Origin: Candidatus Caccousia avicola
GTDB taxonomy: Bacteria > Bacillota > Clostridia > Oscillospirales > Acutalibacteraceae
Reading direction: 5' to 3'
Length of the DNA: 64,000 bases
Assembly (NCBI GenBank): GCA_018712435.1
Contig: DVGZ01000052.1
Span: 17,504 to 81,503, forward strand
Shown here: piece by piece, positions 1-64,000 of the stretch
How the letters are laid out: the number at the start of each line of letters is the position of its first letter
Position numbering within the stretch: position 1 is the first letter of the stretch
Made by a program: the position numbers and the translations under genes
Notes under the pieces: generated by a model
Database searches by the model: none
What the model was told of the DNA's origin: nothing
What the model saw: the letters and a program-made list of their open reading frames with translations, nothing else

Positions 1-9
1 CATTCTATG

Positions 10-540
10 TCACTCCTTTGTTGTATGATCAGAAATATTTTGTTCCTCTGAAGGAGCCTTATGGATCAACTGGGCGCCCTCGTTGCGGTTGCTGGTATAA
101 TTCAAAACAAGCTCCTGAGAAGTTTCCTCTGGGGTATAGCAGCCTGTTTCAAAGGTGGGAATTTGAAAGCGGGAAGAAATATGCGCTGCCTGAAACAGTC
201 TTGCAGCCACTTGCCCGCAAATCACATTAAAATATTCCTTCGCAAAATCCTCCAGATCCTCCGCGCTTACATTTTCCTCCTGCATGGAGGTTTGAGCCAA
301 ATGCAGTAAAAGATTGCTATCCACACAAAGCGTCAGTGTAGCGCGGTAGCCTCCTTCAAAGGTCGTATAAACTGTGCAGGAATCATTCGGACAAAGGGGC
401 GGCGTTTTATCACTGCTTTGAATCGTAACGATACGATTGGTGATATCCTTCATCACCCGATCCAAAATCTCCAAAACCTGAGATTGAGAAAGAGTATCCA
501 AGCTTTCCCCTCCCTTCCATAACACCGGAATCTCCCTCAT
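10..540 (-). CDS. CheX/CheC-like chemotaxis phosphatase family protein (176 aa)
   Basis: Complete ORF. Its ATG overlaps the stop of the upstream fapA-like gene (ATGA). The C-terminal half carries a CheX-type E-x-x-N-x-x-x-G motif (KEYFNVICGQ). Family call is from recall only. Confidence 0.5.
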   Translation of the reverse strand: MREIPVLWKGGESLDTLSQSQVLEILDRVMKDITNRIVTIQSSDKTPPLCPNDSCTVYTTFEGGYRATLTLCVDSNLLLHLAQTSMQEENVSAEDLEDFAKEYFNVICGQVAARLFQAAHISSRFQIPTFETGCYTPEETSQELVLNYTSNRNEGAQLIHKAPSEEQNISDHTTKE

Positions 541-2123
541 CAGATCCGGCGCATTCTTCCGTTAATCCATGCGATCTTGCATCCGCGTTCGAGATATAGG
601 ATTCTCTCAACGAAATCATCCATCCGCACCTCTGTTCCCGGATACACGACATCGGCATACAGCCGGCGGCGTTGCCCACTCTGGGCCTGAAAATAAGCCT
701 CATATTCCTTTTCAAAACGTTCCAGCTTCAGACGCGCCACTCGTATGGAAGTTTCAAGGAAGGCAATTTCTTTTTGTTTTTCCGGAACGTGCGCCCACAG
801 CCGCAGGCGCTCCAAATCCTTTTTCGATTCCTCCAGCTCATCCAGAATTTGTCTGCGCTCATATCTCTCGCACGGCAAACCGCCCAGAATAATGGCTGTC
901 GGGTGCTCAGCCTTGGAGCCGATGATGTCCGCCGTTACCTCCCGGGCTGCACGGATGATTCCGCCGATAATCGCACCTCGCCCGGTACGAACCCGGACAT
1001 CCCCATTGCTGCAAATCTCACAGTCAATGATGCAGTCCGCCTCCACGCTGTTGCGCGCATACACCGCGCAATGCTCCAGATACTTGGCAAACACGCTTTT
1101 ATGAGCCCGAAGTACCGTTTGATCCTGCCCCTGCACGCCGCTTGACACGATCAGGTTTTCTCCCGCTTCAATGGAACATATCTCTATAGATCCGTCGATC
1201 TGGATATTTCCCATTGCACGCACGGTACAGCCGTTGGTGACGTCGCCATGAATATGCACGTCGCCTAAAAAATTAACATCGGCGGTGGGGTTATCTACAT
1301 TACCTTGGATTTCCAACACCGGTTTCACCAGAAAATTCATCCCGGAAAATTCAACATGACCGCTGCGGACAGCAATCAGGAACCGGCCATCCTCGGAAAT
1401 CTTGGTATTTCGCCCGGAGGGAATCTCCGGCTTAACCCCAACCTTTCCGGGGATAATCTCACCGCTGACTGTCACACCATCCGTTGCTTTTGTGGCCTGG
1501 ACAATTTCGCAGATCACATCTCCCTTTTCAATCTTTCTCACAAGATGAAGCATATTGTAATCCGCTTTTGCCAGTTCTCCCAGTTTGGCTGAGGGGCGCG
1601 TTTCTCGCGGAATCCGATCGATCACATAACCGTCTTTTCCATGGACCGGCGGCGTGCCGCGTGCAATCAGGAACAGACAAAAATGTCGATCCGGTAAATC
1701 CAGCAGATGGGCAATCAGTTCTTCATCCACTCCATGGATTGCGCCCTGATCCGCTACCTGCTGCTCAAGGGTGAGCGGTGTCAGATCATGACCTTCTCCA
1801 GCTGGGGGGATCAACAGAAGCCATGCCGCCATTCGATCCTTGGACAAATAAACAATGGCCTTTTCATCCCAAGCATCCGGAAAAACTGCGTTTTTTCCAT
1901 AGCATTTTTCTACTGCTTCCGCTAAAAGCCATTCAAGCCTTTTGGCTTCCTCATGATCCAAGGGATACCGCAGCTTTCCTTCGGGACGCAGCTTCACATG
2001 CAAGGAAATCTTTTCTTCCCCGAGCCAACGCGCATAAAGCTTGGACAGAGCATGATCCGGCGAGAATACCAGCGGAGCTTCCTCTTCCATGCCCACAGCA
2101 TTTTGTGCGTCAGTCGTTTGCAT
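540..2123 (-). CDS. FapA/DUF342 family protein (flagellar-assembly-protein-A-like), 527 aa
   Basis: Beta-helix-like repeats (GDVHIHGDV, GNIQIDGSI, GENLIVSSG, GDVRVRTGRG) followed by a coiled-coil tail, typical of DUF342. AAGGAGG lies upstream of the ATG. Confidence 0.75.
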   Translation of the reverse strand: MQTTDAQNAVGMEEEAPLVFSPDHALSKLYARWLGEEKISLHVKLRPEGKLRYPLDHEEAKRLEWLLAEAVEKCYGKNAVFPDAWDEKAIVYLSKDRMAAWLLLIPPAGEGHDLTPLTLEQQVADQGAIHGVDEELIAHLLDLPDRHFCLFLIARGTPPVHGKDGYVIDRIPRETRPSAKLGELAKADYNMLHLVRKIEKGDVICEIVQATKATDGVTVSGEIIPGKVGVKPEIPSGRNTKISEDGRFLIAVRSGHVEFSGMNFLVKPVLEIQGNVDNPTADVNFLGDVHIHGDVTNGCTVRAMGNIQIDGSIEICSIEAGENLIVSSGVQGQDQTVLRAHKSVFAKYLEHCAVYARNSVEADCIIDCEICSNGDVRVRTGRGAIIGGIIRAAREVTADIIGSKAEHPTAIILGGLPCERYERRQILDELEESKKDLERLRLWAHVPEKQKEIAFLETSIRVARLKLERFEKEYEAYFQAQSGQRRRLYADVVYPGTEVRMDDFVERILYLERGCKIAWINGRMRRI

Positions 2124-2198
2124 CCTCTCGTTTCCTCCTTACTTCCTCTCTCAATGGGAACGGATCCGCAATTCCAAAATCCCATTTCCCTCTTTATA

Positions 2199-2227
2199 AT
2201 ATTATCGTCATTTTCTGGGAAAATCAA
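2199..2227 (-). promoter_or_regulatory. Candidate sigma-A promoter for the fapA-cheX operon
   Basis: Minus strand reads TTGATT, 17 nt, TAATAT, about 70 nt upstream of the fapA ATG. The region is AT-rich, so a chance match is possible. Confidence 0.35.
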
Positions 2228-2322
2228 GGGAAACCGGTGTAAATTGAAAAAAATCGGGAAAAATACTGGATTTTTTCCGTTTTAAATTGCCAACGGTTGG
2301 AAATCAAAAAAGAAAAATTTTC

Positions 2323-2353
2323 TTGACTTAGAGTGAACTCCAGGTGCTACAAT
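2323..2353 (+). promoter_or_regulatory. Candidate promoter for the aldo/keto reductase gene
   Basis: TTGACT, 19 nt, TGcTACAAT (extended -10). The spacer is longer than optimal. Confidence 0.3.
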
Positions 2354-2412
2354 GAAACCAATAAAACAGGAGCCCCGAAAGCTCCAAAGCATTTGCGAAA
2401 GGGAGTATTTCC

Positions 2413-3546
2413 ATGATTTACAGAAATTTTCAGGATTTGAAGCTTTCTGCTCTCGGTATGGGGACCATGCGCCTGCCGGTGATCGGCGGCGACGATTCCT
2501 GTGTGGATCAGGAGGCCGTAAATCAAATGACCGCCTGTGCGATACAGAGCGGAATCAATTATTTTGACACCGCCTGGGGCTATCACAGCGGACAGTCGGA
2601 ACTGGCGATCGGCCGCGCGCTCGCGTCATACCCGCGCGAAAGCTTTTATCTGGCCGACAAATTTCCCGGCTATGACCTCTCCAATATGGGAAAAGTGAAG
2701 GAGATTTTTGAGAAACAGCTCGAAAAGTGCGGGGTAGAGTATTTCGACTTCTATCTCTTCCACAATGTCTGTGAACTGAACATCAACCAATATTTAGATC
2801 GTTCCTACGGTACTTATGCCTATCTTCTGGAACAGAAGAAAAACGGCAGAATCCGCCATCTGGGCTTTTCCGCGCACGGTTCCTGTGAAGTGATTGAGCG
2901 TTTTCTGGACGCTTACGGCGAATCCATGGAATTCTGTCAGCTGCAAATCAATTACCTTGACTGGGAATTCCAGGAGGCCCGGAAGAAAGTGGAGCTTCTT
3001 CGCAAGCATAACATCCCCGTGTGGGTGATGGAGCCTTTGCGCGGCGGTTCCCTGGCCTCCCTCAAACCGGAACACGAATCGCGCCTGCGCGCGCTGCGCC
3101 CCACCGAAAGCATCCCGGCCTGGGCGTTCCGCTTCCTTCAGTCCATTCCCGACGTTACGGTAACGCTCTCGGGCATGTCCAACCTGGAGCAGCTCAAACA
3201 GAACATTGCCACCTTTGAAACCGACCAGCCGCTGAACGAAACGGAAATGAGCACCCTTCTGTCCATTGCCGAAGAAAAGGTAAAGAAGATTGCATTGCCC
3301 TGCACCGCCTGCCGTTACTGCACCAGTCACTGCCCGCAGGGGCTGGACATTCCCGCCCTGCTCGCCCTGTATAACGAGCACGCTTTCTCAAACGGCGGCT
3401 TTATCGCTCCCATGGCCGTTTCCGCCATTGACGAGGACAAGCGCCCGAACGCCTGTATTGGCTGCCGAAGCTGTGAAGCCGTCTGTCCGCAGCAGATTAA
3501 AATCTCCGAGGCAATGGCCGATTTTTCGAAAATGCTTGGCCTGTGA
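2413..3546 (+). CDS. Aldo/keto reductase with C-terminal 4Fe-4S ferredoxin-type domain (377 aa)
   Basis: AKR-type N-terminus (FDTAWGYHSGQSE) plus C-terminal Cys clusters (CTACRYCTSHCP, CIGCRSCEAVCP). GGGAG lies before the ATG. Confidence 0.85.
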   Translation: MIYRNFQDLKLSALGMGTMRLPVIGGDDSCVDQEAVNQMTACAIQSGINYFDTAWGYHSGQSELAIGRALASYPRESFYLADKFPGYDLSNMGKVKEIFEKQLEKCGVEYFDFYLFHNVCELNINQYLDRSYGTYAYLLEQKKNGRIRHLGFSAHGSCEVIERFLDAYGESMEFCQLQINYLDWEFQEARKKVELLRKHNIPVWVMEPLRGGSLASLKPEHESRLRALRPTESIPAWAFRFLQSIPDVTVTLSGMSNLEQLKQNIATFETDQPLNETEMSTLLSIAEEKVKKIALPCTACRYCTSHCPQGLDIPALLALYNEHAFSNGGFIAPMAVSAIDEDKRPNACIGCRSCEAVCPQQIKISEAMADFSKMLGL

Positions 3547-3605
3547 CCCTCTTGCCCTAACGGGTAAAACATGGTATGCTGATACGCGGGGGATCCCGCA
3601 AAGCC

Positions 3606-3638
3606 GGCGGCCTTCCGGTCAGGAAGGCCGCCTTTTTT
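3606..3638 (+). terminator. Intrinsic terminator after the AKR gene
   Basis: Perfect 11-bp stem GGCGGCCTTCC/GGAAGGCCGCC, 5-nt loop, then TTTTTT. Confidence 0.8.
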
Positions 3639-3828
3639 ATCCTGTTTTGACGTACCTGCTTTGCGTCGGAAACGCAGCGAAAAAGCGTGATCTTCCTCCA
3701 CTTTCATTCCAATTTGCTGTTTTTTGATAGGATATTACAAATCGTATTGTATTGTAAAAAAGGAAAACGGTGTATTTTGTAATTTTCAATATAAAATATA
3801 CAAATCGTATCGAACGAGGAGGGTTTTC

Positions 3829-4554
3829 ATGCCCAGGTTTTTTCTTGAAGAAGCGCCGGGAGAGCTTGCTGTGCTTGATGGCGAAGACGGACGCCACATC
3901 GCCCGATCGCTGCGGATGCGTATCGGTGAGTCGTTGACTCTGTGCGACTGCCGCGGAACAGACTACGACGGTGTGATTGAGACGATCGAAGGAGAGCGCG
4001 TGTCGGTGCGAATCGTTTCAAGCTGCCCGTGCGCGGCGGAACCGACCTTGCAGGCAGTACTCTATCAAGCGCTGCCGAAGCTTGACAAATTTGATATGGT
4101 GGTTCAAAAATCCGTGGAACTGGGTGTGGCGCGGATTGTACCGGTACTGTCCATGCGGTGCGTTTCCAGGCCGGACGCAAAATCCCTCGCCAAAAAGCTG
4201 GAACGGTGGAACCGGATTGCCGCCGAAGCGGCGAAACAAAGCGGACGCGGCATTCTGCCTGAGGTTTCTCCCGCGCTTTCCTTTGAGCAGGCCGTGCGCG
4301 AAGCGGAAGCCACAGGCGGAGTCAGTCTGATGTTTTATGAAGGCGGCGGCGCTCCGATTCGCACGCGAATTGGACAGGAAACCCTCTCCGCCAGTCTCTT
4401 TATCGGACCGGAAGGCGGCTTCGACAAAAGCGAGGTGGCGCTGGCCCGCGCACACGGTGTGACTCCGGCAACGCTGGGGCCGCGCATTCTGCGCACGGAA
4501 ACGGCCCCCATCGCCGCTCTGGCCGCGATTATGATGGCAAGCGGAAATCTGTAA
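3829..4554 (+). CDS. rsmE: 16S rRNA (uracil1498-N3)-methyltransferase RsmE
   Basis: Starts MPRFFLE after the RBS GAGGAGGG. C-terminal GPRILRTETA motif. The longer tracked ORF (from 3724) has an AT-rich, low-complexity N-terminal extension that I reject. Confidence 0.85.
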   Translation: MPRFFLEEAPGELAVLDGEDGRHIARSLRMRIGESLTLCDCRGTDYDGVIETIEGERVSVRIVSSCPCAAEPTLQAVLYQALPKLDKFDMVVQKSVELGVARIVPVLSMRCVSRPDAKSLAKKLERWNRIAAEAAKQSGRGILPEVSPALSFEQAVREAEATGGVSLMFYEGGGAPIRTRIGQETLSASLFIGPEGGFDKSEVALARAHGVTPATLGPRILRTETAPIAALAAIMMASGNL

Positions 4555-4570
4555 AGGGAGGAACCTTTTC

Positions 4571-5293
4571 ATGAAAACAGCACTGGTCACCGGCGGTTCC
4601 CGTGGAATCGGCGCGGCTGTCTGCCGCCGTCTGGCGGAGGACGGATTCCGCGTGGTGGTTCATTTCAATCGGAGCAGGGAGAAAGCGGAAGCCCTTGCCA
4701 GGGAACTGACGGAAAAAACAGGACTCCCCCACCTTGCCCTCCCGGCGGAGCTGGCGGAGCGGGCACAGGTGGAGGAGCTGTTCCGGCTGGCCGGGCCGGT
4801 CGATGTGCTGGTGAACAACGCGGGGATCGCTCAGCAAAAATTGTTCACGGACATCACGGAGGACGATTGGCGCCGGATGTTCGCCGTCGATGTGGACGGT
4901 GTTTTCCGCTGCTGTCAGTGTGCGCTTCCTCATATGATTCACGAAAAATCCGGCTGTATCATCAATATCGCTTCGATCTGGGGGGAGATTGGCGCTTCCT
5001 GTGAAGTGCATTACTCCGCCGCGAAGGCTGCCGTCATCGGGCTGACAAAGGCGCTTGCCAAGGAGCTGGGGCCGTCTCACATCCGTGTGAACTGCGTTTC
5101 GCCCGGCGTGATTGACACAGAGATGAACGCCATGTTCGACAAGGAGACCATGCGCGATCTCTGTGAATCCACTCCCCTTGGCCGTATCGGCTCTCCCGAG
5201 GACATTGCCGCCGCCGTTTCCTTCCTCGCCAGCGACGCGGCTTCCTTTATCACCGGTCAAACCCTTTCCGTAAACGGTCTTTTCCCAGGCTAA
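4571..5293 (+). CDS. SDR-family oxidoreductase (3-oxoacyl-ACP reductase-like), 240 aa
   Basis: TGGSRGIG cofactor motif and catalytic Y-x-x-x-K (YSAAK). RBS AGGGAGGA. Confidence 0.8.
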   Translation: MKTALVTGGSRGIGAAVCRRLAEDGFRVVVHFNRSREKAEALARELTEKTGLPHLALPAELAERAQVEELFRLAGPVDVLVNNAGIAQQKLFTDITEDDWRRMFAVDVDGVFRCCQCALPHMIHEKSGCIINIASIWGEIGASCEVHYSAAKAAVIGLTKALAKELGPSHIRVNCVSPGVIDTEMNAMFDKETMRDLCESTPLGRIGSPEDIAAAVSFLASDAASFITGQTLSVNGLFPG

Positions 5294-5326
5294 CCAGGCT
5301 AACCAGGCTGACCAGGCTGAGCCTGG
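5283..5326. repeat. 9-bp tandem repeat (TCCCAGGCT, AACCAGGCT, AACCAGGCT, GACCAGGCT) ending in a small palindrome CCAGGC-tga-GCCTGG
   Basis: Read directly. The repeat spans the TAA stop (5291-5293) of the SDR gene. Confidence 0.8.
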
Positions 5327-5420
5327 ACGCAACGGCCCGCGCGTCAGCTGTGAGCAAACAATGAATCGGTGCGGCGCGGGTGCGGCGGCGCGGGTGCCGC
5401 AGCGCGGGCATAGACAGCAA

Positions 5421-5467
5421 GACCCCTTTGCGACGTAAGATGATCGCAAAGGGGTCGATTTCTTTTG
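5421..5467. terminator. Intrinsic terminator between the convergent SDR gene and glyQS
   Basis: 13-bp stem GACCCCTTTGCGA/TCGCAAAGGGGTC, 10-nt loop, followed on the + strand by GATTTCTTTT. Confidence 0.7.
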
Positions 5468-5522
5468 CTATGGTTTGCCGCCGGAGGCGGCGTGCGTGGC
5501 TTGCGTGCAGACTCAGTCTGCT

Positions 5523-6905
5523 TTAGAATTTTACGCGGGCGGCAAGCCAGGCGGAGAGATCCGAGATCTTGACGCGCTCCTGATCCATCGTATCGCGGTC
5601 ACGGACCGTTACACAGCCATCCTCACGGCTGTCAAAGTCGTAGGTGATGCAGAAGGGCGTGCCGATCTCATCCTGGCGGCGGTAACGCTTGCCGATGGAA
5701 CCGGCGTCGTCAAAGTCCACCATGAAGTCGGACGCAAGATTGGAGAAAATCTCACGGGCTTCGTCGGAAAGCTTCTTGGAAAGCGGCAGAACAGCAGCCT
5801 TGAACGGAGCCAGAGCCGGATGCAGATGCATAACCACACGCACGTCGTTCTTCTCCGCGTCAACCACTTCCTCGTCGTACGCGTCGCAGAGGAAAGCCAG
5901 CGCCACACGGTCCGCGCCGAGGGACGGCTCAATGACATACGGAATGTAGTGCTCATTGGTCTCCTGATCAAAATAGGTCATATCCTTGCCGGAATGATCC
6001 TGATGCTGCTTGAGATCGTAATCCGTGCGGTCGGCAATGCCCCACAGCTCGCCCCAGCCGAACGGGAACAGGAACTCAATGTCCGTCGTGGCCTTGGAGT
6101 AGAAGGAAAGCTCCTCCTGCTCATGGTCGCGCAGGCGCAGGTTCTCCTCCGTCATGCCGAGAGAAAGCAACCAGTTCTTGCAGAAATCCTTCCAGTAATA
6201 GAACCAGTCGAGGTCTGTGCCGGGCTTGCAGAAGAATTCACACTCCATCTGCTCAAACTCACGGGTACGGAACGTGAAGTTGCCGGGCGTAATCTCGTTG
6301 CGGAAGCTCTTGCCCACCTGGCACACACCGAAGGGCAGCTTTTTGCGCGCGGTGCGCTGCACGTTCTGGAAGTTGACAAAAATACCCTGAGCCGTCTCGG
6401 GACGCAGATAAATCTCGTTCTTCGCGTCCTCCGTCACGCCCTGGAAGGTCTTGAACATCAGGTTGAACTTGCGGATATCGGTGAAATTCGAGGAACCGCA
6501 GTCCGGGCACTTGATGTTGTTCTCGCGGATATACTCGCTCATCTGCTCAAAGGTCATGCCGTTCGGATCCCCGCCGGCATCCTCAATGAGCTTGTCGGCA
6601 CGGTGACGCGTTTTGCAGTCCTTGCAGTCCATCAGCGGATCGGAGAAGCCGCCCACATGGCCGGACGCCACCCACACCTGCGGATTCATCAGAATCGCGG
6701 AATCCAAACCGACATTGTACGGGCTTTCCTGCACAAACTTCTTCATCCACGCCTTCTTGACGTTGTTCTTAAACTCCACGCCCAGCGGTCCATAGTCCCA
6801 GGTATTGGAAAGGCCGCCGTAAATCTCGGAGCCGGAATACACGAAGCCGCGGTTTTTGCAGAGCGCGACAATTTTTTCCATTGTCTTGTCCGTTGCTTTC
6901 ATCAC
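5523..6905 (-). CDS. glyQS: Glycine--tRNA ligase (homodimeric GlyQS type), 460 aa
   Basis: N-terminus [34 protein letters not shown] is characteristic of GlyQS. GGAGG RBS. The start is a GTG/ATG pair at 6905/6902. Confidence 0.95.
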
Positions 6906-6908
6906 TGT

Positions 6909-7352
6909 TCAACCTCCACGATTTGGCTCATGCTTTTTGGAAAAGATAATGAGCTTGCTCAGAATATAATTGATAAGGATGACAAAGAAATTGACGATAA
7001 TCTTTGCCAGCAGGGAATGCATCTGTATGACGTCCAGACACAGCCACATGCCCACCATGTCGACGCCGAGCGACAGCAGCCTTGCTCCGAAAAAGGAGAC
7101 CAGCTCAAACAGGAACAGCTTCAGCGCAAAGCTTTTGCTGCGGAACACAAAAAGCTTATTCGTAAAAAACGCGAAAATCACGGCCAGCAGCCAGGCCAGC
7201 AGATTGGAAACCTCCCAACCCCATTGCAGAGAATCGTGACAAACGGAAAACACCGCGATATTGACCACCGTGGTCAGCACGCCGAACACCAGATAGGAGA
7301 TCATCTCCGGCGTCGTACAGAATCGCCACAGTTTTTGGATCGTTTCTTTCAA
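6909..7352 (-). CDS. GtrA-family membrane protein (147 aa)
   Basis: Four predicted TM helices and GtrA-like N-terminus (ISYLVFGVLTTVVNIAVF). TTG start preceded by GGGGAGG. Its stop lies 3 nt from the glyQS start. Confidence 0.8.
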   Translation of the reverse strand: MKETIQKLWRFCTTPEMISYLVFGVLTTVVNIAVFSVCHDSLQWGWEVSNLLAWLLAVIFAFFTNKLFVFRSKSFALKLFLFELVSFFGARLLSLGVDMVGMWLCLDVIQMHSLLAKIIVNFFVILINYILSKLIIFSKKHEPNRGG

Positions 7353-7378
7353 AAAAACCTCCCCGGGATTTTCCCGCA

Positions 7379-7422
7379 GACGAAAAGCAAACGCCCGGCA
7401 AAGCGCGGGAGCTGCCGGGCGT
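7379..7422 (-). terminator. Terminator-like hairpin downstream of tRNA-Pro
   Basis: 10-bp stem ACGCCCGGCA/TGCCGGGCGT, followed on the minus strand by TTGCTTTTCG. Confidence 0.6.
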
Positions 7423-7477
7423 CATGCCTTGCCTGTAAAAACAAAGCCCGGAGCGCGAAACGCGTCCAGGCTCAGCC

Positions 7478-7553
7478 TGGTCGAGGTGAAGAGACTCGAA
7501 CTCCCGACATCCTGCTCCCAAAGCAGGCGCGCTACCAACTGCGCTACACCTCG
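7478..7553 (-). tRNA. tRNA-Pro (anticodon TGG), 76 nt with encoded CCA
   Basis: Hand-folded cloverleaf: acceptor CGAGGTG/CACCTCG, D arm GCGC-AGTTGGTA-GCGC, anticodon stem CCTGC/GCAGG with loop TTTGGGA, T loop TTCGAGT, discriminator A plus CCA. Confidence 0.9.
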
Positions 7554-7582
7554 AAAAATAAAATGGAATCAGACTGCTCTAT

Positions 7583-7611
7583 ATTGTACCGTTTTTCCGG
7601 GAAGAAGTCAA
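7583..7611 (-). promoter_or_regulatory. Sigma-A-type promoter for tRNA-Pro
   Basis: Minus strand TTGACT, 17 nt, TACAAT, ending about 29 nt upstream of the mature tRNA 5' end. Confidence 0.55.
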
Positions 7612-7713
7612 GAAAATCCCGCGAAATCCCGCAGAATTCTTCCTTCCGGCCTGCAAAATGGAAAAGAAGGCCTCCTGGTTCCTTTTTGCCATACCAAATC
7701 TCCCTTTTTCCAT

Positions 7714-7741
7714 TTGCCGGATCCGCCCGGAATGTTATAAT
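7714..7741 (+). promoter_or_regulatory. Candidate promoter for the alpha-galactosidase gene
   Basis: TTGCCG, 16 nt, TATAAT, about 78 nt upstream of the ATG. Confidence 0.5.
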
Positions 7742-7818
7742 AGAAAAGAAAAAGGCCCGGCGCGGCCAAAACTGTGCCGGAGCCCGGGATTCCAAAAGGA
7801 TACTGGGAGGTTATCAAC

Positions 7819-10038
7819 ATGTCCATTCTATTCGACGAAAAGAAAAAGCTTTTCACTCTGGAGACGGCGCACGCCTCATACCAGATGTGTGTCAACGCTT
7901 ATGGATTTTTGCAGCATCTGCATTTTGGAGAAAAGCTGGGCGGCGGCTCCTGCGAAGGATTGCAGGGAACCGGCTTCATGAGCTTTTCCCCCGCGCCGGA
8001 CGTTGCCGGGAATGATTATCTGGCTTCCCCCGACCTGACGCAGCAGGAATACCCCGTATTCGGCAGCGGCGATTACCGCTCGCACTGCATGGCCGTCACT
8101 TTTGCGGACGGAGGACGCAACCCGGAGCTGTGCTACCAGTCCCACCGGATCCTCACGGAAAAGCCTGCGCTGGAAGGTCTGCCCGCCCTTCACGGAGACT
8201 GCGAGACGCTGGAAATCACTCTGCGCGACCGCTGGACCGATTTGGAGGTTGTGCTTTTGTATTCGGTCTTTGCGCAGTATGACGCCATTGCCCGCTCCGC
8301 GCGGATCGTCAACCACACCGGCGCGGCGGTGGAGGTCAACGCCGCTCTGACCGCCTGCCTTGACTTCTCCGAAAGTAACTTTGATCTGCTCCACTTCTGG
8401 GGCCGTCATGCGATGGAACGCCTGGTGGAGCGCACTCCCCTGACGCACGGAAAGATCTGCGTGGACAGCGTGCGCGGCACGTCCAGCCACCAGCAGAATC
8501 CCTTTGTGATCGTCTGCGACCACGCCGCCACCGAGGACGCGGGGCGCTGCTGGGGCGTTTCGCTGCTCTACAGCGGCAATTTCACCGCCTGCGCCGAAGT
8601 CGATCAGGCGGCCTGCTGCCGTGTGACCATGGGCATCAACCCCACCGGCTTCTCCTGGCATTTGGAGAACGGCGAAAGCTTCCAGACGCCGGAAGCCGCT
8701 CTTGTGTACAGCGGCGAGGGCCTCGGCGCTCTGTCCCGCCGTTATCACAAGCTGTATCGCCGCAACCTGTGCCGCGGCGAATGGGCGCTCAAACAGCGCC
8801 CTGTGCTGATCAACAACTGGGAAGCCACTTATTTCGATTTTGATGACGAGAAGCTGGTCGGGATCGCGAAAACCGCCGCCGATCTGGGCGTGGAAATGCT
8901 CGTGGTGGACGACGGATGGTTCGGCAACCGTTTCGACGATAACCGCGCGCTGGGCGACTGGGTGGTGAACACCGAAAAAGTGCGCGGCGGCATGAAGAGC
9001 CTGTGCGACCGGATCAACGCGCTGGGGATGAAGCTCGGCCTTTGGTTTGAGCCGGAAATGATCTCCGAGGACAGCGATCTGTACCGTGCGCACCCCGACT
9101 GGTGCCTGCATGTGCCGGGACGCGGAAAATCCAGAAGCCGCAATCAGCTTGTGCTCGACATGTCCCGCAAGGAAGTGCGCGATCATATTCACGATATGAT
9201 GTATGCTGTCCTTTCGAGCGCGAACTTCTCCTATGTCAAGTGGGATATGAACCGCCATCTGACGGATGTGTGGAGCGCGGATCTGCCCGCCGGACGGCAG
9301 GGGGAGGTCTATCACCGCTTTGTTCTCGGCGTGTACGAGCTGCTCGATCGGCTGGAAACGGAATTCCCGCACATTCTCTTTGAGGGCTGCTCCGGCGGCG
9401 GCGGACGCTTTGACGCCGGCATGCTCTATTATCATCCGCAGATCTGGTGCAGCGACAACACGGATGCTATTGAGCGTCTGGAAATCCAGTACGGCACCTC
9501 CTTTGGCTATCCGATCAGCGCCGTGGGCTCGCATGTGTCCGCCTGCCCGAACCATCAGACGGGACGCACCACTCCCTTCCACACGCGCGGCGTCGTCGCC
9601 ATGTCCGGCACCTTCGGCTATGAGCTGGATCTGAACAAAATTTCCGAAGAAGAAAAGGAACAGGTGCGCGCGCAGGTCAAGCAGTACCACCGCCTGTATT
9701 CCCTGATCAACGACGGCGACTATTATCGCCTGCTCGACATGACGCAGCAGAAGGATCTCTCCGCGTGGGAGTTCGCGGCGGAGGACGGCAGCCGTGCCCT
9801 GCTGAACATCGTCTATGCGCATGTGCGCGCCAACTGCCCGCCTCCCATGCTGTATCTGCGCGGCCTGACGCCGGACGCTTCCTACCGTGTGACGGATGAC
9901 ACCGGACACGAGATTGGCGTCTGGACCGGAGCGGTGCTGATGCACGCCGGTATGCGCGCCCCAATCCCGCAGGAGGCCCGCGCTTACGGTCAGACAGACT
10001 ATGCGGCCTTCCAGTTTGAGCTGGAGCGCCTTTCCTGA
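7819..10038 (+). CDS. Alpha-galactosidase, GH36 family (739 aa)
   Basis: Starts MSILFDEKKKLFTLET after GGGAGG. GH36 hallmarks KWDMNR and CSGGGGRFD. No signal peptide. Confidence 0.9.
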   Translation: MSILFDEKKKLFTLETAHASYQMCVNAYGFLQHLHFGEKLGGGSCEGLQGTGFMSFSPAPDVAGNDYLASPDLTQQEYPVFGSGDYRSHCMAVTFADGGRNPELCYQSHRILTEKPALEGLPALHGDCETLEITLRDRWTDLEVVLLYSVFAQYDAIARSARIVNHTGAAVEVNAALTACLDFSESNFDLLHFWGRHAMERLVERTPLTHGKICVDSVRGTSSHQQNPFVIVCDHAATEDAGRCWGVSLLYSGNFTACAEVDQAACCRVTMGINPTGFSWHLENGESFQTPEAALVYSGEGLGALSRRYHKLYRRNLCRGEWALKQRPVLINNWEATYFDFDDEKLVGIAKTAADLGVEMLVVDDGWFGNRFDDNRALGDWVVNTEKVRGGMKSLCDRINALGMKLGLWFEPEMISEDSDLYRAHPDWCLHVPGRGKSRSRNQLVLDMSRKEVRDHIHDMMYAVLSSANFSYVKWDMNRHLTDVWSADLPAGRQGEVYHRFVLGVYELLDRLETEFPHILFEGCSGGGGRFDAGMLYYHPQIWCSDNTDAIERLEIQYGTSFGYPISAVGSHVSACPNHQTGRTTPFHTRGVVAMSGTFGYELDLNKISEEEKEQVRAQVKQYHRLYSLINDGDYYRLLDMTQQKDLSAWEFAAEDGSRALLNIVYAHVRANCPPPMLYLRGLTPDASYRVTDDTGHEIGVWTGAVLMHAGMRAPIPQEARAYGQTDYAAFQFELERLS

Positions 10039-10042
10039 TTTG

Positions 10043-10078
10043 TTCCCCGGCTTCCCTGCGAAGCCGGGGAATTTTTTT
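10043..10078 (+). terminator. Intrinsic terminator after the GH36 gene
   Basis: 12-bp stem TTCCCCGGCTTC/GAAGCCGGGGAA, 5-nt loop, then TTTTTTT. Confidence 0.85.
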
Positions 10079-10148
10079 GTCTGGGCCGTTGACCTTTTCG
10101 CTTTCGTCGTTTAAAATGGAAAAGAGACTGAATTTGGAGGTATGAGTC

Positions 10149-11432
10149 ATGGCTGAAATTCAATCCTTCCGCGGCCTGCGGTATACGGCGAAGGCCGGGG
10201 ATCCGCGCGCGCTGACCTGCCCGCCCTACGATATCATCAGTGAGGAGCAGCGGCAGGCATATCTCGCGGAAAATCCCTGCAACGTGATCCGCCTGGAACT
10301 GCCGAAGGGCGAAGATCCCTACGGCGAAGCGGGACGCACGCTGCAAAGCTGGATGGAGGACGGAATCCTCAAGCAGGACACCGAGCCCGCTTTGTACATC
10401 TACGAGGAGGAATTCACCGCTTACGGGCAGAAGAAAAAGGTCAAGGGTCTGATCTGCCGTGTGAAGCTGGAAGAATTCAGCAAAGGGATTGTTCTGCCGC
10501 ACGAGGAAACGCTGAGCAAGGCTAAGGAAGATCGCTTCCGCCTGATGCAGTCCACCTTCTGCAATTTCAGCCAGATCTATTCGCTTTATATGGATGAGGA
10601 ACACACGACGCTCAGCCGAATCGACCTGCTCTCCCGCGATACCCCCCGTTATGAGTTCAACGACGGCGAGGTCATTCACCGTCTGTGGGTCGTGAACGAC
10701 AAAGCGGTGATCGGTGCGATTCAGGAGGATTTCCGCGATCGGAAGCTGTACATTGCAGATGGGCACCACCGCTATGAGACAGCGCTGAATTTCCGCAACT
10801 GGTGCCGCGAGCAGGGTCTTTCCCAGCCGGGCGACGATCCCGATTATGTGATGATGATGCTGGTGGACATGGAGCACGACGGACTGGTGGTTTTCCCGAC
10901 ACACCGTCTGATCCACGGCCTGCCGAATTTTGACAGCATGGCTCTGCTGTCCGCCTGTGAGGATCTGTTCACCGTCACACACTATGAGGGACTTGATCGC
11001 ATCCAGCCCGTTCTGGATCAGGAGTACGCCGATGAGCACGCCGCGTTCGCCTTCTATTGCGGCGGCGAGGAATGGGATCTGCTGGTTCTGCGCGATCTGT
11101 CCGCGATGGACTATTTCCTTCCGGGCATGAGCGAGGCTTCCCGCCATCTCGACGTTACCATCTTACATACCCTCATTCTCGAAAAGCGCCTTGGTATTGA
11201 TAAGGAGAATATGGCAAAACAGATCAATCTCTCCTACACCCGCGATTTCGATGAGGCGATTGCCTCTGTGCGCCGTGGGGAAAATCAGTGCGCTTTCCTG
11301 CTCAATCCCACCCGTGTGACCGAGATCCGCGACGTGGCCGCGGCAGGCGAGAAAATGCCGCAGAAATCCACCTATTTCTATCCGAAGCTGATCACCGGTC
11401 TTGTGATGAACAAGATGAATGTGGAGCGCTGA
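10149..11432 (+). CDS. DUF1015 domain-containing protein (427 aa)
   Basis: N-terminus IQSFRGLRYT...PPYDIIS and central ADGHHRYETAL are as I recall for DUF1015. Confidence 0.8.
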   Translation: MAEIQSFRGLRYTAKAGDPRALTCPPYDIISEEQRQAYLAENPCNVIRLELPKGEDPYGEAGRTLQSWMEDGILKQDTEPALYIYEEEFTAYGQKKKVKGLICRVKLEEFSKGIVLPHEETLSKAKEDRFRLMQSTFCNFSQIYSLYMDEEHTTLSRIDLLSRDTPRYEFNDGEVIHRLWVVNDKAVIGAIQEDFRDRKLYIADGHHRYETALNFRNWCREQGLSQPGDDPDYVMMMLVDMEHDGLVVFPTHRLIHGLPNFDSMALLSACEDLFTVTHYEGLDRIQPVLDQEYADEHAAFAFYCGGEEWDLLVLRDLSAMDYFLPGMSEASRHLDVTILHTLILEKRLGIDKENMAKQINLSYTRDFDEAIASVRRGENQCAFLLNPTRVTEIRDVAAAGEKMPQKSTYFYPKLITGLVMNKMNVER

Positions 11433-11450
11433 GACTCTCCGCACAGAACA

Positions 11451-11479
11451 AAAGCGGCCGCCCATTGGGCGGCCGCTTT
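11451..11479. terminator. Bidirectional terminator between convergent genes
   Basis: 13-bp palindrome AAAGCGGCCGCCC-att-GGGCGGCCGCTTT, with A-run and T-run on the two sides. Confidence 0.75.
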
Positions 11480-11485
11480 GCTTTC

Positions 11486-12721
11486 TCAATAGTTTCGAAC
11501 CATTTCCATGACGATCTGTTCCCAGCGAATCAGGTTCTGAACATCGTAGCCAACGGAACTGATATCCTTGAGCACCATATCAAAGCTGCACCCGTTCCGC
11601 TTGCATGCGGAGAGGATGCGGCTGATCTCCTTGCGCAGCGCGTCCTCGTCGAGACGGCCGGAAACGGAAGCGGGATTGGGTTTGTTCGCAATCACATAGC
11701 GATTGCCAATCACCTCCGCGGCGTTGTTGATATCCGCCCAGGGAGTGATGGAAATTTTGCGCAGATGCGGGATCTGTTCCAGAATATCAATCTTTTTATC
11801 GAGCGGTTCACAGCAGCCGTAATAGACCAATCCAAACGGCTCCATAATTTTTTTCATATAAGCGATATCAAATTCCTCATGCATATCCTTTGACACCGAA
11901 GCGAAAATCTGCGCCATTCCGCGGCCCCAGATCTGGCTACGCTTGACCGGTCCTCCGTCGTATTCGCCGGGCAGCGTGCTGTTGAGCGCCGAAGTACAAT
12001 GGATATGAAGCGGTTCAATCTCAAACAAACCCAACCGTTCCAGCTGCTCATTCAGGCTCTCATAATACTCCGCCATTTTGGCAACGATGCGGTGCGTATG
12101 CTCCGGGCGTTCCACCAAATCAATCAGAAGCGGTGTAACACCGCGCAGTCTTGCAATATCATCCCAGATCGGCACATAGCAGCTTCGCCCCACCAGGCGC
12201 ACGGGGAGCAAATCCCCGATTGCATTGCCGATGCGGTTGAAAACAGCCATAGTGGCTTCCTCGTCATAGGTCACCACGGGAAGATGGAACTGCTCGATGG
12301 AGTCTTCCTCTTCAAGCTGATCGTGGTACTCGTGGGAAATAATATGGTTGCGGCTGTCCTTGGCCAGCGTGTCCTCCTGCACCGTGAAGCCACAGCCTGT
12401 GGAATGGATGATTTTTTCCACCGGATAATACGGCGCCAAAATCATGTCCGCGGGAAAATGCTTCCATTGAAACAGCTTTTTCCGCAAATAGTCCTCTGCT
12501 CCCCGCAAAATGGGATCCTCGCACTGAAGCGTCAGAGAACCGTCAAAATTGATCTCATGAAAAGGAATCTCATCGATCAGAACCACAGGGCGAATCATCT
12601 GCAAATCGTTTACCGCCCGATGCAGGCGGCGGTTTTCCGTGTTGCGCTCCTGCGCAGCCGCTTCCGCGTAGGAGCGGGCAAGCCTTCTCAGAATCTGTAC
12701 ATCTTTTAACAAAAAAGGCAC
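11486..12721 (-). CDS. Hypothetical protein, possibly uroporphyrinogen-decarboxylase (URO-D)-like fold (411 aa)
   Basis: Long ORF with normal amino-acid composition. GTG start (a TTG three codons later has better RBS spacing). The family assignment is a weak recollection of URO-D-like proteins in Firmicutes glycan loci. Confidence 0.6.
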   Translation of the reverse strand: MPFLLKDVQILRRLARSYAEAAAQERNTENRRLHRAVNDLQMIRPVVLIDEIPFHEINFDGSLTLQCEDPILRGAEDYLRKKLFQWKHFPADMILAPYYPVEKIIHSTGCGFTVQEDTLAKDSRNHIISHEYHDQLEEEDSIEQFHLPVVTYDEEATMAVFNRIGNAIGDLLPVRLVGRSCYVPIWDDIARLRGVTPLLIDLVERPEHTHRIVAKMAEYYESLNEQLERLGLFEIEPLHIHCTSALNSTLPGEYDGGPVKRSQIWGRGMAQIFASVSKDMHEEFDIAYMKKIMEPFGLVYYGCCEPLDKKIDILEQIPHLRKISITPWADINNAAEVIGNRYVIANKPNPASVSGRLDEDALRKEISRILSACKRNGCSFDMVLKDISSVGYDVQNLIRWEQIVMEMVRNY

Positions 12722-12963
12722 CTCTTTTCTTCAGATTTCAGGCACTTCGTTTTTTTCTTTTATCATATACTACTCCGAAAATCAAAGCAATCCCTATTTT
12801 TTGATCCTTGATCTGTTTTCCTTTCCCTGCTTTTCACACCAACAAAAGCGCCTGTGCATATCCTGTTGGAAGAGGGAAAGGACGGAACCGCTAGACACGG
12901 CCTGTCCGGGCTACGGCCCTCCGCGTCAAACACGCGGAACCCCGACCAAACCACAACGGAAGG

Positions 12964-13698
12964 ATGGTTTTTGGAGTGAAAGTGTATCAATGCTCTCCCG
13001 ATTGCGGGAGAAACTGCTGCATTCCTCCCTGCTGCCCCATTCCCGGCCCGGTAGGTCCCACAGGCCCGGCCGGCCCGACAGGACCAACCGGTCCGCAGGG
13101 ACCGATGGGACCCATGGGATTGATGGGACCGCAGGGTCCCGCCGGTGCTGCCGGAGCCGCGGGTCCCGCCGGCGCAACAGGCGCGACCGGCCCGACAGGC
13201 GCGACTGGCGCTACCGGCCCAGCCGGCGGTCCGGCCGGGCCCACCGGTGCCACGGGTGCAACCGGCGCTACCGGAAGCATCGGCCCGAGAGGCGCTACGG
13301 GCGCGGACGGAGCCACCGGCGCGACTGGTGCAACAGGTGCCGACGGAGCCACTGGTGCAACAGGCGCAACAGGTGCAACGGGTGCCACCGGTGCGGACGG
13401 AGCTACCGGCGCAACGGGTGCGACTGGCGCTACCGGTACGGATGGCGCTACCGGTGCAACCGGTGCGGATGGAGCCACCGGCGCGACAGGCGCCACGGGT
13501 GCGGACGGCGCGACCGGCGCGACTGGTGCCACGGGAGCCACTGGCGCAACTGGTGCCACCGGCGCTACCGGCCCGGTGACGGTGGGAAGCGCCGTCACCA
13601 ACCTTGCAACCCCAAACAGCGCGACCACGGAAGAAATCGCCACGACGCTGAACAGTTTGCTGGATTCTCTGCGCGCCGCAGGCATTATTTCCTCCTGA
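12964..13698 (+). CDS. Collagen-like (Gly-X-Y repeat) protein with Cys-rich N-terminus, BclA-like (244 aa)
   Basis: About 59 Gly-X-Y triplets (GPT, GAT, GAD) after the N-terminus [16 protein letters not shown]. 40-aa non-collagen tail. Start is ambiguous (ATG 12964, GTG 12976 or GTG 12982). A terminator follows. Confidence 0.85.
13045..13575 (+). repeat. Coding 9-bp-periodic GC-rich triplet repeat (GGN-GCN-ACN and related) encoding the Gly-X-Y tract
   Basis: Read directly. Near-identical GGTGCNACNGGCGC units. Every frame on both strands is open across it. Confidence 0.9.
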
Positions 13699-13729
13699 TG
13701 TCCGGCATTTTTCCGGCTGATCGCTGAAA

Positions 13730-13779
13730 ACGGCGCTTTCCCGGCTCACAAGACCACGGGAAAGCGCCGTCGTTTTTTG
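13730..13779 (+). terminator. Intrinsic terminator after the collagen-like gene
   Basis: 13-bp stem ACGGCGCTTTCCC/GGGAAAGCGCCGT, then CGTTTTTTG. Confidence 0.8.
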
Positions 13780-13914
13780 TCCGGGATCCGCTAAACCTGC
13801 AAAGTGGTTCAATACTATAAAAAAGCGGGATGATAATGCAAGCATCCAAAAAAAATTTGATGTAAGATGAAGAAAAAAGCGGATCACCCGCATAACCGGA
13901 AAGGATCACAGATC

Positions 13915-15672
13915 ATGAAACTGCAATACAACAAGGACACCTTTCTTCTTGACGGAAAGCCATTCCGCATTCTTTCGGGAGCCATCCACTATTTCCGCGT
14001 CCCGCAGGCCTACTGGGAGGATCGCCTGCGCAAGCTGCGGGCCTGCGGCTTCAACACCGTGGAAACCTACTGCTGCTGGAACCTGCATGAAAAGCAGGAG
14101 GGAAGCTTCGACTTCTCCGGAATGCTGGACGTCCGCCGCTTTCTGGAGACAGCGCAGCGCGTGGGCCTGTATGCCATTGTCCGCCCGGGACCATTTATCT
14201 GCGCGGAAATCGACAACGGCGGCCTTCCCTACTGGCTGAACCGCTACCCCATGCGCCTGCGGTGCTCCGATCCGCTCTTTCTGGAAAAAACGCGGACGTA
14301 TTTTGCCCGGCTGTTTGAGGAGCTTCGTCCCATGCTGGCGGAACAGGGAGGAAATATCCTGGCCCTGCAAATTGAAAACGAATACGGCAGCTACGGAAAC
14401 GACGCGGACTACCTGCGCGCACTGGCCGAAATGTACCGCGAAAACGGGGCCGAGTGTCTGTTTTTCACCTCGGACGGACCGACGGACTTCATGCTGACCT
14501 CCGGCACGCTCCCCGAGTATCCGGCCACCTGCAATTTCGGAAGCCGGGGCGCGCGCGCCTGGGAGACTCTCCAGGCCCAGCACCCCGGACAGCCCTTCCT
14601 CTGCACGGAATTCTGGGACGGCTGGTTTGATCACTGGGGCGAAGAGCATCACACACGTTCCGCCGCCGACACCGTGGCCGCAATGGAAGAAATCCTTGAC
14701 CAGAACAACGGCAACGGAAACATCAGCTTTTATATGTTCCACGGCGGAACCAATTTCGGCTTTACGGCGGGAGCCAACTTCGAGGAAGAGTACCAGCCCA
14801 CCGTGACAAGCTACGACTATGACGCGCCGCTGAGCGAGTGCGGCGACATGACGGAAAAGTACCATCAAATCCGCCAGACGCTGGAAAGACGCTACGGAAA
14901 ACAGGAAAACCTGCCGGAAGTGGAAAACAGCCGGAAAGCGGCCTACGGCACCGTCTCCCTGACAGAAAAGGCGGGGCTGTTTGAAAACCTGGACGCGCTC
15001 TCCTCCCCGGTGCGCTCCCCGCTCCCTCTGACGATGGACGAGCTGGGCCAGCCCTCCGGCTTTGTGCTCTACTCCACACAGCTGCGCGGCTCCTTTACGG
15101 GAGAGCACAAGCTTTCGCTCGACGGCCTGCATGACCGGGCGCTGATCTATGTGGACGGCGCTCTGCGCGGAATTCAGGAATCCTTCCGGCCGCGCCATGA
15201 CGACGTGATTCTGTCGTTTGATCAGGAGCATGCTCCCCGGCTGGATCTTCTGGTGGAGAACATGGGGCGTGTCAACTTTGGCCGCCATCTCGGCGAACAC
15301 AAGGGGCTGACCGGCGTGCGCGTGGGACAAGTGCACCACAGCGGCTGGGACTGCCGTCCCCTTCCGCTCGACGATCTCTCCGGCCTGCGCTTCACAGGAG
15401 CAACTCCCGGACAGCCCACTTTCTACCGGGGCAGCTTTACCATCCAGGACGAGCCGTGCGACACCTTTGTGCGTCTGGACGGCTTCACCAAGGGATGCGT
15501 ATTCATCAACGGCTTCCACCTGGGCCGTTACTGGAACGAACAGGGCCCCCAGAAAACGCTGTATCTGCCCTCCCCGTTCCTGCGCCGAGGGAAAAACAGC
15601 CTGATCGTGCTGGAGCTGGAGAAAACGGATCGCGAATGGATCACCCTCACCGATCATCCCGATCTCGGATAA
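13915..15672 (+). CDS. Beta-galactosidase, GH35 family (585 aa)
   Basis: Starts MKLQYNKDTFLLDGKPFRILSGAIHYFR. Catalytic-region motif QIENEYGSYG. No signal peptide. Confidence 0.9.
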   Translation: MKLQYNKDTFLLDGKPFRILSGAIHYFRVPQAYWEDRLRKLRACGFNTVETYCCWNLHEKQEGSFDFSGMLDVRRFLETAQRVGLYAIVRPGPFICAEIDNGGLPYWLNRYPMRLRCSDPLFLEKTRTYFARLFEELRPMLAEQGGNILALQIENEYGSYGNDADYLRALAEMYRENGAECLFFTSDGPTDFMLTSGTLPEYPATCNFGSRGARAWETLQAQHPGQPFLCTEFWDGWFDHWGEEHHTRSAADTVAAMEEILDQNNGNGNISFYMFHGGTNFGFTAGANFEEEYQPTVTSYDYDAPLSECGDMTEKYHQIRQTLERRYGKQENLPEVENSRKAAYGTVSLTEKAGLFENLDALSSPVRSPLPLTMDELGQPSGFVLYSTQLRGSFTGEHKLSLDGLHDRALIYVDGALRGIQESFRPRHDDVILSFDQEHAPRLDLLVENMGRVNFGRHLGEHKGLTGVRVGQVHHSGWDCRPLPLDDLSGLRFTGATPGQPTFYRGSFTIQDEPCDTFVRLDGFTKGCVFINGFHLGRYWNEQGPQKTLYLPSPFLRRGKNSLIVLELEKTDREWITLTDHPDLG

Positions 15673-15691
15673 GGATGCGACTGACGAACCG

Positions 15692-16333
15692 TTAATGTGT
15701 CTGTCCGAACAGGAGCGGGGAATCCGCCGTCTGCCGAAGCGCGGCCAGGAGCGCCGCTTCCAGCGCCGCCGACATATCCCGGATTGCCATGGAGGGCGCG
15801 TTTGTCTTTTCCGCCGCCTGGGACACGGCATACGGGACATGGACGAACCCGCCCCGCACAGCGGGGAATTCCTGCGCCAGGAAATGCAGCAGGCCGTACA
15901 GGACATGGTTGCACACATACGTCCCGGCGGAATGGGAGAGGGAAGCGGGATACCCGGCTTCCCGGATCGCCTGCACCATGGCCTTGACGGGAAGGGTGGA
16001 AAAATACGCGGCGGGGCCGCCGGGCACGATGGGGACATCGACCGGCTGTGCGCCGTCGTTGTCCGGGATCCCGTAATCGTCCAGATTCAGTCCCACGCGC
16101 TCCGGGGTAACGCCGAACCGTCCTCCCGCCTGCCCCACGCAGAGCACCAGAAGCGGCGGTTTCTTCCGCACCGCATCGCGGATCCGGTTCACGGCTCCCT
16201 CCCCCGCCACGGGAAGGCACAGCCGCCGGATCTCCTGCCCGCCGACGCTCTCCGGAAGCCCCTTCACGGCCTCCCAGGCCGGGTTAATGGGTTCTCCTCC
16301 AAACGGCTCAAATCCGGTAACCAAAAGACTCAT
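15692..16333 (-). CDS. pcp: Pyroglutamyl-peptidase I (pyrrolidone-carboxylate peptidase), 213 aa
   Basis: Starts MSLLVTGFEPFGGEPINP directly after a strong RBS AAAGGAGGAG. Catalytic Cys context SAGTYVCNHVLY. Confidence 0.85.
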   Translation of the reverse strand: MSLLVTGFEPFGGEPINPAWEAVKGLPESVGGQEIRRLCLPVAGEGAVNRIRDAVRKKPPLLVLCVGQAGGRFGVTPERVGLNLDDYGIPDNDGAQPVDVPIVPGGPAAYFSTLPVKAMVQAIREAGYPASLSHSAGTYVCNHVLYGLLHFLAQEFPAVRGGFVHVPYAVSQAAEKTNAPSMAIRDMSAALEAALLAALRQTADSPLLFGQTH

Positions 16334-16930
16334 AATGGCTCCTCCTTTTAACGGGATGTTTTTGTAGGCCTGCTCGCTGTCCGCGTTCCACAGATCCACG
16401 CTCTGCCCATTCTTCACAAAGGGGCCAAACCGCTCGCCCAGGCCGTAAATAGATTCGCCCACGGAAAGCTCCAGCTTTTCGCGCGCATACGTTTCCCCCG
16501 TAGCCTGATCCAGAACATGCGCCATTCCCTTTGGGCCGGAAGAGGTCAGCAGCTTCCCCTTGTGCAGAAATTCCACGCGATATTCGCGCCCGGGATAAAC
16601 CCGTGTTTCCAGATCGCCGCTGCGCAGAAACCAGAAACCATCCGCTTTCCCTGTCTCGGGCGTTTCGTTTCCGCGATGAAGCGGAAAGCCTGGCATCGTC
16701 TGCCGCGCCCCCATATGATTCACCAAGCGCACGGAAACCGTATTCACCGCTGTGGAAGTGATCCGCACGGTGAGAAGGCCGCCGTCAAGCGTATTGCCCC
16801 TGTGCTGCACCGCTACATACGGGCAGTAGAGCGTCAAGCCGCCGTCTTCCTCCTTCACCTCATAAATCTCCGCGGGCGTTTTCACGGTGAACCCCGCTTT
16901 GGTCATCCACATTCCATCTGTAAATTTCAT
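16334..16930 (-). pseudogene. N-terminal about 199 codons of a GH31 alpha-xylosidase-like gene, truncated and reading in frame into pcp
   Basis: MKFTDGMWMTKAGF...GLGERFGPFVKNGQSVDLWNAD-SEQAYKNIPL matches the first quarter of YicI-type GH31 enzymes (about 770 aa). The catalytic domain is absent and there is no stop before the pcp ATG. Confidence 0.6.
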
Positions 16931-17053
16931 ATCAGCACTCCTCCATCACTCGGCCGCCCGGAAACGCCTTGCCGCGCCTCCGGTATTGCACGCCGGTTCG
17001 AGCTTTATTTTCTCACACGCGGGATCCCTTCGTCAACCCGCGGACACAGCGTC

Positions 17054-17082
17054 TTGCCCTTTTTTCTCCAAAATGCTATCAT
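17054..17082 (+). promoter_or_regulatory. Candidate promoter for the C-N hydrolase gene
   Basis: TTGCCC, 17 nt, TGcTATCAT (extended -10), 40 nt upstream of the ATG. Confidence 0.45.
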
Positions 17083-17121
17083 GAACACAATAAATTTTTA
17101 TGACAGAGGAGGAATGACTGC

Positions 17122-17991
17122 ATGGAGGAATTTCGTGTGGCTCTGTTGCAGCTGCTGCCCACGGGAACAACGGAGGGGAATCTGGAAAAGGGAATGGAGG
17201 CCTGCCGCCGTGCCGCGCGGGCCGGAGCGGATCTGGCCCTGTTTCCCGAAATGTGGAGCAACGGCTACCGCGTGGAAAGCCCGGAACAGCTTGCCGCTGA
17301 AGCCATCTGTGCGGACGGGGCATTTGTGACCGCTTTTTCCAACCTCGCGCGCGAGCTTTCCATGGCGATCGGCGTCACATTTCTGGAACAATACGATCCC
17401 GCGCCCCGAAACGCTTTGCGCGTTTTTGACCGCACGGGAAAACTGGTGCTCTCCTATGCCAAGTGCCATACCTGCGCGTTTGACAAGGAGCGCTTTCTCA
17501 CCCCTGGAAACTCCTTCCCCACCGCCGCGCTCGACACAGGGCATGGAGAAGTGCAAATCGGCGCGATGATCTGCTACGACCGCGAGTTTCCGGAAAGTGC
17601 GCGGCTCCTGATGCTGGGCGGAGCGGAAATCCTTCTGGTGCCGAACGCCTGCCCGATGGAAATCAACCGCATTTCCCAGCTGCGCGCCCGCGCTTATGAA
17701 AACATGGTGGGGATCGCTACTGTGAACTACCCGCACGGCCAGCCGGACTGCAACGGCCATTCCACCGCCTTCGACGGCATTGCCTACCGCGAGGAAGAGC
17801 CGGGCAGCCGCGACACGCTGGTGCTGGAGGCGGGCGAAGCAGAGGGCGTGTATCTTGCAACCTTCCCCCTCGCGGAGCTCCGCGAATACCGCGCCCACGA
17901 AGTACATGGAAACGCCTGGCGGCGGCCCGCGCTCTATGGCCCGCTGCTGTCCACGGAAAAGCATCCGCCGTTTCTGCGCGGCGCGCAATAA
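17122..17991 (+). CDS. Carbon-nitrogen hydrolase (nitrilase superfamily) protein, 289 aa
   Basis: Catalytic-triad contexts LALFPEMW (Glu) and ICYDREFPE (Cys). RBS GAGGAGGA. Confidence 0.85.
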   Translation: MEEFRVALLQLLPTGTTEGNLEKGMEACRRAARAGADLALFPEMWSNGYRVESPEQLAAEAICADGAFVTAFSNLARELSMAIGVTFLEQYDPAPRNALRVFDRTGKLVLSYAKCHTCAFDKERFLTPGNSFPTAALDTGHGEVQIGAMICYDREFPESARLLMLGGAEILLVPNACPMEINRISQLRARAYENMVGIATVNYPHGQPDCNGHSTAFDGIAYREEEPGSRDTLVLEAGEAEGVYLATFPLAELREYRAHEVHGNAWRRPALYGPLLSTEKHPPFLRGAQ

Positions 17992-18123
17992 ACAGGAATT
18001 TTTTGGTTTTGTGCAATTATTTTGCGGAGCGACTGGAACAAACGGGGAAAACATGGTAAAATGGTGATATCGAAGAGTTTCCCTGCCCAACAGGCGGAAC
18101 CGTAAGAATGGGAGGAATTATTC

Positions 18124-20745
18124 ATGTTCAAAGCAACAGGGCGGCGGCTTCTGGCTGTGCTGCTGCCTCTGACAGCGCTGCTGTATCTCTTCGCCCCCGG
18201 GGCGCCAGCCACAGCCGCAACCAACACCCCCACCGTGGTCTTCGTGGGCGAAGCCGACGTCTCAGCCGGCGGCTACTGGCGAAGCAGCGGCGTGGAGGGC
18301 AATCAGAGCAATTACAACATCCGCTACGACGCGGGCAGCGGAACGCTGACCCTGCGCAACGCCGTGATTTCCGGCACCTCTTCCGACGCCGCGGAGCTGG
18401 CCTCCATCTACGCGAACGGCGATCTGAAAATCCAGCTGGAGGGCAACAGCGTTGTCACTGGCTCCTCCCGCTCCGGATGGGACTGCTACGGCATCTATGT
18501 GGCGGGCAACCTCTCGGTGTCCGGCAGCGGATACCTGCGGATCGCTTCCGGCTTGTCCAGCGGCTATCTGAGCTGCGGCACCTTCGCGCAGGGAAGCGTT
18601 CAGATCCAGGGCGCCACACTGGATACCTCCGGCGGCTCCTCCCTCAACGGAGAGAGCGTCGGTCTTTCCGCCGCGAAGGGTCTGACCCTTTCCAGCGGCA
18701 CGCTCAAAGCCATCGGCGGCACGGCCAACATCAGCCAAGGCGTGCGCCTTGAAGAGGGTGAGCTTAAGGTTTCCGGCGGCAAGCTGGAAGCCTCCGGCGG
18801 CAAAGCCTCCGACGGGGAGAGCGCCGGTATTCATGTGCAGTATGACGTTACTCTGTCCAACGGCACGCTTTCCGCATGGGGCGGTCAGTCTACTGCAAGC
18901 CGCAGCTCCGGCATCTGCACGCACAACGGCGATTTCACCATGACCAACGGCACCCTGTCCGTTTCCGGCGGAACGGCCAAGGAGGAAAGCGCCGGTCTGT
19001 ATCTCCCGAGCGGTGAATTCCTTGTGAAAAACGGAACGGTCAAAGCGTCCGCGGACCGTGCCTCCTCCAGCTTCGGCATCGCAGTCGGCAACGGCAGCGT
19101 GACGATGGAGAAGGGAACCATCGAAGCCATGAGCGGCACCGCCACACTGGCGGAAAGCGCGGCAGTTTACGCCGGGGATTCGGTTGTTCTGAACGGGGGC
19201 AGCATGAAGGCCTTCGGCGGATCGGCCACCAAAGGCGAGAGCTACGGCGTGCATGCGCAGGACGCTGTCTCTGTCAACTCCGCGGACGCTTCCCTCGAAG
19301 CCTCCGCAGGCGATGCTGTGGATGCAAGCCGCGGCGTCTGCTCCTCCACCAGCGGCATCACCCTGCTCGGCGGCACGCTCAAGGCATCCGGCGGACGGGC
19401 CACGTCCCGCACGGGAGAAAGCTGCGGCGTGTGTGCTCCGCAGGGAAGTGTGGAAATGGGCAACCTGCAGGGCACAGGCTCGAACAACAGCGGAACCAAG
19501 GGAATCGCTGTGATGGAAGCCAGAGGCGGCGTATCCTCCGGCAACAGCTACGGCGTTCACGCTGCGTTTGATGTGCTCGTTCGCGGCGGTACGCTGACGG
19601 CTACCAGCAGCAGCTCCTCCGGCAGCGCCGGTATCCACGCCTCCACCCTCTCCCCCGGCTCCGGCAACGGCGGCGTTGTCTACACGGATAAGCTGATGGC
19701 CTCCACCGTGGGCGGCTTCCTGCTGTTCACGAACGGCAGAGGCTCCGTTGTGGGCTCCGTCGAGCTCTCGCAGGATCTGGAAATCCCGTCCGGCTCCACG
19801 CTGAGCGTCGCGAAGGACGGCATGCTGACGGTCGCGGACAACGTTTCCCTGACCATCAACGGCGGCCTGCAAATCAATAACGGCGGTATATTCGTCAGCA
19901 GCGGCAAGACGACCAACAACGGCCTTCTGACCAACAACGGCACCTTTGAGACTCGTGTGAACACCACCTTCCTCAACAAGGGAACCATCAACAACGCCGC
20001 CGATATGACGAACAACGGCGACATTACAAACGACACAGGAGCCACCATCTCCAACAGCGGCATGCTGATCAACAACGGCGCCATCGCGAACAACGGCTCC
20101 ATCTTGGTACGCTACAACAGCGACTTTGACAACAACGGAACGGTCACCAACAACGGCTCCCTGAGCAACAGCGGAACCATCGACAACTCCGGTGTGATCA
20201 ACGGCACGCTCCCGAGCGGCGGCGGCATCGTCAACGGCAACCGTCCGGGCGGCACCGCTCCGCAGGTCTCCTTTATCAGCGATACCACCTCCGACGTGGC
20301 GATCAACAACTCCTACCAGTTCCGCATCACCTCCATGACGGGAGCGACTCCCGTTATGACGCTCAGCAACAACCATTTCCGCGCGGAGCTGGCTTCTCAG
20401 AGCGGGCGCGACTACTACTTCAAGGTCTATGTCGTCACCCCCGGACAGAGCGCGACCGTCTATCTCAACGGCAAAAAGCTCGTCAACGTCACCACCGCGC
20501 AGTCGGTGATCAGCGACACCACCTCCCCCTTCCAGGTGAAGAAGGGATCCTCGTATCAGTTCCGCATCACGGCGAGCAGCATGCCGACCTTCGTGGCCGG
20601 TTCTCCGTCGTTCCGTGCGGAGTATGCGGGAAGCAGCGGCAACAACTATTTCTTTAAGGTGTATGCCATCGGCAATCCCGGAGATGCGTGCGGCTTCTAC
20701 ATCAACAAGGCTCCCACCCCGGTAGCGGTGGGAACGGTTTCCTGA
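18124..20745 (+). CDS. Secreted repeat protein (873 aa): signal peptide, about 10 degenerate 35-40-aa G/S/T-rich repeats, Asn-Gly-rich segment, two tandem about 85-aa C-terminal domains
   Basis: N-terminal signal peptide (RRLLAVLLPLTALLYLFAPGAPATA). Repeated pattern G-T-L-x-A-x-GG-x-A-x-x-ES-x-G. An NNG-rich block. Duplicated ISDTTS..YQFRIT..F(R/K)AE..G..Y(Y/F)FKVY modules. GGGAGGA RBS and a terminator downstream. Confidence 0.8.
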   Translation: MFKATGRRLLAVLLPLTALLYLFAPGAPATAATNTPTVVFVGEADVSAGGYWRSSGVEGNQSNYNIRYDAGSGTLTLRNAVISGTSSDAAELASIYANGDLKIQLEGNSVVTGSSRSGWDCYGIYVAGNLSVSGSGYLRIASGLSSGYLSCGTFAQGSVQIQGATLDTSGGSSLNGESVGLSAAKGLTLSSGTLKAIGGTANISQGVRLEEGELKVSGGKLEASGGKASDGESAGIHVQYDVTLSNGTLSAWGGQSTASRSSGICTHNGDFTMTNGTLSVSGGTAKEESAGLYLPSGEFLVKNGTVKASADRASSSFGIAVGNGSVTMEKGTIEAMSGTATLAESAAVYAGDSVVLNGGSMKAFGGSATKGESYGVHAQDAVSVNSADASLEASAGDAVDASRGVCSSTSGITLLGGTLKASGGRATSRTGESCGVCAPQGSVEMGNLQGTGSNNSGTKGIAVMEARGGVSSGNSYGVHAAFDVLVRGGTLTATSSSSSGSAGIHASTLSPGSGNGGVVYTDKLMASTVGGFLLFTNGRGSVVGSVELSQDLEIPSGSTLSVAKDGMLTVADNVSLTINGGLQINNGGIFVSSGKTTNNGLLTNNGTFETRVNTTFLNKGTINNAADMTNNGDITNDTGATISNSGMLINNGAIANNGSILVRYNSDFDNNGTVTNNGSLSNSGTIDNSGVINGTLPSGGGIVNGNRPGGTAPQVSFISDTTSDVAINNSYQFRITSMTGATPVMTLSNNHFRAELASQSGRDYYFKVYVVTPGQSATVYLNGKKLVNVTTAQSVISDTTSPFQVKKGSSYQFRITASSMPTFVAGSPSFRAEYAGSSGNNYFFKVYAIGNPGDACGFYINKAPTPVAVGTVS

Positions 20746-20770
20746 TGCCCAACTTGATACAAAGCGCATC

Positions 20771-20810
20771 AAAAAAGCCCGTTCTGGTTTCTTCCAGAAC
20801 GGGCTTTTCG
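20771..20810. terminator. Bidirectional intrinsic terminator
   Basis: 15-bp stem AAAAGCCCGTTCTGG/CCAGAACGGGCTTTT with a 6-nt loop, between convergent genes. Confidence 0.8.
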
Positions 20811-20826
20811 TCTCTCTCAAAACTTT

Positions 20827-22311
20827 TTATTTTCTCCGGACCGCGTCCACCATCGTCAGACCCGTCTCATAGTCCAGCTGGCGTTCCTCGTAGTCGTTCT
20901 CGGACTGCCGGGTGTAGCCGGTGTCGCTCCACGTCGCGTCCGGAGCATCCTTCCGCCACGGACGGCGGCGCCAATAGTAGCCGCGGAACGGATCGCGCGT
21001 GCGGTTCATGTTGTCCAGAATCGCGTCATGCAGGCGGCAGATCCGCTCATAGCAAGCGGGATCGTCGATCCGGTTGACCATCTCCAGCGGATCCTCCTGC
21101 AAATCGTAGAATTCATCCTGCGAGAGCAGGTTCAGGCTCAGCTTATACCGGCCGTCAAAGACAGCGCGCATCGGCTGGAAGCCGCCGAACCCGTCATGAT
21201 CCACCTCATAGCGTCCGAACTCCAGGAAGCAGAACTCATTCACACGCTCCTGTTCCCCGCGTGCCTGCGGCAGCAGGCTTTCCCCGGCAAACACGGGAGG
21301 CTGCGGGATACCGAACAGATCGAACACCGCCGGGGCCAGATTGATGTGGGAGACAGGCGCGCCGCTCACCGAACCGGCGGCGATCCCCGGCCCTTTGATG
21401 AAAAGCGGAACCCGTGTGATCTCATCGTAAGCCGCGGGACCCTTGCCGCTCAGGCAATGGGATTCCAGAAAATCTCCGTGATCCGAGGTATAGATGACCA
21501 CGGCGTCCTCGCCCGCATAGGTATCCACCGCGTCGAGCACACGGCCAATCTGAGCGTCCACAAAGGAATTGCAGCCGAAATAATACGGCGCTTTGATCCG
21601 CACCTCGCTTCTGTCCTTTTCCTGTTTTCCGCCTGCCCAGACCTTTTGGTAATCGGGCTTTTCTTCCAGCGTATCCTCCACATTCCGGGAACGGGGAAAT
21701 TCAAAATCGCGGTACTGCTCCCAGTATTCGCGCGGGCAGAGATAGGGACCGTGCGGCTCGTCATAGGAAACGCACAGAAGGAAATTCTCCTCCTGCCCGT
21801 GCTCCTGCAAAAAGCGCACGGCCCGATCGGAGCAGCGGGAAGCATAGGTGAACGAGGGGGCAATGTCCGTCGTCTCCATGGTCGAGGTACGGCGGGAAAT
21901 CACCCGCTCCTCGGGAGTCAGCTCGTCAAGATAATTGCGCATGTCGTACCAGTAGGCGGGATCCCAGCCGTCCGGGCAATGTCCCAGCCCGAAATAGTCG
22001 CCGCCGTCCAGATGCCATTTACCGATGTAGGCCGTGTGGACTCCATGATCCCGCAGACGCTGGCCGATGGTATGCACATCGGCGGAAAGCGCGGAGGAAT
22101 TGGTCCAGCTGTTGCACGAATGGGGATACATCCCGGTGAACAGAGCGCAGCGCGCAGGCTGGCAGACCGGCTGCGTCGTGTACGCCCGGGTGAAACGCAT
22201 ACCCTGCGACGCCAGACGATCCAGGCAGGGAGTTTTCAGGCCGGTGGAAACATTGGCGTTCACCATATCGTACCGCTGGGAATCCGTCATAATGAAAATT
22301 ACTTTGGCCAT
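20827..22311 (-). CDS. Cys-type sulfatase (formylglycine-dependent), cytoplasmic, 494 aa
   Basis: Starts MAKVIFIMTDSQRYD after the RBS GAAGGAAG. Signature C-Q-P-A-R-C-A-L-F-T-G. No signal peptide. The tracked ORF's 37 extra N-terminal codons are rejected. Confidence 0.9.
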   Translation of the reverse strand: MAKVIFIMTDSQRYDMVNANVSTGLKTPCLDRLASQGMRFTRAYTTQPVCQPARCALFTGMYPHSCNSWTNSSALSADVHTIGQRLRDHGVHTAYIGKWHLDGGDYFGLGHCPDGWDPAYWYDMRNYLDELTPEERVISRRTSTMETTDIAPSFTYASRCSDRAVRFLQEHGQEENFLLCVSYDEPHGPYLCPREYWEQYRDFEFPRSRNVEDTLEEKPDYQKVWAGGKQEKDRSEVRIKAPYYFGCNSFVDAQIGRVLDAVDTYAGEDAVVIYTSDHGDFLESHCLSGKGPAAYDEITRVPLFIKGPGIAAGSVSGAPVSHINLAPAVFDLFGIPQPPVFAGESLLPQARGEQERVNEFCFLEFGRYEVDHDGFGGFQPMRAVFDGRYKLSLNLLSQDEFYDLQEDPLEMVNRIDDPACYERICRLHDAILDNMNRTRDPFRGYYWRRRPWRKDAPDATWSDTGYTRQSENDYEERQLDYETGLTMVDAVRRK

Positions 22312-22634
22312 GTTCTTCCTTCTTTCTTTTTGTCCCGCCGGAGCAGGCGGGAAATCCGCACCGAAGCTGTTCGGTTCAAGCGTGTTTTCTTTAAGAATAG
22401 CATAAGAAAAAATTTTCCACAAGCCGGAAATTTTCTATCTTTTCTGTGAATAAAAAGAGAATAAATCATGAACCTGCGATCCTTTTTTTGGCGTTCCACT
22501 CTTGACCTTTTTCTGGAATTGTAATAAATTATAAATTGATCCCCTCTTTATAGAACAAAATTGTGCTGCACGACAAACGACCGGTATCCGCCGGGTTTCA
22601 CGGGATTTCATCCAAAAGGCAGGAGGTGCGCTTC

Positions 22635-24422
22635 ATGCAAAGGCAAACGATACGGCGCCAGCTTAACACCGTAGCCGCTGTGGTGGTCCTCAGCTTCATT
22701 GTCGTGGGGATCCTGACCGCGCATTTTCTTACAGAGATCCTGATCAGCAAAAACGCGGAATATACGCAGTACACCACGGATAAATACGCACAGGAGGTCC
22801 GCTATATCCACAACAAGGCGCAGGCCGTCATGAACTTTCTGCAATACAGCGCGGAGATCCATTCCTATTTTGAACAGGAGCAGACCTCCAATGAATACGC
22901 CATTTACCGCGATATGGATGAATTTCTCACAAGCGTGTATCTGATTTACCCAGAGCTTGACGATATCGCTCTTCTGGGCAGAAGGCAGGACCGGACCAAG
23001 CTGCGCGGAGAGGATATCCAGATCATGCTGGAACGCTACAACGACAAGCAGCAAACCTCCTGCGTCGGGATCTTTGTCCAAAAGGATGACGGAAGACCCA
23101 GCACACCGTGGAAATACGAGGTGCTGGCCTTTGTCTCCAATCTTTACGGAACCTCCTTTGACAACAGCTACGCCAAGCCGGTCGGACAATGTATTCTGAC
23201 CATCCGCATTGACGAGCTGATGTATGAGGATTTGGATCAGGGCGAAACCAGCTTTTTTCTGGTCGACAGCCATGGAGTAGCCGCTCCTCTCAACGCAAAC
23301 GCCAAAAATCTGGAAACGCTGCCGGATGAAATCACCGAAGAATCCTTTGAAGGGGAAAAAAGCGTCGGACAGTATCTGCTGATCTCCAAGCAAATCGACG
23401 ACTGCAACATCCGCATTGTGAGCTGCACCGACAAAAACAGCCTGCTCTCCGACGTGGGCTATATGCAGTGGCTGCTCTTTCTGATCTGCGGCATGTCCGT
23501 CGCTCTGCTGTTTATCACTCTGATTCTCATACACCGCAGCCTCGTGCGTCCGATCTACGCGCTGCACTACTATATGCACGAGATCACAAGCGGAAACTAT
23601 ACGCACATCAAAAAGAAAATCCAGGTCAACGGCAACTGCGAAATGCAGGAGCTTGCGGCCGATCTGAACGCGCTGATCGATGAATTTGAACTGCGATCCC
23701 ATCGCTTGTTTGAAACGACCGAGCGCATGTACGGCTTGGAGATTGAAAAGCAAAAGGCGGAGATCTCCTTCCTTCGCAGTCAGATCAATCCCCATTTTCT
23801 CTACAATTCACTGGAAACCATCCGCGGCCTGTGCAACCGGGGCGGCCTATTCACCGCTTCCGGCATCGCCACGGCGCTCGGCAAGATCTTCCGCTACAGC
23901 ATCAAGGGCGGAAGCACAGTCAAGCTGCGGGACGAAATTGACGCTGCCAAGGCATACATCGGCATCCAGTCGGCCCGTTTTTCCGATAAAGTGCAGGTGA
24001 TTTACCATTTCGATCCCGATACCCTGGAGGTTCCCGTTATCAAGATGATCCTCCAGCCTCTGCTGGAAAACACATTCAAATACGCGGTGGAGCCGCGCAA
24101 CGAGCAAACCACGCTGTATATTTCCAGCGCCCTGATCGACGGCGCTCTCGTGATCACGGTATACGATGACGGAGAAGGAATTTCCCCGGAACGCCTCGCG
24201 GAGCTTCGCGCGCAGCTGGACGCTGCCCAGACCTTCAGCGGCACAAGCGATCATATCGGCTTGTGCAACGTGCACCTTCGGATCCGGATGATGTACGGCC
24301 CTCCATACGGGCTTACCATAGACAGCACACCGAACGAGGGAACAAAGGTAACGCTGCGGCTGGCTCCAAAGCTGCCCGACACACCGCAGCTGCCGCAATC
24401 AGGAGGGGATACAGATGCTTGA
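22635..24422 (+). CDS. Sensor histidine kinase, YesM-like (595 aa)
   Basis: AGGAGG RBS. Two TM segments flank an extracellular domain. His-kinase motif FLRSQINPHFLYNSLETI. C-terminal HATPase region. Confidence 0.85.
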   Translation: MQRQTIRRQLNTVAAVVVLSFIVVGILTAHFLTEILISKNAEYTQYTTDKYAQEVRYIHNKAQAVMNFLQYSAEIHSYFEQEQTSNEYAIYRDMDEFLTSVYLIYPELDDIALLGRRQDRTKLRGEDIQIMLERYNDKQQTSCVGIFVQKDDGRPSTPWKYEVLAFVSNLYGTSFDNSYAKPVGQCILTIRIDELMYEDLDQGETSFFLVDSHGVAAPLNANAKNLETLPDEITEESFEGEKSVGQYLLISKQIDDCNIRIVSCTDKNSLLSDVGYMQWLLFLICGMSVALLFITLILIHRSLVRPIYALHYYMHEITSGNYTHIKKKIQVNGNCEMQELAADLNALIDEFELRSHRLFETTERMYGLEIEKQKAEISFLRSQINPHFLYNSLETIRGLCNRGGLFTASGIATALGKIFRYSIKGGSTVKLRDEIDAAKAYIGIQSARFSDKVQVIYHFDPDTLEVPVIKMILQPLLENTFKYAVEPRNEQTTLYISSALIDGALVITVYDDGEGISPERLAELRAQLDAAQTFSGTSDHIGLCNVHLRIRMMYGPPYGLTIDSTPNEGTKVTLRLAPKLPDTPQLPQSGGDTDA

Positions 24423-25794
24423 GGAAGCAAAACGCATTGTTCTGGTGGACGATGAACCGGGGGTTCTGGAATCCATTCAAACCGGAATTGACTGGAAAAA
24501 ATTAGGGACACGAATCTGCGGCGCTTTTACCGACGGTCAAAAAGCGCTGGACTATATCGAGGAAAACCCGGTGGATATCCTCATCACGGACATCACCATG
24601 CCCACGTTCAACGGTCTGGAGCTCTGCACGCGTGTGCAGGCACTGCGTCCGGAGGTTAAATTCATCATCATCAGTGGATACGCCGACTTTGCCTATGCCC
24701 AGAAATCCATCCGCTTCGGCGCGCTCGGCTACTGTCTCAAGCCCGTGGATTACGAAGAGCTTCAGGGATATATCCGCAAGGCGGTGCAGCCCTCCTCCAA
24801 CGGGCAGGACTGTGATCCGGAGCTTGTGGAAGCTTTGTATGAAAACGATATTCCGCGCCTGCGCAGAATTCTGGAAAGCGAGGGCCTGGAGGAACCCATC
24901 TATACCGCCGTGTCCATCGGCAGGACTCCTCTCAAACAGCTTTTTGACGGCCTGTGCCAGCCGCTGGGCTACCACGAGCACCTTTATCTTTTCCGCCAGC
25001 CTCCCAGGGAAATTTCAGAAAAAATGCTGGAAGATTCGGATGTGGACGGGATCTCCGTCAGCACGCTTCCGGTGGAATTTGCCGATTTGCAGTCCACCGT
25101 CTTTCAAAATCTCTATGACAGCTGCCAGTTTTTCTTTCATCGGGAATCGCGCGTCTTTCGGACGCACGCCGCATATCTCGAAGGCGTGCAGCAGGAAATT
25201 GCCCCACTCCTTTACCAGCCCGCGGCCCTGCGCGCTCTCCTCTTCTCCTGGTCGGATCAGCTTTCGCACATCTCCCAGGCTCTGGATATTTACAATTATA
25301 TTTTCTGCCAGCTTGGCATTGATCTGGAAATTTACAGTTATCAGCAGCTGCTCTCCACCTACCGCAGCTACGAGGAGATGGTGGCGGGAATCCTGGAAGC
25401 CATGACGCCGGACGTGGAAAAGGAGATTAACGAGGGCGGCTACAGCCGGGGCTTTTTGAAAATCATCAAATACATCCACGAAAACTATTCGACCGATATC
25501 TCCACTGCCGACATAGCCCGAGAATTCAACATGAACCCCAGCTATGTCAGCCAGCTTTTTAAAAAGGAAACGGGAAACACCATCGTCAAATATCTGACCT
25601 CCCTGCGCATGCAGAAGGCGGAAGAGCTCCTGCAAAACACGGATCTGCCCGTTTCCGCCATCAGCGACGCCTGCGGCTTCAACGACTACTTCTATTTCAT
25701 CAAGCTGTTCAAAAAGCACACCTCCTGTTCCCCCAGCCAATACCGCAGAAAACTGGCCGGCGATCCAGACGGCGCCGAAGATTCAAAAGAATAA
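24415..25794 (+). CDS. Response regulator with AraC-type HTH output, YesN-like (459 aa)
   Basis: Receiver domain (VLVDDEP...ILITDITMP) plus C-terminal AraC HTH (YVSQLFKKETGNTIVKYL). Overlaps the kinase stop by 8 nt. Confidence 0.9.
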   Translation: MLEEAKRIVLVDDEPGVLESIQTGIDWKKLGTRICGAFTDGQKALDYIEENPVDILITDITMPTFNGLELCTRVQALRPEVKFIIISGYADFAYAQKSIRFGALGYCLKPVDYEELQGYIRKAVQPSSNGQDCDPELVEALYENDIPRLRRILESEGLEEPIYTAVSIGRTPLKQLFDGLCQPLGYHEHLYLFRQPPREISEKMLEDSDVDGISVSTLPVEFADLQSTVFQNLYDSCQFFFHRESRVFRTHAAYLEGVQQEIAPLLYQPAALRALLFSWSDQLSHISQALDIYNYIFCQLGIDLEIYSYQQLLSTYRSYEEMVAGILEAMTPDVEKEINEGGYSRGFLKIIKYIHENYSTDISTADIAREFNMNPSYVSQLFKKETGNTIVKYLTSLRMQKAEELLQNTDLPVSAISDACGFNDYFYFIKLFKKHTSCSPSQYRRKLAGDPDGAEDSKE

Positions 25795-25812
25795 CCGTAT
25801 CCCACAATGGAA

Positions 25813-25861
25813 CCCCCGTGACGAAATGGTTCTGAACGTCCATCCGTCACGGGGGTTTTTG
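25813..25861 (+). terminator. Intrinsic terminator after the two-component genes
   Basis: 11-bp stem CCCCCGTGACG/CGTCACGGGGG, 21-nt loop, then TTTTTG. Confidence 0.7.
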
Positions 25862-26058
25862 TAAAGATTTTTCTAAAAAAATTCCGGTTTTCCATTTCTG
25901 AATTGTGACAAAACTATGAATAATACAACTTAACCCGGACTTTCTTTAGCATCCTTTGGGCGGGCTAAAAAATATCCATAAAGAAAATTTGTATTATAAA
26001 TTAAAAAACCATACCTCTTTTTTTCGTGCAAATAGTATAATTTAAATAAATCAGAGAG

Positions 26059-27021
26059 GTGATGAATGTGAAAAAAGCTGCTGCGGTTTCTAACATGCCA
26101 ACCAACAAATGGGCCCGCAAATGGAAACAAATTCGAAGCGACAAGCTGCTCTATCTTCTGCTTCTTCCCGTTATCGCATGGTACTTAATCTTCGCGTATC
26201 TTCCGATGGGCGGTCTGTCCCTCGCCTTCAAAAACTTCCGCTATGATATGGGACTCTGGGCCAGCCCCTGGATTGGATTTGAGCATTTCTCCAAAATGTT
26301 TGAGGACAAGGATTTCTGGAATGCTCTCAAAAACACTCTGGTTTTTGCTGCGGGCAAAATCTGCATTCTCTTCCCCATGCCCGTGATTCTGGCCGTTCTT
26401 CTCAATGAGATGAGAGCGAACAAAACAAAAAAGTTTTTCCAGACCGTCTTTACCTTCCCGCACTTTATCACCTGGGTTGTGCTGGCCGGTATTCTCATCA
26501 ACATGTTCGGCAGCAACGGTATGGTAAACGCTTCTCTCTCCGCGCTCGGTTTTCAGAAAATTTCGCCCCTTTCCGATTCGAGCATGTTCCGCCCCTTCAT
26601 CTGGCTCTCCGCTCTCTGGAAAGAAATCGGATGGGACTCCATCATTTATCTCGCGGCCTTTGCCGGCATCGATCCCGGACTGTATGAAGCGGCCAGCATC
26701 GACGGCGCAAACCGCTTCCAAAAAATGATCCACATTTCCTGGCCGGGCATCCGTGGCACCGTCGCCATCATGTTCATTCTGGCTGTCGGCAGCCTGATGA
26801 CAAACGGCGCAAGCTTCGATCAGGTGTTCAACCTTTATTCCGAGCCTGTGTACAATGTGGCCGACACACTGGACACTTTTGTGTACCGCAGCTCCTTCAG
26901 CATCGGCACCAACTTTGGCTATACCACGGCTGTCGGATTCCTCAAATCTGTTATCAACGTGATTTTGATCACGGTCACCAACAAGATCGTGACAAAAACC
27001 GGTGAATCCGGACTGTTTTAA
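26059..27021 (+). CDS. Carbohydrate ABC transporter permease, LplB/YesP-like
   Basis: Six TM segments and EAA loop EAASIDGANRFQKMIHISWPGIRG. Exact start uncertain (GTG 26059, ATG 26062 or GTG 26068 after GAGAGG). Confidence 0.85.
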   Translation: MMNVKKAAAVSNMPTNKWARKWKQIRSDKLLYLLLLPVIAWYLIFAYLPMGGLSLAFKNFRYDMGLWASPWIGFEHFSKMFEDKDFWNALKNTLVFAAGKICILFPMPVILAVLLNEMRANKTKKFFQTVFTFPHFITWVVLAGILINMFGSNGMVNASLSALGFQKISPLSDSSMFRPFIWLSALWKEIGWDSIIYLAAFAGIDPGLYEAASIDGANRFQKMIHISWPGIRGTVAIMFILAVGSLMTNGASFDQVFNLYSEPVYNVADTLDTFVYRSSFSIGTNFGYTTAVGFLKSVINVILITVTNKIVTKTGESGLF

Positions 27022-27038
27022 AGAAAGGGGAGTTCGGC

Positions 27039-27935
27039 GTGAAAGCATCCAAATCAACCCGCATAAAGCGCGGCATTACCGCGTTCGACGTCATACTGAT
27101 TATCATTCTCGGCCTGATGAGCCTGATCACCATTTATCCGTTCTACTACGTCCTGATTGTGTCCTTCTCCAACGTCAATTCCTTCGGAAACCACGTTCCC
27201 TATCTGCTTCCGTATGTGATTGATTTCGAAGGCTACCAGGTGATTTTCGCGGATTTTTCCTTCCTGCAAGCCTTCTTTAACTCCGTTTTCGTCACCGTGG
27301 TCGGTTCCCTGCTCAACATGCTGCTGTCCATCTGCGGCGCTTACGCGCTTTCTAAAAAACGTCTGGTGGGCCGCGGGGTCTTCCTCTCCCTCATCCTTTT
27401 CACCATGCTGTTCAGCGGTGGTCTGATCCCCTACTACCTGGTAGTCAGCGGAATGGGCCTGACCAACTCCGTCTGGTCCATGATTCTTCCGACCGCCATC
27501 AATACCTTCTACCTGATCATCATGAAGAATTACTTCATCTCCCTGCCCCCCAGCCTGGAGGAAGCGGCGAAGATTGACGGAGCGCACGATCTGACCATCC
27601 TGTTCCGCGTTATCCTCCCCATTTCGATGCCGTTTATCGCCACCTTCTTCCTCTTCTACGCCGTGGAGCGCTGGAACGAGTGGTGGAACGCGCTTCTGTT
27701 CATCAACGAAAAGGCAAAACAGCCCCTCCAGATCTACATGCGCGAGCTTCTCGTCAGCTTCAACAGCACGCTGGCTCAGCAGGCAATCTCCGTGATTTCC
27801 CAGAACCAGAAAGCAAACTTCCAGTCCATCCAGATGGCTACCATCGTGGTATCCACCGTTCCGATCCTGTGCGTGTATCCCTTCATCCAGAAGCACTTTG
27901 TCAAAGGTGTGATGGTCGGCTCCGTTAAGGAGTAA
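27039..27935 (+). CDS. Carbohydrate ABC transporter permease, LplC/YesQ-like (298 aa)
   Basis: EAA loop EAAKIDGAHDLTILFRVILP. RBS AAGGGGAG. Confidence 0.9.
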   Translation: MKASKSTRIKRGITAFDVILIIILGLMSLITIYPFYYVLIVSFSNVNSFGNHVPYLLPYVIDFEGYQVIFADFSFLQAFFNSVFVTVVGSLLNMLLSICGAYALSKKRLVGRGVFLSLILFTMLFSGGLIPYYLVVSGMGLTNSVWSMILPTAINTFYLIIMKNYFISLPPSLEEAAKIDGAHDLTILFRVILPISMPFIATFFLFYAVERWNEWWNALLFINEKAKQPLQIYMRELLVSFNSTLAQQAISVISQNQKANFQSIQMATIVVSTVPILCVYPFIQKHFVKGVMVGSVKE

Positions 27936-28019
27936 TCCTTCCTTAGTTCCCCGGCAGATTTGCTTTATGATACTTCCCGTTTCAGAAAAAGAAATCTTAT
28001 TTGCAAAGGAGAATTTGCT

Positions 28020-29615
28020 ATGAAAGTCAAAAGAGCAACCGCAGCGATCCTGTGCGCCCTCCTGGCCGCCTCCGCCTTCGGTGCATGCACCTCGCCCGCT
28101 CCCGCCTCCTCTGGTACTACCCCTGCTTCCGGCAGCACCTCTCAGGACGCCGGCGGATCCGGCGATACAGCTTCCGGTGAACCGACCGAAATCACCATCG
28201 CTTACTGGGATGTGGAAAAGGGTCTCTCCGGCGGCGAAAATGACAAGCTCCTGCAAAAGATCCAGGAGGATACCAACACCATCCTGAAGCCTCTGAACAT
28301 CACCTGGGACGACTACCGCCAGAAAATCCAGCTGTGGGCTTCCTCCAACCAGCTCCCCGACGTATTCGCAATCGACGTGATCGGCTCCTCCTTCTACTAC
28401 AACTGGACCGAGCAGGGCGTCGTGGCTCCGCTGCCCGAGGATCTCTCCGCTTATCCGGCTCTTGAAGAGTACATGTCTTCGCCCGATATTGAGGCTCTCC
28501 GCAAAGAGGACGGAAAGTTCTACACCATCCCCCGCACCACCTGGGCGGAAATCCGCCAGAGCGCAACCGAGCGCAAGATGTTCTACCGCTGGGATCTCGC
28601 GCAGGCGGCAGGCGTTACCAAGGAGCCTGAGACCTATGAAGAATTCCGCGACATGCTGCGCAAGATCATCGAAGCCGATCCGGAGGGCAAGTCCATCACC
28701 GGTATGACGGTTTCCATTCCCCAGCTGCTTGACAGCTTCTTCATGCCTTACGGCGTGCCGCTGGGCATGGGCGACGGCTCCGGCAGCGACTTCAAGTGGG
28801 TCGAAAAGGACGGCCAGTATATCCCCGCCTATTTTGCAGGCGACCTGAAATCCGTTTTCCAGCTTGCCCGCGACATGTATCAGGAGGGAACCATCGATCC
28901 CGATATCGCGCTGGCCAAGCAGCAGCTCTCCGAGGATAAGTTCCTCCAGGGCAGCGTGTCCGCCTACTACGCCAACCAGCAGTCCGACAACCTCGCCCAG
29001 AAATGGAACGAAGTCAATCCCGATAAGAAGTTTGAGGACTGCGTGAAGCTGGCCAAGCCCTTCCCGGGCCTTGACGGCAACACCACCTGCCCCGTCTTCA
29101 AGACCTACTGGTCCGAGTCCTACATTTCCGCACAGTCCGCCGACAAGATGGACGCTATCCTGAGACTGTACAACTACTATCTGGAAAACGACGAGATGGT
29201 GCGTTACGGCTTTGAGGGTGAGGATTGGAAGAAGGACGGCGACACCATCGTTCGTCTGAATTCCGACGTCAACAACACCTATCCCGTCACCAACATCGGC
29301 GGTCTGGTACAGTACGCCAACTGGTACAACCTCGAGCTGACCGGCGACGCGGAGCGCGACGTTTACCGTCAGATCGATATCGACTACTGGAACCTGATCG
29401 ACGAAACCTGCACGGTTCCGGAGTATGAGCCGAGCTACACCAACATTTCCACCCCCACCAAGAACGAATTCATCATCAAGCCCGCTGAGGATCTGCTCAC
29501 CATCATGACCGGCACGGAGTCTGTTGACAAGATGTATGACGATCTGATGGCTTCCTACGAGAGCGACGGTCTCTCCAAGATGATCGAAGAAGTGAACGCC
29601 AAGATTGCTGAATAA
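28020..29615 (+). CDS. Extracellular solute-binding lipoprotein, LplA-like (531 aa)
   Basis: Starts MKVKRATAAILCALLAASAFGAC (lipobox FGAC) after AAAGGAGA. Ser/Gly/Thr linker, then a large SBP domain. Confidence 0.9.
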   Translation: MKVKRATAAILCALLAASAFGACTSPAPASSGTTPASGSTSQDAGGSGDTASGEPTEITIAYWDVEKGLSGGENDKLLQKIQEDTNTILKPLNITWDDYRQKIQLWASSNQLPDVFAIDVIGSSFYYNWTEQGVVAPLPEDLSAYPALEEYMSSPDIEALRKEDGKFYTIPRTTWAEIRQSATERKMFYRWDLAQAAGVTKEPETYEEFRDMLRKIIEADPEGKSITGMTVSIPQLLDSFFMPYGVPLGMGDGSGSDFKWVEKDGQYIPAYFAGDLKSVFQLARDMYQEGTIDPDIALAKQQLSEDKFLQGSVSAYYANQQSDNLAQKWNEVNPDKKFEDCVKLAKPFPGLDGNTTCPVFKTYWSESYISAQSADKMDAILRLYNYYLENDEMVRYGFEGEDWKKDGDTIVRLNSDVNNTYPVTNIGGLVQYANWYNLELTGDAERDVYRQIDIDYWNLIDETCTVPEYEPSYTNISTPTKNEFIIKPAEDLLTIMTGTESVDKMYDDLMASYESDGLSKMIEEVNAKIAE

Positions 29616-29642
29616 GAACAAGCTGAAAGCATCCTCCTAAAG

Positions 29643-29675
29643 AACAGTGCGGGCCGGTTTCCAGTCCGCACTGTT
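29643..29675 (+). terminator. Terminator-like hairpin after the SBP gene
   Basis: 10-bp stem AACAGTGCGG/CCGCACTGTT, followed by a T-rich but interrupted tract. Probably only partial termination. Confidence 0.4.
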
Positions 29676-29728
29676 TCCCTTAACCATCTGTTTTCTTTCC
29701 TATTTTCTATTTTTGATGAGGTGTTGTT

Positions 29729-31339
29729 ATGAAAGGTTTCTGCACGGCACAGGAAGAGTGGCTTTTCCCGGATCAGGAGCTGAGCGAGCTGCCTGAAAGC
29801 ATGGAACTTCACATGGCGCAAAACGGCAAAGAGGCCCTTCGGCTGCTTCTCCCGCTGGAAAGCGGTTCGCTTTCCCTCTCGCTGGAAGGCGCGGACGAAT
29901 TTGACGCGGAATGGTTTGAAATGATCGACGTGGGCGTCGGGTACAACGAGACGGAAAAGGAAGAGCAGGACGGGATGTTCGTTATCACGGAAAAGGATTA
30001 CGAAAAGCCCGACTACTGCACCCGCAAGGCTCCCTTCCGCGTCTACGAAGCTTTGCGTCCCCTGCACAGCCTCAGCATGGAGCCGCGCGGCGGCCGCTGT
30101 GCCCTGTATCTCACCCTTTCCCCCAAGCCCGGCACGGCTCCCGGCACGCGGAAGCTGACGCTGCACGCCGGGGAATATTCCCTCGCCCTGACCGTGCGGG
30201 TCTACGGCGTGACGATCCCCGAGGAAACGCTGAACGTCACAAACTGGTTCAACCTGGACAACATTGCGCTGTTCCACGGCATCGAAATGAACACGCCCGC
30301 CTATTTTGACATGCTGCGCAAGTATGCCCGCGCCATGCGCCGCACCCGTCAGACGCATTTCTTTATCTCGTTCGATCCGAAAAAAGCGCTGGTTTCCAAA
30401 AATCCCTACCGCTTTGACTTCTCCTACCTCAAACCCATTATCGCGATCTTCTTTGAGGAAGGCTTCCGCACCATGGAGTTCGGCAACTTCGGAACGAAGC
30501 ACGACAACCTGTTCACCGACGAAATCAAATGCGCGGCGGATCCCTCCGTTCCGCTTTCCTCCGACGAGGGCTACTATCTGACGCTTGCCATGGCGCAGTC
30601 CCTGGCCTCCTTCCTGGGAGAAAACGGCTGGCGGGACAAGACCATCTTCCACATTTTCGACGAACCGGACGTCCATATCTCCTCACCCGAATCCATGGAA
30701 AAGCGCAAGCAGCAATACCTGCGCGTCGTCAGCATCCTGCGCCGGTACTTCCCCGGCTGCCGCACCATCGAGGCGGTCAAGACCACGCAGTTCAAGGGCG
30801 CGGTGGATATCTGGGTGCCGCTGACGGCCAATTACGAGGAGTTCCGCGAAGAGTATGACAAGATGTCCGCTCTCGGAGACGAGATCTGGTGCTATGTCTG
30901 CTGCGTTCCCACCGGCCGCTGGCTCAACCGTTTCCTGGACATTGATCTGCTCCGCTCCCGCCTGCTGTTCTGGGGATGCTCCCGTTTCGGTCTCAAGGGC
31001 TATCTGCACTGGGGCTTCAATTACTGGCCGCAGAAGGATTTCGATCCGTTTGAGGAATCCAACGCGCCGAACGAGCCGTTCAACGGCATCTATCCCGCGG
31101 GCGACGCTTACATCGTCTACCCGGGCGGCGAGGACGGGCCCTGGCTCGGCAACCGTCTGGAAGCGCAGAGACGCGGCGCGGAGGACTTCGAGCTGCTGGC
31201 TCTGCTGAAGGAGAAGAATCCGGACGCTTACGAAAAGGTCATGCAGAAAACCTTCCGCACCAACACCGATTACGAGCTTTCCGCAGAGCACTTTGAGGAA
31301 ACGCGCCGCGAAATCCTTGCCCTCCTGGAAGCTTGCTGA
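29729..31339 (+). CDS. DUF4091-containing protein, GH123 (beta-N-acetylgalactosaminidase)-like, cytoplasmic (536 aa)
   Basis: C-terminal region YLHWGFNYWP...GDAYIVYPGGEDGPWLGNRLEAQRRGAEDFELL resembles the DUF4091/GH123 consensus as I recall it. No signal peptide. Confidence 0.65.
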   Translation: MKGFCTAQEEWLFPDQELSELPESMELHMAQNGKEALRLLLPLESGSLSLSLEGADEFDAEWFEMIDVGVGYNETEKEEQDGMFVITEKDYEKPDYCTRKAPFRVYEALRPLHSLSMEPRGGRCALYLTLSPKPGTAPGTRKLTLHAGEYSLALTVRVYGVTIPEETLNVTNWFNLDNIALFHGIEMNTPAYFDMLRKYARAMRRTRQTHFFISFDPKKALVSKNPYRFDFSYLKPIIAIFFEEGFRTMEFGNFGTKHDNLFTDEIKCAADPSVPLSSDEGYYLTLAMAQSLASFLGENGWRDKTIFHIFDEPDVHISSPESMEKRKQQYLRVVSILRRYFPGCRTIEAVKTTQFKGAVDIWVPLTANYEEFREEYDKMSALGDEIWCYVCCVPTGRWLNRFLDIDLLRSRLLFWGCSRFGLKGYLHWGFNYWPQKDFDPFEESNAPNEPFNGIYPAGDAYIVYPGGEDGPWLGNRLEAQRRGAEDFELLALLKEKNPDAYEKVMQKTFRTNTDYELSAEHFEETRREILALLEAC

Positions 31340-31378
31340 CCATTTTCCAAACTCTTTCCACACAAACCTCCCAGCTGA

Positions 31379-31429
31379 AAAAATCCCCCGCGCCCACCGG
31401 AGCCATGTCCGGCGGCACGGGGGATTTTT
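31379..31429. terminator. Bidirectional terminator between the DUF4091 gene and gatB
   Basis: 12-bp stem AAAAATCCCCCG/CGGGGGATTTTT. The A/T runs make it usable on both strands. Confidence 0.7.
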
Positions 31430-32844
31430 CATGTTGTTTCCAGCAAATGCAAAAGGATTTCACGGGATAATTCCGGATCCGCACGTCCCTGCGTGCGGCG
31501 CATCATCTGGCCGATCAGAGCCTGGAGCGCCGCCGTCTTGCCCGCGCGGTAATCCTGCGCCATGCGGGCGCAGCCGCCGATCACCCCGCGCGCCAATTCA
31601 TCCAGCGCGGCGCGGTCGGTGATTTTTCCGAGTCCCAGACGCTTTGCCAGCTCCACGGGATCCGCATCCTCCTGCCAGAGACGTTCCAGTAGCTCCTTCG
31701 CGGCCGCGTTCCCGACGGCTCCGCTTCCCAGCAGATCCGCAAGGGCGGCCAGGTGGTCACAGGAAACCGGGATCCGCCCCGTTTCCAGACGGGCCGGATC
31801 GGCGGCGAGCAGCACCGCAAGCTGCTTCGGATATTTCGTCCGTCCGGCAGCCTTCTCAAAGCTGTCCGCCGCCTCCCTGGATGTGGTGAGGGCTTCCGCC
31901 GTCTCGCGGGCCAGCCCCCAGCGCTCCTGCCAGCGCTCCCGGCGGGAGGAAGGCGGCTCGGGCAGCTCGCTTCTCCACCGCTCCACCGTCTCCTCTGTGA
32001 GCACAATGGGCGGCAGATCCGGCTCCGGGAAAAAGCGGTAATCCGACTGGCTTTCCTTGCGGCGCATGGAGAACGTGGTGCCCGTGCTCTCATCAAAGCC
32101 CCGCGTTTCCGGGAACAGCGCGCCGCCCGCGTCCAGCACGGCGGCCTGCCGCTCCGCTTCGTATGCAATTGCCTTGGCCGCAAACTGGAAGCTGTTGAGA
32201 TTTTTGATCTCCGCCCGCTCGCCCAGGTGCTTTTCCCCGACAGGCCGGATGGAAAGGTTCACGTCACAGCGCAGCGATCCCTCGTTCATGCGGCAGTCGG
32301 AAATACCCGCAAAGCGGATGCGCTCCCGCAGCTCCCGCAGATACGCCGTCACCTCCTCCGGACCGCGAAAATCCGGCATGGTCACGATCTCAATCAGCGG
32401 TACGCCGCAGCGGTTCAAATCCAGCAGCGTCCCGTTTTCGGTGTGCAGCAGCTTCCCCGCGTCCTCCTCGAGATGGATCCGCTCGATGCGGATTCGCTTC
32501 GTCCCTTCCCCGCTGGGGATTTCCAGCCATCCGCCGGTGCACAGCGGGCGGTCATACTGGGAAATCTGATACGCCTTGGGGAGATCGGGATAATAATAAT
32601 TCTTTCGATCCATCTTCGACCAGAGGGAAACGCGGCAATGCAGCAGAAGCCCCGCTTTCACCGCAAGCTCCACCGCTTTCGCGTTCAGGACGGGAAGCGC
32701 TCCCGGCATTCCGGTGCAGACGGGACAGCAGTGTGTGTTCGGTTCATCCCCGTACACGGCGGCGCAGGAACAGAAAGCCTTTGTCTCCGTTTTCAGTTCG
32801 ATATGGGTTTCCAGACCGATCACGGTTTCATAGCGCGTGTTCAT
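31429..32844 (-). CDS. gatB: Asp-tRNA(Asn)/Glu-tRNA(Gln) amidotransferase subunit B
   Basis: Starts MNTRYETVIGLETHIELKT. Its ATG overlaps the gatA stop (ATGA). The 68-codon N-terminal extension in the tracked ORF is rejected. Confidence 0.95.
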   Translation of the reverse strand: MNTRYETVIGLETHIELKTETKAFCSCAAVYGDEPNTHCCPVCTGMPGALPVLNAKAVELAVKAGLLLHCRVSLWSKMDRKNYYYPDLPKAYQISQYDRPLCTGGWLEIPSGEGTKRIRIERIHLEEDAGKLLHTENGTLLDLNRCGVPLIEIVTMPDFRGPEEVTAYLRELRERIRFAGISDCRMNEGSLRCDVNLSIRPVGEKHLGERAEIKNLNSFQFAAKAIAYEAERQAAVLDAGGALFPETRGFDESTGTTFSMRRKESQSDYRFFPEPDLPPIVLTEETVERWRSELPEPPSSRRERWQERWGLARETAEALTTSREAADSFEKAAGRTKYPKQLAVLLAADPARLETGRIPVSCDHLAALADLLGSGAVGNAAAKELLERLWQEDADPVELAKRLGLGKITDRAALDELARGVIGGCARMAQDYRAGKTAALQALIGQMMRRTQGRADPELSREILLHLLETT

Positions 32845-34271
32845 GCTTTCCCCTCCTCCAGCGCATGGGCGGCGCGGAACAGCTCCTTTTCCCCGAACGC
32901 GCGTCCCACCAGCTGCACGCCCACGGGCAACCCCTGATCCATCCCAAATGGGACAGAAAGAGCGGGAAGGCCCGCGATACTGGCCGGAACCACAAAAAGA
33001 TCGCTGCGGTACATCGCGACCGGATCGCGCTTTTCCTCCCGCTTCCACGCCACCTCCGGCGAGGTGGGCAGCAGCAGGAAATCGTAATAGGAGAGCGCGG
33101 TGCGCAGAGAGGCCGAGGTTTTCCCCTTCAGCCGTCTCGCCTTTTCGTAGCAGGGGCCGTACTGCTCCTTGGTCAAAACAAAGGTGCCGAGCAGGATCCG
33201 GCGCTTGACCTCCCGGCCAAAGCCACGGCTGCGGCTCTCCCGGATCCGCTCCTGCCAGTCCGTCGCGTCCGTCGCGGAAAAACCGTAGCGAAGCCCGTCA
33301 AAGCGCGCCAGATTGGAGGACGCTTCGGCGGAGGAAAGAATGTGGTACGCCGGAAGCATATCCCGCAAAAACGGCAGGGACAGCTCGTCCACCCGCGCCC
33401 CCAGCGATTCCAGACGGGCGGCGGCGCGCAGAAGCTCCCGCCGCACACCCGGCGAGGATTCCTCCAAGCTCTCCCGCACCAGGGCCGCCCGCATCCCGCG
33501 CACGCCTTCCCCGATTCCCGTGAGGTAATCGTCCACGGGGACGCGGGAGCTTGTGGCATCGCGCGGATCAAAGCCCGCGACGGCTGAAAGCACCGCGGCG
33601 CAGTCCGGCACATCTCTCGTCACCAGGCCAACCTGATCCAGCGAAGGGGCAAAGCCGGTCAAGCCATACCGCGAGATCCGGCCATACGTCGGGCGCAGGC
33701 CGACCACACCGCACAGCGCGGCGGGCTGGCGCACGGAGCCGCCCGTGTCGCTTCCCAGAGCGAACACCGCTTCCCCCGCCGCGACCGCCGCCGCCGAGCC
33801 GCCGGAGCTTCCCCCCGGCACGCGGGAAACGTCAAGCGGATTGGCTGTGGGGCCGAAGGCCGACGTCCCCGTATCGCTTCCCATCGCAAATTCATCCATG
33901 TTCAGCTTACCGAGCAGCACGGCGCCCGCCTGGTGCAGCCGCTCCGCCGCGTCCGCGTCATACGGCGGGATGAAATTTTCGAGCATCCGCGACGCGCAGG
34001 TGGTGCGCACGCCCTTGGTGCAGATGTTGTCCTTGATCGCCATCGGGATTCCGGCCAATGGGGGAAGCTCCTCCCCCGCCGCCCGGCGCGCGTCAATCCG
34101 ATCGGCGGCGGCGAGGGCTTCGTCCCGCGTCACCGTCAAAAAGGCGTGCACCTCCGGCTCACAGGCTGTGATGCGCTCCAGGCAATCAAGCGCCGCCTCC
34201 CGCGCGGAGCATTCCCCGGCGCGCAGAGCGCGGGCCAGCGTCTGAACCGTCCACTTCTCCCCGTTACGCAT
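32841..34271 (-). CDS. gatA: Glu-tRNA(Gln) amidotransferase subunit A
   Basis: Amidase signature GGSSGGSAAAVA. Its start overlaps the gatC end by 8 nt. Confidence 0.95.
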   Translation of the reverse strand: MRNGEKWTVQTLARALRAGECSAREAALDCLERITACEPEVHAFLTVTRDEALAAADRIDARRAAGEELPPLAGIPMAIKDNICTKGVRTTCASRMLENFIPPYDADAAERLHQAGAVLLGKLNMDEFAMGSDTGTSAFGPTANPLDVSRVPGGSSGGSAAAVAAGEAVFALGSDTGGSVRQPAALCGVVGLRPTYGRISRYGLTGFAPSLDQVGLVTRDVPDCAAVLSAVAGFDPRDATSSRVPVDDYLTGIGEGVRGMRAALVRESLEESSPGVRRELLRAAARLESLGARVDELSLPFLRDMLPAYHILSSAEASSNLARFDGLRYGFSATDATDWQERIRESRSRGFGREVKRRILLGTFVLTKEQYGPCYEKARRLKGKTSASLRTALSYYDFLLLPTSPEVAWKREEKRDPVAMYRSDLFVVPASIAGLPALSVPFGMDQGLPVGVQLVGRAFGEKELFRAAHALEEGKA

Positions 34272-34542
34272 GCGCTTTCCCTCCCATTGCACGAGGAAGG
34301 GCAAAGCAGCCGTCCCGCATCGCCGGAGCATTTTGCAGCGTCTCCTCCTGCGTCAGCGAGGGAGAAGGAACATCCTCGCGCAGGAAGGGCAGATCCTCGG
34401 GATCGTGCGCCGTCCCCTCCGGCTCCTGCATCTGCGCGGCAAATTGCAGAATTTCCTCAAAATCGGCGCGCAGCTCCTCCGTCTCCTCCGGCGTCAGGCG
34501 CAGATTGGCCAGATTGGCAATCTCCGTGATTGAAAAATCCAT
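34264..34542 (-). CDS. gatC: Glu-tRNA(Gln) amidotransferase subunit C (92 aa)
   Basis: Starts MDFSITEIANLANLRLTPEE after GAGGAGAA. Lies immediately upstream of gatA. Confidence 0.9.
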   Translation of the reverse strand: MDFSITEIANLANLRLTPEETEELRADFEEILQFAAQMQEPEGTAHDPEDLPFLREDVPSPSLTQEETLQNAPAMRDGCFALPRAMGGKAHA

Positions 34543-34556
34543 AGTTTCTCCTCTTG

Positions 34557-35528
34557 TCAATATTCCTCGCCCGCGTCCAGCAGCGCGACCTCGTCCGCGC
34601 TCAGCGAACAATCCAGCGCCTCCGTCAGCTCAAGAAGCTGGCGCATACCGGAAACGGCCGCGATGGGAACAGCGGGAAAAGGCTTCCCGGCCATCCATAC
34701 CAGAACAAGGGCGGCAATCGAAACGCCGCGCGCTTCGGACAGCTGCCGCAGAGCGGCAAGACGGCGATCGTTGAGCGCACAGCGGTATTCCCGCAGAGCC
34801 CCGTCCCGCAAGGTTCCGGCGGCCGCCTTGGTGAAATACCCCTTGCCCATCGCGGAAAACGCCATGGTGCAGAGGGTATCGGGATGCTCCTTCAACAGAT
34901 CGTACAGCGGCTGATCCATGCAGACGAGCGTGCGATCCGCCAGCTTTTCATGATCGGCGCGCGCCAGGCTCCACTGGTTCTGCACGCCGCAGAAACCGTC
35001 ATACCCGTGCGCGGCGGCCGCTTCCGCCGCTTCCCGCACGCGCTCCGTCGTCCAGTTGGACACGCCGTAGGAGAGCAGCTTTCCCTCCCCGCGGAACTGT
35101 TCCAGCAAGCCCAGAAGCTCCTCCACCGGCAAAGTGGGATCGTCCCGGTGCAGCCAGTACAAATCCACATGATCCGTCCCCAGCGAGCGGAGACTGCTTT
35201 CCAGATCGTACCGCAGTTCCTTTTCGTGCAGGCGGCTGGCGGTCATCGCGTCAAAGGGCGGATGACCTCCCTTCGTGGAAATCACCAGGTGGTTCCTGTT
35301 CCCGTGCTGTTTGAGCCAGCGCCCCAAAATCTGCTCGCTGACATTTTCCCCGTGCGGCAGCCACCGGCCATAGCAGTTCGCGGTGTCGAGCAGATTTCCT
35401 CCGCGATCCGTGTAGACGTCCAGAAGCTCGCAGGCTTCCTTTTCTCCCAGGGAATCCCCAAACTGCGCCGTGCCGAGACTCACGGGGGAAACCGGAAGCG
35501 GCACACCGGGCAAACGCTTTTCCATCAT
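34557..35528 (-). CDS. Aldo/keto reductase (323 aa)
   Basis: AKR motifs (LDTANCYG, LISTKGG). ATGATG start after AAAGGAGAG. Ends 14 nt before gatC. Confidence 0.85.
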   Translation of the reverse strand: MMEKRLPGVPLPVSPVSLGTAQFGDSLGEKEACELLDVYTDRGGNLLDTANCYGRWLPHGENVSEQILGRWLKQHGNRNHLVISTKGGHPPFDAMTASRLHEKELRYDLESSLRSLGTDHVDLYWLHRDDPTLPVEELLGLLEQFRGEGKLLSYGVSNWTTERVREAAEAAAAHGYDGFCGVQNQWSLARADHEKLADRTLVCMDQPLYDLLKEHPDTLCTMAFSAMGKGYFTKAAAGTLRDGALREYRCALNDRRLAALRQLSEARGVSIAALVLVWMAGKPFPAVPIAAVSGMRQLLELTEALDCSLSADEVALLDAGEEY

Positions 35529-35584
35529 AGCCTTTCTCTCCTTTTCCTCACGGTCTGTTTCCACGAAATCGTTCCCGGACAAAA

Positions 35585-35619
35585 AATCCGAACCCCATGC
35601 GCTGCACAGGATTCGGATT
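35585..35619 (-). terminator. Weak terminator or processing hairpin downstream of the CAT tRNA
   Basis: 8-bp stem AATCCGAA/TTCGGATT with a 19-nt loop, followed on the minus strand by TTTTT. The large loop lowers confidence. Confidence 0.4.
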
Positions 35620-35628
35620 CATCTGGTT

Positions 35629-35705
35629 TGGTGGGCCATCAAGGACTCGAACCTTGGACCGACCGGTTATGAGCCGGCTGCTCTGACCAACTGAGCTAAT
35701 GGCCC
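35629..35705 (-). tRNA. tRNA with CAT anticodon (77 nt, encoded CCA): elongator type, probably tRNA-Ile2 (lysidine) but tRNA-Met not excluded
   Basis: Hand-folded: acceptor GGGCCAT/ATGGCCC, D arm GCTC-AGTTGGTCA-GAGC, anticodon stem GCCGG/CCGGT with loop CTCATAA, T arm CAAGG-TTCGAGT-CCTTG. Not initiator-like (position 1-72 is paired, no GGG/CCC anticodon stem). Confidence 0.9.
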
Positions 35706-35733
35706 GTGAAAAGCGAGACTCCAAAACAGAATT

Positions 35734-35762
35734 ATTTTACCATATCCCCCGCCATTTCGCAA
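35734..35762 (-). promoter_or_regulatory. Sigma-A-type promoter for the CAT tRNA (and possibly the AKR-gatCAB genes)
   Basis: Minus strand TTGCGA, 17 nt, TGgTAAAAT (extended -10), about 28 nt upstream of the tRNA 5' end. Confidence 0.55.
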
Positions 35763-35801
35763 GATCTATTTTTGCCCATCACCTGTTTCACACAGATATG
35801 G

Positions 35802-35831
35802 AAAAAGGAGCGGACGTTTTCCGCCCGCTCC
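35802..35831 (-). terminator. Intrinsic terminator after the AsrC-like gene
   Basis: Minus strand GGAGCGGGCG-gaaaa-CGTCCGCTCC (one mismatch), followed by TTTTT. Confidence 0.6.
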
Positions 35832-35862
35832 CCGTTTTCCGCACTTTTGCCTATGAAAGCTA

Positions 35863-36798
35863 TCAGCAGCTCGCGCCGCCAACCGTTACCTGCTCCAGGA
35901 TTTCTTCCTTGCGCTTGAGCAGATTGTCGGAAATCAGCATCTTTTCCACCTTTTCAACGCCGAGACGGTCCACCGTGCTGCCGAAGCGCTCGCCTGTCTC
36001 GCCCTTGCTCTTGAAGAGCAGGATGGCCTTCTCCACCACGTCCAGCACTTCCTCGCGCGTGAACAGACGGTTCAGCGGCGTGCCGACGCGCGTCTTTTTG
36101 CCCCAGCGGCCGCCGACATAGACCTTATACAGGGTCTCCGTCTCCTCCATCGCGCCGAACGGGCACGCCTTCAGGCAGCGGCCGCAGTTGTTGCAGATCT
36201 CGCTGTCGAACACCGGCTTGCCGCTTTCCACGGCGACGCACTTCATCGGGCAGCCGGACTCCACGGCGCACTTGGCGCAGGAGCGGCATTTTTCGGGGTT
36301 GAACTTCGGCACGCGCTGGCCGACGATGCCCAGATCGTTGAGGTCGGGCTTCATGCAGTTGTTCGGGCAGCCGCCGACCGCGATCTTGAACTTGTGCGGC
36401 AGCGTCACACCGGCATAGCCGACATAGAAGCGATCGTGGATCTCCTTGGCCAGCGCCTGGGTGTCGTACAGGCCGAACACGCAGGTCGTGCCCTTACAGG
36501 CCACGACGGGACGCACGCGCGAGCCGGTTCCGCCCGTCACCATGCCCTCCTGCGCCACATAGGCCTTGAATTCCTCGATCTTCTCAAAGGGGATGCCGGG
36601 CAGCTCCACCGTCAGGCGGGAAGTGAAGGTCAGCGTGCCGTTGCCGAACTTCGCGGCGGCTTCGCTCAGGCAGCGCATCTGCGCCGCGGTCAGCACGCCG
36701 TTCTCGGTGATAATGCGGCCCGAAAAATTGTCGGTGCCGCGGTTGAGCAGAAAGCCCTGGCCCTTCACGCGCTTGATCTCATTGGGGGAAACAGACAT
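35863..36798 (-). CDS. Sulfite-reductase-like siroheme/4Fe-4S protein with inserted ferredoxin domain (AsrC-like), 311 aa
   Basis: Starts MSVSPNEIKRVKGQGF after GGAGG. Nitrite/sulfite-reductase-type Cys motifs (CKGTTCVFG, GGCPNNCMKP) plus two CxxCxxCxxxCP clusters. The tracked ORF's 128-codon N-terminal extension is rejected. Confidence 0.7.
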   Translation of the reverse strand: MSVSPNEIKRVKGQGFLLNRGTDNFSGRIITENGVLTAAQMRCLSEAAAKFGNGTLTFTSRLTVELPGIPFEKIEEFKAYVAQEGMVTGGTGSRVRPVVACKGTTCVFGLYDTQALAKEIHDRFYVGYAGVTLPHKFKIAVGGCPNNCMKPDLNDLGIVGQRVPKFNPEKCRSCAKCAVESGCPMKCVAVESGKPVFDSEICNNCGRCLKACPFGAMEETETLYKVYVGGRWGKKTRVGTPLNRLFTREEVLDVVEKAILLFKSKGETGERFGSTVDRLGVEKVEKMLISDNLLKRKEEILEQVTVGGASC

Positions 36799-36913
36799 TG
36801 GATAATACCTCCATCCATAAAATACGCAGGAGGCCGCCCCTCCGAAGGCGGCTTCTTGCAAAGCGGGAAAATTTCGTGTATCGTAAGAAGGGAAGCCCCT
36901 TCCGGGATATGGC

Positions 36914-38590
36914 TTACTTCGTGCCGTAGCAGGGATGCTCCATCGCCTTCTGCTCCTTGACGACCAGGCTGTAGAAGCGATAGCCGCCGGTGAGATTCCA
37001 GCAATCGAAGCCGTAGCCCGCGAGAATCCGGCACGCGATATAGCTGCGCAGACCGCTCTGGCAATGCACATAAATCGGTTTCTTCGGATCCAGCTCGCTG
37101 ATATGCTCGCGCAGCTCGTCCACCGGGATGCCGATGAAGCCCTCGATGGCTCCGTTCTCGCGCTCGGCGGGAGTGCGCACATCCAGCAGCGTCACGCTGC
37201 CGTCGCGCGGCAGGGAAGCGACCTCGTCCCAGTGGAAGGCCTTGATCTTGCCGGTTCGGACGTTTTCGATCGCATAGCCCGCATAGTTGACAGGATCCTT
37301 CGCGGAGCCGAACGGCGGGGCGTAGCAAAGCTCCAGCTCCGTCAGGTCGGACGCGGTCATCCCGGCGCGGATTGCCACAGCCAGCACGTCGCAGCGCTTG
37401 TCCACTCCATCGTAGCCGATGAGCTGCGCGCCGAGCAGGCGGCCCGTCTTTTTCTCATAGAGCACCTTCATCGAAATGCCGTGCGCGCCCGGATAATAGG
37501 AGGCGTGGGACTGATTGAAGGTATACATTTTGTCGTAGTCCAGACCGGCTGCTTTGGCGGCACGCTCGTTCACGCCCGTCATGGCGATGGTCATATCAAA
37601 CAGCTTGAGCACCGAGGAGCCCTGCGTCTGCTTGTACTCGCTCGGGATACCGCAGATGTTGTCCGCGGCAATGCGCCCCTGCTTGTTGGCCGGGCCCGCC
37701 AGCGGGACATAGGCCTTCTGCTTGGTGACGAAATCCGTCACCTCCACCGCGTCGCCCACGGCGTAAATGTCCGGGTTCGAGGTGAGCATGTGGGAGTCCA
37801 CCAGGATCGCGCCGCGCGCGTTCAGTTCCAGCCCGGCCTGCTTGGCCAGCACGGTGTCGGGACGCACGCCCACGGACAGGATCACCATGTCCGTCTCGAT
37901 GGATCCGTCGTTCAGCTTCACCGTGATTTTGCCGCCGTTGTCCTCAATCGCCGTCACGCCGTTTTGCAGCACGAGATTCAGCCCCTGGCTTCTGGCGTAC
38001 TGGTGTACCTCGCAGGCCATATCGTAGTCCAGCGGGGCGATCAGGTGGTCGCTCAGCTCCACAATCGTCGTCTCCACGCCTGCTTTTTTCAGGTTTTCCG
38101 CCATCTCCACGCCGATGTAGCCGCCGCCGATCACCACGGCGCTGTCGGGGAATTCCTCCTCCACATATTCGCGGATGCGCTCGGTGTCCGGGATGCTGCG
38201 CAGGGTAAAGACGCGGCTGCCGTCCGCGCCCGGAAGCGGCGGAACGATCGGGGCCGCGCCGGGGGAAAGGATCAGCTTGTCGTAGGCTTCCGTATATTCG
38301 CCCTCCGCCGTGCGGACGGTGACGGTTTTCGCCGCGGGGTCGATCGACGTCACCTCATTGTTGACGCGGACCTCCACGTTGAAGCGGGATTTGAAGCTCT
38401 GCGGCGTTTGCAGCGTCAGAGCGGATTTCTTCTTAATCTCCCCGCCGATGTAATACGGCAGGCCGCAGTTTGCGAACGAGATATACGGCCCGCGTTCCAA
38501 TACGATAATTTCCGCCTTCTCGTCCAGCCTGCGCAGACGCGCCGCCGCGGATGCTCCGCCGGCCACGCCGCCGACAATCACTACCTTCAT
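36914..38590 (-). CDS. CoA-disulfide reductase / NAD(FAD)-dependent persulfide reductase with C-terminal rhodanese domain (558 aa)
   Basis: Starts MKVVIVGGVAGGASAA (FAD fold) after AAGGAGG. Redox Cys context SFANCGLPYYIGG. C-terminal rhodanese active-site loop VHCQSGLRS. Confidence 0.85.
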   Translation of the reverse strand: MKVVIVGGVAGGASAAARLRRLDEKAEIIVLERGPYISFANCGLPYYIGGEIKKKSALTLQTPQSFKSRFNVEVRVNNEVTSIDPAAKTVTVRTAEGEYTEAYDKLILSPGAAPIVPPLPGADGSRVFTLRSIPDTERIREYVEEEFPDSAVVIGGGYIGVEMAENLKKAGVETTIVELSDHLIAPLDYDMACEVHQYARSQGLNLVLQNGVTAIEDNGGKITVKLNDGSIETDMVILSVGVRPDTVLAKQAGLELNARGAILVDSHMLTSNPDIYAVGDAVEVTDFVTKQKAYVPLAGPANKQGRIAADNICGIPSEYKQTQGSSVLKLFDMTIAMTGVNERAAKAAGLDYDKMYTFNQSHASYYPGAHGISMKVLYEKKTGRLLGAQLIGYDGVDKRCDVLAVAIRAGMTASDLTELELCYAPPFGSAKDPVNYAGYAIENVRTGKIKAFHWDEVASLPRDGSVTLLDVRTPAERENGAIEGFIGIPVDELREHISELDPKKPIYVHCQSGLRSYIACRILAGYGFDCWNLTGGYRFYSLVVKEQKAMEHPCYGTK

Positions 38591-38736
38591 GAGAAAAGCC
38601 TCCTTTTTTATAGGGCTTCCATCCCGAAGCCCCCTGATTTCTCTTACCATAAGAGTACCATCTTTTCATGTTTTTGTAAAACGAAAACCGCAAAGATTAT
38701 CAATTCGTTCACAGAGTGACAGAAAGGAGGGTTCGG

Positions 38737-39711
38737 ATGAACCAGGATCTCTTGGACCGCCTGCGTAAAATCACCGCCGAGGAACGCGCGCTTTTGGAAA
38801 CGGGCGGCGGGATCCGCCGCGAGCGCTACTCCTCCGAGGGAGAATTTACCGTGGACAGCGACCGCGTAATCGGCCCCGGACGGCTGATGGATGTTTCCAC
38901 CCACACCCGCTTTGCTTATTTTCCACAGCACCGCCACAATTATGTGGAAATCATGTACGTCTGCGCGGGCAGCATCACCCATATTCTCAACGGGGAAAAG
39001 ACCGTGGTGCTGCGCGAGGGAGATCTGCTTTTCCTCAATCAGTCGTGCCGCCATGAGATCCTCCCGGCGGGGGAGGAGGATATCGGGGTCAACATCATTG
39101 TGCTGCCGCAGTTTTTCCACACCGCCTTTGGGATGCTGGGGAAAGGCAACAGCATGAGCGACTTTCTCCTGCACTGTCTGACGCAGGAGGATCCCGCGCC
39201 GCTGTCGCTGCAATTCCATACCGCCGGGCTGCTTCCGGTGCAGAATTTGATCGAAAACCTGATCTGGTCCGCCGTCTACCACGACGATCCGGACAGCCGT
39301 CTGAACCAGCTCACCATGGGACTGCTGCTCCAACAGCTGCTCCGGCACGCGGAACGCCTTTCCACCGACAGCGCCGGGATGGACAAAATCGTTCTGCGCG
39401 CCCTGCGCTACATCGACGACCACTACGCCGACGCGAGCCTGGAGGAATTTTCCCGCGCCGTGCACCGCCCGCTGGCGGAAATCAGCCGTGCCGTGCACCG
39501 GGAAACCGGCAGCACCTTCAAAGAGCTTTTGCAGAAAAAGCGCTTTCAGGAAGCCGCCTCCCTGCTTCAAAATACGTCGCTCCCCGTCTCGGATGTGGCC
39601 TATGCCGTCGGCTACAGCAACACCAGCTATTTTCACCGCCGTTTCCGGGAAATCTTCGGCGTGAGCCCCCGGGAATACCGCGAAATCCCCGCTTCCGATC
39701 CTCACAAATAA
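38737..39711 (+). CDS. AraC-family transcriptional regulator (cupin + HTH), likely the rhamnose-operon regulator
   Basis: ATG after GAAAGGAGGG. Cupin region (HRHNYVEIMYV). C-terminal AraC HTH (GYSNTSYFHRRFREIFGVSPREYR). Lies directly upstream of rhaBAD. Confidence 0.8.
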   Translation: MNQDLLDRLRKITAEERALLETGGGIRRERYSSEGEFTVDSDRVIGPGRLMDVSTHTRFAYFPQHRHNYVEIMYVCAGSITHILNGEKTVVLREGDLLFLNQSCRHEILPAGEEDIGVNIIVLPQFFHTAFGMLGKGNSMSDFLLHCLTQEDPAPLSLQFHTAGLLPVQNLIENLIWSAVYHDDPDSRLNQLTMGLLLQQLLRHAERLSTDSAGMDKIVLRALRYIDDHYADASLEEFSRAVHRPLAEISRAVHRETGSTFKELLQKKRFQEAASLLQNTSLPVSDVAYAVGYSNTSYFHRRFREIFGVSPREYREIPASDPHK

Positions 39712-39746
39712 GGACGCTGTTTTTTCAAGCAGCGTCCTTTTTTTCT
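39710..39746 (+). terminator. Intrinsic terminator after the AraC regulator
   Basis: 10-bp stem AAGGACGCTG/CAGCGTCCTT, then TTTTTT. Confidence 0.8.
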
Positions 39747-39830
39747 TGTCTCTCCCCGTTTACAATGGAAGCAGGAACCGGAGCGGGAAACGCCCGCGCC
39801 GCCCGCCCGTAAGGCGGAGAAGGGAGAGGA

Positions 39831-41234
39831 ATGATGGAACGGTATTATCTGGCGGTCGATATCGGCGCGTCCAGCGGAAAAATGGTACTGGGTTGGATGG
39901 AAGGGGAAACACTCCGCACCCAAGAGGTGTGGCGCTTTCCCAACGGGGCTCAAAAAGTAAACGGCCGCCGCTGCTGGGATCCCGACGCACTGTTCCGGGA
40001 GATTTGCGCGGGACTGCGCCGCTGTGCGGAGATCGGAAAAATCCCGTCGAGCATGGGTGTGGACACCTGGGGCGTTGATTTTGTCCTGCTCGACGCAAAA
40101 GGAAACCGGCTGGGCGACGCTGTGGCCTACCGCGACAGCCGCACCGCCGGGATGGACGAGGTTCTGCGCTCGTATCTCTCCGAGGAGGAGCTGTACGCGC
40201 GCACGGGAATTCAGAAGCAGATCTTCAACACCATTTATCAGCTGATGGCTGTGAAAACGCAGGAGCCCGAGCTGCTTGAACAGGCGGAGCATCTGCTGAT
40301 GATCCCCGACTACCTGCATTACCTGCTGACGGGAAACATGGCGATGGAATACACCAACGCCAGCACCACCCAGCTGCTTGACGCGAAGACGCGCTCCTGG
40401 GATTTCGAGCTGATCGATCGGCTCGGCCTGCCGCGCCGGATCTTCTCCGAACCGAAGCAGCCCGGCTTTGTGCTCGGTTCTCTGCGTCCGGAGCTTCAAA
40501 CGGAACTCGGCTTTGACTGCCGCGTGGTTCTTCCGCCCACACACGACACCGGCTCCGCCGTGCTGGCTGTCCCGGCGCAGGAGGAGGATTTCCTGTTCCT
40601 CAGCTCGGGCACCTGGTCGCTCTTCGGCATGGAGCGCCGCGAAGCGGACTGCTCCGAAGCCAGCCGCCTGGCCAACCTGACCAACGAGGGCGGATTCGGC
40701 GGCACCATCCGTTATCTGAAAAACATCATGGGACTCTGGATGCTGCAATCCATCCGCGCGGAGCTGGGGGACGAATATGACTTTGCCCGACTGTGCAGTG
40801 AGGCCGAGGCCGTTGGAGAATTCCCCGCGCAGATCGACGTGGACGATTCCTCCTTCCTCGCCCCGCAGAGCATGATTGAAGCGGTACGCGGCTACTGCAC
40901 CCGCACCGGCCAGCCGGTGCCGCAGTCGCCGGGAGAACTGGCTTCCTGCGTTTACCATGGACTGGCGCGGCGCTACCACGACGCGGTGCGGGAGTTGGAA
41001 ACCCTCACCGGGAAAACGTGCCCGCGCTTGTACATCGTGGGCGGCGGCAGCAAAGACGATTACCTGAACCGCCTGACCGCCCGCGCCACGGGCAAGGAGG
41101 TCTGGACCGGCCCCTCCGAAGGGACGGCGGCGGGCAACCTGCTCGCTCAGATGATCGCGGACGGCGTGTTTGCAGACGCGGCTCAGGCGCGCGCCGCTGT
41201 GCGCCGATCCTTCCCCATCGGAACAGTTCAATAA
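39831..41234 (+). CDS. rhaB: Rhamnulokinase
   Basis: N-terminus YYLAVDIGASSGKMVLGW (FGGY kinase) and overall RhaB-like sequence. RBS GGGAGAGGA. Confidence 0.9.
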   Translation: MMERYYLAVDIGASSGKMVLGWMEGETLRTQEVWRFPNGAQKVNGRRCWDPDALFREICAGLRRCAEIGKIPSSMGVDTWGVDFVLLDAKGNRLGDAVAYRDSRTAGMDEVLRSYLSEEELYARTGIQKQIFNTIYQLMAVKTQEPELLEQAEHLLMIPDYLHYLLTGNMAMEYTNASTTQLLDAKTRSWDFELIDRLGLPRRIFSEPKQPGFVLGSLRPELQTELGFDCRVVLPPTHDTGSAVLAVPAQEEDFLFLSSGTWSLFGMERREADCSEASRLANLTNEGGFGGTIRYLKNIMGLWMLQSIRAELGDEYDFARLCSEAEAVGEFPAQIDVDDSSFLAPQSMIEAVRGYCTRTGQPVPQSPGELASCVYHGLARRYHDAVRELETLTGKTCPRLYIVGGGSKDDYLNRLTARATGKEVWTGPSEGTAAGNLLAQMIADGVFADAAQARAAVRRSFPIGTVQ

Positions 41235-41278
41235 AAACGAAAATGGATACAGACGACACATGAAGGAGGTATTTTCCT

Positions 41279-42523
41279 ATGAAAAGCTATGAGGAAGCAA
41301 AAGAACGGTACGCCGCCCTGGGAAGCGACACGGAAGAAGCCATGAAGCGGCTGGCGTCCATCAAAATTTCCATGCACTGCTGGCAGGGTGACGACGTGAA
41401 AGGCTTTCTGTTCCGCGATCGGGATCTCTCCGGCGGCATTCAGGCCACGGGCAACTATCCCGGAGCGGCCCGCACGCCGGACGAGCTGCGCGCCGACATG
41501 GACAAGGCCTTCTCCCTCATCCCCGGCAAACACAAGGTCAATCTGCACTCCACCTACGCGGACACGGAGGAATCCATCGATCTGGACGCGATCGAGCCGC
41601 GCCACTACGCTTCGTGGGTCCAGTGGGCCAAAGAGCACGGTCTGGGCCTGGACTTCAACCCCACCTGCTTCTCCCACGAGAAGGCCGAGAGCGGCTACAC
41701 CCTTTCGAGCGCGGACGAGGGAATCCGCCGTTTCTGGATCGAGCACTGCCGCCGCAGCCGCCGCGTGGGCGAATATTTCGGAAAAGAGCTGGGACAGAAA
41801 TGCGTCACAAACGTCTGGATCCCGGACGGCAGCAAGGATGTTCCGGTGGACCGCTACGCGCCGCGCCTGCGCCTGAAGGAATCGCTCGATGAAATCTTCG
41901 CCGAAAAGCTGGATCCCGCCGCCAACCTTGACGCGGTGGAAAGCAAGCTGTTCGGCATCGGCTCGGAAAGCTATGTTGTCGGCTCGCACGAATTCTACAT
42001 GGGCTACGCGATGAAGAACAACGTCGCCGTCTGCCTGGACGCGGGTCATTTCCACCCCACGGAGGTCATCAGCAACAAACTCTCCTCCCTGCTCCTGTTC
42101 AGCGACGAGATGCTGCTGCACGTCTCCCGCCCCGTGCGCTGGGACAGCGACCACGTCGTGGCGCTCGACGATGAATTGCAGGAGATCGCCAACGAGGTGA
42201 TCCGCAACGGCCTTGCGGACCGCATCCACATCGGTCTGGATTTCTTTGACGCGAGCATCAACCGCGTGGCCGCCTGGGTTATCGGTATGCGCAACATGCA
42301 GAAGGCGCTGCTGCGCGCCCTTCTGGAGCCCACCGCCGTCATGAAGCAGCTGGAGCTCGATGGCGACTACACCGCACGCCTCGCGTATCTGGAAGAAATG
42401 AAAGCCATGCCGTGGCAGGCTGTCTGGGACGAGTTCTGCGAGCGTCAAGGTGTTCCGACTGGCCTTGCGTGGCTGGACGAGGTACGCGGCTACGAAGCAA
42501 ACATCCTGGCCGAGAGAGTTTGA
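41279..42523 (+). CDS. rhaA: L-rhamnose isomerase
   Basis: N-terminus [37 protein letters not shown] is characteristic of RhaA. RBS GAAGGAGG. Confidence 0.95.
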
Positions 42524-42538
42524 GAGGAGATCATCACC

Positions 42539-43354
42539 ATGAACAATATCTTTGAAGCGCCCTTTGTGCGTGAAATGTGCCATATCACCGCCAACATGTA
42601 CCGCATGGGCTGGGATGAGCGCAACGGCGGCAACATCAGCTGGCTCCTCGAAAAGGAAGCCGTGGAGCAGTATCTTGACCCCGCCGCCGTACTCCGCACC
42701 CTGCCGCTGAGCTTCGACGCTTCCGCTCTGGCGGGCCGTTATCTGATTGTGACCGGCACCGGCCGCTATTTCCGCAACGTTGAGCGCTGCCCGCAGGACA
42801 ACATGGGCGTGATCCGCATCGGCGCGGACGGGAAATCGTACGACATCCTTTGGGGATTTGAGCACGGCGGCCGCCCGACGAGCGAGCTTCCCACCCATCT
42901 GATGAACCACATCGCCCGCCTGGAAGCGGATCCGCAGCACCGCGTCGTCATGCACTGCCACCCGGCGAATATCCTCGCGATGACCTACGTTCACGACCTC
43001 GACGACCGGGCGTTCACCAAGACGCTGTGGCAGATGTGCACCGAGTGCATCGTGGTGTTCCCGGAGGGCGTCTCCGTGCTGCCATGGATGGTCTGCGGCA
43101 CCAACGCGATCGGGGAAGCCACGGCGGAAAAGATCCGCGACACGCGCGTTGTCCTCTGGGCCGCGCACGGCATCTTCGGCACCGGCCGCGATATGGACGA
43201 GACCTTCGGGCTGATTGAGACAGTCGAAAAGGCCGCTGAGATCTACATCAAGATCCAGAACGTCCCGTGGAAGCAGTCGATCACAGACGCGGAGCTGGCC
43301 GCTCTGTGCGAGGAATTTGGCCTGACCCCCCGCGCCGGTTATCTCGACGTGTAA
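42539..43354 (+). CDS. rhaD: Rhamnulose-1-phosphate aldolase
   Basis: N-terminal motif MYRMGWDERNGGNIS and class II aldolase His residues. RBS GAGAGGAG. Confidence 0.9.
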   Translation: MNNIFEAPFVREMCHITANMYRMGWDERNGGNISWLLEKEAVEQYLDPAAVLRTLPLSFDASALAGRYLIVTGTGRYFRNVERCPQDNMGVIRIGADGKSYDILWGFEHGGRPTSELPTHLMNHIARLEADPQHRVVMHCHPANILAMTYVHDLDDRAFTKTLWQMCTECIVVFPEGVSVLPWMVCGTNAIGEATAEKIRDTRVVLWAAHGIFGTGRDMDETFGLIETVEKAAEIYIKIQNVPWKQSITDAELAALCEEFGLTPRAGYLDV

Positions 43355-43406
43355 TGCTTCCGTTTGTGTGTTTTTCTCCCATTTAGAAAGAAATCGAAAG
43401 AAAGTA

Positions 43407-43435
43407 TTGACGGGATCTCAAAACAGGTGTACGAT
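43407..43435 (+). promoter_or_regulatory. Candidate internal promoter for the beta-helix gene
   Basis: TTGACG, 17 nt, TACGAT, 88 nt upstream of the ATG. The leader contains an 8-bp hairpin AAGGGCGG/CCGCCCTT. Confidence 0.5.
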
Positions 43436-43523
43436 CAGCCTTAGAAAGGGCGGATTGGACAAAGGGCCGCTCCGCCCTTCTTGCATACGCCGCCTGGAGC
43501 GGCAGCAATGGGAGGAGAAAACA

Positions 43524-45509
43524 ATGATTCTTTATGTCAACGCAAACGCGGGCCGTGACGGAAACGGCTCGAAGGAAATGCCCTTCCGCCGCATCGGTGA
43601 CGCAGCGCGGATCGCACAGCCCGGCGACGAGGTTCTGGTCGCCCCCGGCGTGTACCGCGAATACGTCGACCCGCAGAACGCCGGCACGCCCGACGCGCGC
43701 ATTACCTACCGCAGCACGGAGCCGCTGGGCGCGGTGATCACCGGCGCGGAGGAGGTCAAAAGCTGGAAGCCGTACAAGGGGAACGTGTGGGTCTGCCGCA
43801 TTGATAACACCATTTTTGGCGGCTACAACCCCTACACCACCTATGTCTACGGCGACTGGTATTTTGCCGGAAAGAGCAAGCACACCGGCGCGGTGTACCT
43901 GAACGACAAAATGCTCTATGAGGCGGCATCGCTCGACGCCTGCATCGAGGGTGCGGTCTGGGAGTACTCCTGGGAGCCGGAAGCCTCCGTTTACAAATGG
44001 TACGCGGAGCAGGACGGCGGAGAAACCGTCATCTATGGAAACTTCCAGGGCAAGAACCCGAACGAGGAGAACGTGGAGATCAACGTGCGCCGCGAGTGCT
44101 TCATGCCCTCGAAAACCGGCGTGGGCTACATCACCGTGAACGGCTTCTCCATCTGCAAGGCGGCCACGACGTGGGCTCCGCCCGCCGCATACCAGGACGG
44201 CATGATCGGCCCGCACTGGTCCAAGGGCTGGATCATTGAGGACTGCGAGATCAGCAACAGCAAATGCGCCGGTATCTCGCTGGGCAAATACCTCGACCCG
44301 GACAACGACCATTACTTCACCGTGAAGCATGTAAAAAGCCCGACGCAGATGGAGCGCGACGCGGTGTGCCGCGGACAGTATCACGGCTGGCTCAAAGAGA
44401 AGGTGGGAAGCCACATCGTGCGCCGCTGCAACATCCACAATTGCGAGCAGGGCGGCATCATCGGCCGCATGGGCGCGGTGTTCTCCGTGATTGAGGACAA
44501 CCACATTCACCACATCAACAACATGATGGAGCTTGGCGGCGCGGAGATCGCGGGCATCAAGCTGCATGCCGCGATCGACGTGACATTCCGCCGCAATTAC
44601 ATCCACCACAGCACCATGGGCATCTGGTGCGACTGGGAAGCCCAGGGCACGCGCATCACGCAGAACCTCATGCACGACAACCAGCGTCCCGAATTCGCCA
44701 AGCCGCTCAAAGGCGGCATGATGAGCCAGGATATCTTCGTGGAGGTCGGCCACGGCCCCACGCTGATTGACAACAACATTCTGCTGTCGGACGCTTCCCT
44801 GCGCATCGCGACTGAGGGCGTGGCCATGGTGCACAACCTGATCTGCGGCTCCTTCACCTGCGTGGGCGGCGGCACGGGCACGCGCTACACGCCGTACCAC
44901 ATCCCGCACCGCACGGAGGTTATGGGCTTCATGACGATCCTGCACGGTGACGACCGCTTCTACAACAACATCTTTGTCCAGAAATGGCCGTCCGCTCCTT
45001 ACGTCACCCTGCGCGACAGCAGCGAGGGACAGGACGAGGACAACCGCGAGGTCGGCACGCATGTGTTTGACGAATACCCCACCTACGACGAGTGGATTGC
45101 GATGTTCGACATGGACACCGACGTTCCCGACATGATGAAGCTGGCTCCCGCCCACGAAAGCCATCTGCCCGTTTGGGTGAAGGGCAACGCCTACTTTGCC
45201 GGGGCGAAGGCATACAAAAACGAAACGGACCATCTGGTTGACGACAGTCACGAGGTTCGCGTGGAGCTGGCTTTCCGCGACGGCAAGCCCGTTCTCGAAA
45301 CCAACCTGTATGAATACCTGAAGGAATACCGTACCGGCATGGTGAACAGCGATATCCTCGGCTATGCCTTTGAACCGGAGGAGCGCTTTGAGAATCCGGA
45401 CGGCACAGAGATCGTGTTCGACCGCGACTACTTCGGCGGTCACCGCGGTATCGGCGTACTGCCCGGCCCGTTTGCCGGCGCGCAGGACGCAGAAAAACCG
45501 CTCTGGTAA
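43524..45509 (+). CDS. Right-handed parallel beta-helix repeat protein (DUF1565-type N-terminus), putative glycoside hydrolase or lyase, cytoplasmic (661 aa)
   Basis: Starts MILYVNANAGRDGNGSKEMPFRRIGDAARIAQPGDEVLVAPGVY (DUF1565-like) after GGAGGAG. Later beta-helix repeats (NCEQGGIIG, IHHSTMGIWCDW). No signal peptide. Confidence 0.7.
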   Translation: MILYVNANAGRDGNGSKEMPFRRIGDAARIAQPGDEVLVAPGVYREYVDPQNAGTPDARITYRSTEPLGAVITGAEEVKSWKPYKGNVWVCRIDNTIFGGYNPYTTYVYGDWYFAGKSKHTGAVYLNDKMLYEAASLDACIEGAVWEYSWEPEASVYKWYAEQDGGETVIYGNFQGKNPNEENVEINVRRECFMPSKTGVGYITVNGFSICKAATTWAPPAAYQDGMIGPHWSKGWIIEDCEISNSKCAGISLGKYLDPDNDHYFTVKHVKSPTQMERDAVCRGQYHGWLKEKVGSHIVRRCNIHNCEQGGIIGRMGAVFSVIEDNHIHHINNMMELGGAEIAGIKLHAAIDVTFRRNYIHHSTMGIWCDWEAQGTRITQNLMHDNQRPEFAKPLKGGMMSQDIFVEVGHGPTLIDNNILLSDASLRIATEGVAMVHNLICGSFTCVGGGTGTRYTPYHIPHRTEVMGFMTILHGDDRFYNNIFVQKWPSAPYVTLRDSSEGQDEDNREVGTHVFDEYPTYDEWIAMFDMDTDVPDMMKLAPAHESHLPVWVKGNAYFAGAKAYKNETDHLVDDSHEVRVELAFRDGKPVLETNLYEYLKEYRTGMVNSDILGYAFEPEERFENPDGTEIVFDRDYFGGHRGIGVLPGPFAGAQDAEKPLW

Positions 45510-45527
45510 ATGTAAAGTTTTAAAACT

Positions 45528-45590
45528 TGAAGTTTTCGCTCAAGCCTTTTTCAAAAGGCTTGTCGGGGTGAAGGGGGTGAAACCCCCTTC
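45528..45590 (+). repeat. Intergenic double-hairpin repeat element, copy 1
   Basis: GAAGTTTTCGCT-CAAGCCTTTTTCAAAAGGCTTG-TCGGGGT-GAAGGGGGTGAAACCCCCTTC. Homologous to the reverse complement of 61101-61165. Confidence 0.75.
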
Positions 45591-45710
45591 GAATCGCCAC
45601 GCGAAGCCCCAGAAAGCCAGAAAAAACAGCGAAGCGCCTTTTTTCGGACGTTCCGCACCCCCAGCCGCAACGCATTTGCTTTCCTGCGGCACCCTCTTTT
45701 CGATAAGCTG

Positions 45711-45755
45711 ACGGGCCCCCATGCCGATGATAGTTGCATCAGCATGGGGGCCCGT
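45711..45755. terminator. Strong hairpin (bidirectional terminator) between the convergent beta-helix and GH42 genes
   Basis: Perfect 14-bp stem ACGGGCCCCCATGC/GCATGGGGGCCCGT, 17-nt loop. Flanked by inverted TCGATAA/TTATCGA. Confidence 0.75.
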
Positions 45756-45777
45756 TCCTTTTATCGAATCTTCCGTT

Positions 45778-47826
45778 TTATTTCACAGGGTTCAGCACAA
45801 CGACTCCATAAGCCGGAAGCGAAAGCGTCTCTTCGCACGCTCTTCCAGTTTCCGCATTCACAAAGCTGCCGGGGAGAGCGATCTCCACAGCGGAATCCGA
45901 GAAGTTCTGCACGAAGAAGAATTCGCGTCCCGTGGAAGCGTCGCGGCGCAGCGAGACCGTCACATTGGCGGGCAAATCCATATCCAGATTGCGCAGACCC
46001 AGATCGCGGATCAGCACGCCCAGGAAATCATTCAGGAAATCCTGACCGGTGCGGCAGGCGATATAGTAAGCGCGGCCATTGCCGAAGGAATTCACCGTCA
46101 GAGCCGGGGTTCCGGCGTAGAACTCCGCGCCGTACTCCGCCAGCGTGCGGGCCGTCGTGACGCGCACCAGCTGGCACAGATCGCCCGTCTGATATTCGCG
46201 TGCAAGGCCGTGCAGGCCGCTGTCCGGCAGCAGACGCAGGGAATTTTTGTCGTGCGGATACAGTGCGTCGATCTCCGTCTGCTCCAGCCCGAACACCGCG
46301 TCGAGGCCCTGTCCCGGCGTACCGCCGAGGAAGCACAGATCGTTTTCATCCACCACGCCGGTCCAGTAGGTGCCGACGAGAACGCCGCCGTTTTCCACAA
46401 AGCGGCTCAGCTTCTCCGCGATTCCGGCGCGCAGCAGATAGAGCATCGGAGCGACCACCAGCTTATACGGCGTGAAATCCGCCTCCTCGTCCACCACGTC
46501 CACGTTCACGCCCTGATCGAAGAACGGGCGGTACATGGCAAGCAGATCCTCCATAAAGCCCTTCTGATACTGGGTGTTGTGCAGGCCCTTCATCTCGCCC
46601 AGCGCCCAGCGGTTCTCCACATCGTGGATCACGGCCACACGCGCCGGGAACACCGTGCGCACCGTATCGGTCAGCGCGTGCAGACGCTCTCCCACCCGCG
46701 CCACGTCGCGGAACACGCGATGATCGGCGGAACCGTCATGATCGACAACAGCCCCGTGGAATTTCTCCGCGCCGCCGCGGCCCTTGCGCCACTGGAAATA
46801 CTGGACGCTGTCCGACCCGTGGGCCACAGCCTGGAGGGAGGCCAGCTCGTGCATACCCGGACGGCGAAGGCGCGCCACAGGCTGCCAGTTTGTCGCGCTC
46901 GGGGAGGATTCCATCATCAGGAAGGGCTCTCCCGGTTTGAGGGCGCGCATCCAGTCATGCGCCATGGCGATATACGCGGGCAGAGACTCCTGACCGTTAT
47001 GCCAGTTCGGGTAGTTATCCCAGGAGATCACGTCGCAGACCTCGCGGAATTTGCCGTAGTTCAGACCGTCGTAAAAGCCCATCATATTGGTGGTGACAGG
47101 CACCTCCGGGGAGAAGGTACGCAGCGCGTCCTTTTCCGCCTGCATGAAATCCACGGCCTGATCGGTGGTGAAGCGCTTCCAGTCCAGAATCAGGTTGTGA
47201 TGCGCCGTTTCGCCGATCCCCTCGATGGAAGAAGTAATCTGATCCCAGGAGGAATAGCTGTGGCTCCAGAAGGAGGACCAGTAAGTATGGTTGAGGTTCT
47301 CCAGCGTACCGTATTTCTTTTTGAGCCATTCCCGGAATGCCGCCTGGCACAGCTCACAATGGCACTCGCCGCCGTATTCGTTCGAAATATGCCAGAGAAC
47401 CACGGCGGGATGCTTGCCAAAGCGCTGTGCCAGCGCGCTGTTCATCTGGCGCACCTTTTCCCGGTACACGGGGGACGTCCAGCAGTGGTTGTGACGCTCG
47501 GCAAACAGGATTCTGCGGCCGTCCGGATTGACGCGCAGCACCTCGGGATATTTTTCGGCCATCCAGGCGGGACGCGCGCCGGAAGGCGTGGCCAGCACGG
47601 TATAGATGCCGTTTTCATACAGGTTGTCTATGATCTGGGCCAGCCAGTCAAAGTCATACTTTCCCTCTTCGGGCTCCAAACGCTCCCAATCGAAGATCCC
47701 GACAGACATGGCGTTGCAGCCCGCCAGCTTCATCAGGCGGATGTCCTCTTTGAGAATTTCCGGATGATCCAGCCACTGACCGGGGTTATAATCGCCGCCG
47801 TGAAGCAGCGCATTCCAGTATTTCAT
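45778..47826 (-). CDS. Beta-galactosidase, GH42 family (682 aa)
   Basis: Starts MKYWNALLHGGDYNPGQW after GGGAGGAA. Acid/base region WHISNEYGG. No signal peptide. Confidence 0.9.
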   Translation of the reverse strand: MKYWNALLHGGDYNPGQWLDHPEILKEDIRLMKLAGCNAMSVGIFDWERLEPEEGKYDFDWLAQIIDNLYENGIYTVLATPSGARPAWMAEKYPEVLRVNPDGRRILFAERHNHCWTSPVYREKVRQMNSALAQRFGKHPAVVLWHISNEYGGECHCELCQAAFREWLKKKYGTLENLNHTYWSSFWSHSYSSWDQITSSIEGIGETAHHNLILDWKRFTTDQAVDFMQAEKDALRTFSPEVPVTTNMMGFYDGLNYGKFREVCDVISWDNYPNWHNGQESLPAYIAMAHDWMRALKPGEPFLMMESSPSATNWQPVARLRRPGMHELASLQAVAHGSDSVQYFQWRKGRGGAEKFHGAVVDHDGSADHRVFRDVARVGERLHALTDTVRTVFPARVAVIHDVENRWALGEMKGLHNTQYQKGFMEDLLAMYRPFFDQGVNVDVVDEEADFTPYKLVVAPMLYLLRAGIAEKLSRFVENGGVLVGTYWTGVVDENDLCFLGGTPGQGLDAVFGLEQTEIDALYPHDKNSLRLLPDSGLHGLAREYQTGDLCQLVRVTTARTLAEYGAEFYAGTPALTVNSFGNGRAYYIACRTGQDFLNDFLGVLIRDLGLRNLDMDLPANVTVSLRRDASTGREFFFVQNFSDSAVEIALPGSFVNAETGRACEETLSLPAYGVVVLNPVK

Positions 47827-47956
47827 TTTCAGTTCCTCCCTGTTTTTCTCCACCCGCCCGGTATAGCGGGGGATTATTTCCTTTGTAAGGATACCATACT
47901 CTTCAAAAATGTAAATGGAAAAATGGAGGAAGTTTTGGGAAAAATCAGCTTTTTAC

Positions 47957-48247
47957 TCAGTGAGCCAACAGAAAATACAGCGCAATTCCAACCGCCACGA
48001 CAACACACGCTCCCACCGCCCACCAGACGGCGTAGGACTTCTTTTTCTCCTCCCGTTTGACGTAAACGTAGTCGTCATCGTCCTTCTTCGGCGCCTCCTG
48101 CTTGATCTTGGAAGGCGTTTTTTTGATTCTCTCGTAATCCATGATCAGTCTGATATTTTCATCCAGTGGTTCTCCACACTGCTCGCAAAAATGGCGTTCA
48201 TCGTCATTCTCCTGCCCGCAGCGCCGGCATTTCTTTGACATGTACAA
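47957..48247 (-). CDS. Zinc-ribbon domain protein with C-terminal TM helix (96 aa)
   Basis: CRRCG...CEQCG zinc ribbon, Lys/Asp-rich linker, and one TM segment (AVWWAVGACVVVAVGIALYFLL). Confidence 0.6.
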   Translation of the reverse strand: MYMSKKCRRCGQENDDERHFCEQCGEPLDENIRLIMDYERIKKTPSKIKQEAPKKDDDDYVYVKREEKKKSYAVWWAVGACVVVAVGIALYFLLAH

Positions 48248-48357
48248 CTCTCGCTTTCTTTGTTTTTAAGGGGGCAAAAACTCTTTCCTAATAAAGCGGG
48301 AACGGCATGACCGCAGTCAGGGCCATGCTGTTTGCTCAAAGCGTCGATTTTATTCTC

Positions 48358-49704
48358 TCAGCCTCTCTTGTTGGAACGTCTCCAGATGTGCATTTTCTCC
48401 GCCTGGCTAATCAGCTCGTCGCGGAACTGCGGATGCGCCACGGAGATAATGGCCTCCGCCTTCTCCCAGGTGGACAGGCCCTTGAGGTTGACCATGCCGT
48501 ATTCCGTCACAAGATAGTGGACGTTCGCGCGGGTATCGGTGACGATGGAGCCGTTCGCGAGCGTCGGCAGAATGCGGGACTGCAGGTTGCCCTGCTTGTC
48601 TGTGAAGGTCGAGGAGCAGCAGATGAAGCTCTTGCCGCCCTTGGAAAGGTACGCGCCGAGCACGAAATCGAGCTGGCCGCCCGCGCCGCTGATCGGCTTG
48701 GTTCCGGCGGACTCCGCGTTCACCTGGCCGAACAGGTCGAGGTTGACAGCATTGTTGATGGAAATGAAGTTATCCAGCTCGGAGATCACGCGGACGTCGT
48801 TGGTGTAATCCACCGGCGCGACCATCAGCTCGGGGTTGTTGTCCATGTAATCATACATCTTCTTCGTGCCCGCGCCGAAAGCGTACACCTGGCGGAAACG
48901 GTTGTGGCTCTTGTTCGCGCCGGTGATCTTTCCGGCCTTCGCGATATCCACAAACGCGTCCACATACATCTCCGTGTGCACGCCGAGATCCTTGAGATCG
49001 GACTGGGCAATCAGCGAGCCGACGGCGTTCGGCATGCCGCCGATGCCGAGCTGCAGGCAGGCGCCGTTCGGGATCTGCTCCACAATCAGCTTCGCCACGG
49101 TCTCGTCGACCTCGGTAGCAGCTCCGCCGCCGCCCATCTCGGCGATCGGAGGATTCTGTCCCTCCACAATGCCCGTCACCTTCGAGATGTGGATTCCGTT
49201 TTCCGTGCCGCCAAGGCAGCGCGGCATGTTGGTGTTAACCTCCACATAGATCTGCTTGGCACGCTCGCACACGGCTCCCATGTGCGACGCGCAGGGACCG
49301 AAATTGAAGTAGCCGTGCTCGTCCATCGGGGCGACCTGGAACACCGCCACGTCGATCGGGCCCATGTTTTCGCGGTAATAACGCGGAAGTTCGGAATAAC
49401 GGATCGGGGCATAATAGGCCAGACCGGAATTCACCGCGTGGCGCTCAATGCCGGACATATGCCAGGAGTTCCAGACAAAATGCTTCTCCGGCTCCGGGAT
49501 CTTATAGATTTCGGGCACGCGCATCAGGATGCCGCCGCGGATCTTCACATCCTCCAGCTCTCCCATGCGGGCCGCCAGGGCACGGTCAATCTCCTGCGGC
49601 GTGGCGACGCACCAGCCGTAATCCACCCAGTCCCCGGATTTGACGGCGGCCGCCGCCTGCTCGGGCGAAACCAGTTTCTTTTGGTATTCCTCTGCAAAAC
49701 TCAT
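48358..49704 (-). CDS. but: Butyryl-CoA:acetate CoA-transferase (448 aa)
   Basis: Starts [32 protein letters not shown]. Near-collinear with Roseburia/Faecalibacterium But as I recall it ([36 protein letters not shown]). Only the C-terminal 448 codons of the tracked 887-aa ORF are real. Confidence 0.9.
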
Positions 49705-49746
49705 CGTAAAAAGCCCCTTCCACAAATAATTGTCCGCAGCGCGGGG

Positions 49747-49771
49747 AAAAACAGCTCCGGCGCACCGGAGC
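49747..49771 (-). promoter_or_regulatory. Terminator-like hairpin inside the but 5' leader
   Basis: Minus strand GCTCCGG-tgcg-CCGGAGC followed by TGTTTTTCC. Lies between the predicted promoter and the but ATG. Confidence 0.35.
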
Positions 49772-49800
49772 CTGTCCTGATCCAGTATTTCATATTTATC

Positions 49801-49829
49801 ATTATAATATGACGCCGCACGGGGGTCAA
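49801..49829 (-). promoter_or_regulatory. Sigma-A-type promoter for but
   Basis: Minus strand TTGACC, 17 nt, TATAAT, about 97 nt upstream of the ATG. Confidence 0.55.
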
Positions 49830-49866
49830 GCGGAACATTGCAAATTCCGATCCGCGCGGCCCCGGC

Positions 49867-49895
49867 TTGTGTTCCACGCACACCCATGCTACAAT
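49867..49895 (+). promoter_or_regulatory. Candidate promoter for the esterase operon (divergent from but)
   Basis: TTGTGT, 17 nt, TGcTACAAT. The first in-frame ATG (49906) is only 10 nt after the -10, implying a near-leaderless mRNA or a downstream start (49945). Confidence 0.45.
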
Positions 49896-49905
49896 AAGAG
49901 CAGAA

Positions 49906-50874
49906 ATGCGAAAGGCGGGATGGCAAGTGGCAATCAACCGATATATGAAGGCCGCGCTGCGGGCGATGTCCCACGCGGAAATTGATGTGAAAAAGAATTA
50001 CCGCCTTCTGCGAACGGCGGAAACGGCCGCCAAGACGCCGAAGCTCAAAGGGCTTTACCGGACCTGGGAGCACCGCGTCATGAACGGGGAGCACCAGGTC
50101 CCGGTGCGGATCTTCCTGCCGGGGCAGGAAACCAACCGGAGTCTGCCGGTGCTGCTGTTCTTCCACGGCGGCGGCTGGGTGACGGGAAACATGGAGAGCT
50201 ACAGCCCGGTGTGCCGCGCGCTCGCGATAGCCGTGAACTGCATTGTCGCGTCGGTGGATTACCGGCTCGCCCCCGAGCATCCCTTTCCCGCCGGGCTTGA
50301 GGACTGCTACTGCGCGGCGCAGGAGCTGCTGAAAAACCCCTGGCTGCTGCGCGCCTCGCGCGAGGATATCACGATCATCGGGGACAGCGCGGGCGGCAAT
50401 CTGGCCGCCGCCGTCTCCCTGCTGGCCCACGATCGCGGCGGGCTCCTGCCTGACCGGCAGATCCTTCTCTACCCCGCCACGGCGGACGACCACAGCGAAA
50501 ACTCTCCCTTCCCCTCCATTCGGGAAAACGGGAAGGATTATCTTTTGACGTCCAAGCGGATCTGCGACTACATGGATCTGTATCTGCCGGACGCGGAGCA
50601 GCGCAAAAATCCGTACTGCTCCCCGCTGAACGCGCCGGATCTCTCCAGCCAGCCCCGCACGCTCGTCATCACGGCGGAATACGATCCCCTGCGCGACGAG
50701 GGGGAAGCCTACGCTCACCGCTTGCAGGAAGCGGGCGTGCCGACGGAGCTGTTCCGGATGCCGGACGCGCTGCACGGCTTCTTTTCCCTTCCGCCGCGCT
50801 TTTCCCAGGTGCGGAAAACGCACGAGAAGATCCGTGAGTTTCTTTCCTCCACAGCCCAGGCAGAACCGAGGTGA
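49906..50874 (+). CDS. Alpha/beta-hydrolase esterase/lipase, hormone-sensitive-lipase-like family
   Basis: Oxyanion motif HGGGW and nucleophile elbow GDSAGGN. Start uncertain (49906 or 49945). Confidence 0.8.
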
Positions 50875-50880
50875 CCGGAC

Positions 50881-52158
50881 ATGAATCCAAAGACGTCCAA
50901 AACATGGAACCGGCTGGACAACGCCGCCAAGATCTTCCCTCCCACCAGCACCCGCCGGGATCCGAAGGTGTTCCGCTTTTCCTGCCGTCTGACGGAGGAG
51001 GTGGATCCCGACTTGCTGCAAAAGGCGCTCGACGGGGCAATCCGGGAATTTCCGGGCTTCTGCTGCATCTTAAAGCGCGGCGCGTTCTGGTATTACCTGG
51101 AGGAAAGCCCGCTGCGCCCCAAGGTGCGCGAGGAGACAGAGCCGCCTTGCAGCACGCTCTATAAAAACTCCAAAAAACTTTTGTTTCAGGTCATGTACTT
51201 CCGGCAGCACATTGTGCTGGAGGTGTACCACGCGCTGACGGACGGCACCGGCGCGATCCAGTTCCTCAAAGAGGTGGTGTGCCGCTATCTGGCCCTGCGC
51301 CACCCGGACACGCTTGGCGGCAATCCGCCCGTCTCCGACTACGACGCGTCGTTCACCCAGAAGATGAACGACAGCTTCGATCAATACTATAATAAGAAGA
51401 ACAAGCAGCGCAATCCGGGAGATCCCCCCGCCTTCCAGCTTCGCGGCCTTAAAAACCCGGAAGGGATCCTCACCGTCATCGAGGGACTCTGTTCCAGCCG
51501 GGAGGTTCTCTCCGCCGCCAAGGCACGCGGCGTGACGGCCACCGTTCTGCTCACCTCCGTGCTGCTGCGCGCCATCGGGCTGGACATGCGGGTGGCGGAT
51601 CGCAAAAAGCCTGTTGTGCTGACGATCCCCGTCAACCTGCGCAACTATTTCGATTCCCAGTCCGCGCGCAACTTTTTCAGCCTGATTCCCGCCGTGATGG
51701 AATTCCGCGACGGTGTGCCGCCGCTTGACGACATTTTCCCTCTTGTCAAGGAACAATTCACCTCCCGTCTGACAAAGGAATATCTGCAAAACCGGCTCGA
51801 CGGGCTGGCGGGGCTCGAACACAACCCTATTTCGCGGATCGTGCCGCTGCCGATCAAGGATTTGGCCATGAAGGCCGCGTACCATATTTCGGAGCGCTCC
51901 GCCACGGCGGCGTTGTCCAACGTGGGAATTATCCGGATCCCGGAGCCGCTCATGCCCTATATTGAATTTTTCGACGTCTTTACCAGCACGCCGAAATTGC
52001 AGCTCTGCGTGTGCTCCTGCGGCGATCGCATGACGCTGTGTTTCTCCTCCGCCTTTGCTTCCCCGGATGTGCCGCGCCGCTTCTTCCGAATGCTGACGGA
52101 AATGGGGATCTCGATGACCATTATCACAAATTTGAGCGCAGAGGAGGAAACGGCATGA
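50881..52158 (+). CDS. Condensation-domain-like acyltransferase (alcohol acetyltransferase / WS-DGAT-like, HxxxD), 425 aa
   Basis: Catalytic-type motif HALTDGTG. The N-terminus [11 protein letters not shown] is typical of clostridial alcohol-acetyltransferase-annotated proteins as I recall. Starts 6 nt after the esterase stop. Confidence 0.65.
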
Positions 52159-52820
52159 AGCATTGTCCAAAATGCGGTGTGTTTGTCGCGGGCAACCGTT
52201 CCCTCTGCCCGCTGTGCCAATCCCCCTTAACGGGGGATTGGGACGGGGAAGCGCCGGATTTCCCCGCTCTGCCCTCCGGCTTTCCGAGACGCGCGCTTGC
52301 CCTTCGGATCCTCGCCTTTCTGACCTTCGCGGGCCTTGCCGTCTGCGCCGCCGTGAATTTCTCCATCCCGGAGCACGGCTGGTGGGTGCTTTATGTGGCG
52401 GGCGGACTTGCCAGCGCGTGGATCCTGCTGCTGCTCTTCCTGAAGAAAATGCGGTCACCGCTGAAAAATCTGATCTACCAGACGGGAGCCGCCGCGCTGC
52501 TGTGCGTGCTGTGGGATCTTGCCACCGGCTGGCACCGCTGGTCGCTGGATCTGGCTCTCCCCATTGTTTTTCTGGCCTGCATGGCGCTGATGCTGGGAAT
52601 TGCCGTGATTCGCCGGATCCCGCCCGCGGACTGTCTGCTGTACTTTGGCGAATCCATCCTGCTGGGACTGGTCCCCGCCGTTCTTCTGCTGTGCGGCGTG
52701 ATCCAGCTGCCGCTGCCGTCCCTTATCTGCGGGAGCGCTGCGGTAGTCTTTCTGGCCGGTCTTGTGATGTTCTTCTGGGGGCCGTTCTGGGCGGAAATCC
52801 GCAGAAGGTTTCATATTTAA
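52155..52820 (+). CDS. Zinc-ribbon N-terminal, polytopic membrane protein (DUF6320-like), 221 aa
   Basis: CPKCG...CPLCQ followed by about 5 TM helices. Its ATG overlaps the upstream stop (ATGA) and follows GAGGAGGAAA. Confidence 0.7.
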   Translation: MKHCPKCGVFVAGNRSLCPLCQSPLTGDWDGEAPDFPALPSGFPRRALALRILAFLTFAGLAVCAAVNFSIPEHGWWVLYVAGGLASAWILLLLFLKKMRSPLKNLIYQTGAAALLCVLWDLATGWHRWSLDLALPIVFLACMALMLGIAVIRRIPPADCLLYFGESILLGLVPAVLLLCGVIQLPLPSLICGSAAVVFLAGLVMFFWGPFWAEIRRRFHI

Positions 52821-53058
52821 CCCCGCGAATTTTCCACCGGATCCTCCCGAATTCTTGCCTGAATGGAAAGAGATTTCCGACCATGTGTAAAAAATCCGTC
52901 ATCTTTCACAACAATTATAAAGTTTAGAGCAAGATTGAGATTGCATTTCCTGGTGTTTCCTGTATACTAAAAGTACAGAATCAAGTTCGGCAATATGGAG
53001 ATTTTGTACAGAAATTTCCCGATCGCCGTCTTGTTACATTCAACGGGATGTAATACCA

Positions 53059-53657
53059 ATGAAAAAGGTTCTGAGTACCATACTGGCCGCCCTTCTCGCC
53101 GCCGGCGCACTGAGCGCCTGCCAGTCGGCTCCTGCTTCTTCCGGCACGGAGAGCACAACAGAGAGCAAGGCGGAGGAAAGCACCGCTGAGGAGAGCAAGG
53201 CGGAAGGCGGAGACGCCGCCACCAGCGACATCACGCTGACCTAAACTGCCTGAGCCTGGAGGATATGGCCGCGGCTGTCGGCTATGAGGATTATGCCGTT
53301 GCCGCTCTGCCCGCCGCTGTGCGCAACTGGGCCGGCGAGCTGATCGCCATCCCCTCTTACTCCGAGCATCCGCAGGAGGCTTTCGACCTGATCACGAAGA
53401 TCCCCTCCGGCGAGTTTGACGAGAAAATGGCTATGGCCAGCAACGGCATTCCGGCCGACACCCGCAACGAGGAGTGGCCCGAGATGCTCGCAGGCGTTCA
53501 CGAGGCGTTCAACGTGCAGACCGGCGTGTATGACTGGAACTGCGGCCTGAATGAGAACGGCGACCTCGGCACCGCTTTCCAGGATCCCGCCGCGAAGCTC
53601 TTCGAGGGCTCTCTGGACGGTCAGGGCTTCGTGGAGGCCATGGACGCTCTCTACTAG
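53059..53657 (+). pseudogene. Decayed ABC solute-binding lipoprotein gene: signal-peptide/linker fragment (61 codons, premature TAA) plus out-of-frame C-terminal 130 codons
   Basis: Fragment 1 MKKVLSTILAALLAAGALSAC (lipobox) plus a Ser/Thr/Glu linker, ending at ...DITLT-stop. Fragment 2 (53265-53657, different frame) looks like the C-terminal lobe of a family-1 sugar SBP. The roughly 250 central codons are missing. Confidence 0.6.
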
Positions 53658-53673
53658 AAAACCAACCAGGAAG

Positions 53674-53706
53674 GGGCGCGCAAGCCCACCCGGCCCGCGC
53701 CCTTTT
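53674..53706 (+). terminator. Terminator-like hairpin after the SBP remnant
   Basis: 7-bp GC stem GGGCGCG/CGCGCCC, 15-nt loop, then TTTT. Confidence 0.4.
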
Positions 53707-53736
53707 CCACACCAAAAAGAAAGAAGGCAGGAATCC

Positions 53737-55908
53737 ATGGACGAGAAAAGAACCACCGGCCGTGTTACCATCCCTACCAACCTCGACGTTGTTCCCGAAA
53801 CCATTGAGATCCTCAAAAAATGGGGAGCCGACGCCATCCGCGACTGCGACGGCACCGAATTCCCCGAAAAGCTCACCGGTGTGGGCGCGAAAATCTACTC
53901 CACCTACTACACCACCCGCAAGGACAACGCATGGGCCAAGGCCAACCCGGACGAGGTGCAGCAGTGCTACATCATGACGGGCTTCTACACCGCCCGCGAG
54001 GGAGAGACGCTCTCCATCCCGCTCATGAAGGGCATTTCCCCCGAGCTGATGAAGGTCAACACCCACGACGACATCCGCCGCTGGTGGGAAGTGATCGACC
54101 GCACGACGGGCGAGCCCCTCTCCCCGGACGCATGGCGCTACAACGAGGAAACCGGCTGCGTGGAGATTCCCTCCCCCGCCGCGTTCCACGATTACACCGT
54201 CAGCTTTCTCGCCTATCTGATCTGGGATCCGGTCCACATGTACAACGCCGTCACCAACGACTGGAAGGACTTTGAGCACCAGATCACCTTCGACGTGCGC
54301 CAGCCCAAGACGCGCAAGTTCACCATGGAGCGCCTGCGCAAGTTCATCGCGGATCACCCCTACGTCGACGTGATTCGCTACACCACCTTCTTCCATCAGT
54401 TCACGCTGATGTTTGACGAGCTGAAGCGGGAAAAATATGTGGACTGGTACGGCTACTCCGCGAGCGTTTCCCCGTACATTCTGGAGCAGTTCGAGAAGGA
54501 GGCCGGCTACCCCTTCCGCCCCGAGTACATCATCGACCAAGGCTACTACAACAACCAGTACCGGATTCCGAGCAAGCAGTTCAAGGACTTCCAGGCCTTC
54601 CAGCGCCGCGAGGTCGCGAAGCTGGCCAAGGAAATGGTCGATATCACCCACGAGCTGGGCAAGGAAGCCATGATGTTCCTGGGCGACCACTGGATCGGCA
54701 TGGAGCCCTTCATGGACGAGTTCAAGACCATCGGTCTCGACGCTGTCGTCGGCAGTGTGGGCAACGGCTCCACGCTGCGCCTGATCAGCGATATCCCCGG
54801 TGTGAAATACACCGAGGGCCGCTTCCTGCCGTACTTCTTCCCGGACACCTTCCATGAGGGCGGCGATCCGGTCAAGGAGGGCAAGGAGAACTGGGTGACG
54901 GCCCGCCGCGCCATCCTGCGCAAGCCGATCGACCGCATCGGCTACGGCGGCTACCTCAAGCTTGCCCTGGACTTCCCGGAGTTTGTCGATTACATCGAAA
55001 GCGTCTGCAACGAGTTCCGCGAGCTGTATGAGAACATCAAGGGAACCACGCCCTACTGCATGAAGACCGTCGCGGTGCTCAACTGCTGGGGCAAGATGCG
55101 CGCCTGGGGCTGCCACATGGTGCATCACGCGCTCTACCAGAAGCAGAACTACAGCTATGCGGGCGTTATCGAAGCGCTGAGCGGCGCGCCGTTTGACGTG
55201 AAATTCATCAGCTTTGACGATATCAAGGCCGATCCCTCCATCCTCGACTCCATCGACGTTATCATCAACGTCGGAGACGGCGACACCGCCCACACCGGCG
55301 GCGTTATCTGGGAGGATCCCGCCATTTCCAGCGCCATCAAGCGCTTTATCGCGAACGGCGGCGGCTTCATCGGCGTCGGCGAGCCTGCCGGACACCAGTA
55401 TCAGGGCCATTACCTCCAGCTGGCGAACGTGATGGGCGTGGAAAAGGAAACCGGCTTCACGCTCAACTACGACAAGTACAACTGGGACGAGCATCCGGAT
55501 CACTTCATCCTCCAGGATACCACCGGCCCGGTCAACTTCGGCGAGGGCAAGAAGAACATGTTCGCGCTGGAGGGAGCGGAAATCCTGGTGCAGCGTGAGA
55601 AGGAAGTGCAGATGGCCGTCAACAGCTTCGGCGAGGGCCGCACCGTCTACATCAGCGGTCTGCCGTACAGCTTCGAAAACAGCCGCCTGCTGTACCGTTC
55701 CATTCTCTGGTCGGCGCACGACGAGGAGAATCTGCACAAGTGGTTCTCCACCAACTTTAACGTCGAGGTTCACGCCTATGTGAAGAACGGCAAGTACTGC
55801 GTGGTCAACAACACCTATGAGCCGCAGCACACCACCGTTTACAAGGGCGACGGCTCCAGCTTTGATCTGGATCTGGACGCGAACGAAATCAAGTGGTATG
55901 AAATTTAA
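53737..55908 (+). CDS. lnpA: 1,3-beta-galactosyl-N-acetylhexosamine phosphorylase (galacto-N-biose/lacto-N-biose phosphorylase, GH112), 723 aa
   Basis: N-terminus GRVTIPTNLDVVPETIEILKKWGADAIRDCDGTE, with length and internal motifs (RYTTFFHQF, FLGDHWIG, GGYLKLA) matching GLNBP as I recall it. Confidence 0.9.
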   Translation: MDEKRTTGRVTIPTNLDVVPETIEILKKWGADAIRDCDGTEFPEKLTGVGAKIYSTYYTTRKDNAWAKANPDEVQQCYIMTGFYTAREGETLSIPLMKGISPELMKVNTHDDIRRWWEVIDRTTGEPLSPDAWRYNEETGCVEIPSPAAFHDYTVSFLAYLIWDPVHMYNAVTNDWKDFEHQITFDVRQPKTRKFTMERLRKFIADHPYVDVIRYTTFFHQFTLMFDELKREKYVDWYGYSASVSPYILEQFEKEAGYPFRPEYIIDQGYYNNQYRIPSKQFKDFQAFQRREVAKLAKEMVDITHELGKEAMMFLGDHWIGMEPFMDEFKTIGLDAVVGSVGNGSTLRLISDIPGVKYTEGRFLPYFFPDTFHEGGDPVKEGKENWVTARRAILRKPIDRIGYGGYLKLALDFPEFVDYIESVCNEFRELYENIKGTTPYCMKTVAVLNCWGKMRAWGCHMVHHALYQKQNYSYAGVIEALSGAPFDVKFISFDDIKADPSILDSIDVIINVGDGDTAHTGGVIWEDPAISSAIKRFIANGGGFIGVGEPAGHQYQGHYLQLANVMGVEKETGFTLNYDKYNWDEHPDHFILQDTTGPVNFGEGKKNMFALEGAEILVQREKEVQMAVNSFGEGRTVYISGLPYSFENSRLLYRSILWSAHDEENLHKWFSTNFNVEVHAYVKNGKYCVVNNTYEPQHTTVYKGDGSSFDLDLDANEIKWYEI

Positions 55909-55921
55909 CCCTTAACACAGG

Positions 55922-55970
55922 CCTGTACCGGAAGGATTCGTCCTCCCGGTACAGGTTCTGTCATTTTAAA
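55922..55970 (+). terminator. Hairpin (partial terminator) between lnpA and the sulfatase gene
   Basis: 10-bp stem CCTGTACCGG/CCGGTACAGG, followed by TTCTGTCATTTT. Confidence 0.5.
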
Positions 55971-55981
55971 GAGAAAAGAGC

Positions 55982-57442
55982 GTGATTTTCTTGGCAGAAC
56001 GTCCCAACATCCTTTTGATCATGACCGACGAACAGCGCGGAGACTGTCTTGGCTACGCCGGGCATCCGGACGTCAAAACGCCCTATCTGGATTCGCTGGC
56101 CGCCGATGGCGTTTACTTCCCCAACGCCTGGTCCTCCTGCCCCACCTGCGTTCCGGCGCGCGCGATCCTGCACACCGGCCTGAGCCAGCGCCACACCGGA
56201 AAGGTCGGCTACCAGGACCGGGTGGACTGGAATTACGGCTGCACGATGGCGGGCGAGCTGAGCCGCGCGGGCTATTATACGCAGTGCGTGGGAAAAATGC
56301 ACGTCCATCCCCTGCGCAATTACCTGGGCTTCCACAACGTGGAGCTGCATGACGGCTATCTGCACGAATACCGGTTCGCGGGCGTGGACCACTATGAAAA
56401 TCAGCTTTTTGCGGACGATTACTTCTATTGGCTCAAAAACGAGCTGGGCGTGGAGGCCGACGTAACGGATTCCGGCATGGACTGCAACGGCTGGACCGCC
56501 CGCCCCTGGCCCTATGAGGAGAAATATCACCCCACCAACTGGGTGGCAAGCCGCACCATTGACTTCCTGCGCCGCCGGGATCCGCGCCAGCCCTTCTTCC
56601 TGATGGCCAGCTTTGTGCGTCCGCACGCTCCCTACGATGCGCCGCAGTGCTATTTCGACCTTTACAAGGACAAGCCGCTTCGCCCGCCCGTGCACGGGGA
56701 CTGGGATGACACGGAGCTGCTGGAAAAGCGCGGTATGGTGTTCAACTCCTGCACCGGCCCGCGCGATCCGGAGCTGATCCGCCAGCAGCAGATCGGCTAT
56801 TACGCCTGCATCACTCATGTGGATCACCAGATCGGGCGCATCCTTCAGGCGCTGATCGAGCACCGCCTGCTGGACAATACCGTCATTGTTTTCACCTCGG
56901 ACCACGGCGAAATGCTCTCCGACCATGGCTGGTGCCGCAAGTCCCTGCCGTACAACGGCAGCGCCCACATCCCCATGTTCATCAGCGGCCCGGAGCGCTT
57001 TATCGGCCCGCGCGGACGTGTGGAGGATTCCCTTGTGGAGCTGCGCGACGTGATGCCCACGCTGCTCGATCTGGCGGGAGCCCCGATCCCGGAGCATCTG
57101 GACGGAAAAAGCATGCTGCATCCCATCGACCGCGAATATCTCCACGGCGAGCACACCTTCTCCTTCAACCATTGGTCGAGCCAGTTCATCGTCACAAAAA
57201 CGGACAAATTCATCTGGCTCAACGAACGGAACGAGGAACAGTATTTCGATCTCGTTCACGACCCGGACGAGACGCACAACGCCATCCACGATCCCGACAA
57301 GCAGGAACGGATCGCGTATCTGCGCAATCTGCTGATCCAGGAGCTCCGGGATTCCGAGGAAGGCTATTCGGACGGAACGCGCCTGATTCCGGGCCGTACC
57401 CCGGTCAACTGTCTTTCCAACGCCACACTTCCCAACTGTTAA
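55982..57442 (+). CDS. Cys-type sulfatase, cytoplasmic (486 aa)
   Basis: GTG start. N-terminus PNILLIMTDEQRGD. Signature C-V-P-A-R-A-I-L-H-T-G. No signal peptide. Confidence 0.85.
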   Translation: MIFLAERPNILLIMTDEQRGDCLGYAGHPDVKTPYLDSLAADGVYFPNAWSSCPTCVPARAILHTGLSQRHTGKVGYQDRVDWNYGCTMAGELSRAGYYTQCVGKMHVHPLRNYLGFHNVELHDGYLHEYRFAGVDHYENQLFADDYFYWLKNELGVEADVTDSGMDCNGWTARPWPYEEKYHPTNWVASRTIDFLRRRDPRQPFFLMASFVRPHAPYDAPQCYFDLYKDKPLRPPVHGDWDDTELLEKRGMVFNSCTGPRDPELIRQQQIGYYACITHVDHQIGRILQALIEHRLLDNTVIVFTSDHGEMLSDHGWCRKSLPYNGSAHIPMFISGPERFIGPRGRVEDSLVELRDVMPTLLDLAGAPIPEHLDGKSMLHPIDREYLHGEHTFSFNHWSSQFIVTKTDKFIWLNERNEEQYFDLVHDPDETHNAIHDPDKQERIAYLRNLLIQELRDSEEGYSDGTRLIPGRTPVNCLSNATLPNC

Positions 57443-57463
57443 AGAAAGAATCCTTATCGATCG

Positions 57464-57505
57464 CCACGCAGCTGCCGAAAGGTACTGCGTGGAGATTGTT
57501 TTATA
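57464..57505 (+). terminator. Terminator-like hairpin after the sulfatase gene
   Basis: 8-bp stem CCACGCAG/CTGCGTGG, 13-nt loop, followed by AGATTGTTTTAT. Confidence 0.5.
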
Positions 57506-57557
57506 TCTGGTCATTTCATCAAAATGCGGGGAGAAATTTTTTGTGTTTTTTTAGAAG

Positions 57558-57586
57558 TTGAACAATTTGACAAAAAGTTTTATAAT
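57558..57586 (+). promoter_or_regulatory. Sigma-A-type promoter for the AraC regulator
   Basis: TTGAAC, 17 nt, TATAAT, 80 nt upstream of the ATG. Confidence 0.55.
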
Positions 57587-57665
57587 GTTTATTATGATAA
57601 AAAATGGAAATGGCTTCTGAACGAACTTTTTCACTGCGCCGGAAACGCTGCAAGGAGGTCGATTT

Positions 57666-58523
57666 ATGAATTCCACTCACTATATCATGCCCTCGCCGGA
57701 TCATGCCGTGGAGGAGTCGAGCGCAAAGCTTCTGTATGTCAGCTGTGCTCAATACAGCCAGGAATGGAATTCCACTCTGCACACCCACTCCTGCGCGGAG
57801 CTCTTCTTTGTGACCGGCGGACGCGGCCGCTTCCGCCTTCAGGAGGAAAGCTTTCCTGTGGCCGTCGGAGATTTGATCGTCGTCAACGCCAACGTTCCTC
57901 ACACCGAGCTCAGCCAGGAAGGAAGCCCTATGGAATACACCGTGCTGGGCATCGATGGGCTGGAAGTGCTGGGGGATACAGGAGGCTTCGCGCTCCTGCA
58001 TTTTGACGCCGGGTGGGAAGAAATTCAGTGGTGCCTGCGCCTGATCACACAGGAGGCGCGCCTGGGGCAAAGCGGTTATCAGGATTTCTGTCAGCATCTG
58101 CTGCAAGCCATGCTGATCCGTTTGCAGCGCCGGGACGGCTTCTCCCTCACCTCCGACGAGCCGGAACGCAAAATCAGCAAGGAATGCAGCCTGGTGCGCC
58201 GGTATATTGACAACCACTTCAAGGAAAACCTTACCCTCGATCAGCTGGCCGACGTGGCCCACATGAACAAATACTATCTGGTGCACGCGTTCCGGCGGGA
58301 ATACAACGTCTCCCCCATCAGCTATCTGATCTCCCGGCGGACACAGGAAAGCCGTTTTCTGCTTTCCAACACCGACCACACCCTTTCCCAGATCGCGCAG
58401 ATTCTCGGCTTTTCCTCTCCCAGCTACTTTTCGCAGAGCTTTCGGAGGATTGAGGGCATCAGCCCGCAGGAATACCGGAAGCTTTCACGGCTTGCCGCGG
58501 AGAATGAAAAGCCCGGCCGCTGA
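57666..58523 (+). CDS. AraC-family transcriptional regulator (cupin + HTH), 285 aa
   Basis: Cupin region (HTHSCAELFFVTGGRG) and C-terminal HTH (GFSSPSYFSQSFRRIEGISPQEYR). Confidence 0.85.
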   Translation: MNSTHYIMPSPDHAVEESSAKLLYVSCAQYSQEWNSTLHTHSCAELFFVTGGRGRFRLQEESFPVAVGDLIVVNANVPHTELSQEGSPMEYTVLGIDGLEVLGDTGGFALLHFDAGWEEIQWCLRLITQEARLGQSGYQDFCQHLLQAMLIRLQRRDGFSLTSDEPERKISKECSLVRRYIDNHFKENLTLDQLADVAHMNKYYLVHAFRREYNVSPISYLISRRTQESRFLLSNTDHTLSQIAQILGFSSPSYFSQSFRRIEGISPQEYRKLSRLAAENEKPGR

Positions 58524-58534
58524 AGGAGGCCGCC

Positions 58535-58941
58535 ATGCCCTATTCCGCATTGCGCCCCTCCAAGCCCCTGGCCGTTTCCGCTCTGTACACGGTTCATTAT
58601 TTTGAATACTCCGGCAGCTACGCCTTTCCGGGGGAATCGCACGATTTCTGGGAATTCCTCTATGTGGACAAGGGGATCCTGCGTGTGACCGCCGGCGACC
58701 ACACCTGCGATCTCACAAGCGGGCAGATGATTTTTCACGAGCCGGGCGAGTTTCATGCGCTCTCGGCTCTGGGCGTCGCGCCCATTCACTTTTCGGCAGC
58801 GAACAGCTTATCTGCGCCGCTTTGGAGGAGCTTCTGATCCGTCTGACCACCGGCATGACGCCGAGCGAGTACGCGCGCAGTGTCAAAATGCTGGCGGAGT
58901 TTCCCGGCGCTTCTGCGGACGATTGTGCAAATAATGGATAA
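58535..58941 (+). pseudogene. Remnant of a second AraC-family regulator (cupin N-terminus, internal deletion and frameshift, last about 30 codons of the HTH)
   Basis: The 100-codon ORF carries the cupin part (FWEFLYVDKG...FHEPGEFHAL). After a frame change the sequence reads ...LIRLTTGMTPSEYARSVKML...-stop, which is the extreme C-terminus of an AraC HTH. The linker and first HTH are absent. Confidence 0.6.
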
Positions 58942-59043
58942 GATCGTCTATTTTCTTTCCCGTCCCATAGGACTACAATGGAAGCAGACGAACAGGAAAA
59001 CCAACCATCCACCGACATTCTTTTTGGAGAGGAAGGATTATTT

Positions 59044-59970
59044 ATGAGCAAACCGGTTCTTGTTGTGATGGCCGCCGGCATGGGAAGCCGTTACGGAGGA
59101 CTCAAACAGATCGATCCCGTGGGAAACCACAACCAGCTGATCATTGATTATTCCATTTACGACGCACGCCGCGCCGGTTTCGAGACGGTTGTTTTCGTGA
59201 TCAAGCACGAAATTGAGGAGACGTTCAAATCCGCTATCGGCGACCGTCTGTCGAAAATCATCCATGTGGAATACGCCTATCAGGAGCTCGCGGATCTGCC
59301 CGAGGGCTACGTGATTCCGGAAGGCCGTGTGAAGCCCTGGGGCACCGCCCACGCCATTCTCGCGGCCCGCAAGGTCGTTGACGGTCCGTTCGCCGTCATC
59401 AACGCGGACGACTACTATGGCCCCGACGCATTCCGCAGCATCTATGAATATCTGGAAAACCATCCCGACCAGCCGGACTGCTACGAGTTCGCAATGGTCG
59501 CCTATCTGCTGGGCAACACCGTCACCGAGCACGGCCATGTCGCCCGCGGCGTCTGCGAGGAGGATGACAAGGGCTATCTCGTGCGCGTCACCGAGCATAC
59601 GCACATTGAAAAGGACGGCGAAAACGCCCGCTACACCGAGGACGACGGCAAGACCTGGACGAATCTGCCCGGCAGCACCATCGTTTCCATGAACCTGTGG
59701 GGCTTCACCAAGAGCTTCCTGGCCGAAGCAGAGAAGCGTTTCCCCGCTTTCCTCGATCAGGCGCTTGTGGAAAACCCGCTCAAGGGAGAATACTTCCTGC
59801 CCAGCGTGGTCACACAGCTGCTGGAAGAAGGAAAGGCGCGCGTGAAAGTTCTGCGCAGCACGGACAAATGGTACGGCGTGACCTACCGCGACGACAAGCC
59901 TGTTGTCGTGCAGGCGATTGCGGATATGACGGCAAAGGGGCTCTACCCCGACAAGCTTTGGGAGGATTGA
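59044..59970 (+). CDS. Sugar-1-phosphate nucleotidyltransferase family protein (308 aa)
   Basis: Starts MSKPVLVVMAAGMGSRYGGLKQ (G-x-G-x-R nucleotide loop) after GGAGAGGAAGG. Also KPWGTAHA and INADDYYG motifs. Ends 6 nt before nahK. Confidence 0.8.
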   Translation: MSKPVLVVMAAGMGSRYGGLKQIDPVGNHNQLIIDYSIYDARRAGFETVVFVIKHEIEETFKSAIGDRLSKIIHVEYAYQELADLPEGYVIPEGRVKPWGTAHAILAARKVVDGPFAVINADDYYGPDAFRSIYEYLENHPDQPDCYEFAMVAYLLGNTVTEHGHVARGVCEEDDKGYLVRVTEHTHIEKDGENARYTEDDGKTWTNLPGSTIVSMNLWGFTKSFLAEAEKRFPAFLDQALVENPLKGEYFLPSVVTQLLEEGKARVKVLRSTDKWYGVTYRDDKPVVVQAIADMTAKGLYPDKLWED

Positions 59971-59976
59971 AACATC

Positions 59977-61092
59977 ATGGAACAGGCGGAAAAGTATTTG
60001 CAGAACGCGCTGGACGCGTTTGACTTTGGCGGAGGCGAGGTTGTCGGCGCGGTGCGCTACGGCAAGGGACATATCAACGATACCTTCTGTGTGCACACGC
60101 AGCCGGGCGAAAACCCCTGCCGCCGCTTCATTCTCCAGCGAATCAGCGCCGGAGCTTTCCACCATCCGGAGCAGCTCATGGCAAACATCGTGGGCGTGAC
60201 CTCCTACCTGAGCAAGGAGATCGCCGCGGCGGGCGGTGATCCCACCCGTGAGACGATGCAGGTTTGCCTGACAAAGGACGGAAAGAGCTTCTATGCGGAC
60301 GAGGAGGGCGGCGCATGGCGTGTGTATCCCTTTATCGAGGACACCATCTGCCTTCAGGCCGCGGAAACGCCGGAGCTGTTTGAAGCGTCCGCGTTCGCGT
60401 TCGGCAATTTCCAGCGCATGCTCAAGGATTACCCGGCCGATACGCTGTATGAAACCATCCCGCACTTCCACGACACCGAGGACCGTCTTGCCAAGCTCAA
60501 AGCCGCTGTGGCCGCCGACGTGATGGGACGTGTGAAGGAGGTCAAGGCGGAGCTGGATTTCGTCGCTGCCCGTGAGGCCGACTGCTCCGTTGCTTTGCAG
60601 GCGCTGCGCGAAGGCAAGCTGCCCCTGCGCGTCACCCACAACGACACCAAGCTGAACAACGTGCTGATTGACCGCGAGAGCGGGCGCGGTATCTGCGTTA
60701 TCGACCTGGACACCGTCATGCCCGGCCTGTCTATCAACGATTTCGGCGATTCGATTCGTTTCGGCGCCAACCACAGCGCGGAGGACGAGAAGGATCTGTC
60801 CAAGGTAAATTTTGATCTCTCTCTTTTCAACGTTTACACACGCGGCTTCCTGGAGGGCGCGGCAGGCGCTTTGACGGATGCTGAGCTGGATTACCTCCCG
60901 TGGGGCGCAAAGCTGATGACGCTCGAATGCGGCATCCGTTTCCTGACGGATTATCTGGAAGGCGACCACTATTTCCGCACGCACCGGGAAGGCCAGAACC
61001 TCGACCGCTGCCGCACACAGTTCAAGCTGGTCTCCGACATGGAGCAGCAGTGGGATGACATGAAGGCTGTCATCGACCAGTACAGGAAATAA
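59977..61092 (+). CDS. nahK: N-acetylhexosamine 1-kinase (APH-fold), 371 aa
   Basis: GKGHINDTF, ILQRISAGAF, catalytic loop THNDTKLNNVLID and IDLDTV, as in NahK/LnpB. Confidence 0.85.
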   Translation: MEQAEKYLQNALDAFDFGGGEVVGAVRYGKGHINDTFCVHTQPGENPCRRFILQRISAGAFHHPEQLMANIVGVTSYLSKEIAAAGGDPTRETMQVCLTKDGKSFYADEEGGAWRVYPFIEDTICLQAAETPELFEASAFAFGNFQRMLKDYPADTLYETIPHFHDTEDRLAKLKAAVAADVMGRVKEVKAELDFVAAREADCSVALQALREGKLPLRVTHNDTKLNNVLIDRESGRGICVIDLDTVMPGLSINDFGDSIRFGANHSAEDEKDLSKVNFDLSLFNVYTRGFLEGAAGALTDAELDYLPWGAKLMTLECGIRFLTDYLEGDHYFRTHREGQNLDRCRTQFKLVSDMEQQWDDMKAVIDQYRK

Positions 61093-61100
61093 AAAGATGA

Positions 61101-61165
61101 GTGGGGCTCCGCCCCACACCCCGCAAGCTTTTTGAAAAAAGCTTGTGCAAAAACTTTCCGTTTTC
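61101..61165 (-). repeat. Intergenic double-hairpin repeat element, copy 2 (inverted relative to copy 1)
   Basis: Plus strand GTGGGGCTCCGCCCCAC-ACCCCG-CAAGCTTTTTGAAAAAAGCTTG-TGCAAAAACTTTC. Its reverse complement aligns with 45528-45590. Confidence 0.75.
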
Positions 61166-61191
61166 GTGTTCTTTTTCCCATCAGAAGAAAA

Positions 61192-61236
61192 TCCCCCGCA
61201 GACTGTTCCGGGAGCTTCCGGAAAGACTGCGGGGGA
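61192..61236. terminator. Bidirectional terminator between nahK and proS
   Basis: 10-bp stem TCCCCCGCAG/CTGCGGGGGA. ATTTTTAT follows on the + strand and ATTTTCTTCT on the - strand. Confidence 0.8.
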
Positions 61237-61259
61237 ATTTTTATGTTTGCTGAAAAAGA

Positions 61260-62696
61260 TTAGTACGCTTTGCCCCAGTACACCATGGATTTCGCGGGCT
61301 TGCCGCAGCAGACACAGACGTCGGAGAGCTGCTCCTGCTCAAACGGGATGCAGCGGGAAGAAACGCCCGCGTCGTCCTTCAGCTTCTGCTCGCAGGCCTC
61401 GTCGCCGCACCACATGGCCTTGATCAGGCCGGGCTTGTTGGCGGCGATGTCGATCATTTCGTCGAGCGTGCGGGCCTCATACGTCATGGACTCGCGGCGG
61501 GCCAGCGCCTTGTCGAACATCTGCTGGCGCACGATGGAAAGCTGCTCCTGAATGGCTTCCTCGAGATTGTCGAGGGAGACAAAAATCTTCTCGCGGTCGG
61601 TGCGGCGCACCAGCACGCACTGATTTTTCTCGATATCCTTGGGACCGATTTCCAGACGGAGCGGCACACCCTTCATCTCATACTGGGCAAACTTCCAGCC
61701 GGGGCTCTGCTCGCTGTCATCCAGCTTGACGCGGAAGGATTTTTTGAGACGATCCCGCAGCTCAGCGGCTTTGTCGAGCACGCCCGGCTTATGCTGGGCA
61801 ATCGGCAGAACCACAACCTGAATCGGAGCAATGGCGGGCGGCAGGACAAGGCCATTGTCGTCGCCGTGCGTCATGATGATACCGCCGATGATGCGGGTAC
61901 TCATGCCCCAGGAGGTCTGATGCGGATACTGCGGCTTGTTGTCGCGGCCCTGGAAGGTCACGTTAAAAGCACGGGCGAAGCCGTCTCCGAAATAGTGGCT
62001 GGTGCCGCTCTGAAGAGCCTTTCCGTCGTGCATCATGGCTTCAATGGTATAAGTAGCCTCCGCGCCCGCAAACTTCTCCTTGTCGGTCTTGCGGCCCTTT
62101 ACGACCGGAATGGCCAGCTGCTGCTCGCAGAAGTCGGCATAGACGCGCAGCATCTGCTCCGTCTCCTGCATGGCCTCCTCGGCCGTCTCGTGCATGGTGT
62201 GGCCCTCCTGCCAGTGGAATTCCACGCTGCGCAGGAAAGGACGCGTCGTCTTTTCCCAGCGCACCACGCTGCACCACTGGTTATACAGCTTCGGCAGATC
62301 GCGCCAGGAATGAATCACGCGGGCATAATGATCACAGAAAAGGGTCTCGGAGGTCGGACGCACACACAGGCGCTCCTCCAGCTTTTCGGAGCCGCCCATC
62401 GTCACCCACGCCACTTCAGGCGCGAAACCCTCAACGTGATCCTTCTCCTTTTGCAGAAGGCTCTCCGGGATGAACAGGGGCATCGACACATTCTCATGCC
62501 CCAGCTCTTTGAAACGGGCGTCGAGGAAATGGGTGATGTTCTCCCAGATGGCATAGCCGTATGGCTCGATGACCATGCAGCCGCGCACGCTGGAGTAATC
62601 CATCAGCTCCGCTTTTTTCACGATGTCGGTGTACCATTGGGCGAAGTCCTCCTCCATGGGAGTGATGGCTTCGACCATTTTTTTCTGTTCAGCCAT
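61260..62696 (-). CDS. proS: Proline--tRNA ligase (short, archaeal/eukaryote-like type), 478 aa
   Basis: N-terminus [38 protein letters not shown] and C-terminal Zn-binding Cys cluster (CGDEACE...CVCCG) with a terminal ...VYWGKAY. Confidence 0.95.
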
Positions 62697-62743
62697 GAGA
62701 GTCTCTCCTCTTTATGAATTCCCCGGCAGGAGCCGGAGGATGA

Positions 62744-62938
62744 TTACTTTTCCTCGCTTTTTCCCGAGGTCACACGGTTGAGAACGGCGATCACGATCCA
62801 GATCAGGATCATCACGATCAGGATGCCAAGCATACCGAATCCCATCAGCTTGAGGGAATTGAAAACCTCCTGATCCGTCACATCCCCAAGAACGCTCTGA
62901 AAGAGCACGGACGCCGCAAAAAACAGATTGTTCATCAT
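62744..62938 (-). CDS. OadG-like small membrane subunit of a Na+-translocating decarboxylase (64 aa)
   Basis: Single TM helix with G-x-G-M-L-G-I-L-I-V pattern, resembling the gamma/delta subunits. Lies directly downstream of the beta-subunit gene. Confidence 0.55.
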   Translation of the reverse strand: MMNNLFFAASVLFQSVLGDVTDQEVFNSLKLMGFGMLGILIVMILIWIVIAVLNRVTSGKSEEK

Positions 62939-62956
62939 CGCACATCCATCCTTTCC

Positions 62957-64000
62957 TTACATACCCAGGAACTGCGGAGCCAGCGAAAGAATGATGCCGC
63001 CGGCCACAACAGAACCGATCTGACCCGCGACGTTCGCGCCGACCGCATGCATGAGCAGGTGGTTCTGGTTGTCCTCTTTGAGGGCCATCTTCTGGATCAC
63101 GCGAGCGGACATCGGGAACGCGGAAATGCCCGCGCCGCCGACCATCGGATTGATCTTCTTGTCCTTGGGCAGGAAGATGTTCAGCAGCTTCGCAAACAGC
63201 ACGCCGCCGATGGTGTCAAAGATGAAGGCAAACAGGCCGAGGGCCATGACGACGAGCGTGCCCCATGTCACAAAGATCTCCGCGCGCATCTGATAGGAAA
63301 TCGTGATGCCGAGGAAGATGGTGATGAGGTTCGCAAGCGGTCCCTGCGCCGTCTGAGACAGACTGTCGAGGCAGCCGCTCTCACGGATCAGGTTGCCGAA
63401 CATCAGGAAGCCCACGAGGGCCACGGAATCGGGAGCGATAAAGCCCGCGATGATGGTAACAATGATCGGGAACAGGATGCGGGTGGTCTTGCTGACCTTC
63501 GCCGGGTTGTAGGGCATGCGGATCATGCGCTCCTTCTTGGTGGTCACAAGACGGATGCACAGCGGCTGGATCACCGGCACAAGGGCCATGTACGAATACG
63601 CCGCCACCGCGATAGCGCCCTGATAACTGCTTCCCAGCTTCTGGGAAACCATGATGGAGGTCGGGCCGTCCGCCGCGCCGATGATACCGGCGCTCATGCC
63701 GTCGTTCATGTCAAAGCCGAGAAGGACCGCCAAAACGACCGTCAGGAAAATACCGAACTGCGCCGCTCCGCCGAAGAGAAGCATCCGCGGGTTGGAAAGC
63801 AGAGGGCCGAAATCGATCATCGCGCCGATGCCGATGAACAGCACGAGGGGAAACACCTCGTATACATTGATCCCCTTTTCGAACAGCCAGGTGATGATGC
63901 CGTGTTCCCCCACCACGCCCGAAAGCGGGAGGTTGACGAGGATCGCGCCGAAGCCCATGGGCAGCAAAAGGGCCGGTTCAAAGTCCTTTTTCACCGCCAG
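62957..64000 (-). CDS. Na+-translocating decarboxylase beta subunit (OadB/GcdB/MmdB family), 5' end outside the window
   Basis: The frame stays open to the window edge. ...LAVKKDFEPALLLPMGFGAILVNLP and DGPTSIMVS motifs are typical of the beta subunit. Confidence 0.85.
   Translation of the reverse strand: MAVKKDFEPALLLPMGFGAILVNLPLSGVVGEHGIITWLFEKGINVYEVFPLVLFIGIGAMIDFGPLLSNPRMLLFGGAAQFGIFLTVVLAVLLGFDMNDGMSAGIIGAADGPTSIMVSQKLGSSYQGAIAVAAYSYMALVPVIQPLCIRLVTTKKERMIRMPYNPAKVSKTTRILFPIIVTIIAGFIAPDSVALVGFLMFGNLIRESGCLDSLSQTAQGPLANLITIFLGITISYQMRAEIFVTWGTLVVMALGLFAFIFDTIGGVLFAKLLNIFLPKDKKINPMVGGAGISAFPMSARVIQKMALKEDNQNHLLMHAVGANVAGQIGSVVAGGIILSLAPQFLGM

Follow-up and report, generated by a model that had tools for sequence, protein, structure and literature searches.

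A cytoplasmic sulfatase gene paired with GH112 phosphorylase in gut Clostridia suggests intracellular desulfation of imported host-sugar fragments

In the 64,000-nucleotide stretch of Candidatus Caccousia avicola DNA analysed here (hereafter the window), a sulfatase gene lies between the gene for a GH112 phosphorylase and further genes of a galacto-N-biose/lacto-N-biose (GNB/LNB)-type salvage locus, which raises the question of whether the sulfatase is a partner of GH112 or only its neighbour. A preliminary description of the window proposed that sulfated disaccharides are imported intact, desulfated in the cytoplasm and then phosphorolysed. All features of this locus given below are on the forward strand.

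The gene for the GH112 1,3-beta-galactosyl-N-acetylhexosamine phosphorylase (lnpA-like, positions 53,737‒55,908) is intact and, from the start at 53,737 within an open reading frame of 53,551‒55,908, encodes 723 aa. The three lacto-N-biose phosphorylase Pfam domains (PF09508, PF17385, and PF17386) are covered full length, and the TIGR02336 score is 964 bits (cut-off 560 bits), in agreement with the GH112 assignment and length given previously. The protein matches the Bifidobacterium longum LNBP structures 2ZUS and 3WFZ (E = 1e-227) with the catalytic Asp kept, and its dN/dS is 0.05‒0.18 against relatives (about 0.05 against the nearest).

The sulfatase gene (55,982‒57,442, 486 aa) begins after a gap of 73 nt. 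Its product matches PF00884 (residues 8‒367) and PF16347, scores 611 bits against the arylsulfatase equivalog NF010322 (cut-off 481 bits), and carries the intact formylglycine motif C-x-P-x-R-x-x-x-x-T-G, read from C56 as C-V-P-A-R-A-I-L-H-T-G. GTG 55,982 is the most upstream start in the frame, and the invariant β-strand residues P8 and N9 lie just downstream of it. Since these residues come directly after the start, neither GTG 55,982 nor the alternative TTG 55,991 allows a signal peptide or lipobox, and the sulfatase is predicted to be cytoplasmic, as first described. One gene caller places the start at ATG 56,021 (473 aa), with which conserved residues would be lost.

The best PDB matches of the sulfatase are 9KOQ (E = 3e-116), the Mn2+-dependent arylsulfatase EfAS of Enterococcus faecium, and 7OZ8 (E = 1e-89), the 3S-GlcNAc sulfatase BT1918 of Bacteroides thetaiotaomicron (SulfAtlas S1_46). 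The AF2 model superposes on them with TM scores of 0.86 and 0.85, and on all other structures with 0.76 or less. The catalytic and metal-binding residues D16, C56, R60, K105, H107, H215, D307, H308, and K320 are invariant across 81 sequences. Three of the five sugar contacts of BT1918 are kept (Y94 as Y77, N174 as N169, and R327 as R319), and these read the N-acetyl group and the ring oxygen in BT1918 (bioRxiv 10.1101/2021.07.23.453482); R143 and Y408 are not conserved. The dN/dS of the sulfatase is about 0.05 against the three closest relatives (L001‒L003) and 0.15‒0.23 against L011 and L014.

The 73-nt spacer contains a GC-rich hairpin followed by a weak U tract (55,917‒55,961). The 96-nt stretch that was folded reaches a ΔG of −34.2 kcal/mol (z = −4.0), and none of 200 shuffles folds as well, which supports the hairpin noted earlier. 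It was not among the terminators called by the consensus scan. Most Oscillospiraceae relatives have a similar hairpin in this spacer, in several cases with a U run, and in some Lachnospiraceae (L017, L053, L066, and L077) the two genes overlap or are up to 28 nt apart. The hairpin may act as a partial terminator, or it may stabilise the mRNA or direct its processing; part of transcription may terminate between GH112 and the sulfatase, which counts against the explanation that we favour below. Directly 3′ of the sulfatase stop, a hairpin followed by a T-rich stretch (57,464‒57,492) was recognised by eye in the sequence. It was missed by the terminator scan because its loop exceeds 8 nt, and it likely marks the end of the GH112-sulfatase transcription unit. 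A sigma-70-like promoter (TTGACA, 17-nt spacer, TATTAT; 57,567‒57,595) with 11 of 12 consensus matches lies upstream of the next gene.

This gene encodes a 285-aa AraC-family regulator with a cupin sensor domain and an HTH (57,666‒58,523; PF02311, PF07883, PF12833, and PF00165), and AraC genes flank the sulfatase or the GH112 operon in about 30 relatives. A second AraC gene persists as remnants with the middle deleted (58,535‒58,942). Its N-terminal 100 aa (58,535‒58,837), called by annotation as an AraC_binding/Cupin_2 fragment, are 45% identical to residues 1‒101 of a Lachnospiraceae regulator adjoining the sulfatase, and after them comes a short piece of the C-terminal HTH, which reads '...TGMTPSEYARSVK...' in the sequence. 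The nucleotidyltransferase (NTP_transferase, PF00483; 58,978‒59,970) probably starts at 59,044 and then has 308 aa. In the PDB it is related only to 3PNN (E = 6e-81), an uncharacterised protein, and it presumably activates HexNAc-1-P or Gal-1-P in place of lnpC. The N-acetylhexosamine 1-kinase (NahK/lnpB-like, PF01636; 59,977‒61,092, 371 aa) matches the NahK structures 4WH1 and 4OCJ at E = 4e-94 and is co-located with the nucleotidyltransferase in at least 13 relatives. These Pfam and structure matches confirm the AraC, nucleotidyltransferase, and NahK genes named in the preliminary description.

The synteny comparison covered 80 species-representative loci with a sulfatase of this clade. In 33 of them GH112 is no more than 10 kb away from the sulfatase, far above the roughly 1% expected by chance for a single- or few-copy gene in an assumed few-Mb genome, and in 18 it is the immediate same-strand neighbour. 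The association is not specific to this strain; it spans Oscillospiraceae, Lachnospiraceae, and Clostridium and occurs in nearly all subclades of the sulfatase tree. Since the pairing is found again in many species, it is not due to chance, and a functional link between GH112 and the sulfatase is likely. The linkage is patchy: in the relatives at 79‒82% identity (L005‒L010), neither GH112 nor NahK nor a sugar transporter is close by. At least one of GH112, NahK, and nucleotidyltransferase is present in 43/80 loci, and ABC components are present in 45/80. An anaerobic sulfatase-maturating enzyme (anSME) gene, confirmed by TIGR03942 (376 bits, cut-off 349 bits), is found in 11 loci, and oxyanion transporters stand beside the sulfatase in nine (TauE in four, CHR family in five). 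Immediately beside GH112, the Mediterraneibacter loci L058 and L060 encode another cytoplasmic sulfatase, which is S1_11-like (GlcNAc-6-sulfatase-like). A streptococcal homologue belongs to an operon of LacI, PTS EIIC-Sor and EIID-AGA, sulfatase, FGE, and TauE.

We consider, at slightly better than even odds (roughly 0.55), that the enzyme is a cytoplasmic formylglycine-dependent carbohydrate sulfatase of an S1_46-like clade that gut Clostridia have recruited into a GNB/LNB-type locus for phosphorolytic salvage. Its pairing with GH112 in dozens of their species suggests a so far undescribed pathway for importing sulfated fragments of host sugars and removing the sulfate inside the cell. Our literature search found no paper describing the GH112-sulfatase linkage, and only this link is new, since Bifidobacterium breve UCC2003 is a precedent for intracellular desulfation of imported GlcNAc-6-S (PMC7326374). 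The earlier proposal of an undescribed extension of the pathway thus holds for the GH112 link but not for the desulfation itself.

For species with an intact locus, such as Gemmiger formicilis (ATCC 27749) and Allofournierella massiliensis (DSM 100451), we infer which substrate is used, in what order the steps occur, and that the genes are co-expressed, as follows. An AraC-controlled ABC importer would take up a sulfated Gal-β1,3-HexNAc-type host-glycan fragment, and the cytoplasmic sulfatase, matured by an anSME whose gene is a neighbour in some species and lies at another genomic site in the rest, would strip the sulfate either before GH112 acts or from sulfated HexNAc released by GH112; desulfation would necessarily come first if the sulfate is on Gal. 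GH112 would yield Gal-1-P and HexNAc, which would reach central metabolism through NahK, the nucleotidyltransferase and, in some species, GalE, and the freed sulfate would be expelled via TauE- or CHR-type transporters where present. Intact, adjacent enzymes of predicted cytoplasmic location, conserved synteny, and the anSME, TauE/CHR, and S1_11-like sulfatase genes of relatives are consistent with this route. On the other hand, the substrate-binding protein (SBP) encoded by relatives with an intact locus shows no close homology to the Bifidobacterium GNB/LNB-binding protein (GL-BP), and a 3S-GlcNAc activity like that of BT1918 does not fit a sulfo-GNB or sulfo-LNB substrate, because O3 of HexNAc is glycosylated in GNB and LNB.

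It is unlikely, though the strongest alternative, that the sulfatase is an EfAS-like broad arylsulfatase acting on non-glycan sulfate esters (sulfated phenolics, steroid sulfates, or tyrosine-sulfated peptides) or in sulfur scavenging, and that it resides in host-glycan islands only through shared regulation or recombination hot spots. The NF010322 call fits such a role, as do the unrelated context of the Clostridium perfringens homologue beside an MFS transporter and the lack of a nearby GH112, NahK, or nucleotidyltransferase gene in about half of the 80 loci. The substrates of EfAS include pNPS, caerulein, and estrone sulfate as well as phosphate and phosphonate esters (PMC12421950). However, its kcat/Km on pNPS is only about 1e2 M−1 s−1, so that aryl sulfates are probably not the native substrates of EfAS, and glycan substrates do not figure in the parts of that paper covered here. 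Phylogeny is ambiguous as to non-glycan kinship, the nearest characterised relatives being both the promiscuous "arylsulfatase" EfAS and the 3S-GlcNAc sulfatase BT1918. The excess of GH112 linkage over chance, the gene overlaps with GH112, the second GlcNAc-6-sulfatase-like enzyme in the same loci, the streptococcal sugar-PTS operon, and the conserved N-acetyl-binding residues of BT1918 all argue against this reading.

Somewhat less likely still, the sulfatase may serve the same locus with a separate substrate, namely an imported sulfated monosaccharide (GlcNAc-6-S, GalNAc-4/6-S, or 3S-GlcNAc) freed extracellularly by other microbes; HexNAc would enter via NahK, GH112 would meet only unsulfated GNB/LNB, and sulfated disaccharides would never be substrates. 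BT1918, the relative with a characterised activity on carbohydrate, acts as an exo-enzyme and was assayed with a sulfated monosaccharide (bioRxiv 10.1101/2021.07.23.453482), and B. breve handles GlcNAc-6-S in exactly this way (PMC7326374). In addition, ten of the 80 loci combine the sulfatase with NahK and/or nucleotidyltransferase without GH112 (e.g., L004, L040, L051, L052, L054, and L078), and the Man/Aga-type PTS of the streptococcal operon is typical for monosaccharide uptake. Nevertheless, no neighbour is closer or more frequent than GH112, which is directly adjacent in 18 loci and overlaps the sulfatase gene in some, and the operon importer is a CUT1-type ABC system, the kind usual for oligosaccharides.

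In the strain under study the cognate ABC importer is destroyed, which counts against the carbohydrate-sulfatase reading. The gene of its sugar-binding lipoprotein is a pseudogene, reduced to a 61-aa remnant with signal peptide, lipobox (LSAC), and linker before a premature stop (53,059‒53,244) and a second remnant encoding the C-terminal 130 aa (53,265‒53,657); in tblastn with an intact SBP, the window covers only residues 342‒429 of 445. The two permease genes 3′ of the SBP gene in relatives are deleted, since blastn matches to L003 skip the approximately 2.07 kb that carries both (window 53,481‒53,655 corresponds to L003 5,498‒5,672, and window 53,722 onward to L003 7,739 onward). Independent assemblies show the same loss, and in one of them (L085) the same 61-aa ORF is called. 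In this strain the locus thus offers no means for the import of intact disaccharides proposed earlier. GH112, sulfatase, NahK, and nucleotidyltransferase are intact with pairwise dN/dS well below 1 and therefore must depend on another importer. Other ABC importers are encoded at 26,059‒29,615 of the window, and a second cytoplasmic Cys-type sulfatase at 20,827‒22,311. A tblastn search of the whole 64 kb with a confirmed anSME gave no homologue, as previously stated for the window, but the presence of a second Cys-type sulfatase makes it very probable that an anSME gene lies elsewhere in the genome. No TauE/CHR oxyanion transporter was found in the 64-kb window, and GalE, present in A. massiliensis (L002), is absent at this locus. 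Least probable is that the sulfatase, and perhaps GH112, is a decaying relic here: the lost importer, absent GalE, internally deleted second AraC gene, and lack of a nearby anSME or sulfate exporter, a state shared by independent assemblies, point that way, but the GH112, sulfatase, AraC, nucleotidyltransferase, and NahK genes code for full-length products whose active sites are intact, comparison with the nearest species gives a dN/dS of about 0.05, and other importers and very probably an anSME are available.

Compared with the B. longum GNB/LNB pathway (lnpABCD and the GL-BP ABC importer), the locus shares an lnpA-type GH112, an lnpB-type NahK, a sugar ABC importer encoded together with them in intact relatives, and the cytoplasmic location of all steps. 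In contrast, a sulfatase gene follows GH112, lnpC (GalT) is replaced by the unrelated 3PNN-like nucleotidyltransferase, GalE is absent, the regulator is AraC-type, and the binding protein, a pseudogene here, is not GL-BP-like in relatives. The sulfatase shares with BT1918 its fold, 36‒39% identity, the unusual metal site (Q and H ligands), and the contacts Y94, N174, and R327. BT1918 is Ser-type, whereas the window enzyme is Cys-type, GH112-linked, and apparently cytoplasmic; the alignment starts at BT1918 chain residue 25, leaving room for an N-terminal secretion signal, and W173, like R143 and Y408, is not conserved. EfAS, the closest solved structure (about 41% identity), is Cys-type and of similar length (491 aa), aligns from a few residues after both N-termini with little room for a signal peptide, and has Mn ligands (D, FGly, D, and H) and pocket residues identical to those of the window enzyme. 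EfAS is, however, described in PMC12421950 as a promiscuous enzyme of low efficiency that acts on aryl, peptide, and steroid sulfates. With 444 bits, the window protein does not reach the NCBIfam Mn-arylsulfatase cut-off of 850 bits, and it falls in a separate Clostridia clade. The C. perfringens arylsulfatase (PRK13759/NF010322 family), also Cys-type and cytoplasmic, has the highest identity among the named proteins examined (50.5%) and is the classic substrate of C. perfringens anSME, but has no GH112 in its context. The ats2 cluster of B. breve UCC2003 combines an intracellular Cys-type sulfatase (AtsA2), an anSME (AtsB2), and a transporter for GlcNAc-6-sulfate (PMC7326374). Its substrate is a monosaccharide and it has neither GH112 nor NahK; the likeness is one of strategy, in that a sulfated host sugar is imported, desulfated in the cytoplasm, and then catabolised.

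The GH112 phosphorylase gene (53737-55908, 723 aa) is matched end to end by PF09508, PF17385, and PF17386 and is followed, after a spacer of 73 nt, by the gene for a 486-aa sulfatase that begins at 55982 and ends at 57442 (+). Downstream on the same strand lie a hairpin with a T-rich tail (57464-57492, recognized by eye), a near-consensus promoter (57567-57595), an AraC regulator (57666-58523), a PF00483 nucleotidyltransferase (58978-59970), and NahK (59977-61092), which matches the NahK structures 4WH1 and 4OCJ with an E-value of 4e-94. The coordinates and features that the preliminary description assigned to this locus proved correct. The GH112-sulfatase spacer holds a long, GC-rich hairpin (55917-55961), for which a 96-nt stretch gives a dG of -34 kcal/mol and a z of -4.0. 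We do not take it as proof of separate transcription units. Among the relatives, most Oscillospiraceae have a hairpin of high GC content between the two genes, in many cases followed by a run of U, whereas in several Lachnospiraceae the genes overlap or lie at most 28 nt apart. Since a consensus terminator scan made no call at 55917-55961 and the genes overlap in other relatives, we treat the hairpin as a possible partial terminator or stabilizer.

The window is a dense glycan-utilization region. At 38716-47853, genes of rhamnose catabolism (AraC regulator, FGGY kinase, L-rhamnose isomerase, class II aldolase) precede those for a GH120-like beta-helix protein and a GH42 beta-galactosidase, and further upstream are GH36 (7774-10038) and GH35 (13867-15672) genes. 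A 425-aa protein (50881-52820, +) has no Pfam match, carries an HxxxDG-type motif (YHALTDG), and overlaps the start of a DUF6320 membrane protein. Sulfur metabolism is represented at 35863-38650 (-), some 17 kb away from the sulfatase, where a sulfite-reductase-like NIR_SIR/4Fe-4S protein adjoins a pyridine-nucleotide-disulfide oxidoreductase with a rhodanese domain.

The window enzyme is a bona fide S1 formylglycine-dependent sulfatase (PF00884) and is predicted from its residues to be catalytically competent. Its motif, C56-V-P-A-R-A-I-L-H-T-G, conforms to the formylglycine pattern C/S-x-P/A-x-R through C56 to R60; the Cys and the Arg are invariant in 81 clade sequences, and all 81 (the window protein and 80 relatives) are Cys-type. 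D16, D307, H308, K105, H107, H215, and K320 align with D20, D311, H312, K110, H112, H220, and K324 of the Enterococcus faecium arylsulfatase EfAS (9KOQ), and the metal-binding and catalytic residues, as defined for EfAS (PMC12421950), are invariant in the window protein and the 80 relatives. No start codon in the ORF precedes GTG 55982, and TTG 55991 is an alternative upstream start. Since P8 and N9, the invariant residues of the first beta-strand, come immediately after either start, neither a signal peptide nor a lipobox is possible.

The sulfatase scores 610.9 bits against the equivalog model NF010322 (arylsulfatase, PRK13759; cut-off 481, residues 6-480) and 443.8 bits against NF052527 (manganese-dependent arylsulfatase), under the cut-off of 850. 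Its best solved relatives, well clear of the rest, are EfAS (E 3e-116) and the Bacteroides thetaiotaomicron enzyme BT1918 (7OZ8, E 1e-89); the other solved sulfatases match at E 2e-41 or weaker. The AlphaFold model (pLDDT 80, pTM 0.88) superposes with TM-scores of 0.86 on EfAS, 0.85 on BT1918, and at most 0.76 on all other sulfatases. BT1918 is a 3S-GlcNAc sulfatase and the founding structure of SulfAtlas subfamily S1_46 (bioRxiv 10.1101/2021.07.23.453482). We infer that the window enzyme is S1_46-like, a placement made from E-values and TM-scores. Its identity is 50.5% to the Clostridium perfringens arylsulfatase, 43% to a streptococcal homologue, 41% to EfAS, and 39% to BT1918. It is an orthologue of neither BT1918 nor EfAS.

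Three of the five sugar-binding residues of BT1918 are kept, namely Y94 (as Y77), N174 (as N169), and R327 (as R319), whereas R143 and Y408 are replaced by H137 and H397 in the MAFFT alignment. In BT1918, Y94 and R327 bind the N-acetyl group, N174 the ring oxygen, and R143 O4; Y408 is mostly missing from the S1_46 sequences of gut Firmicutes as well (bioRxiv 10.1101/2021.07.23.453482). With these contacts kept and lost, the pocket looks suited to an N-acetylhexosamine-containing substrate, which is probably not the same as that of BT1918.

Linkage of this sulfatase to GH112 recurs widely. A scan of one genome per species yielded 569 relatives, of which the best 80 were examined (60-91% identity). 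They come from Allofournierella, to which the window organism is closest, Gemmiger, Anaerofilum, Ruthenibacterium, Faecousia, Hungatella, Blautia, Mediterraneibacter, Clostridium disporicum, C. hominis, and others. Gene presence was mapped by tblastn over loci of up to ±10 kb, often less, and the counts are lower bounds since many contigs are short; in high-GC loci, antisense ORFs were longer than the real ones. GH112 is present in at least 33 of the 80 loci and immediately adjacent on the same strand in at least 18, so the adjacency noticed in the preliminary description is not unique to this strain. The chance expectation for GH112 within 10 kb is roughly 1%, for a gene in single or few copies and an assumed genome size of a few Mb. 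At least 43 loci have any of GH112, NahK, and the nucleotidyltransferase, at least 45 have ABC binding-protein or permease genes, and about 30 or more have an AraC regulator. The commonest order is AraC (-), then sugar-binding lipoprotein (SBP), permease, permease, GH112, sulfatase, sometimes GalE, nucleotidyltransferase, and NahK.

In a neighbor-joining tree of the sulfatases, linked loci occur in nearly all subclades, which suggests that the association is old or has been selected repeatedly. It is also patchy: near the sulfatase genes of the relatives with 79-82% identity (L005-L010), the linked genes, among them GH112, NahK, and the sugar transporter, are absent. GH112 retains 78-85% amino acid identity between Oscillospiraceae and Lachnospiraceae, whereas the adjoining sulfatase retains only 61-65% (loci L030-L079 against the window); horizontal transfer or very strong constraint could explain this conservation. 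A second GH112 type (53-55% identical) lies beside the sulfatase in three loci (L017, L066, and L077).

Genes for maturation and anion transport accompany the sulfatase in several relatives. A radical-SAM gene lies beside it in 11 of the 80, and the maturase of Gemmiger formicilis ATCC 27749 passes the equivalog model TIGR03942 for the anaerobic sulfatase-maturating enzyme (anSME; 376 bits against 349). The locus of this strain reads AraC, then SBP, permease, permease, GH112, sulfatase, anSME, two chromate-transporter (CHR) family genes, and NahK. In nine loci, the sulfatase or anSME gene has a putative oxyanion transporter as its direct neighbor, of the TauE/SafE family in four (L060, L063, L073, and L075) and of the CHR family in five (L032, L056, L062, L069, and L071), which would fit a need to expel sulfate freed inside the cell. 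The 64-kb window itself holds no TauE or CHR gene, and a tblastn search of it with a verified anSME query returned no homologue, in agreement with the preliminary description.

Further sulfatases without a signal peptide occur both in the relatives and in the window. In two Mediterraneibacter loci (L058, 6931-8397, -; L060, 12688-14208, -), a second such sulfatase lies directly beside GH112; it is 28% identical to the window enzyme and nearest to the S1_11 GlcNAc-6-sulfatases BT4656 and BT3177 (5G2V and 7P24). The window encodes another Cys-type sulfatase that lacks a signal peptide (20827-22311, -; start MAKVIFIMTD, motif C-Q-P-A-R), whose best PDB match is the S1_30A enzyme 9IHK (E 5e-44). 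Divergent from it, the genes at 22563-31339 (+) specify a two-component system (histidine kinase and AraC-type response regulator), an ABC importer with two permeases and a binding protein of 551 aa, and a cytoplasmic GH123 enzyme without a signal peptide. The region 20827-31339 looks like a second cluster for import followed by desulfation. This second cytoplasmic sulfatase suggests that intracellular desulfation may be a general habit of the organism and, being Cys-type, that the genome very probably carries an anSME gene outside the window.

The gene identities, the cytoplasmic location, the sequence-level catalytic competence, the conserved synteny, and the association with anSME and anion transporters are established; the substrate, the order of desulfation and phosphorolysis, and co-transcription are what we infer. 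We consider, with a probability of roughly 55%, that the sulfatase clade is a cytoplasmic carbohydrate sulfatase that works with the GH112/NahK pathway on sulfated Gal-HexNAc-type host-glycan fragments. A sulfate group on Gal (3'-sulfo core 1 and 3'-sulfo-LNB are examples) would have to be removed before GH112 acts; with one at O6 of the HexNAc, the sulfatase could conceivably act before or after GH112. More tentatively, many gut Clostridia may possess a dedicated route that imports sulfated mucin- or milk-type disaccharides (sulfo-GNB or sulfo-LNB) first and desulfates them inside the cell. Such a route would combine import by a CUT1 ABC system with an S1_46-like cytoplasmic sulfatase, in some species joined by an S1_11-like one, and with anSME; GH112, NahK, and a novel nucleotidyltransferase would complete it, together with TauE/CHR for the export of sulfate.

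It is rather unlikely that the enzyme is a promiscuous arylsulfatase acting on non-glycan substrates and merely a neighbor of the GH112 locus. Its family bears the name arylsulfatase, the linkage is patchy, and EfAS was assayed on aryl, peptide, and steroid sulfates with a kcat/Km on pNPS of about 1e2 M-1 s-1 (PMC12421950); so low a value suggests that the native substrate of EfAS is still to be found. The recurrent synteny speaks for a carbohydrate substrate, and a Streptococcus operon (L090, 7332-12112) hints that the EfAS branch, described as arylsulfatase, has a role linked to sugars. A LacI regulator precedes this operon, in which genes for the mannose/GalNAc-type PTS components EIIC-Sor and EIID-AGA are joined by those for a sulfatase that shares 75% identity with EfAS, for the aerobic type of formylglycine-generating enzyme, and for TauE. 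The contigs with the exact EfAS protein (at most 4.2 kb) and the genomic context of the C. perfringens homologue were uninformative.

Less probable still is a sulfated-monosaccharide route as in Bifidobacterium breve UCC2003, where intracellular desulfation of imported GlcNAc-6-S is established (PMC7326374). This precedent shows a cytoplasmic sulfatase at work on an imported sulfated sugar; against such a route here, GH112 lies beside the window enzyme and in the loci of at least 33 relatives. The B. breve precedent also bears on the preliminary claim of an undescribed pathway extension: intracellular desulfation as such is known, and the part that stands is the link of GH112 with a sulfatase, of which we found no description in the literature searched (most subscription journals lay outside its coverage). 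The same literature gave nothing of use on whether GH112 tolerates sulfated acceptors. The GH112 pathway and the sulfatase family are each known, and their conserved combination is apparently undescribed.

The case as a whole rests on genomic context, and the locus of this strain is degraded. Upstream of GH112, a fragment with a lipobox-containing signal peptide and linker, ended by a stop (53059-53244), and another with the last 130 residues of an SBP (53265-53657) both derive from a single gene for an ABC sugar-binding lipoprotein. Aligned with the DNA of L003, the nearest relative in which the locus is intact, the window lacks about 2.07 kb with the two permease genes between 53655 and 53722. 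A second AraC gene, 3' of the intact one, has lost its middle (58535-58942). An independent assembly shows the same state (four contigs in all), with leftover ORFs of 61, 130, and 100 aa, so the decay is real and not an assembly artefact. With its importer gone, the locus cannot supply its own substrate, and a different importer presumably serves the enzymes that are still intact. The sulfo-GNB/sulfo-LNB import and desulfation proposed in the preliminary description is partly supported: the conserved synteny and the anSME and transporter association favor it, and the deleted importer of this strain speaks against it. That the sulfatase is a non-functional relic here would agree with this decay but is improbable, GH112 and the sulfatase being full length with a dN/dS of about 0.05 against the nearest species.

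Sulfation is one of the chief obstacles that bacteria meet in using colonic mucin, and to our knowledge, what is understood of mucin desulfation by gut bacteria comes almost entirely from the secreted sulfatases of Bacteroides and Akkermansia. A comparative-genomics survey of mucin utilization places mucin-desulfating sulfatase genes in Bacteroidetes and Akkermansia only (PMC5583593). The import-first route, if real, would be what Firmicutes have in place of the secreted Bacteroides sulfatases with their signal peptides, and the very large PRK13759 family, whose sole annotation is 'arylsulfatase', would gain its first physiological role. If a conserved cytoplasmic sulfatase does serve the GH112/NahK pathway, many Oscillospiraceae and Lachnospiraceae could consume sulfated glycan fragments freed by others, this family would be assigned a substrate class, and sulfate release inside Firmicutes would enter models of gut sulfur flow. 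The hypothesis is specific, concerns a system widespread among abundant gut Firmicutes, and is directly testable in cultured type strains, for which the intact loci of G. formicilis ATCC 27749 and Allofournierella massiliensis DSM 100451 offer candidates.

The nearest known system is the GNB/LNB (lnp) pathway of Bifidobacterium. The window GH112 scores 964 bits against TIGR02336, the NCBIfam equivalog for 1,3-beta-galactosyl-N-acetylhexosamine phosphorylase (cut-off 560), and matches the B. longum structures 2ZUS and 3WFZ with E of about 1e-227. The Asp of its LGDxWIG motif corresponds to the catalytic Asp at position 313 in B. longum LNBP, and the protein has the three domains, the equivalog score, and the catalytic Asp of the family. 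The strong similarity to LNBP, the presence of NahK, and the clearly more distant GH112 (38% identity) of one related locus (L062) favor a predicted specificity for GNB/LNB over Gal-beta1,4-L-Rha. A Gal-Rha phosphorylase, which the rhamnose genes 10 kb upstream had brought to mind, is unlikely for the first two of these reasons. In the window locus, counterparts of lnpA and lnpB (NahK) are both present, whereas the GalT-type uridylyltransferase lnpC is replaced by a nucleotidyltransferase whose sole PDB relative is 3PNN. By tblastn, the 64-kb window has no lnpD/GalE orthologue, the only match being 31% identical over 81 aa; nine related loci have GalE, and A. massiliensis is a species with the gene. 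The importer family of the relatives also differs from the Bifidobacterium GL-BP type: no B. longum GL-BP structure is among the PDB matches (E<=0.001) of the SBP from one intact locus (L073), and its best match is NagB1 (6e-12). Lacking a close relative of solved structure, this SBP gives no pointer to its ligand by homology. Taken together, the window locus works like the Bifidobacterium lnp pathway, yet is not a strict member of it.
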